Assembly (NCBI GenBank): GCA_934254925.1
Contig: CAKQMD010000001.1
Coordinates: 13,266 to 77,265 of the forward strand
Length of the DNA stretch: 64,000 nucleotides
Source: an uncultured Alphaproteobacteria bacterium
GTDB taxonomy: Bacteria > Pseudomonadota > Alphaproteobacteria > RF32 > CAG-239
Reading direction: 5' to 3'
Shown here: in pieces, positions 1-64,000 of the stretch
Position numbering within the stretch: position 1 is the first letter of the stretch
Layout: the number at the start of each line of letters is the position of its first letter
Program-made: the position numbers and the translations under genes
The notes under the pieces: generated by a model
Told to the model about the DNA's origin: nothing
The model's database searches: none
Seen by the model: the letters and a program-made list of their open reading frames with translations, nothing else

Positions 1-588
1 CATCACCTTCAGCTGACGGGCAATCACTTCGTCATAACTGATTTCTTCAAAGCGCTTTGCCGCGGGGTCCTTTTTGGGGTCTCGATCATAGACACCGTCG
101 ACCTGGGTCGCCTTGAGCAAAACGTCGCATTGCATTTCGGAAGCCCGCAGCGCGGCGCCGGTGTCCGTCGTAAAATAAGGATTTCCCGTTCCGCCGGCAA
201 AAATCACAACGCGTCCCTTTTCCAAATGGCGCAAGGCACGACGGTAAATGTAATTTTCACAAACCGAAGGGATGTGCAATCCCGACATCACCCGGGCAGA
301 AACTCCGTTTTTTTCCAAAGCGTCCTGAAGGTAAAGCGCATTCATCACCGTGCCCATCATGCCGACCTGGTCGGCGACGGTCCGGTTCATGCCTTTCGAG
401 GCTTCTTTGGCGCCGCGGAACAAATTGCCGCTGCCGACGGTGACGCAAATCTCCACGCCGGCGGCATGAACTTTTTTGATCTGCGCGGCCAGAGAGGCTA
501 CCACTTCGGGAGATATTCCGAAAGGCTGCCCGCCGAGCAAACCCTCGCCGGAAAGTTTCAACAGAATGCGTTTATATAGCGGTTTCAT
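1..588 (-). CDS. pyrH: UMP kinase (uridylate kinase), 3' end truncated by window start
   Basis: Minus-strand translation starting at ATG 586-588 reads MKPLYKRILLKLSGE...GSGNLFRG...FAGGTGNPYFTTDTGAALRA. These are the classic amino-acid kinase / UMP kinase motifs. The + strand ORF 130..579 is its antisense shadow. Confidence 0.9.
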   Translation of the reverse strand, partial: MKPLYKRILLKLSGEGLLGGQPFGISPEVVASLAAQIKKVHAAGVEICVTVGSGNLFRGAKEASKGMNRTVADQVGMMGTVMNALYLQDALEKNGVSARVMSGLHIPSVCENYIYRRALRHLEKGRVVIFAGGTGNPYFTTDTGAALRASEMQCDVLLKATQVDGVYDRDPKKDPAAKRFEEISYDEVIARQLKVM

Positions 589-771
589 CTGAATGATCCT
601 TCAGTTATTTTTTTCAATATTAGCCATTTTATCGGGTTTGTCACCTAATATTTTAGCTTTTTTACATAAAAATTAATCACATGCTGCGGACGGAAAAGAA
701 ATTAAGGTTGAAAAATTGCCCCGTTTTGTATATTAAGGAAGAAGTTTTCAACTTTAGACGAGGGAAAATCC

Positions 772-1419
772 ATGGTCTCGACAAGCGTTATTCTTCTTCT
801 GGCTGCCGCCGGCGGCTATCTTTTGGGAGCTGTTCCTTTCGGGCTGGTGCTGACCCGTTTGGCCGGCCTCGGCGACATTCGCAAGATCGGTTCCGGCAAC
901 ATCGGCGCTACCAACGTCTTGCGCACCGGTCGCAAGGATCTGGCTCTGCTGACCGTCCTGCTGGATGCTCTTAAGGCCGGTATCGCTGCTCAGATCGCCT
1001 ATTGGCTGCTGCCGGCGACGCCGATTGATTTTTTCGGCTTTGCCACGGCCGAAAACGTTGCCGCTTCTCTGGTCGCAGGTGCTATGGGCGTCATCGGGCA
1101 TAATTTTCCGATTTGGCTGAAATTTAAAGGCGGCAAGGGCGTGGCTTCGACTTTCGGCTTTATTTTGTTTACCGACTGGCCTTTGGCGGCAGCGGCGCTG
1201 CTCATTTGGCTTTTCGTCGCCTTTACGACACGCTACTCTTCTTTGTCGGCCATTACGGCGGCGGTGGCGGTTCCCGTCTTGGCCTTTTTTACCGCGGCGC
1301 CGGTTTACGTCCTGGTTTACAGCCTGATCGCGCTTTTGGTCTTGGTACGTCACCATGGTAATATCCGCCGGCTTTTAAACGGAAGCGAAAGCAAAATCTC
1401 TTTCAAGAAAAACGGCTAG
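772..1419 (+). CDS. plsY: glycerol-3-phosphate acyltransferase PlsY
   Basis: 215-aa polytopic membrane protein with the GSGNIGATN and FKGGKGVA motifs typical of PlsY. Confidence 0.85.
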   Translation: MVSTSVILLLAAAGGYLLGAVPFGLVLTRLAGLGDIRKIGSGNIGATNVLRTGRKDLALLTVLLDALKAGIAAQIAYWLLPATPIDFFGFATAENVAASLVAGAMGVIGHNFPIWLKFKGGKGVASTFGFILFTDWPLAAAALLIWLFVAFTTRYSSLSAITAAVAVPVLAFFTAAPVYVLVYSLIALLVLVRHHGNIRRLLNGSESKISFKKNG

Positions 1420-1422
1420 GTA

Positions 1423-2538
1423 ATGGAACAGAACGTTAAAATACTCGATTATTTGCAACTGATCAATGCTGAAAACGTCGGGCCGATCACTTTTTACAAG
1501 CTGCTGGAGATTTACGGTTCGGCGGAAGCGGCACTCGCAGAACTGCCGAAAATGAAAAAATATCGTCCTTGGGACAGGCGTCGGGCAGAATTGGAGTTGG
1601 CCCGTGCCAGACAGCTGGGGATTGAGATCTTATGTTTTGACGACGCGGACTACCCTGCCGAACTGGCCGCCATGGAAGATCGGCCGCCACTGCTTTACCT
1701 TAAAGGTCGGTGCAAGGTTTTGGCCAATCCCTGCCGGGTTGCCGTCGTCGGCGCCCGCAACGCCTCGATCAACGGACGCAAAAACGCTTCGCGCATCGCC
1801 TATGATTTGACCAACGCCGGGGTGATCACCGTCTCGGGAATGGCACGCGGCATTGACAGCGCCGTGCACAAAGGCGCCATGTATGCCCAAGACCAGCAAG
1901 GCGCAACGATTGCCGTCCTCGGAACCGGTGCAGACGTGCCTTACCCTAAGGAAAATCAGGCCTTATACGAACAAATCGCCCAAAACGGCGTCATTATTTC
2001 CGAATTTCCGCTCGGCAGCGAACCACAGGCCAACAATTTTCCGCGACGCAACCGACTGGTGGCCGGCTTGTCCCTCGGAACTCTGGTGGTGGAAGCCACA
2101 TTGCATTCGGGATCGCTGATTACGGCGCGTTTGGCTTTGGAACAAGGTAAAGAGGTCTTTGCCCTGCCCGGATCTCCCAGCGACGCCCGTTCCCTCGGGC
2201 CGAACCGACTGATCAAAGACGGTGCCAACCTGATCGAAAACGCTGAGGACATTTTGGAAATTATCCGCACCGTCTCAGCCCGCGAAATTTCGCCGCTCCC
2301 GGCGGTTTCGCTCCCTCAAAGGAAAAAAATTTCAAAAGAAACCCCTTGCTTTAATGAAATAAAAACTGTAGATAAGACAAGAATCATTGATTATCTTGAC
2401 CATGACGGCGTTTACGTCGACGAGATTATCCGCCTGAGCGGCAAAGATCCCGCCGAAGTTTCCTTGGAGCTTCTGGAACTGGAGCTCAGCGGCAAAATCG
2501 AGCGGCAAGTCGGAAACAAGGTGGCGCTAAAAGGATAA
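1423..2538 (+). CDS. dprA: DNA-processing protein DprA (Smf)
   Basis: 371 aa with a Rossmann-like DprA core (VVGARNAS...GMARGIDSAVHKGA...ALPGSP) and a C-terminal winged-helix extension. Sits between plsY and topA as in many alphaproteobacteria. Confidence 0.85.
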   Translation: MEQNVKILDYLQLINAENVGPITFYKLLEIYGSAEAALAELPKMKKYRPWDRRRAELELARARQLGIEILCFDDADYPAELAAMEDRPPLLYLKGRCKVLANPCRVAVVGARNASINGRKNASRIAYDLTNAGVITVSGMARGIDSAVHKGAMYAQDQQGATIAVLGTGADVPYPKENQALYEQIAQNGVIISEFPLGSEPQANNFPRRNRLVAGLSLGTLVVEATLHSGSLITARLALEQGKEVFALPGSPSDARSLGPNRLIKDGANLIENAEDILEIIRTVSAREISPLPAVSLPQRKKISKETPCFNEIKTVDKTRIIDYLDHDGVYVDEIIRLSGKDPAEVSLELLELELSGKIERQVGNKVALKG

Positions 2539-2545
2539 AACTGAT

Positions 2546-4999
2546 ATGAAGTTAGTAATTGTAGAATCTCCGGCCAAAGCCAAAACCATTAACAAGTATC
2601 TGGGCAGCGACTATAAGGTGCTGGCCAGTTTTGGCCATATCCGGGATTTACCGAGCAAAGACGGATCCGTTCTGCCCGACGAAGATTTCCGCATGAGCTG
2701 GGAGCTCAGCCCCGGCGGCAAAAAACGCCTGCAAGATATTATTAACGCACTCAAAGACTGCGACACGATCGTCCTGGCCTCCGACCCGGATAGAGAAGGA
2801 GAAGCCATTGCCTGGCATATTTTGGAAGAGCTGACTCAACGCAAAAAAATCAAAGACAAGAAAATTGAACGTGTGGTTTTTCATGAAATCACCAAATCAG
2901 CCGTGACCGAAGCCATTAAGAATCCGCGCGAAATCGATGCTAATCTGGTTTCGGCCTATTTGGCCCGGCGGGCGCTGGACTATTTGGTCGGCTTTACCTT
3001 GTCGCCGGTCCTGTGGCGGAAACTGCCAGGCTCCAAATCGGCGGGACGCGTGCAATCCGTGGCATTACGCTTGATTTGCGAACGCGAAGCGGAAATTGAA
3101 AAATTCAAAGCCGAAGAATATTGGAGTATTGACGTTGATCTGATCACCAAGACGCAGGCACTGATCCGCTCGCATCTGATGGTGCTTGACGGCAAGAAAC
3201 TCGACAAGATGGACCTAAAAAACGAAGCGGCGGCATTGGAAGCCAAAGCCAAGATCGAGGCGCAGGAATTCTCTATCTCCAACGTGGAACGCAAAAAGGC
3301 CAACCGGTATCCGGCACCGCCGTTTACCACTTCCACCCTGCAGCAGGAAGCGGCTCGCAAGCTGCGTTTTTCGGCCAAGAGAACCATGCAGGTGGCACAA
3401 AAACTTTATGAAGACGGTTTGATCACTTATATGCGTACCGATGCGGTCAACCTTTCCAAAGAAGCTTTGGAAAACGCCCGGGAAGTGATCAAAAAATATT
3501 TCGGCGACGCTTATTTGCCCAAGGCTGCCAAAGAATACAAGACAAAATCCAAAAATGCGCAAGAGGCGCACGAAGCCATTCGTCCTTCGGACCTGATGAA
3601 CACGCCGAAAAAAATGGAGACCAAACTCGACAGCGAAGCACATAAACTTTATGAACTGATCTGGAAGCGCACAATCGCCTGTCAGATGAATCCGGCGGTC
3701 TTGGACAAGGTTGCCATTGACGCTACTTCCGCTGACGGGCAGATTATGTTGCGGGCCAACGGCCAAGTCATCGAGTTTGACGGCTTTCTCAAACTCTATC
3801 AGGAAAGTCGGGACGATGCCGACGACGATGATGAAAACCGTATTTTGCCTAACGTGGAAAACGGCGAGAAAGTCGACAAAGGCGATATCTATCCCGAACA
3901 GCATTTTACAACTCCGCCTCCGCGCTTTACCGAAGCCAGCCTGGTCAAAAAACTGGAAGAATTGGGAATCGGTCGACCGTCGACTTATGCTTCGATTATC
4001 GCCGTTTTGCAGGAAAGAAAATACGTGCGGGTGGAAAAGCTGCGCTTTATTCCCGAAGACCGCGGCCGAATTGTCACCGTCTTTTTGGAAAACTATTTCA
4101 AAAAATACGTCGAATATGACTTTACCGCGCAATTGGAAGAATTCCTGGACGACGTTTCCGCCGGTGAAATGGATTGGAAAAAGCTGCTGACCGGCTTTTG
4201 GGTTAAGTTCAGCAAAAACATCGACGCCGTTCAGCCTTTGCAAATCAGCAACGTGATTGACACGATTGACGAGGTTTTGTCTTTCCACCTCTTCCCGCCC
4301 AGAGAAGACGGCAGTGATCCTCGGCTTTGTCCGGAATGCGGCAAAGGACGCCTGAGCATCAAACTCGGAAAGTTCGGCGCGTTTATCGGTTGCTCCAATT
4401 ATCCTGAATGCAAGTATACCAAGCCTCTGATCGACACCAGCGATGAAGAAGTCAGCGACAAACCGCGGCAACCTTCGCCGGAAGACAAGGTTTTGGGCGA
4501 AATGCAGGGAATGAAAATTTACCTCAAAAAGGGCCCCTACGGTTTTTATCTGCAACTGGGCGAAGACGCGACGGCTACGACAGAAAAGCCCAAGCGCTCA
4601 GCTTTGCCGAAAAACATCAGTCCTGAAGAAGTAACCCTCGAGCAGGCGGAAGTTTTGTTGTCATTGCCGAGGGACCTTGGCGACGGCATTTTGGTAAATG
4701 TCGGTAAGTTCGGCCCTTATATCAAGCAAGGCGGTAAGTCCAAGTCTTTGACCGGAGGCGACAATATTTTCAACATTACTTTGGAAAGGGCCAAGCAGAT
4801 TTTGGCCAACGTGGCCGAACGACCGGCCGGAAAAGTTTTGGGAAAAAATCCCAAAGACAAGAATGATATTGTTTTAAGCAGCGGCCGCTACGGTCCTTAT
4901 CTGAAATGCGGCAAAAACAACTATGCCCTTCCTCGGGATCTCAAAGACCGAGAGCCGACGTTGGAAGAAGCCATAAAAATTATTGAAGCAAAAAAATAG
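2546..4999 (+). CDS. topA: DNA topoisomerase I
   Basis: 817 aa with an N-terminal TOPRIM (MKLVIVESPAKAKTI...), the topoisomerase IA core (TYMRTD, GIGRPSTYA) and C-terminal Zn-ribbon repeats (CPECG..., GCSNYPECKY). Confidence 0.95.
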   Translation: MKLVIVESPAKAKTINKYLGSDYKVLASFGHIRDLPSKDGSVLPDEDFRMSWELSPGGKKRLQDIINALKDCDTIVLASDPDREGEAIAWHILEELTQRKKIKDKKIERVVFHEITKSAVTEAIKNPREIDANLVSAYLARRALDYLVGFTLSPVLWRKLPGSKSAGRVQSVALRLICEREAEIEKFKAEEYWSIDVDLITKTQALIRSHLMVLDGKKLDKMDLKNEAAALEAKAKIEAQEFSISNVERKKANRYPAPPFTTSTLQQEAARKLRFSAKRTMQVAQKLYEDGLITYMRTDAVNLSKEALENAREVIKKYFGDAYLPKAAKEYKTKSKNAQEAHEAIRPSDLMNTPKKMETKLDSEAHKLYELIWKRTIACQMNPAVLDKVAIDATSADGQIMLRANGQVIEFDGFLKLYQESRDDADDDDENRILPNVENGEKVDKGDIYPEQHFTTPPPRFTEASLVKKLEELGIGRPSTYASIIAVLQERKYVRVEKLRFIPEDRGRIVTVFLENYFKKYVEYDFTAQLEEFLDDVSAGEMDWKKLLTGFWVKFSKNIDAVQPLQISNVIDTIDEVLSFHLFPPREDGSDPRLCPECGKGRLSIKLGKFGAFIGCSNYPECKYTKPLIDTSDEEVSDKPRQPSPEDKVLGEMQGMKIYLKKGPYGFYLQLGEDATATTEKPKRSALPKNISPEEVTLEQAEVLLSLPRDLGDGILVNVGKFGPYIKQGGKSKSLTGGDNIFNITLERAKQILANVAERPAGKVLGKNPKDKNDIVLSSGRYGPYLKCGKNNYALPRDLKDREPTLEEAIKIIEAKK

Positions 5000-5024
5000 G
5001 CGTTAACCAGCTTTGACATTTAAA

Positions 5025-5052
5025 CCCGGCACAAAAGTGCCGGGTTTTTTAT
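5025..5052 (+). terminator. rho-independent terminator after topA
   Basis: Hairpin cccggcac-aaaa-gtgccggg followed by a T-run (ttttttatttt). Confidence 0.6.
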
Positions 5053-5189
5053 TTTCTTTCTGTCTATATAGACGGATTCGAGGTCAATAGATTATATACA
5101 AAACGCTGATAGGCTGAGGAAAAGTTTTGCAAGTTTTTTGAGGCAAGTTCTCGTCTCCTTTATACTTCAAATATTAAAAAGGAGAAGAA

Positions 5190-7274
5190 GTGAGCAATGC
5201 TATCAGTTTAACCGCGTCAATGCGATCGAATTTGCTGAGCCTGCAACACATTGCGGGACAAGTTGACTTAACCCAAAATCGTCTCTCCACCGGCTTAAAA
5301 ATCAACTCGGCGATCGACAATCCTTCTTCTTATTACATGGCGGTATCCTTGAACAACCGGGCCAGTGATTTGTCGGCTTTGTTAGATTCCATGGTGCAGG
5401 GGATTCAAACAATTAAGGCGGCGACCGAGGGGCTGGAGGCCGGCGCCAATTTGTTGGAACAAGCGGCGGCCACAGCAACGCAGGCCTTAGAAAATGCCTA
5501 TTTCCGCCATAAGTCCTTGGATTATTATCTGACACAAGGCTATCGCGTCATTAATTCCGAAATGAGCAGTGCCGAAATTGAAGCTTTGATGGTTGACGGT
5601 GCTAAACTGGTCTTGGCCGACGATATGGTTTTGGACGCCGGATTGCTCCTGGCCGCTGACAATATCACCATTAACGGCAACGGTCATCGCCTGAGTTATG
5701 GAGGCACGGATGATTTGTTGTCCGTTTCTGGACAGAACACGACAATTACCAATATTAAACTGGATTATATTAACGCTTCCGGAGGAGCGGCAATTGACGT
5801 CACGGGATCGGCAGACGTTTCTTTGATTGAGATTGAAGCCCAGGGTAATAAAGTTTACGGAGTCCATTGCGGCAAAGGCGGCAAAATAACTCTGGACAAC
5901 AGTCTGGGGATTAAGGCCAGCGGTATCGGATCGCATAACTTGGTTAACGGCGACGTTGAACTTTATGACGGCAAAGGCAATACCCAAGCGATTATTGACC
6001 AGATCGGCGAGAATGGTTTGGCGGCGACGGCGGCGCATCAGTTTTATGCCCCGGGAGTTGCCAAAGACGACGCCAATTTCGGTCAGGGCCAATGGTATCT
6101 TCCTTCCATTGGCGAGCTGATGGAGCTTTACGGCACGGATGCCGATGCCATTACCGAAGGTAGCGGAACTTCCGGCGCAATCGGCAACAATAAAAACAAA
6201 ATTAACGAGGCGTTGAGTATTTTAAAAAGACACGCTGCGGCGGAAACACTGCAAAACGAATGGTATTGGTCGTCTTCCGAACATAAGGACGACACTTCTT
6301 TTATCCTTAATATGAGTAACGGTTTCCGCAGTCCCAATACAAAGTCGACCGAAAACGGCAGCGGTCTTCATGTTCGCTGTTTTCAGCTTCTGGAAAATCG
6401 TTTTGATCCGGCTAAAGGCAGTCCGAAAATCGGCGACGTGATGTACTCTGACCTGAGTTATGGCCCCGCCGACGCCTATGACAGCAGCAAAACCGCCGTG
6501 GGAGTGGTGACTTGGATTTCGGAAGACAGAAGATCGGCCAAAATCGTCAATTTAAAAGACCTGCGTTTCAGTTCTCATGATCAGGCGGGAAACTTTAATT
6601 CCGACAAGCCTTATGACGCCTCAGGAAGCATGGTTTCCACCAGCCGCTGGACAACGGCCAACGCCGGAAACACCAATATTACAAACATAACGGATTACGG
6701 TTATTCGCAACTGATGTCTGCCGCGCAATCGGGCGGAAAAATTACGGTCAGCAACACTAATTTGACAATGAATAAGAACGAGGCTTATCTTGTCGGTGCA
6801 ATTTCTTCCTACAATGAAATCCTTGCACAATACGATCTCCTGATCAAAGACAGTTCTTACAAGGGCATTAACCTGTTGCAAGAGCAGGACCTGACCGTGG
6901 TCTTTAACGAAAAACGTTCGGCAAAATTGTCGGTGCAAGGCAAAGACGCCTCCTCTCAAACCTTAGGCTTGACAACGAATGATTGGCAAAATCAAGGCGA
7001 CGTTGCACAGTCTTTAAGCGAGATTGCCGCCGCTCTCAATCAAATCAGCCAAATGTCATCAGAACTTGGAAACTGTTATTCGCTCATCACCACGCGTGAG
7101 GATTTTACGCAGAATTTGATCAATATTTTAACCGAGGGTTCCGATAAGTTGACTCTTGCCGATATGAACGAGGAATCGGCCAATATGCTGGCCCTGCAAA
7201 CACGGCAACAGCTGGCAGTCAATTCGCTGTCCCTCGCCTCGCAGGCCAGCCAGTCGATTTTGAAACTGTTTTGA
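5190..7274 (+). CDS. flagellin-domain protein with large non-canonical central insert (beta-helix-like segment + DUF1566/Lcl-like domain)
   Basis: GTG start with RBS aaaaggag 6 nt upstream. The N-terminus (LQHIAGQVDLTQNRLSTGLKINSAIDNPSSYY...) and C-terminus (ANMLALQTRQQLAVNSLSLASQASQSILKLF) match flagellin D0/D1 helices. The middle ~450 aa carry repeated NITINGNG, TITNIKLDYINASGG and VTGSADVSLIEIEAQGN turns, then the WYLPSIGEL, WYWSSS and VRC motifs of DUF1566. Confidence 0.75.
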   Translation: MSNAISLTASMRSNLLSLQHIAGQVDLTQNRLSTGLKINSAIDNPSSYYMAVSLNNRASDLSALLDSMVQGIQTIKAATEGLEAGANLLEQAAATATQALENAYFRHKSLDYYLTQGYRVINSEMSSAEIEALMVDGAKLVLADDMVLDAGLLLAADNITINGNGHRLSYGGTDDLLSVSGQNTTITNIKLDYINASGGAAIDVTGSADVSLIEIEAQGNKVYGVHCGKGGKITLDNSLGIKASGIGSHNLVNGDVELYDGKGNTQAIIDQIGENGLAATAAHQFYAPGVAKDDANFGQGQWYLPSIGELMELYGTDADAITEGSGTSGAIGNNKNKINEALSILKRHAAAETLQNEWYWSSSEHKDDTSFILNMSNGFRSPNTKSTENGSGLHVRCFQLLENRFDPAKGSPKIGDVMYSDLSYGPADAYDSSKTAVGVVTWISEDRRSAKIVNLKDLRFSSHDQAGNFNSDKPYDASGSMVSTSRWTTANAGNTNITNITDYGYSQLMSAAQSGGKITVSNTNLTMNKNEAYLVGAISSYNEILAQYDLLIKDSSYKGINLLQEQDLTVVFNEKRSAKLSVQGKDASSQTLGLTTNDWQNQGDVAQSLSEIAAALNQISQMSSELGNCYSLITTREDFTQNLINILTEGSDKLTLADMNEESANMLALQTRQQLAVNSLSLASQASQSILKLF

Positions 7275-7279
7275 TGAAA

Positions 7280-7305
7280 AAGCCCCGGAAAATCGGGGCT
7301 TTTGA
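7280..7305. terminator. bidirectional rho-independent terminator between flagellin gene and META lipoprotein gene
   Basis: gccccggaaaatcggggc hairpin followed by ttttg. A-run on the other side. Confidence 0.55.
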
Positions 7306-7312
7306 GTAGAAG

Positions 7313-7705
7313 TTATTGGGCTTCTTTGATAACGCCGACTTCTTCAAAAAACAGTTCTTCGTTTTTATCATTGCTCAGCGTCAACTTTTTGCCGTCTAAT
7401 TTTATTTTGCTCATGGTCGGCAAAATTTTCAAATATTCATTTTCCGCCACCATCTGGTCTTCCGGGCCCATCATCATGGTGGAAGCCGCCGGACCAAATT
7501 TGATCTCCGTTCCGTTCAATTCATAAGTGCCGAAATAGCGGTTGACGACGGCGCCGAAATAGCGATTGTCGTCCGCACCGAAAGCCAGGCTGATCTCCGC
7601 ATTGTTGGGGCTGTTGGTCAGCTTGTATTCCTTGCCTTTGATACTGTCTTTGTTACAACCGGCCAAAGCGGCGGCCATGGCCAAAATGGTCAAAAGTTTT
7701 TTCAT
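7313..7705 (-). CDS. META-domain (HslJ-like) lipoprotein
   Basis: Lipobox LAGC after the signal peptide. Small beta-rich periplasmic protein resembling META/DUF306. Contains an internal 7-codon tandem duplication (DDNRYFGAVVNRYFG). Confidence 0.55.
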   Translation of the reverse strand: MKKLLTILAMAAALAGCNKDSIKGKEYKLTNSPNNAEISLAFGADDNRYFGAVVNRYFGTYELNGTEIKFGPAASTMMMGPEDQMVAENEYLKILPTMSKIKLDGKKLTLSNDKNEELFFEEVGVIKEAQ

Positions 7706-10293
7706 GCGGCTTCTCCCAAAACAATTTCAATGTTAAAGCTTTTGCCTTCAACGTTCTTTTCTTCCACGAGTTCGATTTTCTCGGCAGCAATCGACGAAGC
7801 TGCCGCAATATCCTTAATCATCGCCCGGGCTTTCTTTAAATTAGCCTCGCGGCCGGCAATTTTCAAGGTTTCCAACGGCCAACGCATGTTTTTCTGCGCC
7901 TGGGACTTTGCTCCCCGCACTTCCGAAAGAATTTCAATCATGACATTGATGGCGTCTTCCAGCTGATTGTTTTTGAGAACGCTTTCAAAATCCGCAACTC
8001 TCGGCCATGCCGTCCGATGAACGGAACCGGCACCGGGATAAAAGACCGACCACATCTCCTCAGTGACATAGGGCATGAACGGCGCAAACAACAGCAAAAA
8101 GCTGCGGAAAGAATAAAGCAGGCCGGCCAGGGCCGAACGGCGTTCAGCAGTATCTTCCTCACCATAAGCGCGGGATTTTACCAACTCAATGTAATAATCG
8201 CAGAACTTCCAGAACAAATCTTCGGTATTTTGCAGCGCCGAAGAATAATCATAGTCTTCAAAAGCTTTGGTAGAGCGCTCGATCACCTTGGCAATCTGCT
8301 CTAGCATCGCGATGTCGGCGGCTTCGGTAATGTCTGAAACCTGCAAGGCAGAGGCCTCAGCCCCGGCGCGATCCAAAATGGTTTTTACAAAATTTCCGGC
8401 ATTGAAAATTTTGGTAACCAGTTTTTTGCCGATCGTAAACAACGACGGGTCATAAATCGTATCGGCGCCCAATTTGGCCTTGCCCGCCCAATAACGGACG
8501 GCATCAGCGGAATATTCGACGATCAGATTTTCCGGGGTAACCACATTGCCCTTGGACTTGCTCATTTTTTTGCGGTCGGGATCAACGATAAAACCGCTGA
8601 CGGCAATATGTTTCCAGGGAATTTCCTGTTCATGGAACCAAGCTTTCACAATGGTATAAAAAGCCCAAGTTCTGATAATGTCATGCGACTGCGGCCGCAA
8701 ATCCGCCGGGAAAAGGGCCTTGTGTCGTTTGTTGTCAATGCCCCAGTGCGAGCTCAGCTGCGGCGTGAGCGACGAAGTGGCCCAAGTGTCCATCACGTCG
8801 GGTTCGCCGATAAAACCGTTTGGCTGGCCGCGCTGATCTTCCCGATACCCCTTGGGCGCGGTGATCATCGGATCAACCGGCAACTGGCTTTCGTCAGCAT
8901 AAAGCGGATTTTCATAATCGGGATTTCCTTTGGCATCAAGCTTATACCAGACCGGGAAAGGCACGCCGAAGAAACGCTGGCGGCTGATGCACCAATCCTG
9001 ATTCAGGCCTTCAACCCAATGTTCGTAACGCGACAGCATATAAGCCGGGTGCCACTGAATTTTACGGCCCTGGGCCAAAAATTCTTCTTTATGGTTCAAA
9101 ATGTCGATAAACCATTGACGGGAGGGAACAAACTCTATGGGATAGTCCCCTTTTTCATAAAACTTCACATCATGGACAATGTCTTTGAAGCCTTTGACGG
9201 CGCCCTCGGCCTCCAAAATCTCAATCGTTTGCTTGCGAGCGGCGGGAATGCTTAACCCGACCAGTTTGGCATAATTGGCACAACCTTTCTCCGGATCAAC
9301 GCAGGCAAAGGCGCCCTTGCCGTAATCGACATCCAAAATCTTCCCTTGTTTGGAGATGATCTGCTTCATCGGCAGGCCGGACTTTTTCCACCATTCCACG
9401 TCTTGAATATCGCCGAAAGTACAAACCATCATAATACCGGTTCCTTTGTCCGGTACGGCATGTTCGGACGGGCAGATCGGCACCGGGGCATAAAAACCGG
9501 GCGTAATGGCAGTCTTGCCGAAAAGATGCTGATAGTGCTTGTCATCCGGATGTGCCACTACGGCAATGCAAGCAGCAACAAATTCGGGACGCGTAGTGGA
9601 AATGACAAAAGGCGTTCCGTCTTCGACCTTAAATTCCAGATCATAAAACTTGGAAGCCATCTCGCGGTCTTCAACCTCCGCCTGAGCAATGGCCGAATTA
9701 AAGGTAATGTCCCACATTCCGGGCATTTCGCGGTTATAAACCACGCCTTTTTTCACCAAATCCAAAAACGACAACTGCGAGGTACGGCGAGAATTGTCGT
9801 CTATCGTGGCATATTTATACCGCCAGTCATAGGAATGCCCCACGGATTTGAACAGGTCTTCAAATACTTTTTCATCATTGCCGGCCAAAAGATTGCAGGC
9901 CTCAATGAAGTTTTCCCGAGAGACTTCTTTTTGCGGTCCCTGGTCTTTTTTAGTATCATCATGAAAAGGTTTCCACCCTTCAACGTAAGGAACGTTGGAA
10001 TCGCATTTGATGGCATAGTAGTTTTGTACCCGACGCTCCGTCGGCAGACCGTTGTCATCCCAACCGATGGGATAAAAAATGTTTTTGCCAAGCATACGAT
10101 TATAGCGTACCTGAATGTCCGTCTGCGTATAGCTGAACACATGCCCGATATGCAAAGAACCAGATACCGTCGGCGGCGGTGTATCTACCACGAAGCTATT
10201 GTCACGGGATGCCGTTTCGTCATAAAGGTAGGTTCCGTTGTCCTGCCAGTTCTTATTCCACTTTTGTTCAATTGCTTTATGATCGTATGCCAT
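7702..10293 (-). CDS. valS: valine--tRNA ligase
   Basis: 863 aa with class-I HIGH (PPPTVSGSLHIGH) and KMSKS (KMSKSKGN) motifs. Has an editing domain and the C-terminal coiled coil typical of ValRS. Confidence 0.95.
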   Translation of the reverse strand: MAYDHKAIEQKWNKNWQDNGTYLYDETASRDNSFVVDTPPPTVSGSLHIGHVFSYTQTDIQVRYNRMLGKNIFYPIGWDDNGLPTERRVQNYYAIKCDSNVPYVEGWKPFHDDTKKDQGPQKEVSRENFIEACNLLAGNDEKVFEDLFKSVGHSYDWRYKYATIDDNSRRTSQLSFLDLVKKGVVYNREMPGMWDITFNSAIAQAEVEDREMASKFYDLEFKVEDGTPFVISTTRPEFVAACIAVVAHPDDKHYQHLFGKTAITPGFYAPVPICPSEHAVPDKGTGIMMVCTFGDIQDVEWWKKSGLPMKQIISKQGKILDVDYGKGAFACVDPEKGCANYAKLVGLSIPAARKQTIEILEAEGAVKGFKDIVHDVKFYEKGDYPIEFVPSRQWFIDILNHKEEFLAQGRKIQWHPAYMLSRYEHWVEGLNQDWCISRQRFFGVPFPVWYKLDAKGNPDYENPLYADESQLPVDPMITAPKGYREDQRGQPNGFIGEPDVMDTWATSSLTPQLSSHWGIDNKRHKALFPADLRPQSHDIIRTWAFYTIVKAWFHEQEIPWKHIAVSGFIVDPDRKKMSKSKGNVVTPENLIVEYSADAVRYWAGKAKLGADTIYDPSLFTIGKKLVTKIFNAGNFVKTILDRAGAEASALQVSDITEAADIAMLEQIAKVIERSTKAFEDYDYSSALQNTEDLFWKFCDYYIELVKSRAYGEEDTAERRSALAGLLYSFRSFLLLFAPFMPYVTEEMWSVFYPGAGSVHRTAWPRVADFESVLKNNQLEDAINVMIEILSEVRGAKSQAQKNMRWPLETLKIAGREANLKKARAMIKDIAAASSIAAEKIELVEEKNVEGKSFNIEIVLGEAA

Positions 10294-10486
10294 GTCTTAA
10301 GTACCTCTTCAAATTAACTGACAATTTATAGCTTATGCAAAGAAGATTGTCAATAATCAATGCGGGAACACCGCCATTTTCCGGCTTTCAGGACGAAGAC
10401 GGCGCATAAAAAAAAGAATAATTCACTTTTTGTAAAAAAATTACTTGATTTTTAAAACAATTGTCTGTATGTTCGGTTTCGGTAAC

Positions 10487-10561
10487 GCCGCTGTAGCTCA
10501 GTGGTAGAGCACGTCATTGGTAATGACGGGGTCGCAAGTCCGATTCTTGCCAGCGGCACCA
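10487..10561 (+). tRNA. tRNA-Thr (anticodon GGT)
   Basis: Cloverleaf folded by eye: acceptor gccgctg/cagcggc, D-arm gctc/gagc, anticodon stem cgtca/tgacg with loop ttGGTaa, T-arm gcaag-tccgatt-cttgc, encoded CCA. Confidence 0.85.
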
Positions 10562-10680
10562 TTTTTGATAACGCACCGTTAAAGGTGCTTTTTTTGTATG
10601 TATTCAAGGCTTTCAATCAGTCCGATTTTGAGAATTTTTAATTTGGCGATTTTTGATGATTTATCGGACTTTTATGTTTT
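10556..10680. repeat. att-like repeat copy A (overlaps tRNA-Thr 3' end) of the tRNA-Thr cassette array
   Basis: gcaccatttttgataacgcaccgttaaaggtgcttttttt ... agtccgattttga ... ttatcggact. Terminator hairpin GCACC-N6-GGTGC plus T-run, and an 8-9 bp inverted repeat agtccgat / atcggact. Confidence 0.75.
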
Positions 10681-10683
10681 TAA

Positions 10684-11241
10684 CTATTTCAAATTATATG
10701 GTGCATCTGATTTATTTTGGACTTCTATTCCTGTCTCAAAACTTTCAACAAACTCCCAATGACCGTTCTCCAATATAAAATGAAAGCAGTGACAATTTTT
10801 TATCCCTTCTACTTTATATCCAGCACACCAACATAATGCGCGGGTAATTCCTCCATGAGAGGCTATAGCAATATTATTAAAAGTGGATGATTTAACTATA
10901 CTTTCAAGAAAAGTTTTGACTCTTTCAAAGGTCTCATTGATACGTTTTTGCGTTTCAGAAGTATCATTATACCAAAAGCCGAAAGCAGCTTCGCACAAAG
11001 CATCATCTGTAATTATATCTATATTACTATATTTTTTAGCAATAATATGAGCTGTATCAACAGCACGTTTTAATGGACTTGAATAAATGACTTCTAAAGA
11101 TTTATCTGACAGAAATTCAGATAATTTTTGAGCTTGTTTTTTCCCTATAGTTGTCAAATTGGCACTAGGCTTTCTTCCTGCAATACCTAGCTTATTACCG
11201 ACGCTTTGTCCATGTCTAAAAAAATAAAAATGTTTTTTCAT
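10684..11241 (-). CDS. histidine phosphatase superfamily (phosphoglycerate-mutase-like) protein, cassette 1
   Basis: The RHGQS catalytic motif (FYFFRHGQSVGN) is near the N-terminus. I prefer the internal start 11241, which has a GGAG RBS. AT-rich (~35% GC) compared with flanking valS. Confidence 0.65.
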   Translation of the reverse strand: MKKHFYFFRHGQSVGNKLGIAGRKPSANLTTIGKKQAQKLSEFLSDKSLEVIYSSPLKRAVDTAHIIAKKYSNIDIITDDALCEAAFGFWYNDTSETQKRINETFERVKTFLESIVKSSTFNNIAIASHGGITRALCWCAGYKVEGIKNCHCFHFILENGHWEFVESFETGIEVQNKSDAPYNLK

Positions 11242-11344
11242 ATTGGTCTCCATATTAAGCATTTATGTTATTGGTTAATTCGTATATTTTTAGTAAATGC
11301 TTTTATTCTAAGGCCTAAATTTACAAACTTATCATTATTTTCAT

Positions 11345-11490
11345 TCCGATAATTGCATAGTATCGCGCACCATTTTTTAGAATGCACCTTTTGAGGTGCT
11401 TTTTTTGTATGTATTTCAAGCTTTTCAGAGAGTCCGATTTTGAGGATTTGGGAATTTGACTATTTGAAATAATTATCGGACTTTTTATGC
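11345..11490. repeat. att-like repeat copy B of the tRNA-Thr cassette array
   Basis: tccgataattgcatagtatcgcgcaccattttttagaatgcaccttttgaggtgcttttttt ... agtccgattttga ... ttatcggact. Mimics the tRNA-Thr T-arm and acceptor 3' half plus the downstream flank. Confidence 0.75.
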
Positions 11491-11504
11491 TATAAGTGCT
11501 ACAA

Positions 11505-11540
11505 TAAAAAACGACCTTAGATGCAAATCCAAGGTCGTTT
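11505..11540 (-). terminator. rho-independent terminator of cassette-2 gene (minus strand)
   Basis: aacgacctt-N12-aaggtcgtt 9-bp stem, followed on the minus strand by tttttt. Confidence 0.5.
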
Positions 11541-11555
11541 CTATGACATATTTCT

Positions 11556-12206
11556 TTACAAATCTCTGAGTAGTTTCTCATAGATTTCTTGTATGCCCTT
11601 CTTCCAGTCACCATATTTTTTGCTGACGACATGTTCACCGGGAAAATTCTGAATCGATATTTTCTCAACATTTGTGGGTCTCCACTCTGCTCTTCTTTCT
11701 TCAAAATCAACTTTGAAGTACAAGAAACAAGCTTTGATATATGCAAGAGTCTTTTTACCACATTGCCGCGTTCTAAGATATTCTTTTTCTGTATGGCAAG
11801 CCATATCTCCTAAATATAGAGGCTGTTTGTGCGCCCAATCATCTACTACGGCAATCAAGGTATTTTGCACTCTGGCTGGCAGATTCAACATCGATAATGG
11901 CAAATAATAAGCCAAAGGATTACCACATTCATCCCTTTCATCATATTTCACCGCAGGCTGAGGAATGCTTTCTCCCTCATGGAAATTAATATCCATTTCC
12001 AACCATAATTCAGATATTTTATCCTTAAATACCTCTTCTTTATACTTGTTGGATGTAACAGATAAAATGATGGTGTTTTTCTGATTTTCCAGAATTACTG
12101 ACGCATTTTTATCGACCTCATGCACAATTTCTTTAATAACACCACACCAAAGTGATTGGCTGTTGCGAGACCACTTTTTAACATAAAATGTAATTTTTGT
12201 TGTCAT
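11556..12206 (-). CDS. hypothetical protein, cassette 2; C-terminal half resembles RNA polymerase alpha-CTD-like helix-hairpin-helix DNA-binding fold
   Basis: 216-aa ORF, AT-rich. The segment LSMLNLPARVQNTLIAVVDD...EKEYLRTRQCGKKTLAYIKA matches the alpha-CTD pattern L.LSVR..N.L......DL....E.L...N.G.KSL.EI by eye. No other recognisable domain. Confidence 0.45.
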   Translation of the reverse strand: MTTKITFYVKKWSRNSQSLWCGVIKEIVHEVDKNASVILENQKNTIILSVTSNKYKEEVFKDKISELWLEMDINFHEGESIPQPAVKYDERDECGNPLAYYLPLSMLNLPARVQNTLIAVVDDWAHKQPLYLGDMACHTEKEYLRTRQCGKKTLAYIKACFLYFKVDFEERRAEWRPTNVEKISIQNFPGEHVVSKKYGDWKKGIQEIYEKLLRDL

Positions 12207-12397
12207 AATTTTTTATTTTTATTGTTAATATTTCAAAAATAAAAAGCACTACTGAAACAAAGATTGATTACTCAATAATTGGACAAAATAATACTTTTTG
12301 ATGATAATGATATATCATATTTTTATAGTCACCGCAAGCACTATTTTGGACGAAATATTGTTATTTTCACTATAAACTTAAATTCTTCTTGAGAAAT

Positions 12398-12590
12398 TCA
12401 ATTTTCCTACTCAAAAGCTTAAACTCATCATGGTTTTTAGTCCGATAATTGCATAGCATCTCGCACCATTTTTGATAATGCACCCGTTGAGGTGCTTTTT
12501 TTGTATATATTCCAAGGCTTGCAAAGAGTCCGATTTTAGATGTTTTTAATTTGAAGATTTTTGTAACCTTATCGGACTTTTTATTTTTTT
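12398..12590. repeat. att-like repeat copy C (full-length unit with 5' module) of the tRNA-Thr cassette array
   Basis: caattttcctactcaaaagcttaaactcatcatggtttttagtccgataattgcatagcatctcgcaccatttttgataatgcacccgttgaggtgcttttttt ... agtccgattttaga ... ttatcggact. Confidence 0.75.
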
Positions 12591-12662
12591 TATTTACTTT
12601 ATTTTCATTTGAATATATAAGATTGAGTGTGAATTTATAATTTTGTTTAACAATATAAAAGT

Positions 12663-13259
12663 ATGATTATGGAGATAAATTTTATTACTTCCAATAAAGG
12701 AAAGATAGCGGCTTTGAAGCGTTTTTTAGCTAATGACGGGCGTTTGGATATTAAAGTTAATCAAGTTCAGGTGGAAATTATTGAACCTCAACTCAATAAT
12801 ATTGCGGATGTTTCAAAATATAAAGCCTTGGAGGCTTTTAAAATATTAAAAAAGCCCGTACTTGTTGAAGACGGAGGCCTGGTTATTGAGGCTTTAGATG
12901 GTTTTCCCGGACCATATACTAAATATGTTTTATCAACAATTGGGGTTGATGGCATACTTAGATTAATGCACGGAGAAAATAATCGAGGCGCAAAATTTGT
13001 TAGCTTTGCAACTTTTGTCGAACAAGACGGAACCATACGCCAATTTGAAAGATTTGGTGATAATTTTGAAATTTCCAATGAGCGAAAACCTATCATTCAT
13101 CCTGAAGCATGGTCTGATTTGTGGCAAGTGATGTATATGAAAAATTATGGAAAAATGCTTTGCGAGTTTTCAAAACAAGAAATTATTGACCATACTGAAA
13201 AATCGCAAACTTCAGGAAGTTTGCAACAATTTGCAAAGTGGTTTATGGAAAAATATTAA
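12663..13259 (+). CDS. Ham1/RdgB-family non-canonical purine NTP pyrophosphatase-like protein, cassette 3
   Basis: The N-terminal ITSNKGKIAALK and the VEDGGLVIEALDGFPGPYTKY segment match the ITPase motifs (SN.GK..E ... EDSGL.vdAL.G.PG.YS). 198 aa, AT-rich. Confidence 0.65.
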   Translation: MIMEINFITSNKGKIAALKRFLANDGRLDIKVNQVQVEIIEPQLNNIADVSKYKALEAFKILKKPVLVEDGGLVIEALDGFPGPYTKYVLSTIGVDGILRLMHGENNRGAKFVSFATFVEQDGTIRQFERFGDNFEISNERKPIIHPEAWSDLWQVMYMKNYGKMLCEFSKQEIIDHTEKSQTSGSLQQFAKWFMEKY

Positions 13260-13316
13260 GGATTATCTTTTATAGGCTGGGTATAAACGCTCAGCCTTAA
13301 TTTATTTTAGATATTT

Positions 13317-13595
13317 TTTCAATTTTCCTACTTAAAAGCTTAAAATTATCATAGTTTTTAGTCCGATAACTGCACAGTATGTAAATTCCCATTGCTTTGC
13401 AATGGGCCCCTTTCGTCCCGTAAGGTTCAAACTTCGCTTACCGCTCGTTTTCACCAACTATCGACTCCGCGCACCATTTTTAAAAAAGCACCTTTCAAGG
13501 TGCTTTTTTGTTATGTAAACCAAACCTTTCAGTCAGTCCGCTTTTGAGTTTTTTTATAAATGCACTTTTTCGCTGATTTATCGGACTATTGACCA
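13317..13595. repeat. att-like repeat copy D (with an 88-bp hairpin-containing insertion) of the tRNA-Thr cassette array
   Basis: Same 5' module and core as copy C. The extra segment 13381-13468 (cccattgctttgcaatggg palindrome) is inserted between ...gcacagtat and cgcgcaccattttt. Confidence 0.7.
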
Positions 13596-13703
13596 AAACG
13601 TTGTAGACCTTAGACCTCATATCCCTGTCCAATAATTGTACCCCAAGAAAATTGACGGGAACGGCTTTGTGAAATCATTCAAAGGACCGATCAAGCCCGA
13701 ATG

Positions 13704-14597
13704 TCATAATTCGTTTTTGTTCGGCATTGCGGGGGCGGCGCCTTTGCGCGTGACACAGATTGAAGCAGCCTTATTGGCCTTTCGGACGCTTTCCCGCAGC
13801 GTTTTGCCCTGCACGAGTTCGGAGGCAATGACACCGGCAAAACAATCCCCGGCACCTACCGTATCAATGGCACAGACTTTGCAGGCTTTTTCAAAATATA
13901 CGTTATCGGCAGCGACTAAAGCGCCTTTGCTTCCCAAGGTCACAATGACGGCTTGGGAAGGACGAAGCTTTATTTGCTCAGCAGCAGCGGCGACCTCTGC
14001 CAAGGGAGTCTCAGCGGTTATACCCTTGCCTTTGATGAAAGCAAGTTCGGCCTCATTTACGATCAAAACATCCACCACGGACAAAAGTTCGTCCGGAATC
14101 GGCTGAATTGGCGAAGGATTGAGTATTGTCCTTGCGCCGACGGCTTTGGCTTTTGTAAACAACGCCAAAATCGTTGCTATGGGGATTTCAAACTGACTTA
14201 TGACAACATCGTCTTGCCCGAGGCTTATGGCCGAAACGTCATCACTTTTTAAATCGCTATTGCTTCCGGCTACCACGACTATCGTATTTTGGCCATTATC
14301 GGCCACATTAACAAATGCCGTTCCGGATTCTTTGTCGCTTCTTTTAATATAATCCGTTCCAATATTGTGGCGTTTTATAAAATCTTGCAAAATATCGGCG
14401 AAGCTGTCATTGCCCAATCTGCCGACCAAAATCGTTTCAACGCCCATTTTGGCCGCGGCGACAGCTTGATTCAGCCCTTTTCCCCCGGGCAGGTATTCCA
14501 CCGATTTGCCGTGAATTGTCGCGCCCGTCTCCGGCAGATTTTCCACCCTGGCAATCACGTCCATATTAATGCTCCCTGCCACCACAACTTTGCCCAT
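13704..14597 (-). CDS. rbsK: ribokinase (PfkB family)
   Basis: GGKGLNQAVAA and the DTVGAGDCFAG ribokinase signature. I prefer the start at 14597 (MGKVVVAGSINMDV), which has a GAGGAG RBS. The longer track ORF to 14660 is probably an upstream extension. Confidence 0.85.
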   Translation of the reverse strand: MGKVVVAGSINMDVIARVENLPETGATIHGKSVEYLPGGKGLNQAVAAAKMGVETILVGRLGNDSFADILQDFIKRHNIGTDYIKRSDKESGTAFVNVADNGQNTIVVVAGSNSDLKSDDVSAISLGQDDVVISQFEIPIATILALFTKAKAVGARTILNPSPIQPIPDELLSVVDVLIVNEAELAFIKGKGITAETPLAEVAAAAEQIKLRPSQAVIVTLGSKGALVAADNVYFEKACKVCAIDTVGAGDCFAGVIASELVQGKTLRESVRKANKAASICVTRKGAAPAMPNKNEL

Positions 14598-14703
14598 CGC
14601 CCTTCTCCTCAATATTGACATTATTTTAAGATTTTTTCTTAAAATTTCAATCTTTCTCATAAGTCAGACAAGCCGCATTCATTATGGCGGCTCAGCAACG
14701 AAG

Positions 14704-15081
14704 CTATTTGTAGACCCAAAACTTTTGCAAAGGAAAAGAAAACAGCGGAATTGTCAGGACAATGACCAAAACCGTCGCCCAATAGGGCCAGAGCATTTTG
14801 ACGCCGGCCCAGGTCAGAGCTTCGCTGTACAAAAACATCAGCAGGCTCAACAGTAGATATTTGCCAAACATGCCCGTATTGCCGCGTCTCAAACAAAAGG
14901 TGACGCGCATTTGCCCAAAATATCCGGCGACAATGCTGCAACCATATCCCACCAATGTCGAACTTAAGGCCTCACCGCTGAAAAAATAAGCTAGGTTTGC
15001 CGCCAACAAATACACCAGACTGGCCAGGCCGCCGATTATCAGATATTTTACGATTTGTCGTTTAAACAAGCCGTTCATCAT
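14704..15081 (-). CDS. GtrA-family small polytopic membrane protein (lipid-linked sugar translocation)
   Basis: 125 aa with 4 TM helices and a KYLIIGGLASLVYLL-type N-terminus typical of GtrA. Its start overlaps the upstream gene (ATGA). Confidence 0.55.
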   Translation of the reverse strand: MMNGLFKRQIVKYLIIGGLASLVYLLAANLAYFFSGEALSSTLVGYGCSIVAGYFGQMRVTFCLRRGNTGMFGKYLLLSLLMFLYSEALTWAGVKMLWPYWATVLVIVLTIPLFSFPLQKFWVYK

Positions 15082-17669
15082 TTCTTGAACTCTTGCAGAT
15101 AAAAGAACAAGGCAAAGTCGTGCCAGGCATGCGGCCGGTTATGATCCCCCCAAGTCAGAGGATATACCTGCGACGAAATGTCGGGAATGCGATAACTCGG
15201 AGCATTAAGGGCGTCATAATGGGCCATGTCCACCTTAAGGTAGGGATAAAAATCACTCTTGGGCGCAAAAGGCATAAAGTTCGGCGCGCGAGAAGCCTTA
15301 AACAGTTTTCGGGCCTGTCTGGCATATTCTACCCGCGAGGCAAAGCGGGGCTCGGACAGTTCCGCATTCTTGGGCTTGTCGGCAAACCACAACAACCGGT
15401 AATAATCCAGCCTGTCAGAAGGACAATTGCCAAACTGCGCGGCCAGGTCTTCGCGTCCGTATTCCTTCAGGGCAAACTGCAACCATCGGGTCTGATACAG
15501 ATTTTGCGGCTGACCGTCCGTCAGTCCTTGCAGGCAACCGTCAACGGCAATGCGTTTGGCTTCGGCCACGGCACGGTTGACTGTCATTCGGTTCGGCGTT
15601 TCGAGCAGACTGTTGAGATAGACGATTTGCCCCAGGTTGTCGGGTTCATGAGGATTTCTGATTCCGTCATAAACGGCGGTGCGCGTTTTGATCCAATCGG
15701 AAATCAGATCGACCTGCCCCGTTTGTTTTAAGAAATAGCCGATCAAAGCGCTGTCGCGATACCAGACATCGTTCGGACGGGAATGATATTCGTGCAAACG
15801 CGAGTACACCTTGCCGTCAATAACGGAAAACATAATTTCCTGATACAAGATTTTCAGAAGGTCGGGGTATTCATATTCGCTGAAATCAGGCAGGTTCATC
15901 GGCAAAGAGGTACCGGGAACATATTTCTTGTTTTGTTCCTCATCGGTGTACCATACGCCGGTTTCGTCTTCGACGATTTCCGTCCGGTCGCCGTTTTCAA
16001 AAACCAGGCGAACCTTGTAGAGATGAGGCAGAACGGTTGCGTATTTTATGTCGGCGAATTTTTTAACGACTTCTCCGGTCTTGAAATCCTCCAGCCGATC
16101 ATTTCTGAAAACGATTTTCCGGCGGTTGCCGAGCCCGAAATAGTAAAGGTTGTCTGTCAGTTTTTCCAGGTTAGCGTTTTGAAAAACCATCAGATTGAGA
16201 TGCCGATTACGGTGTGCTCGCAGCAACGTCTTTTTCAAGTTGATCAGGTCGGGATCTTCCATTTGGCTGCGGGAGGCATGGCGGTTGTCAAAGACAAAAT
16301 TGTCCGCAACTTTGAGTTCCGAGGCAACCAAAAAGGTTAAATATCCGGTCAAAACCACGAGCAAAAGCAAAATCCCCCAGTAAAGCTTTTGCCACACGCC
16401 TTTAAGACTGTCCGCGCTCAGGACGAACAACGAAGCGATGAAGAGGTTGTAAGACGGCGAATATAATTCCTGTTCATGGGCGCCATAAAGGCTGTGAAGA
16501 ATAAACAAAAAGGCCAGGCCGCCGAAAAGAGCATAAACATCGGCCAATTTGAACCATTTGGAAAGGGAAAACAGCAAAGGCAGCAACAAAAGATAGGCCC
16601 ACAAGACTTGTTTGGGCAAATCGGACAAATGAGTGTCTTCTCCCCAAAGCTGCAGGAAAAAGTTTCGTACATAAAGCAGAATGCCGTTTTGATTCGGAAC
16701 GTTAACGGAATGAGGTTCCTCGACCATGATTTCCCTTATCATCCAAGCGAGGTCCGCTTGTGTGTATCCCGGGTACATGTGGTGCTGCCAAGACAAAAGC
16801 AGGCTGATCGACAGCAAAAACAGCAGTCCGAGCTTTAGGCAAAAAACGGCGGCCTGTCCAAAAGTCAGTTTATTTTGCCGATACAGCAGCACAAACAAAA
16901 TAAACAGGCAAATACCGTACAAGACGATATTGGTAATCGTGGTGGAAAAAGCCACAAGAGCCAGCAGCAGCTGTGGCAACAGATTCAGACGAGGATTTCG
17001 ATATAAGCGGGAAAAACAAAGCAAGGTTATCAGAATCGTCGTTTGCGAAAAGATGAACGTTTCGATAATCAGTGCCGCATGCAAAACTTCGGAAAAACTG
17101 ACGGTAAGAAGCAAAGTTCCCAACAAGACGGTCGTTCGGGAAGCAACAAACTCCCGCAGCCAGAGATAAAACAGGCTCATGTTAAAAGCGGCAACAAAGA
17201 CGGTAAAGACATGCAGATGGCCATAATCGGCATTGAGAGGCATGGTCAGATGAACCAGCGACTGCCACAAGATTATGAAAAAGGGATGCACCTTGATGCG
17301 GTAATGGTTGGCATCGGGCATCAAGAGGTCATCGGCGACGCGGAGCTGGTCCGTTCCGTAATAAAAATCCATGACCGGCGCCACACTAAACCTGGTGCTG
17401 CAAAGGTTGAAAACAAACAAAGACAGTAGGAAAACAGCTGCGGCAATCAGAGCATCCCACCGGTTGAAACGGTTGACAAGCTTGCCCCCCAAACCACTCT
17501 GGTACAACCAGTAAAGAAATAAAAAAGGCAGAGGATTCAAAATCAGGCCGCTGATTTTATAAACCAAGCAGCCGGCAGCCAAAAACAAAAAAACAAGCAA
17601 GACTTTAAGATCAGGCAAAGCCGGCCAATTAAAAGAAGGCAAATTTTTCAGACGGGGCAAAAGGGACAT
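15078..17669 (-). CDS. large polytopic membrane protein with C-terminal soluble domain; candidate GT-C-type glycosyltransferase
   Basis: 863 aa. The N-terminal ~480 aa is very hydrophobic with at least 12 predicted TM helices. The C-terminal ~380 aa is a globular domain. The only basis for the call is its position between the UbiA-type phosphoribosyltransferase and GtrA genes. Confidence 0.4.
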   Translation of the reverse strand: MSLLPRLKNLPSFNWPALPDLKVLLVFLFLAAGCLVYKISGLILNPLPFLFLYWLYQSGLGGKLVNRFNRWDALIAAAVFLLSLFVFNLCSTRFSVAPVMDFYYGTDQLRVADDLLMPDANHYRIKVHPFFIILWQSLVHLTMPLNADYGHLHVFTVFVAAFNMSLFYLWLREFVASRTTVLLGTLLLTVSFSEVLHAALIIETFIFSQTTILITLLCFSRLYRNPRLNLLPQLLLALVAFSTTITNIVLYGICLFILFVLLYRQNKLTFGQAAVFCLKLGLLFLLSISLLLSWQHHMYPGYTQADLAWMIREIMVEEPHSVNVPNQNGILLYVRNFFLQLWGEDTHLSDLPKQVLWAYLLLLPLLFSLSKWFKLADVYALFGGLAFLFILHSLYGAHEQELYSPSYNLFIASLFVLSADSLKGVWQKLYWGILLLLVVLTGYLTFLVASELKVADNFVFDNRHASRSQMEDPDLINLKKTLLRAHRNRHLNLMVFQNANLEKLTDNLYYFGLGNRRKIVFRNDRLEDFKTGEVVKKFADIKYATVLPHLYKVRLVFENGDRTEIVEDETGVWYTDEEQNKKYVPGTSLPMNLPDFSEYEYPDLLKILYQEIMFSVIDGKVYSRLHEYHSRPNDVWYRDSALIGYFLKQTGQVDLISDWIKTRTAVYDGIRNPHEPDNLGQIVYLNSLLETPNRMTVNRAVAEAKRIAVDGCLQGLTDGQPQNLYQTRWLQFALKEYGREDLAAQFGNCPSDRLDYYRLLWFADKPKNAELSEPRFASRVEYARQARKLFKASRAPNFMPFAPKSDFYPYLKVDMAHYDALNAPSYRIPDISSQVYPLTWGDHNRPHAWHDFALFFYLQEFKK

Positions 17670-17682
17670 GACGAACTCCGGA

Positions 17683-18558
17683 TTAAATTATTTTTACAAA
17701 AATCAAAAAGACATAGATCAAATAAGCTAGGCAGGTCAAAAACAGCGGCTTGTCGCGGTACAGGTTTTCCGTCGGGTCTTCTTCCGACGAAGGGGCGGTA
17801 ATGATATTCAGATAATGAAAAATTCCGTAGACGACAAAAACAACGCTATAGATCATCCGGTTGGTCTCAAAACGTTCCAACGTCGCCGCCTCCAAGGTAT
17901 AAAGCGCATAACTCATAATCGTGAGAGCAGCGGTAATCAGCGCATAGGCTTTCAGCCCTTCCAGCGAATAAAGCTGCAGGACTTGTCTGGTCTCCTTGTG
18001 CTTGGCGGCTTCCGACAAGCGTTTGGAAAAACCGAGGAACAAGCTTAGAAACAGCGTCGTCATGAAGATATAGCTCGAGACGGGAACACCGATGGCATAA
18101 GCCCCGGCATAAACCCGCAGAATAAAACCGGCGGCGATGACAAAGACATCCAAAATCGCAATATGTTTCAGCCGCCAGGAATATAAAATATTGACCGCGA
18201 CATAGGCCGCCAAGACCAACAACAACTTAAAACGCTGATCCACCGGAGCAAAACAAGAGACGGCCAAAGCCAAAAGCAACAACAAAAAAGCGACCAAACG
18301 AGCGGAAAGAACCGAAATTCGTCCGGCGGGCAAAGGCCGCAGCCTTTTGCGCGGATGCGCCTTGTCGGCCTCCATGTCGGCAATGTCATTGTTGATATAA
18401 ATGAAAGACGCGGCCAGACAAAACGCAACAAAGGCCGAAACCGCCTGCAAGACGGCTGCGGCCTCCAAAAACTTAAAAGAGAAAAACAACGGCGCCAGCA
18501 CAAAAACGTTTTTTACATATTGTTTGACGCGCAGTAGGCGAAGTAAATCTTTAACCAT
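17683..18558 (-). CDS. UbiA-family polyprenyl-phosphate 5-phosphoribosyltransferase (DPPR-synthase-like)
   Basis: 291-aa membrane protein with YINNDIADMEADKAHPRKRLRPLPAG, i.e. the NDxxDxxxD motif followed by the basic P-loop-like stretch characteristic of decaprenyl-phosphate phosphoribosyltransferase (Rv3806c family). Confidence 0.65.
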   Translation of the reverse strand: MVKDLLRLLRVKQYVKNVFVLAPLFFSFKFLEAAAVLQAVSAFVAFCLAASFIYINNDIADMEADKAHPRKRLRPLPAGRISVLSARLVAFLLLLLALAVSCFAPVDQRFKLLLVLAAYVAVNILYSWRLKHIAILDVFVIAAGFILRVYAGAYAIGVPVSSYIFMTTLFLSLFLGFSKRLSEAAKHKETRQVLQLYSLEGLKAYALITAALTIMSYALYTLEAATLERFETNRMIYSVVFVVYGIFHYLNIITAPSSEEDPTENLYRDKPLFLTCLAYLIYVFLIFVKII

Positions 18559-19039
18559 GAAAATATCCTAAAAAGGAGATGAAATACAACACGACAGCGG
18601 CATAAACGCCGGCGAAAACGTCATCAAGCATGACGCCCCAAGCATTGGTCAGCTTGCTGTCTGCCCATTTGGCCGGGCCAAGTTTGAAGATATCAAAAAA
18701 ACGAAAAAGAAAAAAGCCGATCAGATAAAGTTCCCAATGCGTCATCTGACCGACCAAAAGAGGTGTCACCAGGCTAAACGTCAAAAGCTGCCCGACGGCC
18801 TCGTCAATCACAACGATTGAAGGATCCTTGTTTTTAGAGGCGTCAATCACCTGAGCCGTGGCCCAAACGCCGACAAAAAATACACCGACGGCCAAAAGCA
18901 GCAGTCCCGGCAAGCCGTAAAAATAAATGACGGCCGCGGCAAAAGGCAACGTTCCGAAAGAGCCGGCCGTCCCCGAAGCGAAGGGAAAATAACCAACGCC
19001 GAGGCAAGAAGCCAAAATATATCCCAATTTTCTTTTCAT
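18551..19039 (-). CDS. phosphatidylglycerophosphatase A family (PgpA-like) lipid phosphatase
   Basis: 162 aa, MKRKLGYILASCLGVGYFPFASGTAGSFGTLPF... PgpA N-terminal signature. Overlaps the UbiA-like gene by 8 nt (operon). Confidence 0.65.
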   Translation of the reverse strand: MKRKLGYILASCLGVGYFPFASGTAGSFGTLPFAAAVIYFYGLPGLLLLAVGVFFVGVWATAQVIDASKNKDPSIVVIDEAVGQLLTFSLVTPLLVGQMTHWELYLIGFFLFRFFDIFKLGPAKWADSKLTNAWGVMLDDVFAGVYAAVVLYFISFLGYFHG

Positions 19040-19363
19040 TTGTTTCCCTCAGATCTCAAAACAAGCTTATGTGAGGTATAACAAATGTCTTTGTTTTGTC
19101 AACAATTCCTTACAGAAGGCGCTGTTAATTTTGTCTTATTTTCGCATTTATCATAAGAAAAAACAACGATAAGGCCATGAACAATTTCCTGTTTTGGTTG
19201 TGTATAAATTCTCGTTCTCTTTTGGCGTCGTTCGGACATCTCCGTCAGATATAAGCTTACATTTTGGCTTTTGTCGTTTAGAATAGTTTTATGTTTCATC
19301 TTTAATTACAAACGCTAGTTTGGCAACGTACAACAGGCGTCATGACCATAAGAGGAGGTTTCC

Positions 19364-19927
19364 ATGTCTAACAAAGCAAAAATTCTCGCCTTGGCCGGTG
19401 TTCTCCCACTCGGCATACCTAACGCTCCGGCCTCTTCGGGGGAAAATGATGCCGCTCAGGCCTTGGTCTCCCCTTCTGCACAAAAAGTAACGACCAATTG
19501 TGGTTCCCTAAGTTACAGCTTCGGAAAAAACGGGGTGGCGTATGAGGGCGGCCTTTCGGGCGTACGAACTTCCCAGCTGATGCCGAAAATGTATGACAAC
19601 TCCGACGGCAGCATTGGCTGCGGACCTTTGTCTTCCTATGACGAGGGGGCGTTGCTGCAATGGTCCGAAGGTCAACTGCAGCAGGTTGTCACAGAAGAGG
19701 TGATTGCCCGTCACCTAAAGCAAAGTAAGGTCAAACTCTCTCAAGAAGAGCAAGCATTTTTGTCGGCTCACCAACAGGACATGAAAGCCTGGGGACTGCG
19801 TTCGACCGTTTCGCCGGAGGGCAATATGACCCTCTCGCAGGATGATCCGATGAATAGCGGAAAAATCAGCATAACACTCAATAATTATGCCCATCCTCTG
19901 ACTTTCCAACGGGGGACTTCCCGCTAG
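19364..19927 (+). CDS. secreted hypothetical protein
   Basis: N-terminal signal peptide (MSNKAKILALAGVLPLGIPNAPASS). Two Cys pairs. No recognisable domain. Confidence 0.45.
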   Translation: MSNKAKILALAGVLPLGIPNAPASSGENDAAQALVSPSAQKVTTNCGSLSYSFGKNGVAYEGGLSGVRTSQLMPKMYDNSDGSIGCGPLSSYDEGALLQWSEGQLQQVVTEEVIARHLKQSKVKLSQEEQAFLSAHQQDMKAWGLRSTVSPEGNMTLSQDDPMNSGKISITLNNYAHPLTFQRGTSR

Positions 19928-20022
19928 AAGGAAGCGTTTGACCGCAAGCCGGTTTGTGCTTTTTCTTAAGACAGCCTTTATTATCGGCCTTATGACATAA
20001 GCTTCAGAGCCGGCAATGTTTT

Positions 20023-21150
20023 TTATTTTTCCTTCTCGACCAAAATCAGCGGGATCAACATTTCCTGTTCGCTGATGCCGGCATGTTCGGCTTTCAAAAC
20101 AGGAAAAACTTTTTCTCCTGTCGAATAGCGCAGAGACTTGTCCGTGAGCGCCACCGCCACAAAATCTCCCAGAAATTCAGAAACCAAAGGATGCCTTTCG
20201 CCGCTGCCCAGCAAACCGCTTTCCATAAATTCGCGGCGTGTATACAAACGGAAATCCGAAGCCAAAACTTTATTGAACTCGGCGACAAAATTTTCATGAC
20301 AGCCTTCTTTTACCCAAAAAGTCGTGAAACGTGCCTCCAAAGCCGGCGGACGCAGCAGACAGCCGCACAGTCCGGGGTAATCGTTCAGATAGATTTCCTC
20401 TATGTCAAGCTCGCCGTGATCAGCGGAGACAATCAGCAAAGTATCCTGCATTCCGTCGCAGAGCCTTTGCAGATTGGCATCAATGTCGTTGAGAATCTCT
20501 TTGATCAGCGGCGCCGTCGTTCCTTGACGATGCACGGAATGATCCGGTTCGGTCCAATAAGCACAAAACAATTTTTCCCGGTTATTTCTCCGGGAAAGGG
20601 AAAGGATTTTATCGCACATTTCGGCAAAACTGCCGACACCGTTCTTTTCAAAAGGCGGAAACACTTTGTGAAATTCCACTTCGGGACAATGGGCCACAAT
20701 TTTTTCATAAATTGTTTCATATTTCAAAACATCCGTCGCCGGCGGCGGGGTCGACAGCGCCTTGCCGCTGTAAAAAGCGGTGTTTCTGAAAGTTTCGATG
20801 ATTTCATCATATTGTTTGTAATAGCTGGTCCAGCCCAACCAACCGCTCTCCCAGGGAGATTTGCCCGAATGGTAAGCCGTGGTCGCAGCCGTGGTTGTCG
20901 GCGGAAAGACGGAGAAGATCGGCATGGCAACATGTTGCCGAATGAAACTTGACGACGGAAGATTTTTGGCAATCAGGTCCATCCCCATACCGTCCAAAAT
21001 CAGCAAAACGACGTTCTGACGGCGGCGGCTCAATTTTTCATCCAGAAACGGCAAGCTCGGATGCAGTGTCGGGAGCCCATAGTATCGCAGTAAGGAATTG
21101 CTCACCGACAAGATGCTGCGATCATAGTCGAAGTCAAACAGATTTTTCAT
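20023..21150 (-). CDS. alkaline-phosphatase superfamily protein (type I phosphodiesterase / nucleotide pyrophosphatase-like)
   Basis: VVLLILDGMGMD metal-ligand motif near the N-terminus and a SADHGE-type motif (LLIVSADHGELD). Confidence 0.6.
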   Translation of the reverse strand: MKNLFDFDYDRSILSVSNSLLRYYGLPTLHPSLPFLDEKLSRRRQNVVLLILDGMGMDLIAKNLPSSSFIRQHVAMPIFSVFPPTTTAATTAYHSGKSPWESGWLGWTSYYKQYDEIIETFRNTAFYSGKALSTPPPATDVLKYETIYEKIVAHCPEVEFHKVFPPFEKNGVGSFAEMCDKILSLSRRNNREKLFCAYWTEPDHSVHRQGTTAPLIKEILNDIDANLQRLCDGMQDTLLIVSADHGELDIEEIYLNDYPGLCGCLLRPPALEARFTTFWVKEGCHENFVAEFNKVLASDFRLYTRREFMESGLLGSGERHPLVSEFLGDFVAVALTDKSLRYSTGEKVFPVLKAEHAGISEQEMLIPLILVEKEK

Positions 21151-21231
21151 AGGCTTTCCCTTTTGCCGGTTAAATTTTTGCTGTCGTTACTTTAAATGTT
21201 TTTCCGCGGCAAGTCAAATTTTTAATATCTC

Positions 21232-21672
21232 TTACTTTCCCTGCGGAAAAACCTTCTCGGCAAACTCGGCCTTGGGCATTTGATTGATCGTTGTGACGGC
21301 AGCGTTGGCCAACAATTCGGGCAACTCGCGACTGAGAAAAACGCTGCGAGGATCTGCCCCTTCGACAAAAGCGGTGACGTTTCCCTTAGCAGCGCGAATC
21401 AGCCGACGAGAGGCCTCTTTCCAAACCAAAGACAAATCATCTGGCTTGAGACCGCTGTCGGAACTTTCCAGTCCCATCTCCACCAATTTGGCACCGCAGG
21501 GCGTGTGCTCAATCATCATGGCGCCGGGATGAGCCTTTACATAAGCAAAGGCCCGGTCCCGATTGATTTTGCTCGGCAGATAGCTGACGCTGTATAATAC
21601 CAAAGAATCTGCCGGCGTGGCAACGTCATAAGTTTTGGCCACGTGCAGAGCTTGCGTGAACAGATCCGACAT
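21232..21672 (-). CDS. hypothetical protein, translationally coupled to clpB
   Basis: 146-aa ORF. Its start codon overlaps the clpB stop by 1 nt. No recognisable motif. Confidence 0.45.
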   Translation of the reverse strand: MSDLFTQALHVAKTYDVATPADSLVLYSVSYLPSKINRDRAFAYVKAHPGAMMIEHTPCGAKLVEMGLESSDSGLKPDDLSLVWKEASRRLIRAAKGNVTAFVEGADPRSVFLSRELPELLANAAVTTINQMPKAEFAEKVFPQGK

Positions 21673-24260
21673 TACTTTTTCTTACTCTTTACAATTTCCA
21701 GGGCACCGTTGCTGACGATGACGTCCGCCGTATCGTTGTCACCGATCTCACCGTCCAAAATCTTCAACGCCAGCTTGTTTTCAATCTGGTTCTTAAGCAG
21801 ACGCTTCAACGGACGGGCGCCGTAAACCGGATCATAACCGTTGTTGACGATCCAGACGAAGGCTGCCTCGTTCACATTGAGCGATATATGGCGGTCGGCC
21901 AGACGTTTCTCGATATTGGCAATCTGAATTTTAGCAATATCCTTGATGATAGACTTATCCAACTTATGAAAGAGGATAATCTCATCAATCCGGTTGATGA
22001 ACTCCGGACGAAAAGAGGCCTTGACCAAATCCATCACCCGAGCTTTGACTTTTTTGGGATCATCCGCGCCGGTGGCATTGGCCAGAATATCCGACCCCAA
22101 GTTGGAGGTCATGATGATTATGGTGTTTTTGAAATCCACAGTGCGACCTTTGCCATCCGTTAAACGACCGTCGTCCAGCACCTGCAGCAAAATGTTGAAG
22201 ACGTCGGGATGGGCTTTTTCCACTTCGTCAAACAAAATCACCTGATAAGGTCTGCGGCGGACGGCTTCGGTCAATGCGCCGCCTTCTTCATATCCGACAT
22301 ATCCCGGAGGAGAACCGATCAAACGTGCGACGGCATGCTTTTCCATATATTCAGACATGTCAATACGAATCATCGCCGAAGGATCGTTAAAAAGAAATTC
22401 GGCCAAAGCCTTGCTCAGTTCGGTCTTGCCGACGCCCGTCGGCCCCAGAAACAGGAAAGAACCGATCGGCTGATTGGGATCGCTAATGCCGGCGCGCGAC
22501 CGACGAACGGAGTTGGCCACCGCGGCAATGGCGTCTTTTTGGCCAATGACGCGTTTGGCGATGTATTCTTCCATATGGACCAGTTTCTCCCTCTCGCCTT
22601 CCAACATTTTATCGACCGGAACGCCGGTCCATTTGGAAACAACGTTGGCAACGTCTTCCGCCGTTACCGTCTCATATTGGTCGCTCTTGTGGTTTTGAGC
22701 CGTTTCTTCGGCGGCTTTCAGCTTGCTTTCCAACTCGGGAATAATGCTGTATTGCAACTCGCCGGCACGCTCGAATTTTCCTTCGCGTTTGGCAATTTCC
22801 ACTTCAATGCGGGCTTTGTCCAGACGATCCTTCAAACCGGTATAGTCGGCCAGTCCCTGTTTTTCTTCCTTCCATTTCTCCTCCAGGGTTTTGGCTTTGG
22901 CTTCCAGCCCGGAGATTTCGTAGCCGATCAGTTCCAGACGTTCTTTGGACTTGTCGTCATTTTCTTTTTTCAGCGCTTCTCGTTCGATTTTCAGCTGCAG
23001 AATCCGACGATCCAATTCATCTAACTCCTCAGGTTTGGAATCAATTACCATGCGCAGCGAGCTGGCAGCTTCGTCCATCAGGTCAATGGCCTTGTCGGGC
23101 AAAAAACGGTCCGTAATATAACGGTTGGACAAAGTCGCGGCGGCAATCAGCGCGTTATCGGAAATCCGAACGCCATGATGGAGTTCAAATTTTTCCTTAA
23201 TACCGCGTAAAATGGAAATTGTTTCCTCCACGTCGGGTTCCGAAATATAAACCGGCTGAAAACGACGGGCCAAAGCGGCATCTTTCTCGACATATTTTTT
23301 ATATTCGGCCAAAGTCGTCGCGCCGAGGCAATGCAGCTCACCGCGAGCCAGAGCCGGCTTCAACAAGTTTGAAGCATCCATTGAACCTTCGGACGCACCG
23401 GCACCGACCACCGTGTGCATTTCATCAATAAACAAGATGACCGTTCCGTTTGAAGCTTCTACCTCTTTCAAAACCGCTTTCAAACGCTCCTCAAATTCGC
23501 CGCGAAATTTGGCGCCGGCAATCAACGCACCGAGATCCAACGCCAGCAGACGCTGATGCCGCAGGCTTTCGGGAACATCATCATTTACGATGCGAATCGC
23601 CAAACCTTCAACAATGGCGGTTTTTCCGACCCCGGGCTCACCGATCAGCACCGGATTGTTTTTAGTCCGGCGTGACAAGACCTGAATGGCGCGGCGAATT
23701 TCGTGTTCTCGGCCAATGACCGGATCCAGTTTGCCCTCGGCCGCTTTTTGGGTAATGTCAACGGTATAGCGCTTTAAGGCTTCAAAATTGGCTTCCGAAC
23801 TTTCGGAATCGGCCACGCGGCCTTTGCGATAATCATTAATGACTTGGTTTAACTTTACGGCATTGACGCCGGAATCACGCAGGATCTCATAAGCCTCTGT
23901 GCCGGAAGTTATGGCCAAGGCCTGAAAAATGCGCTCGACGGTCACAAATTTGTCATTCGCTTTGTCGGCCAGTTTCTCGGCCTCCATCATCACCGAGGTA
24001 AAATCTTGCGACATCACGCTCTGCACCGAAGCCCCGCCGACCTGCGGCAGTTTGGACAGGCTCAGGTCCAGACGGCGGCGAATTTCTCCCATGGAACCGC
24101 CTGATTTTAAGACCAGATCCATAATCAGGCCGTCTCGGTCGTCAAGCAAAACTTTCAACAGATGCAGAGGAGTAATATATTGGTTTTTGGAAGTCGCGGC
24201 CAATTTGATGACGTCTTCCAAAACCTCTTTTGACTTAGTCGTCAGTTTTTCAAAATCCAT
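21672..24260 (-). CDS. clpB: ATP-dependent chaperone ClpB
   Basis: 862 aa with two AAA+ modules (GEPGVGKT and GPTGVGKT Walker A), a long coiled-coil middle domain, and a Clp_N N-terminus. Confidence 0.95.
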
Positions 24261-24332
24261 TCGTTTTCCTCCTTGGTTTCATTCTTTCTATAATATAGTG
24301 ACGGAAGAAAAGCAAAATCAAGAATATTCGGA

Positions 24333-25496
24333 TTATTTTTTAGGCGTTCCGTTTTCGGGATAAAGGGTAATCAACGTTATTTCCGAAGGAGCCAGCAGGC
24401 GCATGGCCGGCCCCCAATAGCCGGCACCGCGAGACACGTAAAGATCGGCCTCGTTGGCGCGATAGGTTCCCGCCAAATAATTTCCGGACATCCAAACCAG
24501 GTAATGGAAAGGGAAAATTTGCCCGCCGTGGGTATGCGCCGACAACTGAAGATCATAAGTATGCGGCGGCACATAATCGATAAATTCGGGATTATGGGAC
24601 AGCAAGATCCGATAGTCAAAATCGTCCGAACCTTTGAAAGCCTTAACCAAATCCGCCGTCAGTCCGGGATTGGACATAGCGGTTTGCAAATCGGGGATCC
24701 CGGCGAGGAAAAGCCCTGTTCCCGGCAAGGCCTTGCCGTGGTTAAATAGAACCGTAAAGCCCATTTCGCGGAATTTTTGCAGCCAGGGATTGATCCCGCT
24801 GTAGAATTCATGGTTGCCGATGGAGGCATAAACGCCGTATTTGGCCCGCAACCCGCCCAAAGCATGCAACTGTTCCTCAATTTTTCCGACCTTGTCATCC
24901 AGAATATCACCGGGCATGACAATAACATCGGGCTCCAAGGCGTTCACCTTCTCGACAATGCGGGCGATCCTTTCCGCGGAAACGGCCCGGGTGATATGAA
25001 GGTCACTCAATAAAACAATGCGATAAGGGCTGCTGATTTTCGGCGTATAAAAGTTGACCTCCCGAACAGAAGGCAGCTTCAATCCCTCATAGAGAGCATA
25101 AAAAGAAATCGCCAGGCTCAGCGCCAAAGTGATCAGGTTGGCATGATTCAACACGTTGATGTTTTTGGGGTTGATGTTCCAACTGGCCAGATGCAACAGT
25201 TTGGCACCGCCGTAAAAAAGATACCACAAGACGTCGCGCAGCATCAACATGCAGAACAATATAAACGCCAGGCCAAAAAGGTAATAACCGACATTTGACA
25301 ACAAGACGTACAAGCCGTCATTGATTTTAAGGCAGCGCAATGCACCGATCCATACCGGGGCAAACCAGCTCAAGGTTACCCCAAGGGTGATCGCCGCCTT
25401 GTAAGAAAAGCGAAGATCGCTGTAGCCAACCAACGTCCGCACAGTAATGACCGTACAGGCTGTTGCGATGATGAAAGCGGCAATCATAAAATACAA
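24333..25496 (-). CDS. membrane-anchored metallophosphoesterase (calcineurin-like)
   Basis: N-terminal ~4 TM helices, then GDILDD, GNHE and a GH-containing metallophosphatase motif. Confidence 0.7.
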   Translation of the reverse strand: MYFMIAAFIIATACTVITVRTLVGYSDLRFSYKAAITLGVTLSWFAPVWIGALRCLKINDGLYVLLSNVGYYLFGLAFILFCMLMLRDVLWYLFYGGAKLLHLASWNINPKNINVLNHANLITLALSLAISFYALYEGLKLPSVREVNFYTPKISSPYRIVLLSDLHITRAVSAERIARIVEKVNALEPDVIVMPGDILDDKVGKIEEQLHALGGLRAKYGVYASIGNHEFYSGINPWLQKFREMGFTVLFNHGKALPGTGLFLAGIPDLQTAMSNPGLTADLVKAFKGSDDFDYRILLSHNPEFIDYVPPHTYDLQLSAHTHGGQIFPFHYLVWMSGNYLAGTYRANEADLYVSRGAGYWGPAMRLLAPSEITLITLYPENGTPKK

Positions 25497-25525
25497 GGTT
25501 TTGCTCCTTATCGTCCTTTATCGAG

Positions 25526-26077
25526 TTATACCGCCGCGTTGACTTCTCCTTCCGAAGTTTCGGCGGTTTCCGTCGCAGTGTTTTTAAGGTTGCGGCGACG
25601 CGGGCCGCGACGTCCCGGCTGCTTGTTTTCCAAATGGTTTTCAATCAGTTCGGCGCGAGAATCGGCGGCGTTGATCTCAATAATCTTAAACTCTTTTTTT
25701 TCAGAAGTAAATTCCGGTTTGATGATTTCCGCAACGCGGAGATCGGCCGTCTGTTCCGCAGGCTGTTCACCCGCAGGCGCTTCCGCTTCCGGGCGGGTTT
25801 CGGTGTCACGAGCTTGTGCGGCAGCCTGGCGTTGGTTTTTCTTTTCATTGATCTCGGTAACGATTTTGCGATAATGCTCCGCATATTGACGGAAGGTCTC
25901 GGCAGCGACGTAATCGCCGTTGTTCAGGGCTTCTTTGGCCAACTCGTTGTATTTTTTTATCAGGTCAAGCGCCGTTCCGCAAACCTTTCCGGCCGGACTA
26001 ACGCTGTCAAATTTATAATTAAGGGAATAAATCGGATTATAATTGTTGTTACGAAATTTGTTATTCTGTTTTTTCAT
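25526..26077 (-). CDS. DUF4167-domain protein
   Basis: N-terminal NYKFDSVSPAGKVCGTALDLIKKYNELA... followed by a basic, low-complexity Ala/Glu/Arg-rich tail. This pattern is typical of the alphaproteobacterial DUF4167 family. Confidence 0.5.
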   Translation of the reverse strand: MKKQNNKFRNNNYNPIYSLNYKFDSVSPAGKVCGTALDLIKKYNELAKEALNNGDYVAAETFRQYAEHYRKIVTEINEKKNQRQAAAQARDTETRPEAEAPAGEQPAEQTADLRVAEIIKPEFTSEKKEFKIIEINAADSRAELIENHLENKQPGRRGPRRRNLKNTATETAETSEGEVNAAV

Positions 26078-26232
26078 ATATTCTATACCATAAATTCAGC
26101 CTCCGGAACTGCCGAAAGCGTGTGATTAAAATCAAAAGAAAGTTTTTAAGAAAAAAATCGGCCGCAGTTAACCTTAATTTGCCTCCGGCACCAAACTTTC
26201 GCCATATTAGCCATAATAATTATAAATGCAAA

Positions 26233-27090
26233 TCATTTTTGCAAAATTACACAACGGTCTATGCCGCCCAGATCTTTCAGGGTTTGCAGGTAGTATAGAC
26301 CGCAAGCGGTAAATATTTCCCTAACATCTTCGGCCTGACCAATCCCGACTTCCAGAAAAACCCTTCCGCCCGGACGAAGCACCTGCGGCACCACCACCGC
26401 CAGCCGACGATAATGCTCCAGGCCGTCAGCGCCGCCGTCCAGCGCGCCCAGAGGATCATGTTCCCTCACCTCCCGCGCCAAAGCGGCAATGTCCGCCGAA
26501 GGGATGTAAGGGGGGTTGGCAACGACCAAATCCACACCGCCCGGCGGCAAAAAGCTCCAATCCGTCGAAAACCAGCTGACACGATGGAACACAACTCGGT
26601 CTTCCACGCCTAAGCGCCGGCCGTTTTCCGTTGCAACACACAAGGCTGCCGCAGAAACGTCTATCCCGATGCCGTGCAATTGGGGGCAATCGGCCAGCAG
26701 AGACAACAAGATACACCCTGAACCGGTACCGAAATCCAACACCCATTCGGCTTCGGCCTCCGCGGCAAAAGCTGCGGCCGCTTCGACTAAAACCTCAGTG
26801 TCTGACCGCGGCGACAAAACGTCTTCATTGACTTTGAAATCATATTTATAAAAAGCCTTTTCCCCCAACAGCTTGTCCAACGGACAACCCTGCAGACGTG
26901 CGGCGGCCAAGGCCTCTGTCCGTTTTTCCTGTTCGGGCGACAAGTCGCGGGAAGAAAACGGCAATTCGCCGGGTTCACACTCCAAAACATGGGCCAACAG
27001 CAATTTGGCTTCCCAACGCGGGGAATCCAAATTATGATCCGCAAATAGCCGGCCCAAATCGTCTAACCGGCGTTTAAGTTCATTATTCAT
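26233..27090 (-). CDS. prmC: release-factor glutamine N5-methyltransferase
   Basis: SAM-binding LDFGTGSGC and the catalytic VVANPPY (NPPY) motif. Confidence 0.8.
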   Translation of the reverse strand: MNNELKRRLDDLGRLFADHNLDSPRWEAKLLLAHVLECEPGELPFSSRDLSPEQEKRTEALAAARLQGCPLDKLLGEKAFYKYDFKVNEDVLSPRSDTEVLVEAAAAFAAEAEAEWVLDFGTGSGCILLSLLADCPQLHGIGIDVSAAALCVATENGRRLGVEDRVVFHRVSWFSTDWSFLPPGGVDLVVANPPYIPSADIAALAREVREHDPLGALDGGADGLEHYRRLAVVVPQVLRPGGRVFLEVGIGQAEDVREIFTACGLYYLQTLKDLGGIDRCVILQK

Positions 27091-27096
27091 AAAAAA

Positions 27097-27303
27097 TTAC
27101 TGTTTCAACGAAATGTTTTGCCGCCGGGTCGCCTCAGAATAACGCAAGGTCAAATCATCTTTGTCGTCGCCGCGGATTTTCTTCAGCCGCATATCCATAC
27201 GCTGACGGAAGGAATCCATGCTCCAATAACCGTAAGGAACTGCCTTGACGGCTTCTTTTTCAGAGAGTGACAAAGTCGGTTGAGATGTCTTTTCCATCTT
27301 CAA
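27097..27303 (-). CDS. small hypothetical protein between rpoH and prmC
   Basis: 68-aa ORF co-oriented and tightly packed between rpoH and prmC. No motif. Confidence 0.3.
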   Translation of the reverse strand: MKMEKTSQPTLSLSEKEAVKAVPYGYWSMDSFRQRMDMRLKKIRGDDKDDLTLRYSEATRRQNISLKQ

Positions 27304-27347
27304 TTCCTTATGTTACGGGTTGTGTTTGTCTTTATATGATTAATATA

Positions 27348-28253
27348 TCATATTTCGGGTTTTAGTTCAAGCATCACCAAACTTTTCAATTTATCAAAAG
27401 CTTTTTTTTCAATTTGGCGGACACGTTCCCGGCTGATTTTAAATTTTGCTCCGATTTCTTCCAAAGTAACCGGATTTTCTACAAGCATACGATGACGAAT
27501 AATATACTGTTCACGGTCATCAAGAGCGGCAATGCATTTTTGCAGAATCTGATTCTTCAGACTCAACTCCTGCTTGCGAGAAAGATTTTCCTCTATATTT
27601 TGCTTTTTGTCAACAATAAAATCAATTTTTTCGTTTTCATCCTCATCCGAAACCGTGACATTCAAAGACTTGTCGCCGTTCAGACGATCGTTCATTTCCA
27701 CGACTTCTTTTTCGTCCACAACCAGCTCACGGGCAATTTCCTTGACGACGGAGGGCTCCAATGCCTTATTTTCATACAATCCCAGGCGGGCCTTGATGCG
27801 GTTCAAATTGTAGAACAGTTTTTTCTGCGCCGCGCGGGTTCCGATTTTGACCAAAGACCAGGAGCGCAGGATAAAGTCGTTAATGGCGGCGCGAATCCAC
27901 CAAATGGCATAAGTGGACAGACGCACTTTCTTGGCCAAGTCAAATTTTTTGACCGCCTGCATCAACCCGATATTGGCTTCGGAAACAAGGTCGGCCATCG
28001 GCAAGCCGTAACGTTTGTAGGTAAAGGCAATTTTAGCGGCCAGACGCAAATGCGAGGTAATGAGCTTTTGAGCGGCCTGCAAGTCTCCCTTTTGTTTAAA
28101 GGCTACGACCAGGCTGGTCTCTTCCTCTTCGCTCAAAACCGGAAATTTTTTGATTTTTTCAACATAAGAAACCAGGCTGTTATCATCTATAAGCGCCGGT
28201 AAATTTGATGTTTTTCTGACGACAAGTTCTGATCCGACCGCCATCTTTCTCAC
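27348..28253 (-). CDS. rpoH: RNA polymerase sigma-32 (heat-shock sigma factor RpoH)
   Basis: Sigma-70 regions 2-4 are present, including the RpoH-box-like QRKLFYNL segment and the region 4 HTH (TLEEIGAKFKISRERVRQIE). Confidence 0.9.
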   Translation of the reverse strand: MRKMAVGSELVVRKTSNLPALIDDNSLVSYVEKIKKFPVLSEEEETSLVVAFKQKGDLQAAQKLITSHLRLAAKIAFTYKRYGLPMADLVSEANIGLMQAVKKFDLAKKVRLSTYAIWWIRAAINDFILRSWSLVKIGTRAAQKKLFYNLNRIKARLGLYENKALEPSVVKEIARELVVDEKEVVEMNDRLNGDKSLNVTVSDEDENEKIDFIVDKKQNIEENLSRKQELSLKNQILQKCIAALDDREQYIIRHRMLVENPVTLEEIGAKFKISRERVRQIEKKAFDKLKSLVMLELKPEI

Positions 28254-28332
28254 GACCTTTCAGTTTTTTTCAAACAGGTAATAATGTAATGATTCTATAG
28301 TTAAAAATCAATAGTTTTATGCACAGTTTTTT

Positions 28333-28773
28333 TTAAAAAGAAACGCCGAAATCGTTGCCGCCGTCCAAAGGCGAGATGAAGTTGATAATATCGGCGTACC
28401 AACCGTCCTTTTGTTTGAAAATCAGCAAATATACCGGGATTTTCAAAGACGAAGTGACGCTGCGGCACAGGCGCAGTTCCTGATCCGTCAGCCCGTCATT
28501 GATTTTGCGGGCCGTCAGCCGGTCGGCGACGGCATAGCTTTCCTGCGGCAAAAAGCCGGCAATATCCTCTTCTTCAAACGAATGAAGATTCTTGCGCAGG
28601 AGTATCCGGCGCCGGCGCGTGATCAGGTTTGACGCCGGATGTTCCTCATAATAGGCGGAAATTTTGTTTTCAACCGCCGCCATCAGGGCCGAATCATCAC
28701 AAGACGGCAGCTCTGCCGCCTTCAACGGCAGGCTCCAACAACACAACCCCAACAGCAGCAGTATTTTTTTCAT
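28333..28773 (-). CDS. secreted hypothetical protein
   Basis: Signal peptide MKKILLLLGLCCWSLPLKA. 146 aa. No recognisable domain. Confidence 0.45.
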   Translation of the reverse strand: MKKILLLLGLCCWSLPLKAAELPSCDDSALMAAVENKISAYYEEHPASNLITRRRRILLRKNLHSFEEEDIAGFLPQESYAVADRLTARKINDGLTDQELRLCRSVTSSLKIPVYLLIFKQKDGWYADIINFISPLDGGNDFGVSF

Positions 28774-28783
28774 GGCAAATTCC

Positions 28784-30187
28784 TTAAAAATTAATGGAAT
28801 TGGGTGTTCTTGGGAAAGGAATCACGTCTCTGATGTTGCCGATGCCGGTCACCAACATCATCATCCGCTCAAACCCCAGACCGAAACCGGCATGGGGCAC
28901 CGAACCGTAACGGCGCGAATCGAGATACCATTCGTAGTCTTCCTCGCGCATGCCGCATTCTTTGATTTTGGCCAACAAAACGTCCAGACGTTCCTCACGC
29001 TGGGAACCGCCGATCAACTCACCGATCCGCGGGACCAAAACATCCATGGCGGCGACGGTTTTGCCGTCATCGTTCAGGCGCATGTAAAAAGCCTTGATCT
29101 CTTTCGGATAATCGCGGACAATCACCGGTCGGCGGAAATGCTCTTCGGCCAGATAACGTTCATGCTCGGTCTGCAGGTCAATACCGTATTCCGGCGCATA
29201 TTCGAACTTATGGCCCGATTTTTTCATGATCTCGATCGCTTCGGTATAAGTGATGCGGGCAAAGCCGTTGTTGATAATATTGTTCAGCGTCTCTTTGAGA
29301 GTCGGGTCGACAAATTTTTCAAACAGCTCGATGTCGTCCGGGCATTTTTCCATCACATGTCTGACGCAATAGCGCACCATGTCTTCGGCCAGATCCATAT
29401 CGTCATAAATGTCGGCGAAGGCCATTTCGGGCTCAATCATCCAAAATTCGGCGGCATGACGGGTAGTATTGGAGTTTTCGGCGCGAAAAGTCGGGCCGAA
29501 AGTGTAAATATCACCAAGCCCCATGGCGTACATTTCGCCGTTTAACTGTCCGGAAACCGTTAAATGCGCCTCTTTTCCGAAGAAATCCCGGCTATAGTCG
29601 ACCTTGCCGTCTTTGGTCAGGGGCAGGTTTTCAAGATCCAGCGTCGTCACGCGAAACATTTCGCCGGCGCCTTCGCAATCGGAACCGGTAATCAGCGGCG
29701 TATGGACATAGCGAAAACCACGATCGTTGAAAAACTTATGAATGGCAAAGGACAGTTCCGAACGAATCCGAAAAGCGGCGCCGTATTTATTGGTCCGCGG
29801 CCGCAAATGCGCGATGCTGCGCAGGTATTCGTCGGTATGTTTTTTCTTTTGCAGCGGGTAGCTTTCATCGGCGATTTGATAAATCTCGATCTTGCGGGCA
29901 ACAATTTCATATTTTTGAGCGCCGCCTTTGGACTCCACCAAAGCGCCCGTCACCGCCAGAGAGGAACCGGTGGTGAGTTTTTTGACGTCTTCATAGTTGG
30001 AGAGATTGTTATTGGCAATGACCTGGATATTTTTCAAACCGGAACCGTCGTTCACTTCTATGAACGAAAAATCTTTTGAATCGCGCCGAGTTCTGACCCA
30101 GCCTTTTACTAAAACCTCTTCCAGCGGATGTTCCGCTTTCAGAAGCGCAGCAACTTTAGTTCTCTTCAACATTATTAACTTCCTCAA
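28784..30187 (-). CDS. asnS: asparagine--tRNA ligase
   Basis: 467 aa. Class-II aaRS motifs (FRAE, GLGFERM), an N-terminal OB anticodon-binding domain, and a length typical of AsnRS. Confidence 0.85.
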
Positions 30188-30322
30188 TTTATTATTTTAT
30201 CCAAGGATTATTACCAATAATCCGAGAGATCATACATCACGAATCTTTAATTGTCCAGCATTGACAATTGATAATCAACGTATTAATTTAAGCATAATAA
30301 TTGTTTTAACCGGAGATTTTGA

Positions 30323-30787
30323 TTGATGAAAAAACTTGCCCTTTTATTAGCTTTTCCCCTTGCTTTGATGCTGAATGCCTGTACGTCCAACATCGGCGCC
30401 AACCAGTATTCCACCTCGGCAACCGGAGAAGTCAACCGTGCGCTTAAAGGAACGGTCGTCAGCGTTCGGGCCGTGACGGTGCAAAGCAACAACAACGCCG
30501 GTATGTTAATCGGCGGCGCAGCCGGCGGTGTGGCCGGATCAACCATCGGCGGCGGCGACACGGCTCACATTCTCGGAGCCATCGGCGGAGCCGTCCTTGG
30601 CGGAATTGCCGGTGACGCGGCTCAAAACCAACTTTCCAAACAAGGTGGTTATGAATATGTGATTGAACTGGACAACGGTTCCATGGTCACCATTACGCAG
30701 GGAACGGATGTTTTGCTCAGCCCGGGGCAGAGATGTCTGGTTCTTTACGGTAAACAGGCCCGCGTTGTTCCCTACAACGGAATTTAG
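30323..30787 (+). CDS. glycine-zipper (17-kDa-antigen-like) outer-membrane lipoprotein
   Basis: Lipobox LNAC. Long Gly/Ala zipper (GGAAGGVAGSTIGGGDTAHILGAIGGAVLGGIAGD). Confidence 0.65.
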   Translation: MMKKLALLLAFPLALMLNACTSNIGANQYSTSATGEVNRALKGTVVSVRAVTVQSNNNAGMLIGGAAGGVAGSTIGGGDTAHILGAIGGAVLGGIAGDAAQNQLSKQGGYEYVIELDNGSMVTITQGTDVLLSPGQRCLVLYGKQARVVPYNGI

Positions 30788-30795
30788 AAGACAGA

Positions 30796-30819
30796 CCTCC
30801 CTTCGGGGAGGTTTTTTTG
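30796..30819 (+). terminator. rho-independent terminator
   Basis: cctcccttcggggagg hairpin plus ttttttt. Confidence 0.6.
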
Positions 30820-30884
30820 GGGCTTGATTCCACAGAACAAATCCGCTAAAATTGGAAACAATAAAAAATTAAAAAGATATAATT

Positions 30885-31316
30885 ATGAGCACAACACTTT
30901 ATTTTTTGCCCCGGCCGGACGCCTCTTTGTCTTTGCTTCCCGCTTTTGTTCTTCGGGACGGACAAGCAACGGAAGGATTTGTTTGCAACAATCCCAAGGC
31001 GGCCCGCTCTGCGCTTTTGATGATGCCCTCGCTTAACAGCGGCCACGGGGATTGTCTGTGTCGGTTACATCTTTTCGGTTATGAACTGAAAGAAGCCGTT
31101 CAGCTTTTCACCAGGACTTTTCTTTTGTTGAAAAACGAGGGAACGAAAATTTTCGATCTTTTGTTTTATAAAGAATCGCCCCAAAGCGTCATCGTTGAAT
31201 TTATGATGGAAAAAGACATTGCCAAATGGCTATATGCCTATAATGAGCTGATTTGGCTTTTGCGACGACAAACCAGCGAAAGCAAACACTGCCGCGAGGA
31301 AATTGTCAAATTATAA
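30885..31316 (+). CDS. hypothetical protein
   Basis: 143-aa ORF ending at the bidirectional hairpin at 31320. No motif. Confidence 0.35.
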   Translation: MSTTLYFLPRPDASLSLLPAFVLRDGQATEGFVCNNPKAARSALLMMPSLNSGHGDCLCRLHLFGYELKEAVQLFTRTFLLLKNEGTKIFDLLFYKESPQSVIVEFMMEKDIAKWLYAYNELIWLLRRQTSESKHCREEIVKL

Positions 31317-31319
31317 AAA

Positions 31320-31338
31320 AGGCCGGAAATTCCGGCCT
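31320..31338. terminator. bidirectional terminator hairpin
   Basis: aggccggaaattccggcct flanked by an A-run and a T-run. Confidence 0.55.
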
Positions 31339-31344
31339 TTTGTT

Positions 31345-31968
31345 TTAGATCAGCCCCATTTTTTGGGCAATAATCACTGCTTGCGTTCGATTGGTGGCGC
31401 CGACGGAACGCAGAAGCGCGTTGATGTGCAGCTTGACTGTGGCCTCTGAAACGCCCATTTTGAAAGCAATCTGCTTGTTGGACATTCCCTCGGCCACAAA
31501 GCCCAAGACTTCCGCCTGACGATTGGTCAGGGTTTTGCCGCGGGTTTTGTTCTCGTTGCCGCTGGAAGAATTTCCCTCCAGCAGTGCGGGCGGCAAATAG
31601 GTTCCGCCGTCCAAAATCAGCTTGAGGGCACCGTTTAAGATCTTGGTCTCAATTCTTTTGGGAATGTAGCCGGCGATCCCCTTGTCCAACACTTTGCGGA
31701 TGCTTTTGATATCTTCCGTTGCAGAAACAACGACAAAACGAGCACCGGTAGCGTTTTTCTGAATCGCATCCAGGCCTTCTTCCCATTTCATGTCCGGCAT
31801 ATCCAGATCCAAAATGGCCAGATCGACCTTGTTTTCTTCCAAAATCTTCAAGGCCTGAGAATAAGTTCCGGCCTGAAGAATGACGGCATCGGGCACTATT
31901 TTTTCAAGCTGCAGGCTTAAACCGTCGCGAAACAAGGCGTGATCGTCAGCAATCAGAATTTTCATCAT
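31345..31968 (-). CDS. two-component response regulator, NarL/FixJ (LuxR-HTH) family
   Basis: REC domain (ILIADDHALFRDGL; phospho-acceptor D in LAILDLDMPD) and a C-terminal LuxR HTH (LTNRQAEVLGFVAEGMSNKQIA). Confidence 0.85.
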   Translation of the reverse strand: MMKILIADDHALFRDGLSLQLEKIVPDAVILQAGTYSQALKILEENKVDLAILDLDMPDMKWEEGLDAIQKNATGARFVVVSATEDIKSIRKVLDKGIAGYIPKRIETKILNGALKLILDGGTYLPPALLEGNSSSGNENKTRGKTLTNRQAEVLGFVAEGMSNKQIAFKMGVSEATVKLHINALLRSVGATNRTQAVIIAQKMGLI

Positions 31969-32057
31969 TATCTCCTGTAAACCGGTAAAATACTCAAATT
32001 TCCCCGCATGATCTCTGCGGAGACTTAGCTTTAAGTTCTATATAATACCTGTTTTTT

Positions 32058-32519
32058 TTATTTTAAAGGTAAGATTTTATATTCTATGCCTGCTTCTTTG
32101 AACATCTGTTCGGAATAGGCCAGTTTGTCGCGCCAGGTGGGATCTTTGATGTCCGGCCGAGGCTCGACGGCATGGGTCACCACCATTTTTATGCCCGATT
32201 GGATGATGGCGCGGGCGCAATCGGTACAGGGCGCATGCGTGGCATAAAGCACGCAGCCTTTCAAGGAGGTTCCGGTCAGGCAGGCGTTATAAATCGCGTT
32301 ACGCTCAGCATGTTCAAAAAAATCATATTTCGTCGGGCGTTCCATACGTTCGGGCTTGTCGTCGTCCACGCCGCGAACCAGGCCGTTGTATCCGGTGGCG
32401 CGAATTTCCCTGTCCGGACCGACAACCACGGCGCCGGTTTTCGTCGACGGGTCCTTGGACCAACCGGCCACCAGTTCCGCCACTTCCATAAAGCGCTGAT
32501 GCCATTTATCCGAAAACAT
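32058..32519 (-). CDS. dCMP deaminase (cytidine/deoxycytidylate deaminase family)
   Basis: HAE...PCTDCA zinc-binding motifs. I prefer the start at 32519, which has an AAGGAGG RBS, over the longer track ORF. Confidence 0.7.
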   Translation of the reverse strand: MFSDKWHQRFMEVAELVAGWSKDPSTKTGAVVVGPDREIRATGYNGLVRGVDDDKPERMERPTKYDFFEHAERNAIYNACLTGTSLKGCVLYATHAPCTDCARAIIQSGIKMVVTHAVEPRPDIKDPTWRDKLAYSEQMFKEAGIEYKILPLK

Positions 32520-32689
32520 GCTTTTTCTCCTTCCTTGGTTTGACTTTTTCAAATTTAGACCCGTTTCAAAAATCTGACAAGAGCTTTTCTAACCAGTCCT
32601 GCATTTTTATTAGAAAAATAAGTTAGTAAGACTTGACATTATCTTAAATATGAACGATTTTAGGAGCAGTGCTTTTTATAATTTATTAG

Positions 32690-34009
<1,320 letters not shown>

Positions 34010-34028
34010 ACGCTGCTGTTTTCTAAAA

Positions 34029-34056
34029 AAGAACTCCGCATAAAATGCGGAGTTCT
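34029..34056. terminator. bidirectional terminator between eno and glyA
   Basis: aagaactccgcat-aaa-atgcggagttctt hairpin, A-run / T-run on both sides. Confidence 0.6.
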
Positions 34057-34080
34057 TTTTTGTCATCTGACATTAATTTT

Positions 34081-35343
34081 TTACAAATCTCCATAGATGG
34101 GAAAACGCCGACACAAGGCGATGGCTTTTTCCTTAACTTCGGCAATCACGGAATCGGCATTCCCCGCAGCCAAAGCGTCAACAACGTCACCGATCCATTG
34201 GCCGATCATCTCAAATTCCGCCTCTTTAAAACCGCGCGTTGTGCCGGCCGGCGTTCCCAGCCGAATGCCGGAAGTGATTTTCGGCGGCATCGGATCAAAA
34301 GGAATGGCATTTTTATTGCCGGTCATATTCGCCCGCTCCAAAGCCTGAGCCACGACGTCTCCGGTCAGGTTCTTCGGCCGCAGATCGACCAAAAGCAAAT
34401 GCGTATCCGTTCCGCCGGAAACCAAATCCAGTCCCCGCTTTTTTAACGTTTCTCCCAAGATTTTGGCATTTTTCACCACTTGCGCCGCATAATTTTTAAA
34501 TTCCGGCGTCAGATCTTCGCCAAAGCAGACGGCTTTTCCGGCAATCACATGCATCAGAGGCCCGCCCTGGGTTCCGGGAAAGATAGCGGAATCTATCTTT
34601 TTAGCAATTTCGCCGTTGTTGGTTAAAATCATGCCGCCGCGAGGGCCGCGCAGCGTCTTGTGCGTCGTGGTGGTCACCACGTCGGCATAAGGCAATGGAT
34701 TGGGATGGACGCCGCCGGCAACCAAACCGGCAAAATGAGCCATATCGACCATCAGATAAGCACCGCAGGCATCTGCAATCTGCCGAAAACGGGCAAAATC
34801 AATTTGACGAGGATAAGCCGATCCACCGGCAATGATCAATTTGGGCTGATGCTCTTCAGCCAAGCGTTCGACCTCTTCATAATCAATCAGGCCGTCTTCT
34901 TTTCGCACTCCGTATTGCACGGACTTCAGCCATTTTCCCGAGACGGAAACTTTAGAGCCGTGAGTCAAGTGTCCCCCCGCATCCAAAGACATACCGAGAA
35001 TTGTGTCACAAGGCTGCAAAAGCGCAACATAGACCGCGGTATTGGCCTGACTTCCGGAATGCGGCTGCACATTTACATAAGCAGCGTTAAAAAGTTTTTT
35101 TGCCCGTTCGATGGCCAAGATTTCCACTTTGTCGACAAACTCGCATCCGCCATAATAGCGCTTGGCAGGATAACCTTCGGCGTATTTGTTGGTCAGAATC
35201 GACCCCTGCGCCTGCAAAACGGCTTTGGAAACAATATTTTCGGAAGCAATCAGTTCAATCTGATTTTGCTGCCGTTCCAATTCCTGAGCAATTGCCGAAA
35301 AAACAGCCTCATCTTCATCTTTCAAATTTTTGGTAAAATCCAT
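34081..35343 (-). CDS. glyA: serine hydroxymethyltransferase
   Basis: 420 aa. The PLP-lysine region [14 protein letters not shown] is canonical SHMT. Confidence 0.95.
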
Positions 35344-35361
35344 CTGTTTCAGTCCTTTCCA

Positions 35362-35790
35362 TCATAGGTCAAGCTTTTCGATTCGGCGGAGATGCCTGCC
35401 GCCCTCAAATTCTGTTTTTAAAAAGATATCCACATATCGTGCGGCATCTTCCGGCGAAATCACGCGGCCGCCCAAGGCAATGATATTGGCATCATTGTGT
35501 TTGCGGGACATTTCCGCCGTATAGTCGTTATAAACCAAAGCGGCTCGAATCCCCTTATAACGATTAGCAGCCATTGAAATTCCGATTCCGGTACCGCAGA
35601 TCAGAATCCCCCTGTCGGCAGCGCCGGACTTGATTTTATCCACCATAATTTTGGCAATGTCGGGATAATCGCAAGACTCCCCGCAGAAAGCCCCCAAATC
35701 CTGCAAAACAAGACCTTGTTTTTCATAGTGTTTTTTCAGATTTTCCTTAAGCTCGTATCCGCCGTGATCCGAAGCGATGGCAACTTTCAT
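35362..35790 (-). CDS. rpiB: ribose-5-phosphate isomerase B
   Basis: 142 aa. MKVAIASDHGG ... LICGTGIG motifs of the RpiB/LacAB family. Confidence 0.85.
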   Translation of the reverse strand: MKVAIASDHGGYELKENLKKHYEKQGLVLQDLGAFCGESCDYPDIAKIMVDKIKSGAADRGILICGTGIGISMAANRYKGIRAALVYNDYTAEMSRKHNDANIIALGGRVISPEDAARYVDIFLKTEFEGGRHLRRIEKLDL

Positions 35791-35949
35791 AATCGGGTCC
35801 TCCTTCTAAAATTCTTCAGCCTCGGCTATGATATAACATCAGACGGATAAAAAAAGAAGTTTTTTTGCATTTTCATAAAAAAAGTTATTGACGGCGGAGA
35901 AAAAATTTGTATATATATGGAACTACCGAATGAGAGCGGTATTGTGAAC

Positions 35950-36024
35950 GGCCGGTTGGCAGAGTGGCTCATGCAGAGGACTGCAAATCCTTGTACATCG
36001 GTTCAATTCCGGTACCGGCCTCCA
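35950..36024 (+). tRNA. tRNA-Cys (anticodon GCA)
   Basis: Acceptor ggccggt/accggcc, anticodon stem gagga/tcctt with loop ctGCAaa, T-arm ggttcaattcc, CCA encoded. Confidence 0.85.
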
Positions 36025-36032
36025 AAATATAT

Positions 36033-36107
36033 TCCGGCTTAGCTCAGCGGTAGAGCAATCGGCTGTTAACCGATTGGTCGCCTGTTCGAATCAGGCAGCC
36101 GGAGCCA
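36033..36107 (+). tRNA. tRNA-Asn (anticodon GTT)
   Basis: Acceptor tccggct/agccgga, anticodon stem atcgg/ccgat with loop ctGTTaa, T-arm cctgttcgaatcagg, CCA encoded. Confidence 0.85.
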
Positions 36108-36115
36108 ATAAAAAA

Positions 36116-36139
36116 AGCACCTGTCAAGGTGCTTTTTTT
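36116..36139 (+). terminator. rho-independent terminator of the tRNA-Cys/tRNA-Asn transcription unit
   Basis: agcacct-gtca-aggtgct hairpin followed by ttttttt. Confidence 0.6.
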
Positions 36140-36530
36140 ATTGGCTTTGACTTTCTGGGCGAGCGGCGACCAAGGGAGCCTGTTTGAACTATGGGGCGCA
36201 AGCGCGCCTTCGGCCGTGCGATGCGCCGGAACAGTCGGCAACGAGCAAACCCATTGTTTGCGAGTTGTCAATCAGGCAGCCGGTTTCCTTATCTCACGCA
36301 CCTTAATAGGTGCTTTTTTTTTATTGGTTTTGGCTTTCTGGGCAAGCGGCGACCAAGGGAGCCTGTTTGAACTGTGGGGCGCAAGCGCGCCTTTGACCGG
36401 GCGATGCGCCGGAACAGTCGGCAACGAGCAAACCCGTTGTTTGCGAGTTGTCAATCAGGCAGCCGGTCTCCTTATCTCACACACCTTGATAGGTTCTTTT
36501 TTATTGCCTTTGACTTTCTGGGCGAGCGGC
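36140..36530. repeat. tandem direct repeat (~183-bp period, ~2.1 copies) duplicating the tRNA-Asn 3'-flank
   Basis: Unit 1 at 36140-36322 and unit 2 at 36323-36503 are ~90% identical. A third truncated copy follows. Each unit carries tcaatcaggcagccgg (15/19 match to the tRNA-Asn 3' end) followed by a gcacctt-aat-aggtgc plus T-run hairpin. Confidence 0.8.
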
Positions 36531-36555
36531 GCGGCCTTCATACTTGGGCGGCAGT

Positions 36556-37785
36556 CTACTCATAACGCAGCGCGTTAATCGGGTTTAGCAGAGACGCTTT
36601 ATAAGCCGGATAAAAACCAAAAAACAGCCCGACAAAACCGGCAAAAGAAAACGGCAACAAAACATATGTCAAAGTCACTTGCGGCGTCAGCGAGCTGAAG
36701 GCCCGCACCATTTCGATTCCGAGCAATCCGAGGATAATCCCCACCACGCCGCCGATAAGGGAAAGTACCAGGGCTTCGGTCAAAAACTGCCAACGGATAT
36801 CCCAAGTTTTGGCACCGATGGCCATCCGAATACCAATCTCTCGCGTTCTTTCCGTCACGGACACCAGCATGATGTTCATAATGCCGATACCTCCGACAAT
36901 TAAGGAAATCCCTGCAATAGAACCCAGTAAGATCGTCATGATCTTGGTTGAATTTTCCATCATTTCCATCATCTGTGTCAGATTTCTGATGACAAAATCG
37001 TCCTCCTTATGCGTGCCGAGGTTATGCCTTTGGCGCAACAATTGACGAATTTCTTCTTGGGAAGAATAAGTGCTTTCGGCATCAACGGCCTGCAGAATGA
37101 TAAACTTCACTTGATCAGGAAAAGAAACGCCCATGACTTTTTTTTGTGCCGTCGTAATGGGAATAAACACACTGTCGTCCTGATCCTGCCCCATACCGCT
37201 CTGCCCGCGCGTTTTCAAGACGCCGATAACCTGAAAGGGGATCCCTTTAATTCGGATTGTCTTATTGATCGGATCGACGTCGCCAAACAATTCGTTTACA
37301 ACCGTTTGCCCAAGAATGGCAACCTTAGCGGCGGTACGGACGTCGCTTTCGGAGAAAAAACGCCCGTAAGCCAAGGGCCATTCTTTGATCTCGAAATTGC
37401 GGTTGTCGGTTCCGGTAATGCCGGTAGACCAGTTGGCATTACCATAGACTATTTGGGCGGTTTCCTCAAGAATGGGCGCGGCCAAACGAATGCTGCTAAT
37501 TTTTTGCTGAATAGCGTTTCCATCAGACAATTTCATCGTCGGCTGCGATCCATGACCGCCGCGGGCACCGCTGGAAGTAGCCGTGCCTGAGCGAACGATG
37601 ATCAGATTAGAGCCCATGGTCTTCATTTCATTTTGAATCGAGATTTGAGCGCCGTGCCCGATAGCCAGCATGACGATAACCGCGGCCACGCCGATGATAA
37701 TGCCCAGGCTGGTTAAGATTGAGCGCATTTTATTAGCTTTAATCGCTCGAATGGCAATACTGAATATCGTTTTCAGCTCAATCAT
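36556..37785 (-). CDS. ABC transporter permease, MacB/FtsX-like
   Basis: 409 aa. N-terminal TM, large periplasmic MacB-PCD-like domain, C-terminal FtsX 3-TM bundle. Confidence 0.8.
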   Translation of the reverse strand: MIELKTIFSIAIRAIKANKMRSILTSLGIIIGVAAVIVMLAIGHGAQISIQNEMKTMGSNLIIVRSGTATSSGARGGHGSQPTMKLSDGNAIQQKISSIRLAAPILEETAQIVYGNANWSTGITGTDNRNFEIKEWPLAYGRFFSESDVRTAAKVAILGQTVVNELFGDVDPINKTIRIKGIPFQVIGVLKTRGQSGMGQDQDDSVFIPITTAQKKVMGVSFPDQVKFIILQAVDAESTYSSQEEIRQLLRQRHNLGTHKEDDFVIRNLTQMMEMMENSTKIMTILLGSIAGISLIVGGIGIMNIMLVSVTERTREIGIRMAIGAKTWDIRWQFLTEALVLSLIGGVVGIILGLLGIEMVRAFSSLTPQVTLTYVLLPFSFAGFVGLFFGFYPAYKASLLNPINALRYE

Positions 37786-38468
37786 TTAATCCTCTCGTCG
37801 GAACTGATTTCACCATCCACAATTTTGATAATTCGGCCGGAATAACGCGCGACGTCTTCCTCATGCGTCACCAGAATAATCGTCCGCCCCATTTCCCGGT
37901 TAAGCCGCGTAAACAGTTCCATAATTTCTACGCTCATTTTGCTGTCCAAATTTCCGGTCGGTTCGTCGGCAAAAATGATCGGAGCATTGTTGACGATGGC
38001 CCGGGCAATGGCCACGCGCTGCTGTTGACCGCCGGAAAGTTGGTTGGGCTGATGATCCATCCTTTTTTCCAACCCTACCTGCTTAAGAGCGTCGATTGCC
38101 CGTTGACGGCGGGAAGCTTCGGGAACGCCGGCATAGACCATCGGCAGTTCGACGTTTTCAATGGCCGACGTTCGCGACAAGAGGTTAAAACCTTGGAAAA
38201 CAAAGCCGATTTTCTGATTACGGATTTCTGCCAACCGATCTACGGACAGGTTTTCCACCTTTTGGCCGTCGAGCCAATAATGGCCGGAAGTAGGCTTGTC
38301 CAAACAGCCGAGAATATTCATTAAAGTCGACTTTCCCGAGCCGGAAGGCCCCATGATCGCAACAAACTCCCCCTCCTCTATTTCCAAAGAAATACGTTTG
38401 AGAATATTGAGGGTAAAACCTTCAAGCGGATAACTCTTACAAATGTTTTGCAGCTTGATCAACGGCAT
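37782..38468 (-). CDS. ABC transporter ATP-binding protein (MacB/LolD-type)
   Basis: Walker A GPSGSGKST, signature LSGGQQQRVAIARA, Walker B IIFADEPTGNLD. Start overlaps the permease gene (ATGA). Confidence 0.85.
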   Translation of the reverse strand: MPLIKLQNICKSYPLEGFTLNILKRISLEIEEGEFVAIMGPSGSGKSTLMNILGCLDKPTSGHYWLDGQKVENLSVDRLAEIRNQKIGFVFQGFNLLSRTSAIENVELPMVYAGVPEASRRQRAIDALKQVGLEKRMDHQPNQLSGGQQQRVAIARAIVNNAPIIFADEPTGNLDSKMSVEIMELFTRLNREMGRTIILVTHEEDVARYSGRIIKIVDGEISSDERIK

Positions 38469-39628
38469 TAATGCGGCATCCTCATACGCATGGCCCGAGC
38501 GGCGTCATCATTACCGTTTTTCTCGACAATAACTTCTTCTCCGGCTTTCAAATCCTGACTTTTCACCTCGGTAACGTCTTCATTGCTTACCCCGGTGGTC
38601 ACGCTCACTCTTTCGGGCACGCCGCGGCGCAAAACCCAAATTCCCTTGTCTTTGTATCTTTTAGCCGTGCCGCCGTTCTCGTCTTCCATATAAAAGCGCA
38701 AAGCCTTGTTGGGCACCAATAGGACATCTTGCTTTTCGGCGGTAATGATCTCGACATTGGCGGTCATGCCCGGTTTGAGCTTCAGATCCTTATTGTCGAT
38801 CTCAATAATAACCTCATAAGTAACGACATTGGAAACCGTTACCGGATTGTTGCGCACCTGAGTCACAATGCCGTAAAAAATCTCGTCGGGAAAGCTGTCG
38901 ACGCTGAATTCGACGGTCTGTCCGTCTTTGACCTTGGCAATATCGGCTTCGACAATCGAGGCCTCAATCTGCATTTTGGTCAAATCCTCCGCCACATTAA
39001 ACAATGTCGGCGTCTGAAAACTTGCCGCCACGGTTTGTCCGACTTCCACTTCTTTGGAAACAACAATGCCGTCTACCGGCGAAACGATCTTGGTATAACG
39101 CAAATCGATTTCTGCCGTCTGCAAAGCCGCTTCCGCTTGTTTGACCTGGGCTTCCTGCAAAGCCAGCTGCACCACGGCGTTGTCATATTCGCGCTGCGCG
39201 GCTTCCAAATCCTTGTCCGTCGAATATTGCGATTTGTTCAGTTTGGAAATACGGGCCAAATTCTTCTTATAATAAACAATATCGTTTTTGCTGACGTCAA
39301 CCTGCGCCTTGGCAATATCCAGAGCTGCCCGGCGCTGTGCCACCGTCGCCTCGAACAGGGAGGGATCAATCTGTGCCAACAATTGGCCTTTTTTTACTTC
39401 GGAATTATAATCCACAAAAATCTCGGCAATCGTTCCGGAGACCTGGGTTCCTATGTTGACCGTCGAAATCGGATTGATGATGCCGGAAGCGGTGATCTTT
39501 TCGGTAATGTCCCCTTGCTTAAGCTTATTGGTCACATAATCGGGCAGTTTCGGCCCTTCCCGATTATACCAAATGCCGATTCCCGCGATAACCGCGACAA
39601 TTCCCGCCATTTTCAAATATTTGTTCAT
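38468..39628 (-). CDS. HlyD/MacA-family periplasmic adaptor subunit
   Basis: 386 aa. N-terminal TM anchor, long coiled-coil hairpin, beta-barrel and membrane-proximal domains typical of membrane fusion proteins. Confidence 0.8.
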   Translation of the reverse strand: MNKYLKMAGIVAVIAGIGIWYNREGPKLPDYVTNKLKQGDITEKITASGIINPISTVNIGTQVSGTIAEIFVDYNSEVKKGQLLAQIDPSLFEATVAQRRAALDIAKAQVDVSKNDIVYYKKNLARISKLNKSQYSTDKDLEAAQREYDNAVVQLALQEAQVKQAEAALQTAEIDLRYTKIVSPVDGIVVSKEVEVGQTVAASFQTPTLFNVAEDLTKMQIEASIVEADIAKVKDGQTVEFSVDSFPDEIFYGIVTQVRNNPVTVSNVVTYEVIIEIDNKDLKLKPGMTANVEIITAEKQDVLLVPNKALRFYMEDENGGTAKRYKDKGIWVLRRGVPERVSVTTGVSNEDVTEVKSQDLKAGEEVIVEKNGNDDAARAMRMRMPH

Positions 39629-39785
39629 TTTTGTAACCCAAAATAAAATAAACGCCCAATTTTGATTTATATATAATGATAAAAGTTTAAAATTTAATAA
39701 AAAAGACTTGTCAAATCTTTTTCTTTTGTCTAAATTGAAAGATACGTGATTATTATTTTGTTTTTATTAACCAAATTAAAAAAAA

Positions 39786-40160
39786 ATGAGTAAAGAAGAA
39801 AGACACCAAAAGGCTCAAAAATTCAGAAATGAATTATCCTGCTCTGCAGGCATTAACGCCAGTCTTATGGAAATTACCGCAAAGTTGCAGCATGCAAACA
39901 AAATTTGTCTCAGCGCCGAAACCCCGGAAGCCAAAGTGATCGCCGAAAATGATCTGGCTGCACTTTTTTCCCGGCTTCGTTACAAAATCGTTGAGCTTTT
40001 AAGCAAAACGCAATATTGCACACCCCAAACTTACGATAATTTCCCAAAGATGCTGAACGTTCTGAGCTTTTGCGCCGACGAGACTGTCAGTAACAAAGCT
40101 CACAGCTATGCCGTCAAAAACAAATTGAAATACACCAAGCAATTTGTTACGGCGGAATAA
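39786..40160 (+). CDS. hypothetical protein (AT-rich islet)
   Basis: 124-aa ORF in a ~35-40% GC region between the two efflux operons. No motif. Confidence 0.4.
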   Translation: MSKEERHQKAQKFRNELSCSAGINASLMEITAKLQHANKICLSAETPEAKVIAENDLAALFSRLRYKIVELLSKTQYCTPQTYDNFPKMLNVLSFCADETVSNKAHSYAVKNKLKYTKQFVTAE

Positions 40161-40202
40161 CCCAGCAGCTATTTTTTTAATCCTATTAAATTTTTTATTA
40201 TT

Positions 40203-40805
40203 ATGAAAAAAGAAAAGAGAAGAGAAATTTTTGACGTTGACACCGAAGAAAGAAAAAGAATTAATCAAATTAAAGAAAAGTTATTTCTTGAGATTTTCTC
40301 CAAAGACAACAGAGAAAACATCAAGCGCTTCCTTGAAGAATTCCAAAGAGAAATGCGGGCCAAAAGAAAAAACGCCTTGGTCAGCGGCAAAGAAAGCGAC
40401 GCTTTTTTCTCTTTTGACGAACTGGCCAAATTTGAACTTTGCGTTCAATATTGCCCTTATCAGAAATTTCCGCTCCAAGTGGGTGATCTGCTTATCGAAG
40501 GGCTGAAATATCAGCAAAAGTGTATTAAAAACTACACCTACGAATACACCGACAAATTGCTGAAAAGCGACGAAACCCCAAATTTGGCAGGTTTTCTCAT
40601 GCGAATGTTGGCACGTAATTACGTTTCCAAATATGGCTGGAAACTCATACGCACCAATTATGAAATCATAAGCTCAACTTTTCCTCCGTTTATCTTGAAA
40701 GACTTTATAAACAATTGGGCGGAAGACGAACTGACCAGAAAAAAATGGGAAGAACTCGACAAAGAGTTTGGAACAAAATTTAACTTCGTTGAAAAATTCA
40801 GTTAA
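40203..40805 (+). CDS. hypothetical protein (AT-rich islet)
   Basis: 200-aa Lys/Glu-rich ORF. ~30-35% GC. No motif. Confidence 0.4.
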   Translation: MKKEKRREIFDVDTEERKRINQIKEKLFLEIFSKDNRENIKRFLEEFQREMRAKRKNALVSGKESDAFFSFDELAKFELCVQYCPYQKFPLQVGDLLIEGLKYQQKCIKNYTYEYTDKLLKSDETPNLAGFLMRMLARNYVSKYGWKLIRTNYEIISSTFPPFILKDFINNWAEDELTRKKWEELDKEFGTKFNFVEKFS

Positions 40806-40936
40806 ATTCATAATTAATTTTTTTGGTTATTCTAAGAGAAAAACCCGGCTGCCGCAAGGCACCCGGGTTTTTGTTTACCTTGTTTTCCCCTCCGGCCCGC
40901 CGTTTTTTCCGCGGGCTTTCAGAGGAAAGAGACGTC

Positions 40937-43900
40937 TCACTGCAGGCTTTTGAGCAACGGACGTCCCTTTTTGACCGCACGTTTTTTTATTTTGCGCTTG
41001 AGGATCTGTTCTTCATCAAACAGTTCTCCGATAATTGCAAACATCATCGGCACAAACAAAGTCGCGACGAACGTGGACGCGATCATGCCGCCGACCATGC
41101 CGGTTCCGATGGCATGACGACTGCCGGCACCGGCGCCGCTACTGACGACCAGAGGCAAAATGCCGAAAGTAAACGCCAGAGAAGTCATCACAATCGGGCG
41201 GAAGCGCAGTTTGGCCGCCGACAGGGCCGCCTCAGCATAGTTCTTTCCGCTTTGCACCTCCATCACGGCAAATTCCACAATCAGAATGGCATTTTTAGCG
41301 GCCAAACCAATCAGCGTTACCAGACCGATTTGGAAATAAAGATCATTTTCCAACCCGCGCAGCCAGGTGGCCAGCAAAGCACCGAAAACGGCAAACGGCA
41401 CAGACAAAATCACCACAAACGGCAGCGACCATTTTTCATACTGCGCCGAAAGGATCAGAAAGATCATGATCAGACCAAAGATAAAAGCCTGGGTAGAGGC
41501 GCCGCCGGTCAGTTTTTCCTGATAAGCCGAACCGACCCAAGACAAGTCATAATCCGGTCCGAGGACTTGCGCAGCTGTTTCTTCCATAGCGGCAATCGCT
41601 TGTCCCGAGCTGTATCCCGGCGCCGGATCTCCCGTCACCTTCGCCGCGGGGAAAATGTTAAAGCGATTGATCAGCTCCGGCCCGATGATCCGTTTGACGT
41701 CGATTAACGTAGACAAGGGAATCAACTTGCCATCGTTGGATTTGGCATAAACATAGCGCAAATCATCCGGCGTGCGGCGGAAACGCGCCTCCGACTGAAC
41801 CGTTACGCGGAAGTTGCGGCCAAAATAAGTAAAGTCGTTGACATACAGGCTGCCGAAGGTGGCCTGCATCACCGCATAGATTTGGTTGATCGGCACATTA
41901 AGCGCCCGCGCCTTCTCGCGGTCCAGCTCAATCGAATATTGCGGCGTGCTGACGGAAAAAGTTGTCCGCACGTTGCTCAGAGCCGGATTTTTATTGGCCG
42001 CATTCACCAATTCCTGCGTTTTTTCCATCAGCTGCGCCGAGGTATGGCCGCCCTTGTTCTGAACATAACCTTCAAATCCTCCGGTCATGCTCAGTCCCAT
42101 AATCGGCGGCATGTTAAAGGCATAAGAAAGTCCTTCGGCCTGGCGCATGCCCATTCCGGTCATCAAAGCGGCGATTTCATCGGCACTTTGGCCTTTTCCC
42201 TCGCGTTTGGCCCAATCTTCGAGCACCACGAAGCTGATTCCCGAATAGGTGTTTTGCGAGGAGGACAAGATGTCATAACCGTTAATGGTAATCATGTCCT
42301 TGACCAGCGGATTTTCCTTGACCTGTGCCGTCAATTTATCGGTATATTTGGTGGTTCGGCCCAAAGAGGAAGCCGCCGGCATCGAATGCGCCATCAGCAG
42401 GGTTCCCTGGTCTTCCATCGGCACCAAACCGCCGGGAATGACCTTGAACAGGCCCAAGATCAGCACGATCATGCCGGCAAAGGCCAGAAGCGTCAGCTTG
42501 CGGAAATGCAAACAAAAGCGCACGCCGGCCAAATACCAGTCGGTCAGTTTTTCAAAAAACCGGTTAAACAATCTAAAGAACAGAGCCGGTTCACGGTGGG
42601 TCGGTTTCAAGAGAATGGCGCACAGCGCCGGAGTCAAAGTCAGTGCCACAAAGGCTGAAATAAGCACCGAAATAGCGATGGTTACGGCAAACTGCTTATA
42701 CATCATTCCGGTCATGCCGCCCAAAAAGGCAATCGGCAAAAAGACGGAAGACAAAACCAAGGCCACCGCGACCACCGGTCCGGAGACCTCCTTCATCGCC
42801 TTGAAGCAGGCTTCTTTGACCGAAAGCTTTTCTTCGCTTATCAGACGTTCGACGTTCTCAATCACGATAATGGCGTCGTCCACCACGATACCGATGGCCA
42901 GAATCAGACCAAACAGGGTCAACAGGTTGATGGAAAAGCCTAACAGATACATGCCGGCAAAAGCACCGATGATGGAAACCGGCACCGCCAAAATCGGAAT
43001 AATCGTGGCACGCCAGTTTTGCAAGAACAGATAAACCACCAAGACCACCAAAAACACGGCTTCAAAAAAGGTATGAATCACTTCTTCAATCGAGATGTTC
43101 ACAAAAATCGTCGTATCATAAGGGATGGAATAAGAGATGCCTTCGGGAAACTTTTTCGACAGCTCCGCCATTTTGGCCTTTACCGCCGCCGAGGTTTCCA
43201 AGGCATTGGCGCCGGACTGCAGGTAAACGGCAAAAGCCACGGCTTTTTCGTTGTTCTGCTGAGAAGAAACGCTGTAATCCTGAGCACCGAGTTCTATTCG
43301 GGCCACGTCTTTCAGCCGCAGCATGGCGCCGCTGCTGTCGCTCTTGAGAATAATGTTGCCGAACTCCTCCTCGGAAGTCAGCCGCCCTTTGGTGTTTACG
43401 CTGTAAGTATAAGGCAAATATTCATCCATCGGTTCCTGCCCGAAGCGGCCGGCCGCAAACTGGGAATTCTGTTCCTGAATGGCCGTGGTCACGTCCAGCG
43501 GCGTCAGGTTATAATCCGCCAGCTTGTCAGGGCTGAGCCAGATGCGCATCGAATAGTCCTGACTGGCGAATAAAGACGCTGATCCGACGCCCTTAATACG
43601 TTTGATTTCGTCCAAAACGTTCAGCAGCGCATAGTTGGAAACATAAACCGTGTCATATTTGTCAGAATCGGACTTCATGGTCACCACCTGCAAAATGGCG
43701 TTGGACTTTTGCTCCACGGTTACGCCTTGTTTGGTGACTTCGCTCGGCAACTTGGCCGTTGCGGCCTGAACTTTGTTGTTAACGTCAATCGTTGCCTGAT
43801 CGGGATCGGTACCGATCTCAAAAACCACGCCGATGGTCAGATAACCGCTGGAAGTGGCGGTGGAATACATGTAAATCATGTTGTTGACACCGTTGAGCTC

Positions 43901-44104
43901 CTGTTCGATCGGCGCCGCCACAGTATCGGCCAAGACTTCGGCCGTTGCGCCCGGATAAACCGCGGAGATCTGAATTTCCGGCGGCACGATGTTCGGATAT
44001 TGCTCAATCGGCAGCACCTTCATGGAGACCAAACCGGCCAAGACGATAATCAATGACAAGACCGTTGCAAAAATCGGCCTTTTAATAAAGAACTCTGAGA
44101 ACAT
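40937..44104 (-). CDS. RND multidrug efflux transporter, AcrB/HAE1 family
   Basis: 1055 aa. 12-TM / two-large-periplasmic-loop architecture with the conserved AcrB N-terminus (MFSEFFIKRPIFATVLSLIIVLAG...). Confidence 0.95.
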   Translation of the reverse strand: MFSEFFIKRPIFATVLSLIIVLAGLVSMKVLPIEQYPNIVPPEIQISAVYPGATAEVLADTVAAPIEQELNGVNNMIYMYSTATSSGYLTIGVVFEIGTDPDQATIDVNNKVQAATAKLPSEVTKQGVTVEQKSNAILQVVTMKSDSDKYDTVYVSNYALLNVLDEIKRIKGVGSASLFASQDYSMRIWLSPDKLADYNLTPLDVTTAIQEQNSQFAAGRFGQEPMDEYLPYTYSVNTKGRLTSEEEFGNIILKSDSSGAMLRLKDVARIELGAQDYSVSSQQNNEKAVAFAVYLQSGANALETSAAVKAKMAELSKKFPEGISYSIPYDTTIFVNISIEEVIHTFFEAVFLVVLVVYLFLQNWRATIIPILAVPVSIIGAFAGMYLLGFSINLLTLFGLILAIGIVVDDAIIVIENVERLISEEKLSVKEACFKAMKEVSGPVVAVALVLSSVFLPIAFLGGMTGMMYKQFAVTIAISVLISAFVALTLTPALCAILLKPTHREPALFFRLFNRFFEKLTDWYLAGVRFCLHFRKLTLLAFAGMIVLILGLFKVIPGGLVPMEDQGTLLMAHSMPAASSLGRTTKYTDKLTAQVKENPLVKDMITINGYDILSSSQNTYSGISFVVLEDWAKREGKGQSADEIAALMTGMGMRQAEGLSYAFNMPPIMGLSMTGGFEGYVQNKGGHTSAQLMEKTQELVNAANKNPALSNVRTTFSVSTPQYSIELDREKARALNVPINQIYAVMQATFGSLYVNDFTYFGRNFRVTVQSEARFRRTPDDLRYVYAKSNDGKLIPLSTLIDVKRIIGPELINRFNIFPAAKVTGDPAPGYSSGQAIAAMEETAAQVLGPDYDLSWVGSAYQEKLTGGASTQAFIFGLIMIFLILSAQYEKWSLPFVVILSVPFAVFGALLATWLRGLENDLYFQIGLVTLIGLAAKNAILIVEFAVMEVQSGKNYAEAALSAAKLRFRPIVMTSLAFTFGILPLVVSSGAGAGSRHAIGTGMVGGMIASTFVATLFVPMMFAIIGELFDEEQILKRKIKKRAVKKGRPLLKSLQ

Positions 44105-44126
44105 CTCTCTTCCCTTTTCTTAAAAA

Positions 44127-45335
44127 TTATTCCGCCGGAGTTGTCACTTCCGCTGCGGCATTGTCAGCGGCGGGGTTTGTTTCTTCCAGTGTGGTCGTTT
44201 GGCGGTCGATTTCCTTTTCAACCGCTTTTACCGGCATTCCTGGACGCAGTTTCATCAGGCTGCTGACGGCAACCAGTTCGCCCGGCTGCAACCCTTGGTC
44301 GATAATCCATTCACCTTCCTGCGTGGTCAGGCCGATTTTTACCTGGCGAGATTCGATTTTGCCTTCTTCACCCACCACATAGACATAAGATCCGTCGGCT
44401 CCCTGCATGACGGCTTCCTGCGGCAGGACCACCGCGTCTTTGCGCACCAGACCTTCCAAAACCAAGCGCATAAACTGGCCGGGCATCAGTTTTCTTTCGG
44501 GATTGGGGAAAACGGCTCGCAGCTTGATTGTTCCGGTATTCTCGTCAATCGTCGGGTTAACGAAGTTGATCTCGCCTTCCCGCTCGTAGACTTTGCCGTT
44601 GCTGGACTTGATCTTGGCCTTGATGTCTTTTTTGTATTGCGGCTGGATGATCAGTCCCTGTTCAATCATGGCGCCGAGTTTGAACATATCCGAATCCGCC
44701 GCCGAGAAGACCACATAAATCGGATCCAATTGCGTAATCGTGGTCAGTTGACCGTTTGCCGCGATCAAACTGCCTTCGGACTGGGTTTCCATGCTGGTGA
44801 TGCCGCTGATCGGCGCCCGCACGGTGGTATAGTCCAAATTCAGCTGCGCGGCATCGACGTCAGCCTGAGCGGCCGCCAGATTGGCCTTCAAACCGTCATA
44901 ATTTGCCCGGGCTTCGTCACGGGCCTTTTCGCTGACGATGCGATCCTTAAACAGCTTTTCAATCCGTTTCCATTGGGTTTCTGCCGCTTTCAGCTGAGCT
45001 TCAACCTGCAGCAAACGGGCCTTAGCCTGGGAAAGAGCCACCTTGTAGGGTTCGGGGTCAATCTCAAACAGCACGCTGCCTTCCTCTACCGTGGAACCTT
45101 CGACATAGTTGCGTTTGAGCAAAATGCCGCCAACCCTGGCGCGAACCTCGGTTTCCTTTGAACCTTGAGCTCGTGCGGCAAACTCAAAAGACAACGGAAT
45201 ATTTTGCGCCTGAGTTTTGACGGCTACGACTTCCGGCACCTGCTGTGCGGCGGTTTGGGCGCCGTTTTCCTCTTTACAGGCCGTCATGGCAAGCAGTGCC
45301 GCCGTCAACATCATTGCTTTATTCTTAAAAAACAT
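44127..45335 (-). CDS. RND efflux periplasmic adaptor (AcrA/MexA family) lipoprotein
   Basis: Lipobox MTAC, RLLQVEAQL coiled coil, beta-barrel domain. Immediately upstream of the RND pump gene. Confidence 0.85.
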   Translation of the reverse strand: MFFKNKAMMLTAALLAMTACKEENGAQTAAQQVPEVVAVKTQAQNIPLSFEFAARAQGSKETEVRARVGGILLKRNYVEGSTVEEGSVLFEIDPEPYKVALSQAKARLLQVEAQLKAAETQWKRIEKLFKDRIVSEKARDEARANYDGLKANLAAAQADVDAAQLNLDYTTVRAPISGITSMETQSEGSLIAANGQLTTITQLDPIYVVFSAADSDMFKLGAMIEQGLIIQPQYKKDIKAKIKSSNGKVYEREGEINFVNPTIDENTGTIKLRAVFPNPERKLMPGQFMRLVLEGLVRKDAVVLPQEAVMQGADGSYVYVVGEEGKIESRQVKIGLTTQEGEWIIDQGLQPGELVAVSSLMKLRPGMPVKAVEKEIDRQTTTLEETNPAADNAAAEVTTPAE

Positions 45336-45559
45336 TTCTCTTTCCTTTGCAAAAAATAACGATTGTCTATCAGGTTACTATAAACGTAATAAAAAACAAT
45401 ATTTTTCATTCATAGCCGAAGGTTGTGGATATTTATATATGTATATTTGCATTCTTGAAAATCCATTCATGACGATTAGGTATTTAAGCAGCTGATGAAA
45501 ATGAGCAAACTATCCCTTTCATACAAAACAGATTTATTAATTTTACAAGGAGAATTAAG

Positions 45560-46144
45560 ATGACTGAAGGTGTACGTTTTCCGACTTTCGCATTCATTAC
45601 CGGCGGCGCCGGCCAGGCCGACGACGGTATTCCGCCGCAACCTTTTGAAACCTTCTGCTATGATTCCGCTTTGATGCAGGCAAAAATCGAAAACTTTAAC
45701 GTCGTTCCTTATACCTCGGTTCTGCCGAAGGAGCTTTACGGGAAAATTCTTCCCATTAACGACAAGATTGTCAGCCAGTTCAAACACGGCGCCGTTTTGG
45801 AAGTCATTATGGCCGGACACGGTGCCAGCCGCGACCAGCACAAGGCCATTGCAACCGGTTTGGGCGTCTGCTGGGGCAAGGATAAAAACGGTGAGCTGAT
45901 CGGCGGCTGGGCGGCAGAATACGTTGAGTTCTTCGACACCCAGATTGACGACGACATTGCCAAAGGCCATGCCGAAATGTGGCTTACCAAGTCTTTGAAC
46001 CACGAATTGTCGATCCGCGGCGTAGAAAAACACTCCGAATTCCAGATGTGGCACAACTACGTCAATATCACCCAACAGTTTGGTTACAGCTTGACTGCAA
46101 TGGGTTTCCTGAACTTTGAGCATGCAGCTCCGGCTCAGGCATAA
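45560..46144 (+). CDS. pyruvoyl-dependent arginine decarboxylase (AaxB-like)
   Basis: 194 aa. N-terminal [13 protein letters not shown] and a candidate Thr-Ser self-cleavage site in VVPYTSVLP. The size and neighbouring APC antiporter match the aaxB-aaxC arrangement. Confidence 0.65.
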
Positions 46145-46217
46145 TCTTTTCCGCCACCCTTGACGCAATCAAGGGTGGCGCATTGTTTTTTTAACTGATT
46201 TTTCAAGGAATAACCTC

Positions 46218-47705
46218 ATGGCAGAACATAAAACTTCTTCCGCGTCCGCTGCCGCAAAACCAACCGGTAATCCCAACGGTTTGGGCGTTTTGGCTCTGGC
46301 GGGCATTGTCGTCAGCTCCATGATCGGCGGCGGCATCTATTCCCTGCCGCAAAACATGGCGGCTGGAGCTTCCGCCGGCGCCGTGCTCCTGGCATGGATC
46401 ATCACCGGCATCGGCATTTATTTCATTGCCAACACTTTTCGCATCTTATCCACCGCCAAACCGGACCTAACCTCCGGAATTTACATGTATTCCCGCGCAG
46501 GCTTCGGTCCCTACATCGGCTTTACCATCGGCTGGTCTTACTGGCTGTGTCAGGTTTGCGGTAACGTCGGTTATGCCGTCATCACCATGGACGCCCTAAA
46601 CTATTTCTTTCCGCCATATTTCGCGGGCGGTAATAATTTAGCTTCCATCATCGGCGGCTCCATTATCATCTGGGGCTTTAACTTTTTGGTGTTAAAAGGC
46701 ATCAAACAAGCCACCATCGTCAACCTCATCGGCACCGTCGTCAAGATCGTACCGCTGGTACTGTTTATCCTCATTATGGCCTTTGCCTTCAGTGACAGCC
46801 GCTTTAGTTTCGACTTCTGGGGCGAAAACGTCGCCACCCGCATGAAACTCGGCGGTCTCGGCACGCAGATCAAGAGCACCATGCTGGTGACGCTTTGGGC
46901 TTTTATCGGCATTGAAGGCGCCGTGGTGATGTCTAACCGTGCCAAAACGCCTCATGACGTCGGCAAAGCAACAATTTTGGGCTTCATCGGCTGTTTGGCC
47001 ATTTATATTCTGTTGTCCCTGCTGCCTTATGGCTACATGTCTCAGGCCGAATTAGCCACCGTTCCCAATCCCTCCACGGCCGGAATCTTGGAAAAGTTGG
47101 TTGGTCCCTGGGGCGCCTGGCTGATGAACATCGGCTTGTTGGTTTCGGTTTTGACCAGCTGGCTGGCCTGGACCATGGTTACGGCCGAAGTGCCGCACGC
47201 CGCCGCCAAAAACGGAACTTTCCCCAAAGAGTTTGCCATTGAAAACAAATATGGCTCACCGGCGGTTTCTTTGTGGATCACCAGCGCCATGATGCAGATT
47301 TTCATTCTGCTGGTGTATTTTTCAAATAATGCCTGGAACACCATGCTCAGCATTACCGGCGTGATGGTTTTGCCGGCTTATTTCGCCTCCTGCGCTTATT
47401 TGTGGAAAATCTGCGAAGACGGTGAATATCCCGCCAATGCCTTGGTTAAAAGATCTGCGGCGCTGATTACCGGCATTCTCGGAGCGCTTTACGCCCTCTG
47501 GCTGATTTATGCCGCCGGCCTGAATTATCTTCTGATGGCCGTCGTCATTGTGGCATTGGGAATTCCGGTGTTTATCTGGGCACGTCGTCAGAATGCTCCC
47601 GGCGAAAAAGCCTTCACCAAAGGAGAATGCGCTTTTGCCGTCATTTTGGTGCTGTTGGCGTTGTGGGCGATTTTTGCCTTTGCCGAAGGCATTGTCAAAA
47701 TCTAA
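46218..47705 (+). CDS. APC-family amino-acid antiporter (arginine:agmatine exchanger-like)
   Basis: 495 aa. 12-13 TM helices. N-terminal [22 protein letters not shown] motif typical of APC/AdiC-like exchangers. Confidence 0.8.
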
Positions 47706-47723
47706 CCGCTTCGTTTAAACTTA

Positions 47724-47758
47724 AAAGCAGCAGTTTGGTCAAACTGCTGCTTTTTTTT
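47724..47758 (+). terminator. rho-independent terminator after the antiporter gene
   Basis: aaagcagcagtttggtcaaactgctgcttt hairpin plus tttttttt. Confidence 0.65.
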
Positions 47759-47762
47759 GAGC

Positions 47763-48146
47763 TTAAGCTCCGTCTTTTCCTTCGTCCAAACGGTGCAACG
47801 GCGTTTCACAGCCTTCCTCGTCGATGATTTGGAAATAAAAATTTTCTTTGATCCGAATGCCAAACGGCAGTTTTTGCAATTCGCCAAAAACAAAACGATT
47901 GACCAAAACCAGCACTTTTCCCCAACAATATCTGTCTTCCAACAAATCTAGAAGCTGCTCTTCGCTGATTGCGGCGGTTTGGCAATGAAAATCGTCGATC
48001 ATTTCGATCCGATGGCCGTATTTCCGGCGTATTTTTCGGTTCCAACACTCGGCACGGACGGCGGTAACCCGACTCCGCGCATCATACAAAATTTTTCTGA
48101 CATCGGGAACCGAAAGGGAACAATCCTTTATGGCTTTTGTTTCCAT
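47763..48146 (-). CDS. hypothetical protein
   Basis: 127-aa ORF, low GC. Separated from the phage-like operon by a strong hairpin. Confidence 0.35.
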   Translation of the reverse strand: METKAIKDCSLSVPDVRKILYDARSRVTAVRAECWNRKIRRKYGHRIEMIDDFHCQTAAISEEQLLDLLEDRYCWGKVLVLVNRFVFGELQKLPFGIRIKENFYFQIIDEEGCETPLHRLDEGKDGA

Positions 48147-48238
48147 AACTTTTATAAATTATAAGATTAATAATATTTCATTGTCGGCAAGATAACATAA
48201 AGCGCTTCAAGAATCAAGCCGACAAAAATGAAAAAAAA

Positions 48239-48277
48239 CTTCCCCCGGTTAATGCAAAAGACAATAACCGGGGGAAG
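48239..48277. terminator. strong bidirectional terminator hairpin at distal end of phage-like late operon
   Basis: cttcccccggtta-N13-taaccgggggaag (13-bp stem) flanked by aaaaaaaa and tttt. Confidence 0.6.
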
Positions 48278-48279
48278 TT

Positions 48280-48471
48280 TTAACGCGGGCATTTGAGTTT
48301 GATGTCCTGCCATTTGCGGATCACCGTTACCAAATCCGGCGGCAGTTCGGCGCCTTCTGCCAATACCATGGCAAAAGCCTTTAAAATTGCATCCAGCTGA
48401 TCGCCGACGGGCAGTTTCTTGGCATATTCCCGAGCACGCCGCTGTTTATATGTTAATCTCGGTCTGGGCAT
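48280..48471 (-). CDS. small hypothetical protein (phage-like module)
   Basis: 63-aa ORF at the distal end of the operon. Confidence 0.3.
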   Translation of the reverse strand: MPRPRLTYKQRRAREYAKKLPVGDQLDAILKAFAMVLAEGAELPPDLVTVIRKWQDIKLKCPR

Positions 48472-48483
48472 GATCTGTTCCTT

Positions 48484-48942
48484 TTACCTAACTTGCTTTT
48501 CACTGTTTATGGTATCCAAAGCGCCTGAAAAACCGCTGATAATCTGCTGATCTGCCTTAAATTTGGCTTTTTTCCTGAGATTATTGTTTTCCAGATAATT
48601 GGTCTTCATCATATGGTCCATATCATCATAGCCTTCTTTAATCAGACGGTTTTGTGCCGCCAGGGCCGAACCGCTGCCGACAATCCCCATGCCGCCGAAA
48701 GCAGCCCGACGCGACGCCAGTTGCTGATCCAACAGGTTATTGCGCTTCTTCATATTATAAGCCGTTTGGGCATTGTTCATGCTCATCTGCCGGCGTGCGG
48801 CCTTTTTGGTTTGGTTGGCCTTATAGAAGCTGTTAAACAGATCTATTCCCATGCCGGCTTGTTTTCCGGTAGCCATTCCCATAACTGTCGAACCTATACC
48901 TCCCATTTTATTTCTCCTTTCAATTTTTAATTTTAACTTCAC
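48484..48942 (-). CDS. phage-like hypothetical protein (Gly/Met/Asn-rich; possible gp13-like virion protein)
   Basis: 152 aa. Immediately downstream of the gp12-like gene, as gp13 is in T7. No motif. Confidence 0.4.
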   Translation of the reverse strand: MKLKLKIERRNKMGGIGSTVMGMATGKQAGMGIDLFNSFYKANQTKKAARRQMSMNNAQTAYNMKKRNNLLDQQLASRRAAFGGMGIVGSGSALAAQNRLIKEGYDDMDHMMKTNYLENNNLRKKAKFKADQQIISGFSGALDTINSEKQVR

Positions 48943-50827
48943 TCGTCGTCGCCAATAAGGTAAACGACGCCGGAATATCGCTGCGGATGCTCCATAGCGG
49001 TTTGTTCAGCTCCCGAACCCAGCCCAATGCATGCAGCTCAAGATCGCCGCTGTAATTGAGGGCCGGAGCATCGAGTATTTTGTCCCGATACAGACGTTTC
49101 ATCGGCACTTCAAAGTAACCGTTACCGATATCCAACCGCAAAGATTTGGTATCCAGAACGCGGAAAATCGCCCGAATGATTCGTGCAGCCTTCGGCGGAA
49201 ACGGTTTGGCAGCGTCAACCATAAAAGGAAGAGGCTCAACAATATGCTCATAAGGATAACCGATGATAATTTCTTTGACCGGATCGCTCAAAACCAAAGT
49301 TCCGTCAGTGATTTTGAAGTTTCCCAAAGTATAACCGTCGCCGATGACGGCCACGAGTTTGTCCTCCAAATAATCCAGTCCGGTCCAGGTATCTTTGGGG
49401 GTTTCCGAGGTAAACTTCTTTCCGCAGTCAACATAATAATCAGGGACAAGCTTCTCAATATAGTATGAACCGTCGCGTTCTACAAAAAAGTACATTTCAT
49501 CATTGACGACGGCAGCGGAAAGAAACTTGCCTTCGGTTTTCAGCACACTCCAGGCATTGACCTGTTCTGAGCGATAAGTCGTCAGACAGGCTGCCGTCCC
49601 GTCCCCACACAGAATATACAAAATGCATTCGTCCTGATGATAGATCATCTCCTGCGGATTATTGACAAGCTCCGGCGCCAAGAGAGACAGGTCTTTAGCC
49701 TGATAGGCCTGCTCAACGTCCGCAAACAAGAATTCGCGAAGCTGTCGACCGTTTTGCGACATAAACAGCGTCGCTCCGTCAACATTCGGCGGCGTCAACG
49801 ATCGCTTGTTATAGCTGCCGATATTGGTCTGGCGGTTCAATTTGAGGCTTTCAGGCGTCAGAGGTTCTCCGCTCACCATCCACTCGGCGCCGGTGGTAAA
49901 CACCAACAGGTGACGAGAAGAGACGACGTTCAAAATCGCATTGACCTGATCGGAGAGAATGGCGAAATCAATTGCCTCGTCATCCAGCCCGGTGCCAACA
50001 TCAAAGTTAAACAAATCTGACGATTTGGAAAGCCAAAGGTGGTTCGGCAGAGACTTTGATCCGCCGATCACCATGCGATCCTGATGGAAGGTAACCGAGG
50101 CAGGATAGCCGCGTTTGGGCGAAAACGCCGCTTCTTCCCAATCCGTCGTCGGCTCGTAGTCATCAAGAATGTGGCTGAGCGTCATCTGAATATTTTTCGC
50201 ATCAATAAAAGAATTGACCACTCCTTCTCCGTTTCTGAGACGGATGCGCGTACCAAGGTATGATTCGTCAAAAATCGGATTATCGGCGGTCAGAACAATC
50301 GTTCCGACATTGTTGCTGGGAGAGATGCGTTCCTTCTTTTTGAAAAAATTGTAATACGGGCACTGCGTATAGCCGTTGTCCGTATAAAAAGTCCACTCCT
50401 TGATGCTCCAAACGTCATTGTCCGTCCGGCTGATTTCACGCGGGGGAACGTCGGGATGAACGACCAAAAGCGTATCGGCACTTTGAGTCCAGTTGATCTT
50501 TTGGACCTGCTCCAACGTCCAAGGACTTTCCAGCGTGGTAATACATTCGTCGTCACGATAGACTTTTACTGTTTTTTCACCGAAATACAGCAGATAGACT
50601 TGTTCGGTATTAAACTCAAAAGAAATCAGGCGGCCATTGCCGGAGAGTTCGTCAACATATTTCAGTCCTTGTCGCCGTGAAACACCGCCCGTCGGATAAA
50701 TAATCACGTTTTGCAAAGTACGGGCGCCATTGGCATAGACGTTCAGATCCCCCCGGCCAAAGATTTTTGAAGAAACTTGACCGGAGGTAAAGTTTGTTTT
50801 TACCGAAATCGGGTTGTTGCTGCTCAT
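48920..50827 (-). CDS. tail tubular protein B-like (T7 gp12-like) nozzle protein
   Basis: 635-aa beta-rich protein directly downstream of the gp11-like gene. Start overlaps by 4 nt. Assignment rests on synteny and size. Confidence 0.45.
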   Translation of the reverse strand: MSSNNPISVKTNFTSGQVSSKIFGRGDLNVYANGARTLQNVIIYPTGGVSRRQGLKYVDELSGNGRLISFEFNTEQVYLLYFGEKTVKVYRDDECITTLESPWTLEQVQKINWTQSADTLLVVHPDVPPREISRTDNDVWSIKEWTFYTDNGYTQCPYYNFFKKKERISPSNNVGTIVLTADNPIFDESYLGTRIRLRNGEGVVNSFIDAKNIQMTLSHILDDYEPTTDWEEAAFSPKRGYPASVTFHQDRMVIGGSKSLPNHLWLSKSSDLFNFDVGTGLDDEAIDFAILSDQVNAILNVVSSRHLLVFTTGAEWMVSGEPLTPESLKLNRQTNIGSYNKRSLTPPNVDGATLFMSQNGRQLREFLFADVEQAYQAKDLSLLAPELVNNPQEMIYHQDECILYILCGDGTAACLTTYRSEQVNAWSVLKTEGKFLSAAVVNDEMYFFVERDGSYYIEKLVPDYYVDCGKKFTSETPKDTWTGLDYLEDKLVAVIGDGYTLGNFKITDGTLVLSDPVKEIIIGYPYEHIVEPLPFMVDAAKPFPPKAARIIRAIFRVLDTKSLRLDIGNGYFEVPMKRLYRDKILDAPALNYSGDLELHALGWVRELNKPLWSIRSDIPASFTLLATTSEVKIKN

Positions 50828-51444
50828 TGTCTCGCCTCCACCAGGGTAAAGTCTTCAAACTTGCGCGGCGTGGCCTGCTGGGCATCAATCAAACGAGCCT
50901 GAGTGATGGCATCTTCCGCCAAACGCGACAGAAAATCCGCCCGCGTCGTGCTTTCGGTCAGAGGAATGCAGAACTCTGCGGCCAATCGTGCCATCAGTGC
51001 CTCAACGAAAAATGCGGGAAAAGTGTCTACATGCGGCCGAAAGATATAAGTGATGGTTACATGTTCGGCATTGGTATGCATTTTGTTTTCAAAAATGCGG
51101 TATTCCAGACCGCTGCCGCGTCCGGCATTGCCTGCCGAGATGATCCGCAAAAAATCATATGGCAGAGCATAAGCGTATTTGAAATCCGCCAAAGGCCTGC
51201 TTTCCAATCTGGCCAAAGTTTTTTGACCGACGGCAAAACTCCAGGGATAAGAAGAAAGCAACGCATCCCTAATCTGGGGATAGAGGTTCGCCGCCACTTC
51301 GGCTTCGGCCGTTCCGTCTTCAAAAGACGTCAGGGGCGAAGCGCCGATTTTGATTAAAGCGTTTGAACATAAATTCACATCTGTTATTGTCATTATTTTT
51401 CTCCATTTAAAAAGGATGGCGGCAACCGCCGGGGCTGCCGCCAT
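50824..51444 (-). CDS. tail tubular protein A-like (T7 gp11-like) adaptor/gatekeeper
   Basis: The N-terminus ALIKIGASPLTSFEDGTAEAEVAANLYPQIRDALLSSYPWSF aligns by eye with T7 gp11 [42 protein letters not shown]. 206 aa vs 196 aa. Confidence 0.6.
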   Translation of the reverse strand: MAAAPAVAAILFKWRKIMTITDVNLCSNALIKIGASPLTSFEDGTAEAEVAANLYPQIRDALLSSYPWSFAVGQKTLARLESRPLADFKYAYALPYDFLRIISAGNAGRGSGLEYRIFENKMHTNAEHVTITYIFRPHVDTFPAFFVEALMARLAAEFCIPLTESTTRADFLSRLAEDAITQARLIDAQQATPRKFEDFTLVEARQ

Positions 51445-51487
51445 ATCACTTTTGCTAATAGGTATTTAAAATTTATATTCGGGAAGG

Positions 51488-51754
51488 TTATTCAGTATCC
51501 GCAGCCGGACCTGCCACCTGGGAAACACTCACCGTACCTTCGGCATTGGCAGAAACTACCAAAATGGCCGTTTCCAACGTGCTGGAAGTGGAGGCGTTGA
51601 CCAAAATCATGTCACCGACACGGACAAAGGGCGCCGTCTCGTTGAAATATTTAGCGGTCTTGACCGTTTCCAAAGTATCGGTCGTTGAATAGTTCCACAG
51701 CGTGAAGCCGTTGGCATAGGCCAGAACACTGAAAGATTTGGTATCGTAAGACAT
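51488..51754 (-). CDS. hypothetical small protein between capsid and gp11-like genes
   Basis: 88-aa ORF, Thr/Ser/Ala-rich. No motif. Confidence 0.3.
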   Translation of the reverse strand: MSYDTKSFSVLAYANGFTLWNYSTTDTLETVKTAKYFNETAPFVRVGDMILVNASTSSTLETAILVVSANAEGTVSVSQVAGPAADTE

Positions 51755-51785
51755 ATTCTTATCCTTTCATAATATAAATTAAAAA

Positions 51786-52625
51786 TTAAGCTTCTTTGCA
51801 TTTGATGCGGACGACGCCGTCTTCATCAATCAGGCAGGACCCCTGGCTCATCATGTTATTGATGAAGTGGGCGGCATGGTCGCCGTGCCAGGTGATGTCG
51901 GATTTGACGTCTTGTCCCGAGGCATGGCCGATGGCCGTCTTGTGGAAAAGGAAGCAGTCGCGGGCTGTGCCGTTGAGCGGCAAACCGGTGTGCATGATCC
52001 AGTTGATGCCCAACCAACGGCGGCTTTCCGTCCCTTTCAGGAAGGGCATGTTGTCGCCGGCATATTCCGAGCTTGAAAACTCGGGAATGCTCAGCAAGGC
52101 ATTCCATTGAAGCGGCCCGAGAATGGCAAAACGCTGGCCGTCATCAGGAACATTGTTGCCGTTCAGCTTGGCAAAGGCGTTCAAAATGGTAGCTTTGTCC
52201 AAAACCTTGGTTCCGTCACCGACATCGTTTTTGGCAGAGGCCGAGGCCAAGGCGCTGATGATCAATTCATCGGTCTTGCGGCCGAGGGCATAAGCGCCGG
52301 CATTGACGATAACCTGACGTTCGTCAATGCTCAACTTGATTTCGTCCAAAGCATCAACCCAATCGCCGGCATAGTAATCCTGCAATTCGCATTCGATCGG
52401 CGTGTGATCAATGCTCATCACCGGTACCAGGCCGTGACGGGCTTTGTTGGAGGCAACGCCTTTGCCTACCTTCTGAAAAACGGTCGAAGACCCTTTGACG
52501 TTGTTTTTGTAACGAACACAGTTCTTCAGTTTAGAACCGGTCTGCTGATAAGACAGGTGAACGTCCGCCTGAAATTGTTTGACAAAAGAATCGCTTACTT
52601 GAATAGACATATTTTTATTCTCCAT
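51786..52625 (-). CDS. major capsid protein, T7 gp10-like
   Basis: 279 aa. Positioned after the scaffold gene. Segmental similarity to T7 gp10A by eye (IDERQVIVNAGAYALGRKTDELIISALAS vs DVRSEYTSQLGESLAMAADGAVLAEIAGL; NNVPDDGQRF vs KNYVPAADRVF). Confidence 0.5.
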   Translation of the reverse strand: MENKNMSIQVSDSFVKQFQADVHLSYQQTGSKLKNCVRYKNNVKGSSTVFQKVGKGVASNKARHGLVPVMSIDHTPIECELQDYYAGDWVDALDEIKLSIDERQVIVNAGAYALGRKTDELIISALASASAKNDVGDGTKVLDKATILNAFAKLNGNNVPDDGQRFAILGPLQWNALLSIPEFSSSEYAGDNMPFLKGTESRRWLGINWIMHTGLPLNGTARDCFLFHKTAIGHASGQDVKSDITWHGDHAAHFINNMMSQGSCLIDEDGVVRIKCKEA

Positions 52626-52651
52626 TTAAAGTTTTGAGTTAAAATTTTTTA

Positions 52652-53341
52652 TTATTTATCCGGGTAAAGGCTTTGGAAGCCTCTGGTAATTTTGTTAACG
52701 TAGGCTTTATCGTGATCGCGCCAATAACGGGGATCTTCCATCATTTTGCGCAGATTCTCTTCGGTCAGTCCGCCTTCGATCGAGCCTTCGCGGGAAAGTC
52801 CCGGTTCGTTGGAAGACATCATTTTATAAAGGGTGATAACGCCTTCTGCAGTGGTGGCCAGAGCGTCATAAATATCAGAGTTGATATTCTGACGGGCCCA
52901 GGTCGAGATCTGCCGGGAGACCTCGGTGAATTTATCCTGGCCGCCAAAATAGCGAGCCAGTTTCTCCATCTGCTTTTCGGCTTCAAAATCAACCGCCAAC
53001 TGGTCCAATACCGGAATAACCCGCTCGTTGGCCAGATCATAAACCAGCTGGGCCTGGTCATTGGTGAAGCCTTTTTCATAAAAACGCTTCAAGACTTCAT
53101 CATCTTTAGCCAGAAAAGGATGGTTGATATTCAGATCATACTGATCATAGCTGGCCGGCACCCGACGAAGATTTCCCTCCACCAGGTTTTCGTCCCGGGA
53201 AGCCATGTAGTTGTAATCTTGAATCAATTCATCCAGTTTGACGCTGCCGGTTGCGGCATCCCAAAATTTTTCGGGAAGTCCCATGGGTTTGCCTGACGAA
53301 GCAGCGGCAAGCAACGAGTCCATTTTTCTGTTGTCGTTCAT
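52652..53341 (-). CDS. scaffolding protein, T7 gp9-like
   Basis: Acidic 229-aa protein between the portal and capsid genes. The C-terminus LRKMMEDPRYWRDHDKAYVNKI resembles the T7 gp9 C-terminus MIKAMSDPRYRTDANYRRQVEQKVI. Confidence 0.5.
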   Translation of the reverse strand: MNDNRKMDSLLAAASSGKPMGLPEKFWDAATGSVKLDELIQDYNYMASRDENLVEGNLRRVPASYDQYDLNINHPFLAKDDEVLKRFYEKGFTNDQAQLVYDLANERVIPVLDQLAVDFEAEKQMEKLARYFGGQDKFTEVSRQISTWARQNINSDIYDALATTAEGVITLYKMMSSNEPGLSREGSIEGGLTEENLRKMMEDPRYWRDHDKAYVNKITRGFQSLYPDK

Positions 53342-53355
53342 TTATTTCTTTCCTT

Positions 53356-53583
53356 TCATTCAATATCCGGATTCCGGAGCGTTATGATTTTGCTTACTAA
53401 ATGCCGCTGTCCTTCCAGGTGACGTAATTCATCCGCCGAACAATCCGGCCCGAGGTAACGCTCGAGAGTCATTCTTTTTAAAAAAGAGAGGACAATTTTG
53501 CCCTCTCTGGTTGAAAAACACTTGACAAACGCCTGTCGAATCTCTTCTTCAGACATTTTCTTGGTGTCATATGTTTCCTGCAT
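53356..53583 (-). CDS. small hypothetical protein
   Basis: 75-aa ORF between the portal and scaffold genes. Overlaps the portal end. Confidence 0.3.
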   Translation of the reverse strand: MQETYDTKKMSEEEIRQAFVKCFSTREGKIVLSFLKRMTLERYLGPDCSADELRHLEGQRHLVSKIITLRNPDIE

Positions 53584-55165
53584 TGAGCGCCTCCTCTTCC
53601 GTCAACGCTTGCGGCGTAAAGCCGGCCGCAGCGTCTTCCGGAACAACCGGAAGCGTTTCAACAATCAGGTTGGACGGCACGTTTAATGTGCGTCCCAGCC
53701 ATTTGGCGGTTTCAAAAGCATTGACCGCCGCCAAGGCTTCGCCGCCGAAAGAAGCCAGCTGGCTTACCCATTCGACGACATTGCCGACGTCTTTGCGCGA
53801 TTGCAAAAGCGCCAGCGGAGATTTGTACTGCAGATCCACCACTTTGCCGTCAAGGTCAAAGTTTAAGACATCACCGCGCCGCCGCAGGATGAAGAATGCC
53901 CTTTTCAGCAAGGGAGTCAGCAGTTCCGTCTGCAGGCGTCCGAAAGTTGCCCCCAAAAGGCGCGCCATCTCGGACGAACGTTCCAAAACCTCAGTCGCCG
54001 TCATTGAGGGAACGGCAACCTGGGCCAGACGGTCAGCCAGCAAGGCATGATTGATGCGCGCCCGCAAATCCTCCAAAACCAGCTGCGAAATATCAAATTT
54101 TCCCGGCGCTTCCAGCGGCGTCAGTCCTTTTGAACCAACGGCCTTGGGAATAATGGCCCCGGGTACGAGCTTGATGTTTGACGGATTCAATACGCCGTCG
54201 TCATCCGCCTGCCAAATGCCGGTGACGGCAATCGAGGCGTTTTTCAAAATCAGCTCAACGACTTTGTTGGCGGTTTTGATGTCCGGCAGGGCCTTCATCA
54301 CCGGTGAGCGTCCGTAAACTTCTCCCGGCGCCTTGAGCCAGCGGAAGTTGATAAACGGCGAGGTTTCAAAAATGCCCTCACGCAAAACGACATGGCTGTC
54401 GGTACCGGTGTTTTCATCCCAGGCAAATGCCGTGTATTCATAGCCGCAGGTGCCGCAAATGCCGTTTTGGGGAATGACCGCCTCAATGACCTTGACACGG
54501 TAATCGCTGTCGTCATGGTAGCGTTCTTGCCATTCCGAAGGAATTGCCGCTTCAGGAAAGCGGACTTGCAGTTCGTCAACGGAAGCTGAAAAACTGCGAA
54601 AAGTAGTGTCGATTTTTCCCGTTCCGCTTTCCTCCAGGGCGATTTCCCTTAAAGGAACGGCATAAAAACGAAAAGCCGAAGCTTCCCCCAAAGGCGCCTC
54701 TTCAAACATCAGACAAGCCGTTCCCGCCGTAACCAGATCCAAGTAACATTGGTGGATTTCCACAGCAAAATTGGAGTGCTCAAAGTTTTGTAACAAAACA
54801 TCGGCCGTATTTTCCAAAATCGGGCCGATTTGTTGCCTTTCCTCCGGACTGAGTTCAGGTCCGGCTTTCAGACCAAACCATTTGGCCCAGGCCGGCGTCA
54901 GTTCCGATAACAAGGAAGAAGCCAATTGGTCAACGGCATCGGCAGCAGTTCCGTCAAAAAGCTTCAGGTTTTTCTTGCCGCCATCATTTAAGACGGCGAG
55001 GTTGCTTCCCGAACCTTCCCGCTGCGGCAGAGCATATTCGTAACATTCCTGCCAGTGGGAAACCCAATTTTGTTTACGCTGCTCGGCTTTTTGATAACGG
55101 CTGAGCAAGCGTTCAATCTTGTTTTCCATGTTATTCTCCCAACAAATTTTTACGATTGAGTCCAT
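53567..55165 (-). CDS. portal (head-tail connector) protein, podovirus/T7 gp8-like
   Basis: 532 aa vs 536 aa for T7 gp8. Collinear similarity by eye (ERLLSRYQKAEQRKQNWVSHWQECYEYALP vs ERLKNDRAPYETRAQNCAQYTIP; LDLVTAGTACLMF vs LKQLVVAGNVLLY). Its position before the scaffold and capsid genes is diagnostic. Confidence 0.6.
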   Translation of the reverse strand: MDSIVKICWENNMENKIERLLSRYQKAEQRKQNWVSHWQECYEYALPQREGSGSNLAVLNDGGKKNLKLFDGTAADAVDQLASSLLSELTPAWAKWFGLKAGPELSPEERQQIGPILENTADVLLQNFEHSNFAVEIHQCYLDLVTAGTACLMFEEAPLGEASAFRFYAVPLREIALEESGTGKIDTTFRSFSASVDELQVRFPEAAIPSEWQERYHDDSDYRVKVIEAVIPQNGICGTCGYEYTAFAWDENTGTDSHVVLREGIFETSPFINFRWLKAPGEVYGRSPVMKALPDIKTANKVVELILKNASIAVTGIWQADDDGVLNPSNIKLVPGAIIPKAVGSKGLTPLEAPGKFDISQLVLEDLRARINHALLADRLAQVAVPSMTATEVLERSSEMARLLGATFGRLQTELLTPLLKRAFFILRRRGDVLNFDLDGKVVDLQYKSPLALLQSRKDVGNVVEWVSQLASFGGEALAAVNAFETAKWLGRTLNVPSNLIVETLPVVPEDAAAGFTPQALTEEEALNAGNI

Positions 55166-55331
55166 CTCCGCTGTTGGTCGGCTGCAAAACGCCTTTATAG
55201 GACGTCTTAATGGTGCTTTCCATGCCGCGACGCCGGCGTTCCATTGCCTTTTTGCGTTCTTCTTCCTCGGTGTCGATTACCGGCTCCGGAGCCGGCGCCT
55301 CGATTTTAGGCGCACTAAATATTCCTCCCAT
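55131..55331 (-). CDS. small hypothetical protein
   Basis: 66-aa ORF overlapping the portal start. Charged and Pro-rich. Confidence 0.2.
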   Translation of the reverse strand: MGGIFSAPKIEAPAPEPVIDTEEEERKKAMERRRRGMESTIKTSYKGVLQPTNSGDGLNRKNLLGE

Positions 55332-55354
55332 TTTCTTTTCCTTTCTTGTTTAGG

Positions 55355-55891
55355 TTATGACAATTTTTTGACGACCCGCGTCAACAGGCCGGCAGATTTT
55401 GTTTTTTTCGTCCTTTTTTCGGGGGTGCTTTTGACCACCGAAACGCCCAGCACTCCGAGGGCCAATCCCCAAAGCGAGGCCGTTTCCATCAAAGCCGAAA
55501 TGATTTCGGCCGCTTCGCCGCCGTCGACAATAGCCACATAGCAAACGGTCAATATGGTCAACAGCCACGCAAGAGCAACCGAATAACCGAAGGCCGGGCG
55601 CCAAAAACGCACGAACTTATCTTCAGCCAGAATTTCCTGTCGGAGATCACGGTTAATCTGTTCTCGAGCTTTGCGATCAAGTCCAAGGTCGATATTTCGG
55701 CCACGAACAAGGTGACGATCGGCTTCGGCAATTTGTTCGGGCGAAATTTCCTCCCGGACAATTTCTTTCCCAACGTCGTCCAAAGCCTGACCGGCTTTTT
55801 GAGCCGTTTCAGTGTTCAAACGCAGCAGCGAAAGGCTCAAAACCTTTATTAAAACAGGCAATCCGATTTTGCCCAGCAATCTGGTAATCAT
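55355..55891 (-). CDS. membrane protein, candidate holin
   Basis: 178 aa with two C-terminal TM helices (FGYSVALAWLLTILTVCYVAIV and LWGLALGVLGVSVV). Sits next to the lysin gene. Confidence 0.3.
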   Translation of the reverse strand: MITRLLGKIGLPVLIKVLSLSLLRLNTETAQKAGQALDDVGKEIVREEISPEQIAEADRHLVRGRNIDLGLDRKAREQINRDLRQEILAEDKFVRFWRPAFGYSVALAWLLTILTVCYVAIVDGGEAAEIISALMETASLWGLALGVLGVSVVKSTPEKRTKKTKSAGLLTRVVKKLS

Positions 55892-55895
55892 CGTT

Positions 55896-56321
55896 TTACT
55901 CCTCTATATCATTGTAAAAAACATGGCGGCCGATCTCCGCGCAGGGGATCTTGCCGACAGACCAGGCCGGACGAAGATTCCTGGCATGATAATGCGTTGC
56001 ATTCATGGTTTTGTCTTCCAAGACATCGGCAATCGCCCGCAAGGCAATCCGTTTGCAAATACAATAGTTGACGTCAGTCTCAGAAACGTTAAGCAGTTTT
56101 TCGTAGTTGGGATCGTTTTTGTTCCAACAGGAAAACTGCCAAGGCGCCTGACAGACTTCCGCAATGGTATTTCCCCACCAATAGCGTCCTTTGCGACGGC
56201 TAAAGCTGACCCGGTTCATAATCACCGAAGCCACAGCCTCCTGCCCGGAAATGCTTTCGCCCCGCGCTTCGCCATAGATGGTTCGCGCCAAGATATCAGC
56301 CTCTTTCAATCTTTCGTTCAT
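55896..56321 (-). CDS. cell-wall hydrolase, SleB/Hydrolase_2 family (phage lysin)
   Basis: ILARTIYGEARGE ... VASVIMNRV ... WQFSCWN motifs of the SleB-like lytic enzyme family. Confidence 0.8.
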   Translation of the reverse strand: MNERLKEADILARTIYGEARGESISGQEAVASVIMNRVSFSRRKGRYWWGNTIAEVCQAPWQFSCWNKNDPNYEKLLNVSETDVNYCICKRIALRAIADVLEDKTMNATHYHARNLRPAWSVGKIPCAEIGRHVFYNDIEE

Positions 56322-56605
56322 CGGTTTCTCCCTACCTGATCCAATTTTTTCTCAATGCGCAGCAAATGGTCCGTCAGCCTGGTTTCGACGTCTTTGAGAT
56401 AGCTTGTCGACACATAGTTGCGGGCCACGTGCAGTTTGAAGTCTGCCAAGGCCTCTTTGGCCATGGCAACCCCGTGTTCGCCGTTTTGCTTGTAGAGCAG
56501 CAGACTGTCCTCCAGCTCTTTCTTGTTTTTCATGACCAAGCGAAAAATGGCCACAAAAATAGGCAGCTCAATCATGGCTGCCCAGGTTAAAATATTGTTC
56601 ATCAT
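56318..56605 (-). CDS. membrane-anchored coiled-coil protein, candidate i-spanin (Rz-like)
   Basis: 95 aa. N-terminal TM helix (ILTWAAMIELPIFVAIFRLV) followed by a predicted coiled coil. Located between TerL and the lysin, overlapping both. Confidence 0.3.
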   Translation of the reverse strand: MMNNILTWAAMIELPIFVAIFRLVMKNKKELEDSLLLYKQNGEHGVAMAKEALADFKLHVARNYVSTSYLKDVETRLTDHLLRIEKKLDQVGRNR

Positions 56606-56617
56606 AAAAATCCTTTT

Positions 56618-58123
56618 CTAAACCTCAAAACTCGCGTCAGCACTAAACTGATCTGCCCCTCCCTGCCAACCGGGCGCTTTGACATCCGCCGCGGAAGAGA
56701 GTGACGGCAATCGAACGGGTTCCGAACTCAGGCAACCGGCGACCGCATCCAAGGCATCATCATGGGCTGATCCCGAAAGGCTCCATTCCCGCATTTCCTC
56801 GATAAAACCGGTCTGCCATATCTTGTGATGAACATGGAGTGCCCGTTCCGCCAAAAGGACTTCAAAAGCCTCCAGAATCCTTTTTTCCTTCGCCGAGGAG
56901 GAAAACATCTCCAAAACGGCCGCCCGAATTGACAAAGCGGCCAGGCGCTGTTTTAGAATTCCGGGCAAAAACCGGCCGATACCGTTGGCTTCCACCCGAA
57001 CGGAAGGCAAATGGTTGCGGCGAATAAATTCCGCCACGGCATCGCATTGCATGGAGGCGGCGTTATCTGCCTTTCCTTCCGCAATGCGGATATATTCCAA
57101 ATCATGCAGCCAGGTCGTCCCGTCTTCAGCCGTAAACACGCAGGCAATTACTGAATGATCGCCTTTGGCTGCGGCAAATGAAGGATCCCACCAACAGGAG
57201 GCCGAAACCATCCGGCGCGGTCCGATTTTCAGGATCTCGCGATTATTGGCATAGCTTATGCTTATTTCCTCGCGATAAGGAACCAAACGAGAGGGATCAA
57301 GCACGGCATCAACGACATTTACCGGCTGTAGCATCATTTGGGAGAGAAACTTGTTTTCTCCCGAACGGCTGCGAATCGAAGCAATCTTGTCTTCCGGAAA
57401 ACGCTCCGGCCAGGCTGACCGGCCTTCGGCATCCAACAGAGGCAGCTTCAGACTATCAAAGTTGAGCAAAAACGGCTCCGTTTCCGGTTTGGCGGGATCA
57501 ACCTCCGTCTGATAGATGGTATAATAATTATGAGGCGTCCCGATATAAAGCTGGAACCCCTCAGGCGTCAGAATATAGTCAAGTTCGTTTAAGCGTTCGC
57601 GGAGATCACGGCGCTTTAAGGCGGTGTCGCAGGTTTTTGGGACTTCAACGTCATCACAGATGATGAGGTCAGCCCGCAGGCCGGTGATGTTGGCGCCGAG
57701 CCCTTTGGCCAGCATGGACGGGTCCCGCAGTTCCATCCGTCGGTTCACCGTGAACTGATCGGAAGCCCATTGGTCCAAACGCGCCGGCTTTAACCTCTTG
57801 GTCAGCGGATGCTGTTCAATAATCCTTTTGACGTTGCGTACCATTTTTTTAGCCAGGGCATGATCCGCCGCCATGACCAAAATCCGGGTTGAACTCCGGC
57901 AGTACAAAACCCAGGCGCAAAATAAACCGACTATCGTTGATTTTCCGGAGTTGCGAAAGGCCATCAGCAAAGCCTGACGGCTTCCCGGTTCCGTCCATAA
58001 CCGATTCAGCCAACGGGCAATACGCTTTTGATGACGAGGAACGGAAAGACCTTGAAGCCGAAACCAGACAAAAACAAATTCATAAAAATTTATTTTCTCT
58101 GTCGACATCATCTTCTTCGTCAT
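56618..58123 (-). CDS. phage terminase large subunit
   Basis: 501 aa. Walker A AFRNSGKST, Walker B LIICDDVE, and a C-terminal RNaseH-like nuclease region with conserved acidic residues. Confidence 0.85.
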   Translation of the reverse strand: MTKKMMSTEKINFYEFVFVWFRLQGLSVPRHQKRIARWLNRLWTEPGSRQALLMAFRNSGKSTIVGLFCAWVLYCRSSTRILVMAADHALAKKMVRNVKRIIEQHPLTKRLKPARLDQWASDQFTVNRRMELRDPSMLAKGLGANITGLRADLIICDDVEVPKTCDTALKRRDLRERLNELDYILTPEGFQLYIGTPHNYYTIYQTEVDPAKPETEPFLLNFDSLKLPLLDAEGRSAWPERFPEDKIASIRSRSGENKFLSQMMLQPVNVVDAVLDPSRLVPYREEISISYANNREILKIGPRRMVSASCWWDPSFAAAKGDHSVIACVFTAEDGTTWLHDLEYIRIAEGKADNAASMQCDAVAEFIRRNHLPSVRVEANGIGRFLPGILKQRLAALSIRAAVLEMFSSSAKEKRILEAFEVLLAERALHVHHKIWQTGFIEEMREWSLSGSAHDDALDAVAGCLSSEPVRLPSLSSAADVKAPGWQGGADQFSADASFEV

Positions 58124-58454
58124 CTTCGTCTCTCGCTTCCCTTAATAAATTCAATACATCCTCTTCCGGACTTTCGGACACGTCGTCAATCGGTTCGTCT
58201 TCGGTCCACTTGGCCAATTTCAGCAAAGTTTCGGCATGCACCACGGCCGACTTGCAGGCCGAATGGTGCGCGCTGAAGCCTTTGGCGTCATCGGGTATGG
58301 GTTGCTCAGAAAAATTTTCGTAGCTGTTAATCACTCTGGAAATTTTCTCCGGCAGCGTTTTTTTGAGCTTGGCTTTTAGTGCTTTGAGAGTTTTTATTTT
58401 TCTTATAATCATGTTATAAAACGTCTCCAAAATAAAAAAATACCTGAAAAACAA
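58080..58454 (-). CDS. candidate terminase small subunit (acidic C-terminus)
   Basis: 124-aa ORF overlapping the TerL start. Basic N-terminal half, poly-acidic C-terminal tail (DEDDEEDDVD). Position suggests TerS but there is no motif. Confidence 0.3.
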   Translation of the reverse strand: MFFRYFFILETFYNMIIRKIKTLKALKAKLKKTLPEKISRVINSYENFSEQPIPDDAKGFSAHHSACKSAVVHAETLLKLAKWTEDEPIDDVSESPEEDVLNLLREARDEDDEEDDVDRENKFL

Positions 58455-58530
58455 CGACTTGTTCTTCAGGCGGTCAGTTTATTTTAGATACACTACTAGC
58501 AAGTGATGTTTTAGGGATAACAAAAAAAAA

Positions 58531-58947
58531 TCACTTTGTCAAGAGTTTTTTCCTACTCTTGTTAATTTTATTATAAAGCTGAAATGGCGTAATAGTAAAA
58601 AAGCTATGAATTCCCAAGGCCCTTTTGACAAACTCCACGCAGGTAAAAATATTCACAGGGGCACATTTCAACGGTGCACAGGCAATGTTAACCTTGCATA
58701 CCCGACAGCCTCGGTACCGCAGACTTTGCAGATAAAGTTGAGGATCCAGCGTCTGGCGAAAGCAAACAAAAAACTGATTGGATAACGGATTGAGCTCCAG
58801 AAAAGTCCGGTTATCCTCCAAAAGATACAAAAGATAACAATGGCGGAATCCGGGCTTAAGCAGACGCAACCACCACAAGCTCGTTTCATCGGCAAAAACA
58901 ACATAAGCCTGGCTAAAACTCTGCCGATCTTCAACAGAAAGCCGCAT
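58531..58947 (-). CDS. hypothetical protein (Cys-rich)
   Basis: 138-aa ORF upstream of the TerS-like gene. CRVCKVNIACAPLKCAPVN cysteine cluster. Confidence 0.3.
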   Translation of the reverse strand: MRLSVEDRQSFSQAYVVFADETSLWWLRLLKPGFRHCYLLYLLEDNRTFLELNPLSNQFFVCFRQTLDPQLYLQSLRYRGCRVCKVNIACAPLKCAPVNIFTCVEFVKRALGIHSFFTITPFQLYNKINKSRKKLLTK

Positions 58948-59301
58948 TTATAAATTTCCCAAAATGTTTTTGGCCCGCAGATAGACGTCAAACCATCGAA
59001 TAGCTTCCTCCCACAGGATGATCTCGCTCTTTTTGGCGCGGCGGTCATAGTAAGGCGTACAAAATAAGCCGCCCCAGCGGTAGAGAACGCGCAGATGGCG
59101 GTTGGTAATGCAGTTGTCGGCTTTCATACGCTTGAGAATCCCCTCAATATCTCCCAGTTCACAATCTCGGGGAAGGCCGGGATAGTCTGACTTGGAACGC
59201 AGGCCGTTTCCTCTTACCAACAGACAGCTGCAATACCAAAACCAAACTTCTTCGGCATTATTAAAAGGTTCATAGCGCAAACTCATACAGCCTCTCCACA
59301 C
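58948..59301 (-). CDS. hypothetical protein
   Basis: 117-aa ORF abutting the previous ORF. First gene of the minus-strand operon, divergent from the repressor. Confidence 0.3.
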   Translation of the reverse strand: MWRGCMSLRYEPFNNAEEVWFWYCSCLLVRGNGLRSKSDYPGLPRDCELGDIEGILKRMKADNCITNRHLRVLYRWGGLFCTPYYDRRAKKSEIILWEEAIRWFDVYLRAKNILGNL

Positions 59302-59340
59302 CTTAACAAATTATTAACAAAAATATTTATACAATAGGTT

Positions 59341-59376
59341 GTAGGAATTTCAATAATAAAAAGACTTGATTCCTAC
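59341..59376. promoter_or_regulatory. candidate operator: 8-bp inverted repeat gtaggaat-N20-attcctac in the divergent promoter region
   Basis: Perfect inverted repeat at 59341-59348 and 59369-59376 in the 134-bp AT-rich intergenic region between the operon start and the repressor gene. Confidence 0.3.
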
Positions 59377-59435
59377 TTTTAATAGTTTATATTATAGTTC
59401 GTATCGGTAAAATTTAAGGATTTTGAGGAATTAGC

Positions 59436-60056
59436 ATGCAATGTGAGAAAATTTGGAAGGCTGTTGATAAGTTAGCCGTGAGCCAGGGACTCTCCGTCTC
59501 TTCTTTGGCAAAAAAATCCGGTTTGGACGCAACAACTTTCAACAAAAGCAAAAGAATGCGCAACAACAAATACCGTTGGCCGTCTTTAGACAGCATCAGT
59601 CGCCTTCTGGATGTCTGTAATCTCAGTTTTGATCAATTTTACGACATGGGATGCGACGGAGCGATGCCGGAAATAAAAACGACCATTCCCTATATTCGTT
59701 ACAGTGGCTTGTCGCGTCAGCAGCACATCAAAGATACGCGTCTGAAAACCGAAAGCTGGCCGCGCAAAAGTTTTATCGACGTTCATTCCGACACATATGC
59801 CGTTTTGCTTGACGAGGGCAATTTCGCCCCGATTTATCGTCCGGGAACAACCCTGATCATCACTCAAACCGTTAACATTCGCAACGGCGATCGCTTAATT
59901 ATGTACCTTAATGACGGGCAAATTATCATCAAAGACTTTGTGCAACGAACGCCGAGTTCAATTATTGTGGCGGATTTGGTGCATCCCGAACAGCAATCTG
60001 ACATTCCCTTAAAGAAAATACGTCTGGTCAATCGTGTCTTATGGGCCAGTCAATAG
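59436..60056 (+). CDS. CI/XRE-like transcriptional regulator with LexA/S24-like C-terminal domain (catalytic Ser not evident)
   Basis: N-terminal HTH (LSVSSLAKKSGLDATTFNKSKR). C-terminal beta-rich domain with GDRLIMYLNDGQIIIKDF resembling the S24 fold. A G-[DS]-SM active-site motif was not found. Confidence 0.45.
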   Translation: MQCEKIWKAVDKLAVSQGLSVSSLAKKSGLDATTFNKSKRMRNNKYRWPSLDSISRLLDVCNLSFDQFYDMGCDGAMPEIKTTIPYIRYSGLSRQQHIKDTRLKTESWPRKSFIDVHSDTYAVLLDEGNFAPIYRPGTTLIITQTVNIRNGDRLIMYLNDGQIIIKDFVQRTPSSIIVADLVHPEQQSDIPLKKIRLVNRVLWASQ

Positions 60057-60269
60057 CCGGAGAAAAAAAATGCCATGCAAAGAGCTTGAACAGGAACTAA
60101 GATACGAGACTTTGCCGCTTTCTCCACAACCGGACGGCGCCAAAGCCTTTGACAAAAACTGCCTGACGCAGACCTTAAACATCGCCCGCTGTCGACATAA
60201 AGGCTTGGCAACCGAAAAGCTGGAAAAAGACTTGCAGCTGACGCGGCGCCATGCCATAAGGTATCATGA

Positions 60270-60755
60270 TTAGAAATATTGCGTGGTTTTAAGCAGTTCC
60301 TCAATCTGATCCAACGCCAGGGAGGGAGAGGTCCGCAAATCTATTTTGTAACTGCTGGGCATAACGCATTCGGAACGCTCGCCGTCATAACGGCAAAAGG
60401 GCGTTTGAAACCAAACGCCGTAAAGGCTGCTGTCGTCAATGTGAAGGTTAATGCCGTTGGCCAGGCAATATTCGGCCTTGGCGCGGTTCCACAATTTGTC
60501 TTCCACCTTAAACTCGCCGTTGGCATAGTGGGTAACTTTGCCGGTTTGTTCATAAAAATCAAGAATGGCAAAAAGTTTGCTGTAGGGCACTTTATATTGC
60601 CGCAGCATTTCGGAAACGACATTTTCCGGCCCGCCGGTCAAAATATGAATTTCATGACCACGGCGCAACGCCTCATTGCAAAAACCGCTAAAAAATTCCG
60701 GGTGACGGTTGATGACGCCATGGAAATCCAAGCCGATTTTCAGCCGCTGCTTCAT
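60270..60755 (-). CDS. HAD-like hydrolase / 5'(3')-deoxyribonucleotidase-like protein
   Basis: 161 aa. N-terminal LDFHGVI resembles a degenerate DxDGT/V HAD motif I. Weak. Confidence 0.35.
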   Translation of the reverse strand: MKQRLKIGLDFHGVINRHPEFFSGFCNEALRRGHEIHILTGGPENVVSEMLRQYKVPYSKLFAILDFYEQTGKVTHYANGEFKVEDKLWNRAKAEYCLANGINLHIDDSSLYGVWFQTPFCRYDGERSECVMPSSYKIDLRTSPSLALDQIEELLKTTQYF

Positions 60756-63700
60756 TTTTTAGAACTCCCAAACAGCGAAGACATCAGCTCTTTCAAAGAA
60801 TTGGGGCTGAGCGCCGACAAGGGGTTAATACTGACAATCGGATCGTCAATATCACCGTTGATTTTATAATTGGCGGCAAAAACCGTGCCGTCCTTGCCGC
60901 TCAGGATAGAGCCGACCAAGGGTATTTTGCCGATAAAGGTATTCAGCCCATAGGCCGGAGCAATGAGACCTTTGATGCGCAGTTCCTGATCGTTGCGGAA
61001 ATAGCTGCCGCTGGCGGTAATGCCCAAGACATTGCCGAAAGCTTTGGCATCATTAACGCTAAAGACCTTGTTCTGGTAGGTAAAGGGTGCGTCAAAATGA
61101 GAGAAAGTCAACCCCTCTCCGGTCAACATATTGACAATTCCGCTAAAAGAAGCAACTGTCAGCAACTTGGCCAAAACCGGCGTGTTATGGATGCTGAAAT
61201 CCCTGATTTGGGCATGGCCGACAATGTTTTTGCCGACATCAACCTTGGCATCTACACGCAGGGTTCCGCCTTCCATATTGTCATACATTCGCAAAAACTT
61301 CAAAGTCGATCCGGCATCGTTGCTCTCAACGCTGATCAGGTATTCCTTGCCCGGCCGCGGCACATAGTCCAGCTTCAGCCGCGCCTCGGCCTTGTTGCCG
61401 TAATTGCCGACGGCATGCATTTCATAAAGCCCGATACCGTTAACCAAACGCGCGGACCCGGCAAAATTTCGAATTGCCAGGTGAGGATTGGTCCATAAAC
61501 TGCTGACCGCAATGTAAATTTCCGTATCCGGCGCTTTGGCCAGTTCGTCTTCGTCATCAGCAGCAGGAGCAATCTTCTTACCTTGTTTTTTCAAAGCTTT
61601 GCGTAAGGCAATTTTTTCTTCGTCACGTGCGAAGAAATCCGACAAGTCATAGCTGCTTCCCGAGACGTTGATCTTTACCTTTTTGGGCTTAAGAGAGGTA
61701 AACTCAATCTTGGCTCGGGCCGAAGTGCGGGGACCGTTGATGTTGGTTATGTCGACCAAACGCACGTTGCCGTCCTTGTCCAAGGTAGCGCGGCCGTTTA
61801 ATTTGAAATCGGTTTTGGAGAGGCTGAAAGAAGGAATCGAGGTCAGCTTGTTTTTGTCAAAAGACAACTTGGCCATAATGTTTCCTTTTTCGCCCAAAGG
61901 CTTTTTCAGGCCAAGGAAAGAATAGTCCACCGCGGCGTTTTTCAAACTGCCCGAAAGATCAATGTCCATCTTTTCGTTATTATAGGTGGTTATGACGGCA
62001 TCGGTTTCAATATAACCTTTAATAAAGGGCGGATTGATGGCCTCAATGTCCAGGCCGAGTTTTTTCTTGGCGTTCTCGTCAAATTTGAAGGCCAGCTTAT
62101 AACGGCTTTTATAATTTTTGGCAACAAAGCTCTCATCCCAAGTCAGCTTAACGGGAATCCCCTCATAAAGCGTGTCTCCGCTGACCAAGAGGCCCTGATT
62201 GTTCACCTCCAGCGCCAGCTTTGCCGCTTCGATGTTTTTGTTGTCAATCACTTTGGGAATCACGACATCGGTCAGCTGCGATTTGACCGACACTTTAACT
62301 TCGTCCGGCGCCAAATTGTTTTTCAATTCAAACTCGAGATTAAGGTCCGTTTCGGCATGCCCTTCGAAATTTTCGGGATCAAGACCCATTTCGCTCGTAT
62401 ATTGCAGCGGCTTATGGTCAATCAGCTTCAAAACATTTTCGATTGATCCTTCCGCATTGACCGAAACCTTGGCAAAATTGTCGTTCTTATTCAAATCATA
62501 CAACAAAACGGAAGCCGAATTGACAATCACGCCGTCAGAAACGCCTTTGTCTATCAGGATATTGATCTTGTCATTAAAGAACTCGGCGCTGCCGTATATA
62601 TTGGTCACGCGCGGCATGCCGGTCAGATAGTCCAAAGCGGCATCCTCAATATCGCCGCGGCCGTTGAGGTTTTGAAAAGCCAATTTTCGGCTCTTGGGAT
62701 CATAAGCGAAATCAAAGTCAAAAACGCCGTTTTTGACCCGGCCGCCGAAAATGCTGTCCTCGCACCATTCCCAAGCGTCGGTGGCAATATATTTCGGCCA
62801 GTATTTATAAAGGTCGTCAAAGTTCAGCGAAGGAATTTCCGCCCGCAGGCGCAGCTTGAGATTCTCATAAGAATTTTTGAGCAGCAAATCCTTAAAACCG
62901 CTGGCAGAAAAGCTTAACAAGGTCTTTTGGCCGCCGAGGTCAAAGGTTGCCTTTTTGATGTCGACCTGATCCAGACCGCCTTTCATCTCACCGGAAAGCA
63001 AAAAAGACGAAACCGCATATTGAAAATCGTCTTCCGGCGCAAACACAATATTTCCGGCGCCGCCTTCAAACTCAAACGCCACCTTCTCCACGGCTTTTTC
63101 AAGACCTGCCGTCAAATCGTTCTTGTGCTTTAGAACTTCGGCAAAATCAATCAAGGCATTGACGCGGCCGTTAAGCGGCAGATTGATTTTGGCCAAATCT
63201 CCCGGTTCGGCGCCGGCCGGCGTCAGAAAAGACTCAGAAAGATCCCGCGGATTGAGGTCTGAAAAATAAAATTCCAACGCCACCTTGTTTCCCGCAGGTC
63301 GATATTCGGCATCAATGCCGACGGAAGCGATTTGATCGCGCAATTTGATCAGGGCGTTAAATTCCGTATCAATATTGGTAAAATTACGCTCAAAACGATA
63401 ATTCAGGTCGGAAAAAGCCCATTTGCGCCCGAGGTCAACCTCATGAAACTCGACTTCGGCGTTTTTGACGACAATGTCATTAATGTAGCTTTCGGGGTAA
63501 GACTTGTCTTCCGAATTAAAACGTTCGACAAACTCTTCAAAACCGTCAAAATAATATTCAAGTTTTTTCTGAGTGATTTCCTCGTGGCTGGGTTGCTTGA
63601 TGCCATAAGAAGTAAAGACGTAAACGCTCGGATTGTTTACTTCGACGGAAGAAGGAGCGATCACACCGCGCAGTAAGGCCTTGATACTGAATGAAACCGA

Positions 63701-63997
63701 TGTTTTCGGCGCATTGACCACCAAAGAACCGTCAGTTTTCTTATAAACAACATTATTGGCAATGATGTGAATGGGCTTGATTGAGCGCACCAGTTCCAAA
63801 TTGACGGAATCCAATGTCACTTGATATTGCGAATCGTCATGGTTCAGCGCCTTAATAATATAGGGCTTGAGAAAAGGCAAAGCGATCGGCGCTCGATAAA
63901 GCTGCCAAATAAACAACAGCAGCATCACCAGCAGAACGACGCCGGTATAGTCAAGGACTTTGCGCAGCCGATATTTTTTGGGGTTAAGCTTTTTCAT
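60752..63997 (-). CDS. AsmA-family / DUF3971 (YhdP-like) large envelope protein
   Basis: 1081 aa. Single N-terminal TM helix (VVLLVMLLLFIWQLY), then a very long beta-rich periplasmic region. C-terminus is Gly/Ser-rich. Architecture typical of the AsmA-like lipid-transport family. Confidence 0.6.
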   Translation of the reverse strand: MKKLNPKKYRLRKVLDYTGVVLLVMLLLFIWQLYRAPIALPFLKPYIIKALNHDDSQYQVTLDSVNLELVRSIKPIHIIANNVVYKKTDGSLVVNAPKTSVSFSIKALLRGVIAPSSVEVNNPSVYVFTSYGIKQPSHEEITQKKLEYYFDGFEEFVERFNSEDKSYPESYINDIVVKNAEVEFHEVDLGRKWAFSDLNYRFERNFTNIDTEFNALIKLRDQIASVGIDAEYRPAGNKVALEFYFSDLNPRDLSESFLTPAGAEPGDLAKINLPLNGRVNALIDFAEVLKHKNDLTAGLEKAVEKVAFEFEGGAGNIVFAPEDDFQYAVSSFLLSGEMKGGLDQVDIKKATFDLGGQKTLLSFSASGFKDLLLKNSYENLKLRLRAEIPSLNFDDLYKYWPKYIATDAWEWCEDSIFGGRVKNGVFDFDFAYDPKSRKLAFQNLNGRGDIEDAALDYLTGMPRVTNIYGSAEFFNDKINILIDKGVSDGVIVNSASVLLYDLNKNDNFAKVSVNAEGSIENVLKLIDHKPLQYTSEMGLDPENFEGHAETDLNLEFELKNNLAPDEVKVSVKSQLTDVVIPKVIDNKNIEAAKLALEVNNQGLLVSGDTLYEGIPVKLTWDESFVAKNYKSRYKLAFKFDENAKKKLGLDIEAINPPFIKGYIETDAVITTYNNEKMDIDLSGSLKNAAVDYSFLGLKKPLGEKGNIMAKLSFDKNKLTSIPSFSLSKTDFKLNGRATLDKDGNVRLVDITNINGPRTSARAKIEFTSLKPKKVKINVSGSSYDLSDFFARDEEKIALRKALKKQGKKIAPAADDEDELAKAPDTEIYIAVSSLWTNPHLAIRNFAGSARLVNGIGLYEMHAVGNYGNKAEARLKLDYVPRPGKEYLISVESNDAGSTLKFLRMYDNMEGGTLRVDAKVDVGKNIVGHAQIRDFSIHNTPVLAKLLTVASFSGIVNMLTGEGLTFSHFDAPFTYQNKVFSVNDAKAFGNVLGITASGSYFRNDQELRIKGLIAPAYGLNTFIGKIPLVGSILSGKDGTVFAANYKINGDIDDPIVSINPLSALSPNSLKELMSSLFGSSKK

Positions 63998-64000
63998 ACC

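Follow-up and report, generated by a model that had tools for sequence, protein, structure and literature searches.

A tRNA-anchored array of single-gene cassettes bounded by a composite repeat points to a lineage-wide cassette platform in uncultured Alphaproteobacteria

Three AT-rich single-gene cargos lie downstream of a tRNA-Thr(GGT) gene in the window (the whole 64-kb stretch of DNA analysed here), bounded by four copies of a composite repeat made of an L and an R module. The same layout, tRNA-R-(cargo-L-R)n, was recovered at 72 loci in at least 65 species-level genomes, and because no recombinase gene stands alongside, the system resembles an integron built from different parts. We favour, with modest confidence, the reading that the locus exemplifies a tRNA-anchored platform for gene cassettes that extends across the lineage and whose units have moved by exchange within the repeat, most likely through a trans-encoded protein. 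The system appears not to have been described before and would be a new kind of integron-like or tandem-accretion platform.

The locus is flanked by valS and a PfkB/ribokinase-type gene (Pfam), and its GC content of 26–39%, against ~44–56% in the flanks, agrees with the original prediction of AT-rich cargos. The three cargos lie on either strand, in an array anchored at the tRNA 3′ end, as had been proposed. A pattern scan of the 64 kb placed GCACCATTTTT-N6-GCACC-N6-GGTGCTTTTTT exactly at 10556, 11367, 12463 and 13471 and at no further site with 3 mismatches permitted (shuffles expect 0), confirming the four predicted copies between the tRNA and the ribokinase-type gene; 10 of the 11 window copies of AGTCCGAT also fall at the array locus (1.6 expected). 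The tRNA ends in GCACCA and carries AGTCCGAT in its T-loop at 10537–10544, and the R module of copy A is joined straight onto its 3′ end in an attL/attI-like manner. Self-alignment of the four copies with MAFFT returned a common repeat, interrupted in copy D by an insertion that corresponds to part of a structured mini-element of ~200 nt, in inverted orientation. The predicted inverted repeat AGTCCGATTTTGA...TTATCGGACT is found in all four copies, with the left arm of D altered to AGTCCGCT, and the hairpins of copies A, B and C score as intrinsic-terminator-like, as had been proposed. A fourth box beyond copy D corresponds to the end of a long R variant found in 11 copies, where it mostly lies 42 nt past R. 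The earlier description of the 216-aa cargo as alpha-CTD-like is weakly supported, its sole PDB sequence matches being to RpoA alpha-CTD (E 0.004–0.3). Elsewhere in the window, the GCACC-N6-GGTGC hairpin alone also serves as terminator of tRNA-Asn at 36110, and a DprA gene occupies 1423–2538.

Table 1. Features of the array in window coordinates. Copy limits are from repeat search and MAFFT alignment, and copy scores from a covariance model.
Feature	Position	Strand	Basis or detail
tRNA-Thr(GGT), array anchor	10487–10561	+	ARAGORN; Rfam tRNA 70.9 bits
Copy A	~10537–10680	+	Covariance model match 10537–10675, 112 bits
Copy A, R module	10556–10680	+	GCACCA, T5, hairpin 10573–10588, box2 10619–10626, inverted box3 10663–10670
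Cassette 1 cargo, histidine phosphatase (His_Phos_1), 192 aa	10684–11262	-	Pfam
Copy B	11301–11493	+	Covariance model 184.9 bits
Copy B, L module	~11303–11372	+	Box1 degenerate (ATTCCGATAA); pseudo tRNA 3′ end
Copy B, R module	11367–11487	+	Hairpin 11384–11399, box2 11431–11438, box3 11475–11482
Cassette 2 cargo, 216-aa protein	11556–12206	-	Pfam family: none
Copy C	12396–12589	+	Covariance model 197.9 bits
Copy C, L module	12396–12468	+	Box1 12439–12446
Copy C, R module	12463–12583	+	Hairpin 12480–12495, box2 12527–12534, box3 12571–12578
Cassette 3 cargo, Ham1-like non-canonical NTP pyrophosphatase, 198 aa	12663–13259	+	Pfam
Copy D (last and most divergent)	13318–13595	+	Covariance model 141.4 bits
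Copy D, L module	13318–13380	+	Box1 13360–13367; insertion parts L from its CGCGCACCA end
87-nt insertion within copy D	13381–13467	+	Alignment
Copy D, R module	13471–13590	+	Hairpin 13488–13503, box2 mutated to AGTCCGCT, box3 13580–13587
Fourth box (CCCTGTCCAATAA)	13623–13635	+	32 nt past copy D R-module match

The composite repeat measures ~190 bp, of which 70 nt form L (a conserved arm, a AGTCCGATAA box, and a pseudo tRNA 3′ end closing in GCACCA) and 120 nt form R (T5, the terminator hairpin, and a pair of AGTCCGAT boxes in inverted orientation at a distance of 44 bp). The boxes hardly vary across genomes (box1 in 77/94 copies, box2 in 80/97, box3 in 77/97) and their spacing is tightly held: 24 nt from box1 to GCACCA in 59 of 63 L copies, 64 nt from GCACCA to box2 in 65 of 89 copies, and 44 nt from box2 to box3 in 69 of 74, the last across a spacer of only 62% mean identity that contains phased T-tracts. 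The hairpin is kept through covariation rather than sequence. Box2 is oriented as box1. Each cargo is enclosed by a 12-nt inverted pair (AATTATCGGACT) made up of box3 in R and box1 in L. Taken together, near-invariant boxes, fixed spacings and a covarying hairpin are evidence, from sequence conservation, for a protein-DNA architecture with a putative binding protein. The original prediction that each repeat mimics the tRNA 3′ half holds for the shared AGTCCGAT and GCACCA only; between these two the sequence is different and 5 nt longer, and no T-stem/acceptor pairing can form there. Fic cassettes lack an R module and adjoin a truncated L at AGTCCGATAATTGC, so cassettes do not all share one unit structure. 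Read on the antisense strand, L has a coding-like pattern that the platform model does not explain, and a search of 5.8 billion proteins found the corresponding peptide inside no larger protein.

A pattern scan of one genome per species yielded 72 stretches from 65 assemblies, taken as locus blocks of 8 kb, and nearly all of the source assemblies are titled uncultured gut or rumen Alphaproteobacteria. These stretches contain 171 repeat copies by the covariance model, and 96 L and 122 R modules by nhmmer. Wherever the block extends far enough the array starts at a tRNA, with its copies in one orientation. In 49 cases R stands behind a tRNA (Thr-GGT 39, Leu-TAA 5, Thr-CGT 2, Phe-GAA 2, Leu-CAA 1). 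Several genomes (L005, L026 and L046) show tRNA-R without any cassette after it, and one cassette pair occurs behind tRNA-Thr-GGT in L045 and behind tRNA-Thr-CGT in L052. All five array-carrying tRNA species end in GCACCA and have nothing else in common, and the internal tRNA-like half is itself conserved non-tRNA sequence; the original proposal that each event regenerated attL and attR from a tRNA-half core therefore fails as worded. The 98 cassettes (median length 946 bp, 31% GC) encode 128 ORFs, 69 on the minus and 59 on the plus strand relative to the array. These ORFs fall into 81 clusters, of which 55 are singletons, and their range includes Fic, NERD, HNH, C5 and N6 methyltransferases, AAA_14, ankyrin, His_Phos and Ham1. 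The comparison genomes are almost all short-read MAGs in which order across 190-bp repeats may occasionally be mis-assembled, but key cassette arrangements recur in several independent assemblies.

Exchange of cassettes between species is evident at the nucleotide level. Cassette 1 DNA (10674–11302) is identical at 629 of 629 positions to a cassette in another species (L074), and cassette 2 DNA (11487–12395) at 909 of 909 to the first cassette of the L081 array. Both lie in the other species in swapped order, with different flanks and behind a tRNA differing at 4 positions, which indicates that cassettes move as units and that integrase-less units have moved recently. Among strains of that other species, both the tRNA-proximal cassette and the His_Phos allele vary, and within one species the His_Phos allele has been swapped for one 5.6% divergent beside an ankyrin cassette that is still 99% identical. 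The original prediction had set active capture against a dispersed repeat or a fixed locus; in the 64 kb the repeat is confined to this one locus, and in relatives the cassettes vary from genome to genome and from strain to strain around conserved repeats. Homology of the identical cassettes breaks in two conserved blocks, consensus 45–79 and 97–123, with upstream limits at 96/97 or 119 and downstream limits at 54, 66 or 79; these positions are the edges of the two longest near-invariant blocks (~27–35 nt). The 17 nt between the blocks (consensus 80–96) assort independently of both neighbouring cassettes, and patches within R have been swapped, leaving mosaic R modules (L023 versus L074). As the breakpoints are not unique and the 17 nt are linked to neither cassette, the classical serial integration at a single site that had been envisaged is not demonstrated.

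No recombinase domain was identified among 50 window ORFs scanned against Pfam, in agreement with the predicted lack of an integrase in cis; the set took in the seven long ORFs of the locus and its surroundings, without exception, and, outside 7–17.7 kb, 40 of 43 ORFs with a length of 140 aa or more, the other three measuring 142–153 aa. The 98 cassettes likewise yielded no tyrosine recombinase, in a screen that was not exhaustive since it missed a large one in the adjacent L042 island. Among the 72 loci, an integrase beside the tRNA was present only in two unrelated islands, both between tRNA and R: a P4-type integrase island in L074 with a perfect 45-bp tRNA direct repeat, and the L042 island with a 579-aa tyrosine recombinase and a 19-nt core. 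Their integrases were rejected as the cassette enzyme on account of other arm motifs and longer tRNA cores (45 and 19 bp). The ~200-nt structured mini-element lies between tRNA and R in at least 11 other genomes, flanked by an 18–20-nt tRNA duplication, and two small MITE-like insertions interrupt repeat copies. The repeat itself is absent from IMG/VR, PLSDB and INPHARED.

In the platform as we see it, an R module is resident behind a tRNA gene with a GCACCA end, and its terminator hairpin is accompanied by a pair of inverted AGTCCGAT boxes whose spacing is fixed. Cassettes are of the form R-cargo-L, and in the array each L adjoins the next R. In classical terms tRNA-R resembles attL or attI, every internal L-R junction a hybrid attP or attC with core and arm-type boxes over ~190–250 bp, and the last L, followed by the native terminator, attR. 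Recombination inside the repeat would allow cassettes to be gained, lost, replaced and swapped between species as units. It would most likely be carried out by a protein encoded at another site, a recombinase or a DNA-binding protein, with the AGTCCGAT boxes as its recognition sequence. Such a dedicated protein would bind the boxes, cassettes would pass through a circular intermediate, and new ones would probably enter beside the tRNA. Homologous exchange and gene conversion between conserved repeat blocks may add a further layer of shuffling, and the hairpin could act as a transcriptional insulator of each cassette. Of the original proposals, integron-like capture by a recombinase encoded elsewhere is the reading that the data fit best, although no such recombinase was found.

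A possible but less probable explanation is that the cassettes derive from old serial integrations and now move only by homologous recombination or gene conversion after uptake or conjugation, with no dedicated recombinase. The breakpoint pattern, at the edges of the two blocks and with an unlinked 17 nt and mosaic R modules, is that expected of RecA-type exchange in short conserved blocks and not of a single-site recombinase, and replacement of the His_Phos allele beside a nearly unchanged ankyrin neighbour and the lack of a recombinase in cis point the same way; the window also encodes DprA, which is weak evidence because DprA is widespread. However, blocks of ~27–35 nt are near the lower limit for RecA-mediated exchange, and homology by itself accounts neither for the retention, in 65 species, of three or four 8-bp boxes at exact spacings despite drift of the sequences between them, nor for the presence of one module behind five tRNAs sharing only GCACCA. 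Insertion of a cassette into a junction, unlike replacement, would still require a circular intermediate. On the mode of exchange as such, the data fit either a trans-acting site-specific recombinase or homologous exchange and could not separate the two.

It is improbable that the cassettes are eroded integrase-bearing islands, comparable to tycheposon or ssrA-island tandems, whose repeats are fossil attL and attR sites without current movement. The tRNA is a genuine integration hot spot, as seen in the L074 and L042 islands and in the mini-element with its tRNA duplication; the terminal copy in L021 consists of L and a true tRNA 3′ half, and L antisense resembles a fossil C-terminal coding end. 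Against erosion, different species have cassettes with 100% identical DNA in a different order, a decaying att core would be much shorter and less well conserved than the repeat, the L peptide occurs in no larger protein, and independent erosion would not yield one 190-bp unit with fixed spacings in 65 species. Less probable again, and very unlikely in our view, is that the units are non-autonomous mini-elements of a Tn7-like or other site-specific transposon family homing downstream of tRNAs, with AGTCCGAT as transposase sites. Binding-site-like boxes at each end (several in R, one in L), the inverted box3/box1 pair around every cargo, and single-orientation arrays downstream of a conserved gene would suit such elements, but no transposase and no target-site duplication were seen in the 72 loci or the window, box2 is oriented as box1, and each insertion would have to duplicate ~125 nt comprising the pseudo tRNA end, hairpin and box2. 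That the repeat is a REP/MITE-like element or generic tRNA terminator with ordinary genes between copies, as the tRNA-Asn hairpin and the MITE-like insertions might suggest, is contradicted to the point of being scarcely credible by 4/4 window copies at one locus, oriented arrays from a tRNA in other genomes (within reach of the 8-kb blocks), and AT-rich intervening DNA that differs between genomes.

Among known systems, the tmRNA gene is an integration hot spot for the ssrA islands of Dehalococcoides. Tycheposons encode a recombinase of the tyrosine or large serine type and have partial tRNA copies of ~40 nt at their flanks, and the Prochlorococcus islands use tRNA hot spots that include tRNA-Thr-GGT (bioRxiv 10.1101/2020.12.28.424599). 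In both cases successive integrations push older elements outward and cargo lies between partial tRNA copies, as here, but those elements are kilobases long, come with a tyrosine or serine recombinase of their own, often together with replication genes, and leave irregular remnants, whereas the present units are regular, integrase-less and bounded by a conserved non-tRNA composite repeat. Membership of the tycheposon type was rejected, as the cassettes hold no recombinase and the internal repeats have no more than AGTCCGAT and GCACCA in common with the tRNA. The window locus is also no classical P4-type tRNA island, since it does not pair an integrase at one end with a perfect direct repeat of the tRNA 3′ part at the other; the separate L074 island does.

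Minimal mobile elements and intergenic mosaic repeat arrays of Neisseria exchange genes in cassette-like fashion between conserved flanks, by homologous recombination after uptake. They share mosaic repeat units with the present system, but rely on flanking core genes or short dispersed repeats rather than a tRNA-anchored ordered array with a fixed composite repeat. The pdif modules of Acinetobacter plasmids, thought to be Xer-dependent, have 28-bp XerC-6-XerD sites in alternating orientation. They too are small one- or two-gene modules with short recombination sites in many contexts, and depend on a recombinase encoded elsewhere (host XerC/D), but the arrays described here are chromosomal, tRNA-anchored and directly oriented, and a dif-like core (...CATAA-N6-TTATG...) matched 0 of 181 junctions by a crude regular expression from which the clade's own dif may differ.

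Site-specific accretion of integrase-less elements at tRNA genes is known from streptococcal CIMEs and IMEs beside ICEs. The likeness extends to tandem arrangement at a tRNA 3′ end, internal junctions that are hybrid att sites, and elements without an integrase that depend on supply in trans; here, the tRNA-R-(cargo-L-R)n layout is found in 49 tRNA-adjacent cases with recombinase-less cassettes. The streptococcal repeats are, however, att sites of an identifiable cognate ICE or IME integrase, and no integrase element with matching att sites was found in the 98 cassettes, IMG/VR, PLSDB or INPHARED. The present units are also much smaller, consist of single genes, are far more numerous and diverse, and are separated by a 190-bp composite instead of a short tRNA-derived core.

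From integrons the system differs in having no IntI and in using a tRNA 3′ end as its platform instead of attI beside intI. attC sites are imperfect palindromes of 57–141 bp, whereas the repeats here are ~190-bp direct units with sequence-conserved boxes, and the attC core RYYYAAC-N35-125-GTTRRRY matched only 1 of 181 junction blocks (regular expression, both strands). Integron cassettes are mostly promoterless and co-oriented with a platform promoter, but here cargo lies on either strand, a terminator hairpin precedes each cassette, and breakpoints fall at no single fixed position. The resemblance to integrons and CALINs nevertheless covers ordered arrays of mostly single-gene cassettes of ~1 kb with diverse cargo often of unknown function, a structured, recombination-site-like repeat closing each cassette, and a fixed platform site at one end. 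As in CALINs, which are attC clusters without an integrase, the arrays have no recombinase in cis, and as in integrons, the platform-proximal cassette, here the one next to the tRNA, is among those that differ between strains of one species.

The original prediction had placed four repeat copies (A to D) and three single-gene cargos behind tRNA-Thr, and this arrangement is borne out by pattern search, repeat finding and alignment (see table), with valS and a PfkB-type kinase gene flanking the array. The core GCACCATTTTT-N6-GCACC-N6-GGTGCTTTTTT matches exactly at 10556, 11367, 12463 and 13471 and, with up to three mismatches tolerated, nowhere else in the 64-kb window, the chance expectation being none; with the full pattern confined to the array within this window, we reject a dispersed repeat. 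The window holds 11 copies of the octamer AGTCCGAT (1.6 expected), ten of them inside the array locus. The cargos are AT-rich relative to the core, as predicted, with a GC content of 26–39% across the array versus ~44–56% outside. Describing the 216-aa protein as alpha-CTD-like is weakly supported, as its PDB sequence matches are all to the RNA polymerase alpha C-terminal domain but are weak (E 0.004–0.3), and it has no Pfam family.

Features of the window and of comparison loci from related genomes (L-numbers)
Feature	Locus	Position	Strand	Remark
dprA	window	1423-2538		
Topoisomerase I gene	window	2546-4999		adjoins dprA
684-aa flagellin	window	5220-7274	+	
tRNA-Thr(GGT)	window	10487-10561	+	ARAGORN and Rfam
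T-loop of tRNA-Thr(GGT)	window	10535-10545		TCCGATT
Repeat copy A	window	to ~10680		fused to tRNA; repeat finding, alignment
Histidine phosphatase cargo	window	10684-11262	-	between copies
Repeat copy B	window	~11301-11493		repeat finding, alignment
216-aa protein cargo	window	11556-12206	-	between copies; no Pfam family
Repeat copy C	window	~12397-12589		repeat finding, alignment
Ham1-like pyrophosphatase cargo	window	12663-13259	+	between copies
Repeat copy D	window	~13318-13595		87-nt insertion at 13381-13467; repeat finding, alignment
L modules with antisense frame	window	11303-11372, 12396-12468, 13318-13380	antisense	
Fourth box	window	13623-13635		
863-aa membrane protein	window	15078-17669	-	
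tRNA-Asn with hairpin	window	36107-36150		
Phage-like cluster	window	~48480-58120	-	
YhdP-like gene	window	60752-63997		chromosomal
Mini-element	L010	5167-5387		
~85-nt insertion	L064	3434-3710		
~85-nt insertion	L020	7288-7499		
~85-nt insertion	L036	4357-4567		
R module with 66-nt duplication/insertion	L074	~8684-8870		array-oriented
Integrase island	L074	11185-15713		ena:ERZ27239276:k119_137979; P4-type integrase (387 aa), resolvase, small ORFs
Recombinase island	L042	375-6830		array-oriented; 579-aa tyrosine recombinase (...SLRHTF...VVGH...Y), serine recombinase, three other proteins

The repeat proves to be a composite of two modules when a second genome (L047) is compared and seven copies are combined into a covariance model. 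The L module (~70 nt) comprises a conserved arm TCAATTTTCCTACTCAAAAGCTTAAAATCATCAT, box1 AGTCCGATAA, a 14-nt stretch TTGCAYAGTATCKC and GCACCA, and the R module (~120 nt) begins with T5, six variable bases, a hairpin (usually GCACC-N6-GGTGC) and a T-run, followed by box2 AGTCCGATTTT, a 36-nt spacer and an inverted box3 TTATCGGACT. A fourth box extends R in 11 copies including the terminal window copy, mostly at an offset of 42 nt after R and in the window at 32 nt. Box sequences are largely kept (box1 in 77 of 94 copies, box2 in 80 of 97, box3 in 77 of 97), as are their distances: 24 nt from box1 to GCACCA in 59 of 63 L copies, 64 nt from GCACCA to box2 in 65 of 89, and 44 nt from box2 to box3 in 69 of 74. 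The box2–box3 spacer has a mean identity of just 62% and contains phased T-tracts. The hairpin is maintained by compensatory changes, with double changes at all five stem pairs, and alternative stems such as TCCGCC/GGCGGA occur. The proposed mimicry of the tRNA 3' half holds insofar as AGTCCGAT and GCACCA, the sole sequence common to both, recur in the repeat, but what separates them has 5 nt more than in the tRNA and cannot fold into T-stem and acceptor stem. The T-loop of tRNA-Thr(GGT) has C at position 55 (TCCGATT), where a TTCGAAT-type loop is near-universal, in every such gene in the loci, as well as in a tRNA-Gly in L003, and its AGTCCGAT octamer is also the box motif of the repeat. A tRNA-Asn gene ending in GCCA elsewhere in the window is followed by a GCACC-N6-GGTGC-T7 hairpin (AAAAAAGCACCTGTCAAGGTGCTTTTTTT) with neither boxes nor cassettes. 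Neither the repeat nor the 87-nt insertion nor the mini-element described below matches a family in Rfam, where only tRNAs passed threshold.

Among 69 distinct copies from the various genomes, 61 keep a reading frame open on the antisense strand of L (consensus ...KWCEILCNYRTNFYDDFKLLSRKIE...). The frame stops 24–44 codons past an opening TGG codon and shows conservative, coding-like substitutions (D/E, F/Y, K/R). It has no conserved start codon, and a search of 5.8 billion proteins returned only four ORFs of 38–77 aa and no larger protein with the L peptide; likewise, ORFs of at least 80 codons in the loci did not match an L-peptide profile beyond open frames spanning L modules themselves. 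These searches gave no support to reading L as the tail of some larger gene, an integrase for instance. We conjecture that the frame may be a fossil C-terminal coding end, retained through overlap with recombination signals.

Two kinds of small insertion also occur in the arrays. A structured mini-element of ~160–220 nt (RNA fold z = -4.9 in L010) lies between tRNA and R in at least 11 genomes (loci L010, L006, L016, L020, L024, L027, L036, L044, L045, L053, L055 and L057). It is flanked by an 18–20-nt duplication of the tRNA 3' end, starts with a strong bidirectional terminator and holds an inverted copy of the host tRNA T-arm that co-varies with the host tRNA; the 87-nt insertion in window copy D corresponds to part of it in inverted orientation. 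The second, ~85 nt long with conserved ends AACTTCT...GTAGCGGCGC, splits box2 of R at an identical position in three genomes and resembles a box-targeting MITE.

Scanning a single genome per species for a relaxed form of the core pattern yielded 72 stretches from 65 assemblies, with source titles nearly all referring to uncultured Alphaproteobacteria in gut samples of humans, ruminants or other animals (including 'Acetobacter sp. CAG:977'). These stretches hold 171 covariance-model matches, or 96 L and 122 R modules when counted with nhmmer, always laid out as tRNA-R-(cargo-L-R)n in a single orientation with up to six junctions per 8 kb. R follows a tRNA in 49 cases (39 Thr-GGT, five Leu-TAA, two Thr-CGT, two Phe-GAA and one Leu-CAA), and four assemblies have arrays at two different tRNAs. 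The common feature of these tRNAs is the 3' end GCACCA; AGTCCGAT is missing from the ordinary T-loops of the Leu, Phe and Thr-CGT tRNAs. Because tRNA-R occurs with no cassette behind it in some genomes (L005, L026, L046), R is a resident part of the site. Terminal copies consist of L with a native terminator (as in L052) or L with a divergent R (as in window copy D). Searches of IMG/VR (two patterns), PLSDB and INPHARED gave no match to the repeat, and a phage or plasmid origin is therefore rejected.

The 98 cassettes delimited by these repeats have a median length of 946 bp (range 208–3845) and a GC content of 31%. Their 128 ORFs of at least 70 aa (69 on the minus and 59 on the plus strand) form 81 clusters, 55 of them singletons. 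Recognisable products include Fic, His_Phos, ankyrin repeats, NERD nuclease, HNH endonuclease, AAA_14/DUF4143, SAM methyltransferase, and C5 and N6 DNA methyltransferases with a DUF6996 partner, and the cargo is largely of defence and accessory type (Fic, NERD, HNH, methyltransferases, restriction-modification). No recombinase is among the recurrent recognisable families. Fic cassettes lack an R module and adjoin a truncated L at AGTCCGATAATTGC.

Look-ups by exact protein sequence also located the His_Phos and 216-aa proteins of the window in another genomic setting; those for valS and Ham1 returned the window's own contig only, and the ribokinase-type flank had no match with either of two alternative starts. 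The 216-aa cassette is identical to its counterpart in L081 over 909/909 nt and the His_Phos cassette to that in L074, a locus of the same other species as L081, over 629/629 nt, in backgrounds with unrelated flanking genes and a tRNA that differs at four positions. L081 reads 685-aa gene, tRNA-Thr, R, [216-aa], L-R, [His_Phos], L-R, [ankyrin], L-R, the two shared cassettes standing in reverse of the window order. The expected variability of cassette content between related strains is also observed: where L081 has the 216-aa cassette, L074 has one for restriction-modification. L074 also has a 4.5-kb integrase island adjoining the tRNA and a His_Phos allele 5.6% divergent from that of L081, yet the adjacent ankyrin cassettes are 99% identical. 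Cassettes recur with different neighbours (Fic at eight loci, ankyrin at five, several pairs), and one pair lies behind tRNA-Thr-GGT in L045 and behind tRNA-Thr-CGT in L052. The risk of assembly artefacts is limited because key arrangements recur in several independent assemblies.

The identity limits of cassettes shared between differing contexts were mapped onto the repeat consensus. Identity starts upstream at consensus 96/97 (hairpin 3' arm) in three families and at 119 in one, and ends downstream at 54, 66 or 79, inside AGTCCGAT...GCACCATTTTT. Consensus 80–96, the intervening 17 nt with N6, GCACC and the loop, is linked to neither neighbour, and tRNA-adjacent copies in two species have the loop GTTAAA irrespective of the next cassette. 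Exchange therefore takes place in at least two conserved blocks, consensus 45–79 and 97–123, which fits either homologous exchange in short identical stretches or a multi-site system. Serial integration at one site, as originally proposed, is not sustained in the form of a single fixed crossover point, given that the 80–96 segment follows neither neighbour. Crossover in the T-loop is also rejected as a general mechanism, firstly because an internal pseudo 3' half cannot rebuild a tRNA and secondly because the Leu, Phe and Thr-CGT tRNAs lack AGTCCGAT. Patches inside R may differ between otherwise identical junctions (L023 versus L074). In L074, as in L075, L077 and L079, the R after His_Phos has a 66-nt internal duplication or insertion that starts at the hairpin 3' arm and is absent in related strains such as L023.

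Consistent with the predicted lack of an integrase, Pfam detected no recombinase domain in 50 window ORFs. The set covers 40 of the 43 ORFs that reach 140 aa outside 7–17.7 kb, all seven long ORFs at and around the locus, and three others. Tyrosine recombinases in the other loci were seen only in separate islands using the same tRNA (L074, L042), the 579-aa enzyme of L042 having escaped a first screen by phmmer and motif regex. The L074 island is an ordinary genomic island between tRNA and cassette array; a direct repeat of the 3' part of tRNA-Thr, perfect over 45 bp, marks its two ends, and it carries GGTGCTACA arm repeats; that of L042 has a 19-nt core (a tRNA 3' copy) at its end before the R module, and ATGTACC repeats. 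Neither contains AGTCCGAT boxes, and L has no demonstrable kinship with the P arm in L074, where a search of 260 nt gave 1.8 bits (E 0.04). Small serine recombinases in or near arrays L002, L026, L042 and L074 were discounted as sporadic, inconsistently placed and absent from the window.

Other window genes include dprA, whose product mediates recombination of incoming single-stranded DNA and hints at most that the organism may take up DNA. Downstream of a GtrA-like gene lies that of a multi-pass membrane protein outside any Pfam family, and a flagellin has an unusually long central region. A compact phage-like cluster followed by the YhdP-like gene encodes a nozzle, Phage_capsid_2 capsid, T7-type scaffold, head-tail connector, 3TM holin and cell-wall hydrolase, with no recognisable replication or integrase genes, and may be a defective T7-like prophage or capsid-only element.

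The array architecture matches the product of tandem accretion of elements that lack an integrase; the tRNA end would then act as attL, internal junctions as hybrid attP-like sites and the array end as attR. Invariant boxes at fixed distances, with drifting and apparently bent DNA between them, argue for a bound protein complex, and the mosaic breakpoints argue for a substantial contribution of homologous exchange. We lean cautiously towards the reading that combines the two, a cassette platform served in trans. Homologous exchange alone is the less likely reading, though a serious alternative; it would account for the mosaic breakpoints but would not explain why the boxes and their spacing are kept. 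Tentatively, the platform served in trans could be a previously undescribed functional analogue of the integron with a dedicated putative recombinase encoded elsewhere in the genome. Such an enzyme would recognise the AGTCCGAT boxes of the ~190–250-bp composite site, and circular single-gene cassettes would enter behind any GCACCA-ending tRNA gene with a resident R. A Xer module is rejected on a crude pattern search for a dif-like core, with hits at 0/181 junctions.

Integrons are the textbook route by which bacteria stockpile and exchange single genes; to our knowledge other routes to an integron-like outcome are rare, and those that exist are instructive. Here, a clade of poorly known uncultured gut bacteria keeps exchangeable cassette arrays behind tRNA genes. 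Should there be a dedicated enzyme, the arrays would represent a site-specific recombination system of a new kind, acting on a long modular site; otherwise, short portable homology blocks would yield integron-like modularity through general recombination. Either way, the repeat provides a simple sequence handle on the flexible gene pool of these genomes in metagenomes. The literature searched gave no account of such a tRNA-anchored cassette system. In function it parallels an integron or CALIN. Membership of the integrons themselves is rejected given the absence of IntI, an attC signature at 1/181 junctions and mixed cargo orientation; the repeat is unrelated to attC and no recombinase lies beside the arrays. 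Tycheposon islands (bioRxiv 10.1101/2020.12.28.424599) and streptococcal CIMEs, unlike the present arrays, have identifiable elements or helpers, but are nonetheless their nearest mechanistic relatives.

Follow-up and report, generated by a model that had tools for sequence, protein, structure and literature searches.

A putative PPPRS-type pentofuranosylation cassette combining a predicted GT-C-fold protein with a glucoamylase-like periplasmic domain

Pentofuranoses are absent from animals, and the pathways that produce them are drug and vaccine targets (in tuberculosis, DprE1 and the Emb proteins). Among the closest described systems to the locus reported here is that of Citrobacter youngae O1/O2, ORF15-ORF14-ORF12, where a PPPRS, a flippase and a GT-C enzyme were shown in 2024 to add alpha-Ribf extracytoplasmically without an epimerase (Kelly et al., 2024; PMC11127046). 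The three-component systems for Ribf, Xylf and Araf addition described in that year also showed that such pathways reach well beyond the Corynebacterineae (PMC11127046). In Pseudomonas aeruginosa, the arabinan of group IV pilin (D-arabinofuranosylation; PsPA7_6245–6249 and TfpW) is made by a phosphatase, a DPPRS, a GtrA-like protein and a GT-C enzyme (bioRxiv 10.1101/2020.04.19.049825). A third point of comparison is the mycobacterial decaprenyl-P-arabinose pathway, comprising Rv3806c, Rv3807c, Rv3789, DprE1/E2 and the Emb/Aft GT-C enzymes.

Within the 64-kb window (the whole stretch of DNA that was analysed), which comes from an uncultured alphaproteobacterium, a pgpA-like gene, a UbiA-like gene, a gene for an 863-aa membrane protein and a gtrA-like gene lie in this order, followed by rbsK (Table 1). 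It is probable that the first four make up a cassette that adds a pentofuranose, outside the cytoplasm, to a glycan or glycoprotein of the cell envelope, a view supported by their tight packing: the end of pgpA and the start of ubiA share 8 nt, 13 nt separate ubiA from the 863-aa gene, and the stop of the latter overlaps the gtrA start by 4 nt. Kelly et al. (2024; PMC11127046) had already reported a system of this kind, and the locus is a variant of it rather than a new pathway; no current concept is overturned. The ORF list of the window bears out the positions of the five minus-strand ORFs given in a preliminary description of this DNA, which had also called them co-directional and all overlapping; they are co-directional, but only two of the four junctions overlap. 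The region upstream of pgpA, which presumably holds the cassette promoter, is shared with a divergent ORF (19364–19927), and a search of it for a minus-strand sigma-70 consensus gave no match.

Table 1. Positions of the genes, domains and sites described in the text, numbered within the window.
Feature	Position	Strand	Basis or remark
Ribokinase gene rbsK	13704..14597 (public call start 14621; longest ORF to 14660)	-	TIGR02152, PfkB
Promoter-like site TTGAAA-16-TAAAAT	14623..14650	-	10/12 consensus match in the gtrA-rbsK gap; a consensus match only, the total of such sites in the region not exceeding the shuffle expectation
gtrA-like gene, 125 aa, small membrane protein	14704..15081	-	Pfam PF04138
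C-terminal periplasmic domain of 863-aa protein, aa 451-863	15078..16319	-	Predicted fold
N-terminal membrane domain of 863-aa protein, aa 1-450	16320..17669	-	13 TM helices, predicted GT-C fold
Codon of D107, candidate catalytic base	17349..17351	-	First periplasmic loop, GT-C core
UbiA-like gene, PPPRS/DPPRS-type, 291 aa	17683..18558	-	Pfam, NCBIfam and PDB matches, motif
pgpA-like gene, 162 aa	18551..19039	-	Pfam PF04608; phosphatidylglycerophosphatase-A family membrane phosphatase
Intergenic region upstream of pgpA	19040..19363	.	324 bp, 36% G+C

The likeness to the C. youngae system extends to a UbiA-family PPPRS whose catalytic motif is the same, a step that calls for a phosphatase, a small membrane protein as candidate flippase, and a transferase of GT-C fold that carries an additional periplasmic domain at its C-terminus; in both, an epimerase is not needed when the sugar stays Ribf. 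However, the C. youngae phosphatase is a fused HAD PRP domain and its flippase candidate is MATE/ArnEF-like, whereas the window has a PgpA-family candidate and GtrA. The C-terminal domains differ too, that of C. youngae being a beta-rich CBM of ~150 aa and that of the window a predicted glucoamylase-like (alpha/alpha)6 domain of ~410 aa. With P. aeruginosa the locus shares the set of phosphatase, DPPRS homologue, GtrA-like protein and GT-C protein, but the DprE1/DprE2, Rv3807c-like phosphatase and pilA genes of that cluster are missing from the window cassette, and TfpW has no glucoamylase-like domain. The mycobacterial pathway differs in having an epimerase, a phosphatase of another family, a battery of GT-C enzymes instead of a single one, and a different accessory domain.

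The UbiA-like protein contains YINNDIADMEADKAHPRKRLRP and matched the UbiA-fold prenyltransferase domain PF01040 (1.6e-20, 73.9 bits, cutoff 34.2). Against NCBIfam it matched the DPPR synthase model NF008977 at 2e-63, its 214.5 bits lying just under the equivalog cutoff of 234, and NF008978 at 1.2e-59, while all other prenyltransferase models (MenA/UbiA/CyoE/chlorophyll synthases) were at <=1e-13. Its match to the Mtb DPPRS structure (PDB 8j8j) was 1.1e-29, with the next prenyltransferase at 2.7e-6. The catalytic residues N57, D58, D61 and D65, which align with NDVRDVEAD of 8j8j, and K179, R180 and E183 are invariant in seven cassette-linked UbiA proteins; the loop-II NDxxDxxxD and loop-IV R/E residues are essential in Mtb DPPRS and in ORF15 (PMC11127046). 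By its sequence, then, the enzyme belongs to the DPPRS/PPPRS clade and not to the quinone prenyltransferases, and the DPPR-synthase type proposed in the preliminary description, against which a grouping with the MenA/UbiA quinone enzymes would have spoken, is upheld. The enzyme very probably moves ribose-5-phosphate from PRPP onto polyprenyl phosphate at the cytoplasmic face; since the organism is Gram-negative, the lipid is presumably undecaprenyl-P, as opposed to the mycobacterial decaprenyl-P.

Removal of the 5-phosphate would follow, the weakest step of the proposed pathway, for which the translationally coupled PgpA is a candidate. The pgpA-like product matched PF04608 (6.6e-37, 127 bits, cutoff 28) and scored 79 against the E. 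coli-type equivalog NF008288 (cutoff 226). It is 63–66% identical to the stand-alone PgpA of cassette-less alphaproteobacterial MAGs (L094–L098) but only 48% identical to the cassette-linked copy of locus L010, so its similarity follows the organism and not the cassette, and the gene is taken to be the organism's ordinary pgpA. A dedicated pentofuranose-pathway paralogue was rejected on the same grounds. The order PgpA-UbiA-GT-C recurs in L002 and L010, where the upstream flanks differ, and pgpA is absent upstream of the cassette of the closest homologue (L001); this absence, together with the orthology to housekeeping pgpA, suggests that the adjacency may be historical, not functional. The phosphatase role assigned to this gene in the preliminary description is weakened: the gene is translationally coupled to ubiA, but it is not dedicated to the pathway. 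PgpA is a plausible candidate for the 5-phosphatase acting on polyprenyl-P-ribose-5-P because PGP, the normal PgpA substrate, is likewise a lipid-phosphodiester-polyol-phosphate. As a speculative side claim, the housekeeping PgpA could moonlight here as a third, independent solution to 5-phosphate removal, after PAP2 and HAD. The step appears to move freely among genes: besides PgpA next door, a HAD phosphatase takes the place of PgpA in other lineages as a separate gene (L004), as a HAD::UbiA fusion with the domain order of C. youngae ORF15 beside relatives of the window GT-C protein (L007/L008), or fused to the GT-C protein itself (P0026, P0032, P0049, P0067 and P0078).

The GtrA-like protein matched the four-helix membrane domain PF04138 (1.1e-12, 48.7 bits, cutoff 26.1), in line with its earlier inclusion in the gene set, and parallels Rv3789 of M. 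tuberculosis and PsPA7_6247 of P. aeruginosa (bioRxiv 10.1101/2020.04.19.049825). By analogy it is a candidate flippase or hub for the polyprenyl-P-pentofuranose, and may aid the movement of polyprenyl-P-ribofuranose to the periplasmic face. A gtrA gene occupies the same position in L002, and GtrA or SMR/EamA-like genes were found in seven of the 25 UbiA-linked loci.

No match to Pfam or NCBIfam was obtained for the 863-aa protein (ORF 15078–17669, minus strand). Topology prediction gave 13 TM helices with an N-in/C-out orientation, in agreement with the positive-inside rule, and a C-terminal domain of 413 aa, so that the earlier estimate of ~12 TM helices and a 380-aa soluble C-domain was roughly right. 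The predicted structure of the membrane domain is similar to those of solved GT-C enzymes, and this assignment combines the predicted structure with ~10% identity to them. Together with the C-out topology, this supports the earlier suspicion of a GT-C fold joined to a large C-domain in the periplasm. All of the conserved polar residues are placed on the predicted periplasmic side: D107, R110, R124 and H128, together with P129, in the loop at aa 95–148, the first of the GT-C core to face the periplasm, and likewise E203, H392 and Y395. The D107 loop follows TM3, the counterpart of TM1 in shorter homologues (core TM1). Of 75 full-length family members, 91% have Asp at the position of D107, which is comparable to that of the catalytic Asp of GT-C enzymes, for example D31 of ORF12 (PMC11127046), making D107 a candidate catalytic base. 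The GT-C domain, which has its fold modelled in silico and carries these conserved polar residues facing the periplasm, would probably pass the pentofuranose to an acceptor.

Eight of 40 family members matched DUF6080 (PF19558) over the N-terminal TM region, the best at 7.7e-12 (P0019), and P0051 matched it too, with matches spanning only the first half of the model; the 863-aa protein itself did not reach E 0.1. DUF6080 consists of uncharacterised bacterial integral membrane proteins with no assigned function, so this relation adds no functional information. No EpsG match was found among the 40 members at E<=1, and DUF6044, a different GT-C-like partner in L012, was likewise unrelated by hhalign. 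In contrast, ORF12 (CAZy GT136) is annotated as EpsG-family (SI of PMC11127046). The locus and roughly 35 relatives add a second putative GT-C family that pairs with PPPRS, set apart from ORF12 by annotation and domain architecture and predicted to carry a periplasmic glucoamylase-like domain. If confirmed, this would mean a new GT family for CAZy, possibly a new GH-like family, and bioinformatic markers from which the pentofuranose decorations of uncultured bacteria could be predicted.

The C-domain is predicted to consist of a beta-sandwich (about 490–600) followed by an (alpha/alpha)6-type barrel (about 600–863), a glucoamylase/GH15-like fold. With this predicted fold it is not a carbohydrate-binding module of the Emb/AftD type, something that the preliminary description was in no position to see. 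Structural matches are to GH15, GH65 and GH125 of clan GH-L, at only ~11% identity; neither a match to Pfam GH15 nor a profile match to PDB sequences was found, and membership of GH15 or clan GH-L by sequence, with two catalytic carboxylates, was not seen. A conserved polar pocket is formed by R516, K518, E567, E611, R638, D639, D668, E675, D677, N678, D718, Y725, W761, H817, W849 and E853. To our knowledge, a glucoamylase-like domain is without precedent on characterised GT-C enzymes, and we know of no GH15, GH65 or GH125 member fused to a GT-C membrane domain.

The glucoamylase-like domain would bind, or possibly process, the acceptor glycan. A bifunctional protein, with pentofuranose transfer by the GT-C domain and a C-domain that trims or remodels the same glycan as an active hydrolase or transglycosylase instead of binding it passively, is a less likely possibility. 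It draws on the likeness to clan GH-L enzymes, on the invariance of the thirteen pocket residues from E611 to E853, also in stand-alone secreted relatives, on the signal or lipoprotein peptides of the stand-alone versions, on the fusion of some relatives to GH127, and on a 'WYRD' motif which we take to resemble the GH15 substrate-binding motif 'WxRD'. However, no GH family or solved structure matches the C-domain in sequence, the clade of the 863-aa protein has Gly-Asp where the family-wide 'YPL(S/T)WE' motif has its Glu, so that a catalytic pair is not assignable, and the extra domains of known GT-C enzymes are, as far as we know, binding modules. That the 863-aa protein founds an unclassified DUF6080-related GT-C family, a dedicated PPPRS partner in many phyla, and at the same time carries a catalytically active glucoamylase-like domain is a doubtful combination; if true, it would be the first fusion of a GT-C with a glycosidase (or transglycosylase), and the stand-alone secreted relatives, roughly 600 in all, would be a new family of furanoside-active enzymes.

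About 640 distant relatives were found. Among the 35 loci holding a full-length family member, the window included, 25 have a PPPRS-type UbiA gene within 5 kb, as do 11 of the 14 in which both flanks are at least 1.5 kb; a HAD phosphatase, separate or fused to UbiA or the GT-C protein, often accompanies it. This pairing recurs in alphaproteobacteria, spirochaetes and human-gut, rumen-type and sediment metagenomes, and the large GT-C protein is consistently encoded near PPPRS-type UbiA genes. A polyprenyl-phosphate-linked sugar as its donor is indirectly supported by these neighbours. The lack of a family annotation for the 863-aa protein and the ordinary character of pgpA could also suit a coincidental neighbourhood, in which UbiA would prenylate some unrelated small molecule, pgpA would serve housekeeping only and the large membrane protein would not be a transferase; set against the pairing in 25 loci, the phosphatase fusions to either partner and the DPPRS-specific motif of UbiA, this is highly improbable.

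The other recurrent neighbours are surface-glycan genes (GT8, Acyl_transf_3, GtrII and PMT_2). An acceptor protein such as flagellin or pilin, with the GT-C protein acting as an O-pentofuranosyl or oligosaccharyl transferase like TfpW of P. aeruginosa, is improbable, as no pilin or flagellin gene adjoins the cassette in any related locus, GT8, GT2, Acyl_transf_3 and GtrII are polysaccharide-type neighbours, and the carbohydrate-enzyme-like C-domain points toward a glycan ligand. The most likely product of the cassette is a lipid-linked sugar of ribose type, which would be flipped over the inner membrane and joined to a surface glycan.

As the preliminary description had stated for DprE1/E2-like epimerases, no DprE1-like or SDR-like gene was found in the 64-kb window, nor was one found in the loci of the close relatives (L001, L002 and L010). 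With no epimerase nearby, ribofuranose is the default sugar. The earlier view of retained ribofuranose as an unusual surface modification is out of date, given the epimerase-free alpha-Ribf addition shown in 2024 (PMC11127046). It is unlikely, though conceivable, that epimerases of the DprE1/DprE2 or SDR type, encoded outside the window, turn polyprenyl-P-Ribf into the Araf or Xylf form ahead of the transfer. SDR-like genes do lie near the UbiA/GT-C pair in L056 and L060–L062, the phage-like contig L012 carries UbiA-HAD-SMR-SDR, fusions to GH127 beta-L-arabinofuranosidase domains occur within the family, and ORF12 accepts both Ribf and Xylf donors; in the characterised systems, however, the epimerase genes are within the same cluster (PMC11127046).

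The rbsK product matched TIGR02152 at 1.8e-83 (280.3 bits, equivalog cutoff 299.65) and PfkB at 3.8e-60. The preliminary description had coupled this ribokinase to the cassette in one operon, with ribose converted to R5P and PRPP. This coupling appears weak, and a five-gene functional unit in which a co-transcribed ribokinase is dedicated to turning salvaged ribose into PRPP is quite unlikely. The logic is metabolically sound, rbsK is co-directional with gtrA and lies close downstream of it (43 nt from the longest ORF, 82 nt from the public gene call start or 106 nt from ATG 14597), and no terminator-like site was found between them. On the other hand, this is the sole junction without tight coupling and holds a promoter-like site, none of the 34 other family loci has rbsK as a neighbour, the close relatives L001 and L002 among them, and R5P can be obtained from the pentose-phosphate pathway, with rpiB present in the window. 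It is probably an independent neighbour and no conserved cassette member, which could at most feed the PRPP pool. Its likely start is ATG 14597, which is preceded by an SD-like GAGGAG and at which the PfkB domain begins. It should also be noted that all five genes resemble the surrounding chromosome in G+C and GC3.

The cassette described in the preliminary description as a pentofuranose glycosylation system was found to be real and its core interpretation correct, with the general mechanism being probable. It represents a new version of an already known type of system and not a new pathway. The five minus-strand ORFs lie exactly at the coordinates first reported (see table), with the UbiA-like ORF containing YINNDIADMEADKAHPRKRLRP. 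The families of four were confirmed with Pfam and NCBIfam, while the 863-aa protein had zero matches to either library. The junctions of the first four genes are, in order, an 8-nt overlap, a 13-nt gap and a 4-nt overlap, and this tight packing does not extend to rbsK. All five genes have a G+C content of 47–50%. Horizontal acquisition of the cassette was rejected because both G+C and GC3 match the flanking chromosome and because a low-G+C island, situated further downstream, excludes rbsK. This island directly follows a tRNA-Thr gene and looks like a small integrated element. A contig from a second assembly of the same organism stops approximately 360 bp past rbsK, at the island edge.

Features of the window and of loci of relatives (L-numbers)
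Sequence	Position	Strand	Feature	Match or remark
Window	5190–7274	+	Flagellin, 694 aa	Ordinary N- and C-terminal flagellin domains
Window	10487–10561		tRNA-Thr	
Window	10600–13300		Low-G+C island	G+C 32–36% versus 48%; GC3 0.21–0.35
Window	10684–11262		His_Phos_1 phosphatase	Island
Window	11556–12206		Orphan ORF, 216 aa	Island
Window	12663–13259		Ham1-like NTP pyrophosphatase	Island
Window	13704–14660	-	rbsK, longest ORF	PfkB 3.8e-60; ribokinase TIGR02152 1.8e-83
Window	14704–15081	-	gtrA-like ORF	Pfam GtrA 1.1e-12
Window	15078–17669	-	863-aa ORF	
Window	17683–18558	-	UbiA-like ORF	Pfam UbiA 1.6e-20
Window	18551–19039	-	pgpA-like ORF	Pfam PgpA 6.6e-37
Window	19364–19927	+	ORF, 187 aa	Signal-peptide-like N-terminus; no family match
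Window	20023–21150	-	Protein, 375 aa	Type I phosphodiesterase / nucleotide pyrophosphatase family
Window	48500–58200		Block of T7-like podovirus structural genes	
Window	48920–50827		Nozzle protein	Podovirus block
Window	51786–52625		Capsid protein	Podovirus block
Window	52652–53341		T7-type scaffold protein	Podovirus block
Window	53567–55165		Portal protein	Podovirus block
Window	56618–58123		ORF, 501 aa	Podovirus block; unannotated
L001	3752–5569		GT8::GT2 fusion, 605 aa	After GT-C gene, 4-nt overlap
L010	2077–5516		PgpA-UbiA-GT-C cassette	
L012	898–5419		UbiA(PPPRS)-HAD-SMR/EamA-SDR epimerase-DUF6044 string	
L039	7815–9008		C-domain	
L046	554–1759		C-domain	
L057	7836–9032		C-domain	
L057, L059	7836–10257		C-domain and membrane domain, separate adjacent genes	Reversed order

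Sequence comparisons place the UbiA-like protein with the decaprenyl-phosphate phosphoribosyltransferases (DPPRS). It matched the NCBIfam models NF008977 (2e-63; 214.5 bits, slightly below the 234-bit equivalog cutoff) and NF008978 (1.2e-59), with all models of quinone, haem and chlorophyll prenyltransferases at 1e-13 or worse. Against solved structures, the best match was the Mycobacterium tuberculosis DPPRS (8j8j, 1.1e-29), followed by a prenyltransferase at 2.7e-6. Residues N57, D58, D61 and D65 together with K179, R180 and E183 are invariant across seven cassette-linked UbiA homologues. They are the counterparts of the loop-II and loop-IV residues mutated in ORF15 of Citrobacter youngae (Kelly et al., 2024; PMC11127046). 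These three lines of evidence bear out the proposed membership of the DPPR-synthase clade and not of the MenA/UbiA quinone prenyltransferases.

A word-indexed search of 5.8 billion proteins with the 863-aa protein returned only three clusters (100, 53, and 39% identity), all on alphaproteobacterium-like MAG or metagenome contigs. An exhaustive HMMER search with the alignment of these three returned 643 cluster representatives with an E-value of 1e-3 or less, of which 144 reached 1e-30 or less; many are full-length (800–1070 aa), and many others, of 250–450 aa, match only residues ~505–860. A scan of genome contigs found nothing with the three-sequence alignment and only two MAG loci with an 8-sequence alignment; an 85-sequence alignment was too diverse for deriving search patterns. 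Searched as profiles against PDB sequences, the whole protein and its C-domain gave chance matches only, and the window protein matched none of the Pfam GT-C families. Among 40 relatives, eight matched DUF6080 over the membrane region (best 7.7e-12) and one showed a weak TMEM260-like match there.

The AF2 model from the three-sequence alignment (pLDDT 49.8) was unusable and was superseded by one built with 85 family members (pLDDT 90.9, pTM 0.89). The list given for the 863-aa protein comprises ALG12 (24.0), Pmt4 (21.3), the arabinofuranosyltransferase AftB (19.8), ArnT (17.5), PglB (16.6), AftA (15.5) and AftD (14.7). The model helices predict 13 TM segments with an N-in/C-out topology consistent with the positive-inside rule. 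In this topology the polar residues conserved over 75 full-length members, namely D107 (91%), R110 (84%), R124 (81%), H128 (91%), P129 (93%), E203 (89%), H392 (87%) and Y395 (92%), would all face the periplasm. D107 falls within the long loop that follows TM3, and as TM3 is the first helix in shorter homologues, this residue is a candidate for the canonical GT-C catalytic-acid position. As far as fold prediction tells, the protein thus appears to be a glycosyltransferase and not a membrane protein of another kind. The literature searches turned up no account of this GT-C family, of DUF6080 or of the C-domain, and this undescribed family with its enzyme-like periplasmic domain, together with its wide pairing with PPPRS genes, is the chief interest of the cassette.

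The C-domain is an autonomous family without a Pfam model (L018–L092), with stand-alone forms of 330–450 aa that occur frequently in metagenomes from sediment, soil and gut. Relatives carrying a source name are all called "hypothetical protein". Among 62 stand-alone ORFs from fetched metagenome loci, many have signal-peptide-like or lipoprotein-like N-termini. Fused and stand-alone forms have in common a dense set of polar and aromatic residues that vary little or not at all (R516, K518, E567, E611, R638, D639, D668, E675, D677, N678, D718, Y725, W761, H817, W849, and E853). The clade of the window protein has Gly-Asp where the family-wide YPL(S/T)WE motif has its Glu. No sequence-level link to GH15/GH65/GH125-type glucoamylase-like enzymes, or to any other entry of PDB or Pfam, was detected. 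In at least one representative (P0065) the domain lies behind a GH127 beta-L-arabinofuranosidase module, GH127 domains being present in 3/40 family members. It is unlike the accessory domains of Emb, AftD and ORF12, which are of the CBM type. Judging from the model, this glucoamylase-like, enzyme-like domain may serve in glycan binding or cleavage. In L057 and L059 a lipoprotein-signal C-domain gene precedes a separate membrane-domain gene, with an Acyl_transf_3 gene but no UbiA nearby; this arrangement suggests that the membrane domain and the C-domain are able to function without being fused.

To examine genomic association, loci of close and distant relatives were fetched and their six-frame ORFs scored with HMMs from the cassette proteins. 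A PPPRS-type UbiA gene was present within 5 kb, mostly directly adjoining, in 25 of the 35 loci holding a full-length (membrane plus C-domain) member, and in 11 of the 14 whose flanks both extend 1.5 kb or more. Loci without UbiA were mostly truncated contigs. UbiA was also absent near the stand-alone C-domain in about 50 loci with that form only. This co-occurrence is the strongest evidence that the GT-C family consumes the PPPRS product, and so wide a partnership was previously unremarked. A phosphatase is also present in 13 of these 25 UbiA-linked loci, either as a separate HAD gene (e.g., L004), as PgpA (window, L002, L010) or as a HAD::UbiA fusion (L007/L008), which is the architecture of ORF15. 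In several members (P0026, P0032, P0049, P0067, P0078) a HAD domain is fused to the GT-C N-terminus. A small membrane protein of the GtrA or SMR/EamA-like type is encoded at seven loci, and further recurring neighbours are surface-polysaccharide genes: GT8 (often with DUF4422), Acyl_transf_3, GtrII and PMT_2. Fourteen related loci carry GT8 genes, whose products may assemble the acceptor glycan. In the closest relative (L001, 53% identity) a GT8::GT2 fusion gene takes the place of gtrA behind the GT-C gene. In L010 (Alphaproteobacteria MAG RE-23may17-523, 29% G+C) the UbiA and GT-C genes are each broken into two or three ORFs; the cause would be decay of a reduced genome or frameshifts introduced by assembly.

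The coupling of ribokinase to the operon was the least supported part of the original proposal, since rbsK adjoins the cassette only in the window among the 35 loci and is separated from gtrA by a gap with a promoter-like TTGAAA-16-TAAAAT site. This gap measures 43 nt from the longest ORF, 82 nt from the public gene call or 106 nt from ATG 14597, where the PfkB domain starts and which has GAGGAG just 5' of it. In close relatives the cassette ends at the GT8::GT2 gene (L001) or a convergent gene (L002). It is therefore unlikely that rbsK belongs to the functional unit.

The window, L002 and L010, which differ in what lies upstream, all have pgpA translationally coupled to ubiA. This pattern speaks for a functional link, and as a substrate PGP is a chemical analogue of polyprenyl-P-ribose-5-P. 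A specialised paralogue was rejected: the nearest PgpA proteins outside the cassette clade (63–66% identity) are products of stand-alone genes that neighbour adhE and ppa in MAGs having neither UbiA nor GT-C close by, and the cassette-linked PgpA of L010 is just 48% identical. As L001 also has no pgpA upstream of its cassette and about 1,560 homologues were found at E<=1e-10, the window PgpA is considered the organism's ordinary orthologue, possibly co-opted. The chances that it performs the 5-dephosphorylation are about even.

Kelly et al. (2024; PMC11127046) showed that Citrobacter O antigens receive alpha-Ribf in the periplasm through the action of three components: a PPPRS fused to a HAD phosphatase, a small flippase and the GT-C on which family GT136 was founded. 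Xylf or Araf arise via optional epimerases, and candidate systems are widespread. The Pseudomonas aeruginosa pilin system has an Rv3807c-like phosphatase, a DPPRS homologue, a GtrA-like protein, DprE1/E2 and the GT-C TfpW (bioRxiv 10.1101/2020.04.19.049825). By analogy, the window cassette would work like both. However, its phosphatase candidate is of the PgpA family instead of a fused HAD or Rv3807c-like protein, it has GtrA in place of MATE/SMR, and its GT-C has no detectable relation to ORF12, annotated as EpsG-family in the supplementary information of Kelly et al. (PMC11127046). The glucoamylase-like periplasmic domain also sets it apart. Kelly et al. (2024) was the only relevant paper that literature searches on DUF6080, GT136 follow-ups and DPPRS in Alphaproteobacteria brought up.

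Another pentofuranose-addition cassette is found in L012 (MT837543.1, "Bacteriophage sp.", human faeces), ending in a DUF6044 gene (565 aa, 2.4e-103) of a further candidate GT-C-like family. The GT-C family profile showed no similarity to this protein, which is not a valid stand-in for GT136 as ORF12 is annotated as EpsG-family.

The reported lack of a DprE1/E2-like epimerase was confirmed, with no DprE1-like or SDR-like gene found in the 64-kb window. All its ORFs of at least 400 aa were assigned to other families except the 501-aa ORF of the phage region, which lacks a FAD domain, and screening for SDRs by motif and with phmmer found none. Epimerase genes were likewise not found at the loci of close relatives; an SDR-like gene lies near the cassette in some distant ones (L056, L060–62). 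Ribf is therefore the default prediction for the sugar delivered, held at even odds.

The unusually long flagellin of the window has a large central insert that weakly matches the Lcl C-terminal domain. It might be a substrate for glycosylation, but no connection with the cassette was seen. Divergent from the cassette lies the 187-aa ORF, adjoining the phosphodiesterase family gene. It should also be noted that the podovirus block is a prophage or remnant.

Follow-up and report, generated by a model that had tools for sequence, protein, structure and literature searches.

The closest described relative of the gene pair presented here is the Chlamydia pneumoniae AaxABC system (CPn1033-1031; Giles & Graham 2007; Smith & Graham 2008; both cited here after PMC2720952), which combines the OprB-family porin AaxA, the pyruvoyl-dependent arginine decarboxylase (PvlArgDC) AaxB, and the exchanger AaxC. 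[quoted passage not shown] The role of the Aax system in Chlamydia is debated, with acid resistance, agmatine production, and the depletion of arginine as a means against nitric oxide from the host all proposed, and the Chlamydiaceae are reported to have gained aaxABC horizontally (PMC2720952). Archaeal PdaD, by comparison, serves polyamine and agmatidine biosynthesis (PMC8503589), and the PdaD enzyme of Methanocaldococcus jannaschii (PDB 1MT1, 1N13, 1N2M) has no partner antiporter. In Escherichia coli, AdiA/AdiC follows the logic that is predicted for the system considered here, namely, arginine in, agmatine out, and one proton used, while AdiA is a PLP-dependent enzyme unrelated to AaxB.

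The window, i.e., the whole 64-kb stretch of DNA that was analysed, carries an aaxB-like and an aaxC-like gene in tandem (Table 1). From homology, catalytic residues, membership in the AaxB and AaxC clades, the pairing of the genes, and conservation within the lineage, the pair very probably constitutes a porin-less, chromosomal arginine:agmatine exchange system of the AaxBC type in a gut-associated, uncultured alphaproteobacterium. Contig CAYBRH010000011.1 (assembly GCA_964311575.1) is a match to the window. In a preliminary description of this DNA, both ORFs, the 73-bp gap between them, the Thr-Ser motif, the AT-rich upstream region, and a strong downstream terminator had been listed, and all of these were recovered at the positions given there. 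The same applies to the flanks, which are made up of an RND pump with its HlyD-type partner upstream and of phage tail, head, portal, and terminase genes downstream of the aaxC terminator.

Table 1: Features of the aaxB-aaxC locus and its upstream neighbours, numbered from the first letter of the window.
Feature	Position	Strand	Basis or remark
RND efflux pump, ACR_tran	40937-44104	-	Pfam; neighbour, outside the aax system
Membrane-fusion protein, HlyD_D23 (HlyD family)	44127-45335	-	Pfam; neighbour, outside the aax system
AT-rich intergenic region, presumed divergent promoter region	45336-45559	.	28% GC versus 48% in the window; between the fusion-protein/RND genes and aaxB
Promoter-like bipartite motif TTGAAA-N14-ATTAGGTATTTA, 73 nt 5' of the aaxB ATG	45455-45486	+	Cross-species alignment
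Shine-Dalgarno AAGGAGA, 6 nt before the aaxB ATG	45547-45553	+	AAGGAGA is the alignment consensus of related loci
aaxB-like gene, pyruvoyl-dependent arginine decarboxylase proenzyme, 194 aa	45560-46144	+	PF01862, homology
Predicted beta chain, residues 1-52	45560-45715	+	
Ser53 codon	45716-45718	+	Predicted pyruvoyl group, N-terminus of the alpha chain
Intercistronic terminator-like element: 12-bp GC-rich stem and 5-nt loop (46152-46180), CATTG, T7 (46186-46192)	46152-46192	+	Pattern scan, fold
Shine-Dalgarno-like AAGGA, 8 nt before the aaxC ATG	46205-46209	+	Sequence
aaxC-like gene, basic amino acid/polyamine antiporter, APC superfamily, 495 aa	46218-47705	+	TIGR00905, homology
Terminator between convergent aaxC and phage ORF 47763-48146	47723-47758	.	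Fold

The decarboxylase and its partner antiporter

The assignment of the 194-aa protein is based on a match to PF01862 (E 2.8e-23; 83 bits, gathering score 22.7) and on its identity to the chlamydial enzymes, which amounts to 72% over the full length with C. pneumoniae AaxB, a protein of equal length, and to 71% with C. felis AaxB. In a neighbor-joining tree, it falls together with chlamydial AaxB into an AaxB-type clade recovered in 100 of 100 bootstraps. The comparisons with chlamydial AaxB and AaxC were made with the retrieved proteins P0241, P0492, and P0484; an approximate sequence labelled C. pneumoniae AaxB, 92% identical to the C. felis cluster representative, served as search bait only.

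The motif VVPYTSVLP occupies residues 48-56 and sets the predicted cleavage site at Thr52-Ser53, as in C. pneumoniae. The preliminary description had left the cleavage serine and the active-site residues to be confirmed by alignment, and such an alignment bears them out, with Asp35, Asn47, Ser53, and Glu120 falling opposite Asp35, Asn47, Ser53, and Glu109 of M. jannaschii PdaD. In the broad alignment A4, which includes sequences just 26-36% identical, no variation is seen at Asn47, Ser53, or Glu120 and hardly any at Asp35; Ser53 is likewise invariant in alignments A1 and A3. Asn47 and Asp35 (M. jannaschii numbering) have roles in cleavage, catalysis, or substrate binding. To Glu109 in the same numbering, a role of this kind is ascribed as well (PMC2720952). 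Gly115 is present as in C. pneumoniae, while Arg is found at this place in C. trachomatis D (ELIRGWAAEY), where the exchange prevents cleavage of AaxB and the protein is inactive (PMC2720952). A reading of the gene as a pseudogene was rejected, since it is intact, codes for the Gly115 of the active form, and shows the highest conservation among the genes around it.

The relationship to the archaeal enzymes is a distant one. Against the archaeal PdaD equivalogs TIGR00286 and NF009064, the protein reaches 32.4 and 30.7 bits, with cut-offs at 107 and 207, and is accordingly not classed with the archaeal-type PdaD enzymes; C. felis AaxB stays below the same cut-offs (32.8 and 30.7 bits). M. jannaschii PdaD is also shorter (165 aa versus 194 aa) and is missed when a single sequence is used as query: PDB searches with the single sequence or with a narrow profile returned nothing relevant, while the A4 profile had M. 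jannaschii PvlArgDC as its sole match (E 9.9e-11), with the catalytic residues aligned. AlphaFold models of the 194-aa protein were poor, with pLDDT values of 56 from 16 sequences and 44 from 59 sequences, all input sequences being at least 66% identical. Judged by its sequence, the protein is a PvlArgDC of the AaxB type, which would be expected to cleave itself and to decarboxylate arginine.

The 495-aa protein scores 571 bits against TIGR00905 (cut-off 409) and 197 bits against AA_permease_2, and is 64% and 63% identical to AaxC of C. pneumoniae and C. felis, respectively. Its only solved homologue is AdiC (E 4e-34), with about 29% identity over 388 ungapped alignment columns; the AdiC equivalog yields 153 bits at a cut-off of 574. 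The AdiC residues involved in gating and binding, i.e., Y74, Y93, N101, W202, I205, E208, W293, and Y365, are all kept. The protein could also be taken for an arginine:ornithine antiporter of the ArcD type or for a histidine:histamine antiporter, in which case there would be no arginine/agmatine cycle. ArcD of arginine deiminase operons is indeed a member of subfamily TIGR00905 as well, and among the NCBIfam models those of ArcD (TIGR03810, 519.7 bits) and of histam_anti_2 (NF040512, 473 bits) rank second and third. The cut-offs of these two models (591 and 725, respectively) are, however, not reached, and the score pattern of true AaxC is the same. Identity to ArcD-annotated plasmid genes, of which the two checked both lie in arc operons, is 45-49%, as opposed to the 64% to AaxC, and neither arcA, arcB, or arcC nor hdc is found near the pair. 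Finally, the 495-aa protein and AaxC are monophyletic in 200 of 200 bootstraps, with ArcD from arc operons, AdiC, and other antiporters outside, so that the grouping with non-arginine transporters that the preliminary description had named as a possible refutation does not occur. Identities as ArcD and as HdcP were both discarded on these grounds, and an antiporter of either kind is very improbable here. The protein is predicted, by homology, to swap arginine for agmatine.

Neighbourhood, ancestry, and distribution

The pump and fusion-protein genes are transcribed divergently from aaxB. Around this arrangement, 80 related loci were compared, all from metagenome-assembled genomes of related gut Alphaproteobacteria, which come from catalogues of the human gut as well as from deer, chicken, and further animals. 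In every one of the 80, aaxC lies directly 3' of aaxB, and the RND pump and the fusion protein are encoded upstream of aaxB in 51 and 52 of them, respectively. Among the relatives, AaxB has a median identity of 91%, while the pump reaches 78% and the fusion protein 62%. The preliminary description had also thought of a phagosomal lifestyle; with relatives of this provenance, nothing suggests intracellular life.

The view that the aaxBC pair was recently acquired as a mobile cassette, with the RND pump on one side and the phage block on the other, which the preliminary description had put forward as an insertion of horizontal origin, can draw on several observations of wider scope. AaxB-type proteins of several phyla share 71-77% identity, the alphaproteobacterial sequences do not all fall in one branch of the tree, a homologue resides on a 354-kb plasmid of Lichenicola, and there is the reported horizontal gain by the Chlamydiaceae (PMC2720952). 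Within the lineage itself, however, the evidence goes against it. Besides the unbroken synteny of the pair and the pump upstream in most loci, Mantel tests on pairwise distance matrices revealed co-divergence of AaxC with the pump and the fusion protein (r 0.60 and 0.71, p 0.001), comparable to the value of 0.72 between those two neighbours. The GC content of the pair (0.52-0.53) and its GC3 (0.63-0.65) are within the core range and its codon likelihoods are core-like, so that the comparison of composition suggested in the preliminary description gives no sign of foreign origin. Neither repeats nor a tRNA gene nor an integrase gene were detected in the flanks. The phage genes of the window, on the other hand, are missing from all 80 related loci, and it is the phage block that is the inserted, variable element because its genes occur in no relative. 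A recent arrival of the pair is thus hardly credible; in terms of its conservation and composition, aaxBC is a long-resident, ordinary chromosomal part of the lineage.

The locus differs from its chlamydial counterpart in several respects, despite the identical gene order aaxB-aaxC and the placement of both proteins in the chlamydial clades. An adjacent OprB-family porin gene and a tight aaxB-aaxC spacing, by which a three-gene AaxABC operon is recognised, are both lacking. The porin that the preliminary description had suggested looking for elsewhere did not turn up: tblastn with four AaxA/OprB queries gave nothing in the 64-kb window at E <0.01, no aaxA gene adjoins the pair in the 80 relatives, and OprB C-terminal fragments were seen only in two loci (L019 and L038), about 10 kb from the pair. 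The spacer measures 73 nt and contains a terminator-like hairpin here, as opposed to 9-10 nt in Chlamydia; the conserved neighbour is the divergent RND pump instead of aro genes, and the host is a gut alphaproteobacterium instead of an obligate intracellular pathogen. A complete aaxA-aaxB-aaxC set is found in another gut bacterium, the elusimicrobial Candidatus Avelusimicrobium faecicola (locus L091), with AaxB about 77% and AaxC 65% identical to the proteins of the window; unlike the window, it still carries the gene for the OprB porin, and its spacer is 27 nt long and free of a hairpin.

Beyond the lineage, a scan of species-representative genomes gave 501 bacterial relatives of AaxB, with AaxB-type members in Alphaproteobacteria, Elusimicrobia, Fusobacteria, and Chlamydiae. 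This is at variance with the earlier notion that such a system is, outside the Chlamydiae, mainly archaeal, and an AaxB-type enzyme has indeed already been described in gut bacteria (PMC8465708). The chlamydial Aax system is thus a single branch within a family of bacteria that are mostly associated with hosts, a result of relevance for the horizontal gain of aaxABC reported for the Chlamydiaceae. The high similarity between phyla, together with the split alphaproteobacterial branches, points to old transfers between phyla.

In Cetobacterium and on the Lichenicola plasmid, AaxB-type genes about 70-77% identical to that of the window are immediately followed by genes for agmatine deiminase and N-carbamoylputrescine amidase (aguA/aguB), from which it follows that this enzyme type also serves putrescine synthesis. 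The decarboxylase of the window could, in analogy, chiefly make agmatine for putrescine, and the permease would then be a general importer of basic amino acids. Yet, aguA/aguB are present neither in the 64-kb window nor within 10 kb of the pair in the 80 loci, which argues against a biosynthetic role; the invariable adjacency of the permease gene and the position of the permease in the clade of the characterised exchanger AaxC speak against it as well. A mainly biosynthetic function is, for these reasons, unlikely, and proton-consuming exchange of arginine and agmatine, for acid tolerance or energy, is the most likely function of the pair.

The whole uncultured lineage of gut Alphaproteobacteria possesses a porin-less version of the Aax system as a stable chromosomal trait. 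This has a bearing on the acid tolerance of uncultured gut bacteria as well as on agmatine production and arginine consumption in the gut. The practical value is modest and no new mechanism is involved, both protein families and their pairing being already known and annotated.

Proposed mode of action and expression signals

According to the proposed mechanism, L-arginine would be taken up by AaxC in exchange for agmatine. The AaxB proenzyme would cut itself between Thr52 and Ser53, by which the pyruvoyl group is formed on the alpha chain, and the mature enzyme would convert arginine into agmatine and CO2 with consumption of one cytoplasmic proton per turnover. Export of the more positive agmatine would remove protons from the cell and add to the membrane potential. 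Both effects could contribute to acid tolerance and possibly to energy conservation during passage through the gut or stomach.

Transcription would probably start from a conserved promoter within the AT-rich region that is common to aaxB and the divergent RND pump. In 51 of 52 related loci, 188-314 bp separate the fusion-protein gene from aaxB. The candidate promoter was found by comparative alignment, whereas a scan for the sigma-70 consensus made no call at its position. Among 80 upstream regions (the window plus related loci), 28 contain the strict form ATTAGNTA[TA] with TTGAAA at fixed spacing upstream (TTGATT in one locus), and the alignment consensus displays both blocks of the motif. 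We infer that the motif functions as a promoter. An Rfam scan of 45200-47900 detected no riboswitch or leader, with two sub-threshold chance matches only.

The spacer between the genes (46145-46217) is the second candidate for a regulatory element. Its hairpin has a predicted dG of -22.6 kcal/mol (z -5.4), and of the 81 loci of the lineage, 68 have a spacer hairpin of -10 kcal/mol or below, compared with 6% of shuffled spacers. The sequences of these hairpins vary among the loci, and a T-rich tail follows 43 of the 68. Spacers in Chlamydia, in Elusimicrobia, and in one further locus (L092) are 9-27 nt long and devoid of a hairpin. A strong hairpin at this place could mean that the two genes are not expressed together; in the mechanism preferred here, it would probably terminate or stabilise some of the transcripts, by which more decarboxylase than antiporter would be made. 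As a side observation, this hairpin was absent from the preliminary description.

A more far-reaching scenario can be drawn from these elements. AaxBC would have been rebuilt in this lineage as a regulatory unit of its own, in which, after loss of the porin, the hairpin, with its structure kept and its sequence not, acts as a tunable attenuator of the decarboxylase:antiporter ratio, while the promoter and an inverted repeat shared with the RND pump allow co-regulation under acid or bile stress. Such abundant uncultured bacteria could, in addition, contribute notably to the agmatine of the gut lumen, and lineages of the gut such as these or the Elusimicrobia could be the pool from which chlamydial aaxABC was drawn. 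We regard this scenario as speculative and, taken as a whole, rather doubtful.

Downstream of aaxC, positions 47723-47754 form a 14-bp stem with A-run and T-run flanks, the T-run extending to 47758. A simple pattern scan did not list this terminator; it was found by folding, with a dG of -19.4 kcal/mol and a z of -3.7, none of 200 shuffles being equally stable. Because both an A-run and a T-run flank the stem, the terminator is probably bidirectional.

Identity of the decarboxylase and the antiporter

The preliminary description had taken the two genes for an aaxB/aaxC-like pair, and this core identification is borne out by identity to the chlamydial proteins, by trees and by residues. The decarboxylase scores 83 bits against the Pfam family PvlArgDC (cut-off 22.7), and only about 31-32 bits against the NCBIfam equivalogs derived from archaeal PdaD (cut-offs 107 and 207); since AaxB of Chlamydia felis is equally low, the AaxB type lies outside the scope of these models. 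Chlamydial AaxB sequences were fetched by a bait search of the protein database followed by reading of the cluster members, which include the biochemically characterized enzyme of C. pneumoniae and that of C. trachomatis D, inactive owing to Gly115Arg (PMC2720952). Full-length identity of the window decarboxylase is 72% with C. pneumoniae AaxB and 71% with the C. felis enzyme, and Gly115 is present. Residues 48-56 read VVPYTSVLP, which places the Thr-Ser pair at Thr52-Ser53. A profile-profile alignment, a MAFFT alignment of 47 sequences, bridging ones included, and a PDB profile search, which returned PvlArgDC entries only (E 9.9e-11), agree in matching Asp35, Asn47, Ser53, and Glu120 with Asp35, Asn47, Ser53, and Glu109 of Methanocaldococcus jannaschii PdaD, whose reference sequence was checked against PDB 1N2M. 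Thus, the cleavage serine and the active-site residues are kept; Asn47, Ser53, and Glu120 belong to just ten positions that are invariant in an alignment that includes sequences of as little as 26% identity. In a neighbour-joining tree the protein falls, with 100/100 support and far from PdaD, into a tight AaxB-type clade that also holds sequences of Chlamydia, Elusimicrobia, Cetobacterium, and other Alphaproteobacteria. In three longer proteins (P0347, P0348, and P0354; 387-479 aa), a PvlArgDC domain with 43-46% identity to the window decarboxylase forms the C-terminal part, behind long N-terminal extensions.

With 571 bits (cut-off 409), the antiporter is accepted by the basic amino acid/polyamine antiporter subfamily model; it stays below the ArcD, histidine-histamine and AdiC equivalog cut-offs, a pattern shared with C. 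felis AaxC. It is 63% identical to AaxC of C. felis and 64% to that of C. pneumoniae, 45-49% to plasmid genes annotated as ArcD, two of which were inspected and lie within arc operons, and about 29% to AdiC (388 ungapped alignment columns). In the AdiC-rooted tree, the window clade and AaxC are monophyletic in 200/200 bootstraps, to the exclusion of ArcD, a Lichenicola antiporter and those found next to phosphatidylserine-decarboxylase-family genes; the permease therefore groups with AaxC and not with non-arginine APC transporters. The AdiC residues Y74, Y93, N101, W202, I205, E208, W293, and Y365 are conserved. On plasmids of Photobacterium (L086, 1795-4657) and Enterobacter (L089, 3965-6765), genes annotated "phosphatidylserine decarboxylase family protein" accompany antiporters of the same subfamily that are about 50% identical; judged by annotation, a pyruvoyl-type enzyme would here, too, stand beside an exchanger.

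Organization of the locus and regulatory elements

The ORFs, the 73-bp gap between them, the Thr-Ser motif, the AT-rich upstream region, the downstream terminator and the flanks were all located as previously described. Upstream lie an RND pump and its membrane-fusion protein, while the downstream genes have family matches to phage tail, major head, portal, lysis, and large terminase proteins. Core chromosomal genes make up the rest of the window (topoisomerase I, tRNA synthetases, ClpB, enolase, SHMT, a YhdP-like gene).

Features of the aaxB-aaxC locus and of the surrounding window
Feature	Position	Strand	Details
Low-GC stretch	10000-13500		GC 0.30-0.39 versus 0.48 for the window
tRNA-Thr	10487-10561
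MacB/ABC/HlyD efflux trio	36556-39628		upstream of the RND pump
AT-rich intergenic region	45336-45559		upstream of aaxB; 28% GC versus 48% in the window
Inverted repeat	45489-45508		CAGCTGAT-N4-ATGAGC; just 3' of the promoter-like motif
aaxB-like ORF	45560-46144	+	194 aa; ORF call
Spacer hairpin	46152-46180		followed by T7 run; dG -22.6 kcal/mol, z -5.4
aaxC-like ORF	46218-47705	+	495 aa; ORF call
Stem of 14 bp with T-run	47723-47758		3' of aaxC; dG -19.4 kcal/mol, z -3.7
Podovirus-like block	47763-60056		nozzle, tail tubular proteins, major head, portal, holin, endolysin, large terminase
CI/LexA-like repressor	59436-60056		end of podovirus-like block

Chlamydia, the Elusimicrobia locus L091 and locus L092 share the order OprB-aaxB-aaxC, with spacers of 9-27 nt, whereas the window pair is without an adjacent porin. 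An aaxA-like porin gene, for which a search had been suggested, was not found in the 64-kb window with four AaxA/OprB queries; OprB-like traces among the relatives are C-terminal fragments only, about 10 kb upstream, in two of them. Unlike in Chlamydia, L091 and L092, the aaxB-aaxC spacer of the alphaproteobacterial lineage is longer and contains a stable hairpin. At -10 kcal/mol or below, it is found in 68 of 81 loci (median -18.7; the window and its 80 related gut alphaproteobacterial loci), as compared with 6% of shuffled spacers; stem sequences vary between loci, and a T-rich tail follows in 43 of the 68. With only about 37 nt between the hairpin and the start of aaxC, a separate aaxC promoter would seem less likely than a partial terminator that is read through or a stabilization of the aaxB mRNA 3' end.

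Upstream of aaxB, the motif TTGAAA-N14-ATTAGNTATAA recurs at a fixed position in 28 of 80 upstream regions (strict pattern); 3' of it come a short inverted repeat that includes CAGCTG and a conserved AAGGAGA ribosome-binding site. Variants of the inverted repeat recur in many related loci, and its role could be that of an operator or, in the transcript, of a 5' stem-loop; Rfam gave no match in the region upstream of aaxB.

Resident pair and variable phage block

The pair had been regarded as inserted between the RND pump and the phage-like module, its position suggesting horizontal origin. The related loci do not support this: aaxB and aaxC are adjacent in 80/80, with the same divergent pump upstream in 51 and the fusion protein in 52. 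Pairwise distances of AaxC correlate with those of the pump (r 0.60) and of the fusion protein (r 0.71) as strongly as the latter two correlate with each other (r 0.72; all p 0.001). The composition of the pair (GC 0.52-0.53, GC3 0.63-0.65, codon likelihoods) lies inside the range of the window core genes. The aaxB-aaxC pair is, hence, not an insertion. It is the phage block that is the variable element, given the conserved pair and pump, the absence of all ten phage genes tested, and of the block as such, from the 80 related loci, and the relative L054, in which housekeeping genes fill that interval up to the same YhdP-like flank 6 kb beyond aaxC. An old transfer between phyla is likely, judging from AaxB identities of 71-77% across phyla; horizontal origin of aaxABC has been reported for Chlamydiaceae (PMC2720952).

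The podovirus-like block showed structural and lysis genes only, with neither an integrase nor replication genes among them, and may represent either the remnant of a prophage or a misassembly of the contig. The MacB/ABC/HlyD trio lies 2-5 kb downstream of aaxC in several relatives (L018, L035, L036, L040, L048), which shows rearrangement of the locus in this lineage. The low-GC stretch, beginning directly after tRNA-Thr, resembles a genomic island that has integrated at a tRNA gene.

Predicted function and distribution

The best-supported function, by analogy with AaxBC and AdiAC, would be arginine/agmatine exchange by the antiporter, coupled to proton-consuming decarboxylation. A biosynthetic use of the decarboxylase, for putrescine, has a precedent in Cetobacterium (L090) and on the Lichenicola cladoniae plasmid NZ_CP053710.1 (L085), where AaxB-type genes adjoin aguA and aguB (agmatine deiminase and N-carbamoylputrescine amidase), a linkage indicating that the same enzyme clade also serves putrescine synthesis; in the present lineage this use is less likely, given that the antiporter invariably adjoins the decarboxylase and aguA/aguB were not found within 10 kb at any locus. 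On the Lichenicola plasmid the antiporter gene comes first, followed by those for the decarboxylase, aguB and aguA; an outer-membrane barrel gene and an IS5 transposase lie next to this group. No other gene of the neighbourhood is as conserved as aaxB (median identity 91%; pump 78%, fusion protein 62%), which speaks for strong purifying selection and opposes a pseudogene reading. The locus is of a known, already annotated type, with minor lineage-specific features, namely no adjacent porin, an internal hairpin and a conserved divergent RND neighbour.

The enzyme had been considered mainly archaeal outside Chlamydiae, a view unsupported by a scan of one genome per species, in which 501 relatives indicate a type common in bacteria. 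All of the best 80 (84-97% identity) come from MAGs of uncultured gut Alphaproteobacteria or Proteobacteria, which stem from human gut catalogues and from deer, chicken, and other animals. Pairs resembling aaxB/aaxC (PMC8465708) and short pyruvoyl arginine decarboxylases (PMC12484125) have previously been recorded in gut bacteria and gut surveys, respectively, and NCBI contig CAYBRH010000011.1 (GCA_964311575.1) encodes a protein identical to the window antiporter. Finally, P0263 of locus L092 is labelled Victivallaceae, yet its contig shares the gene order of C. felis (aro genes, OprB, aaxB, aaxC, DAO, Ldh, PGI); this may reflect either faulty binning or an organism related to Chlamydia.
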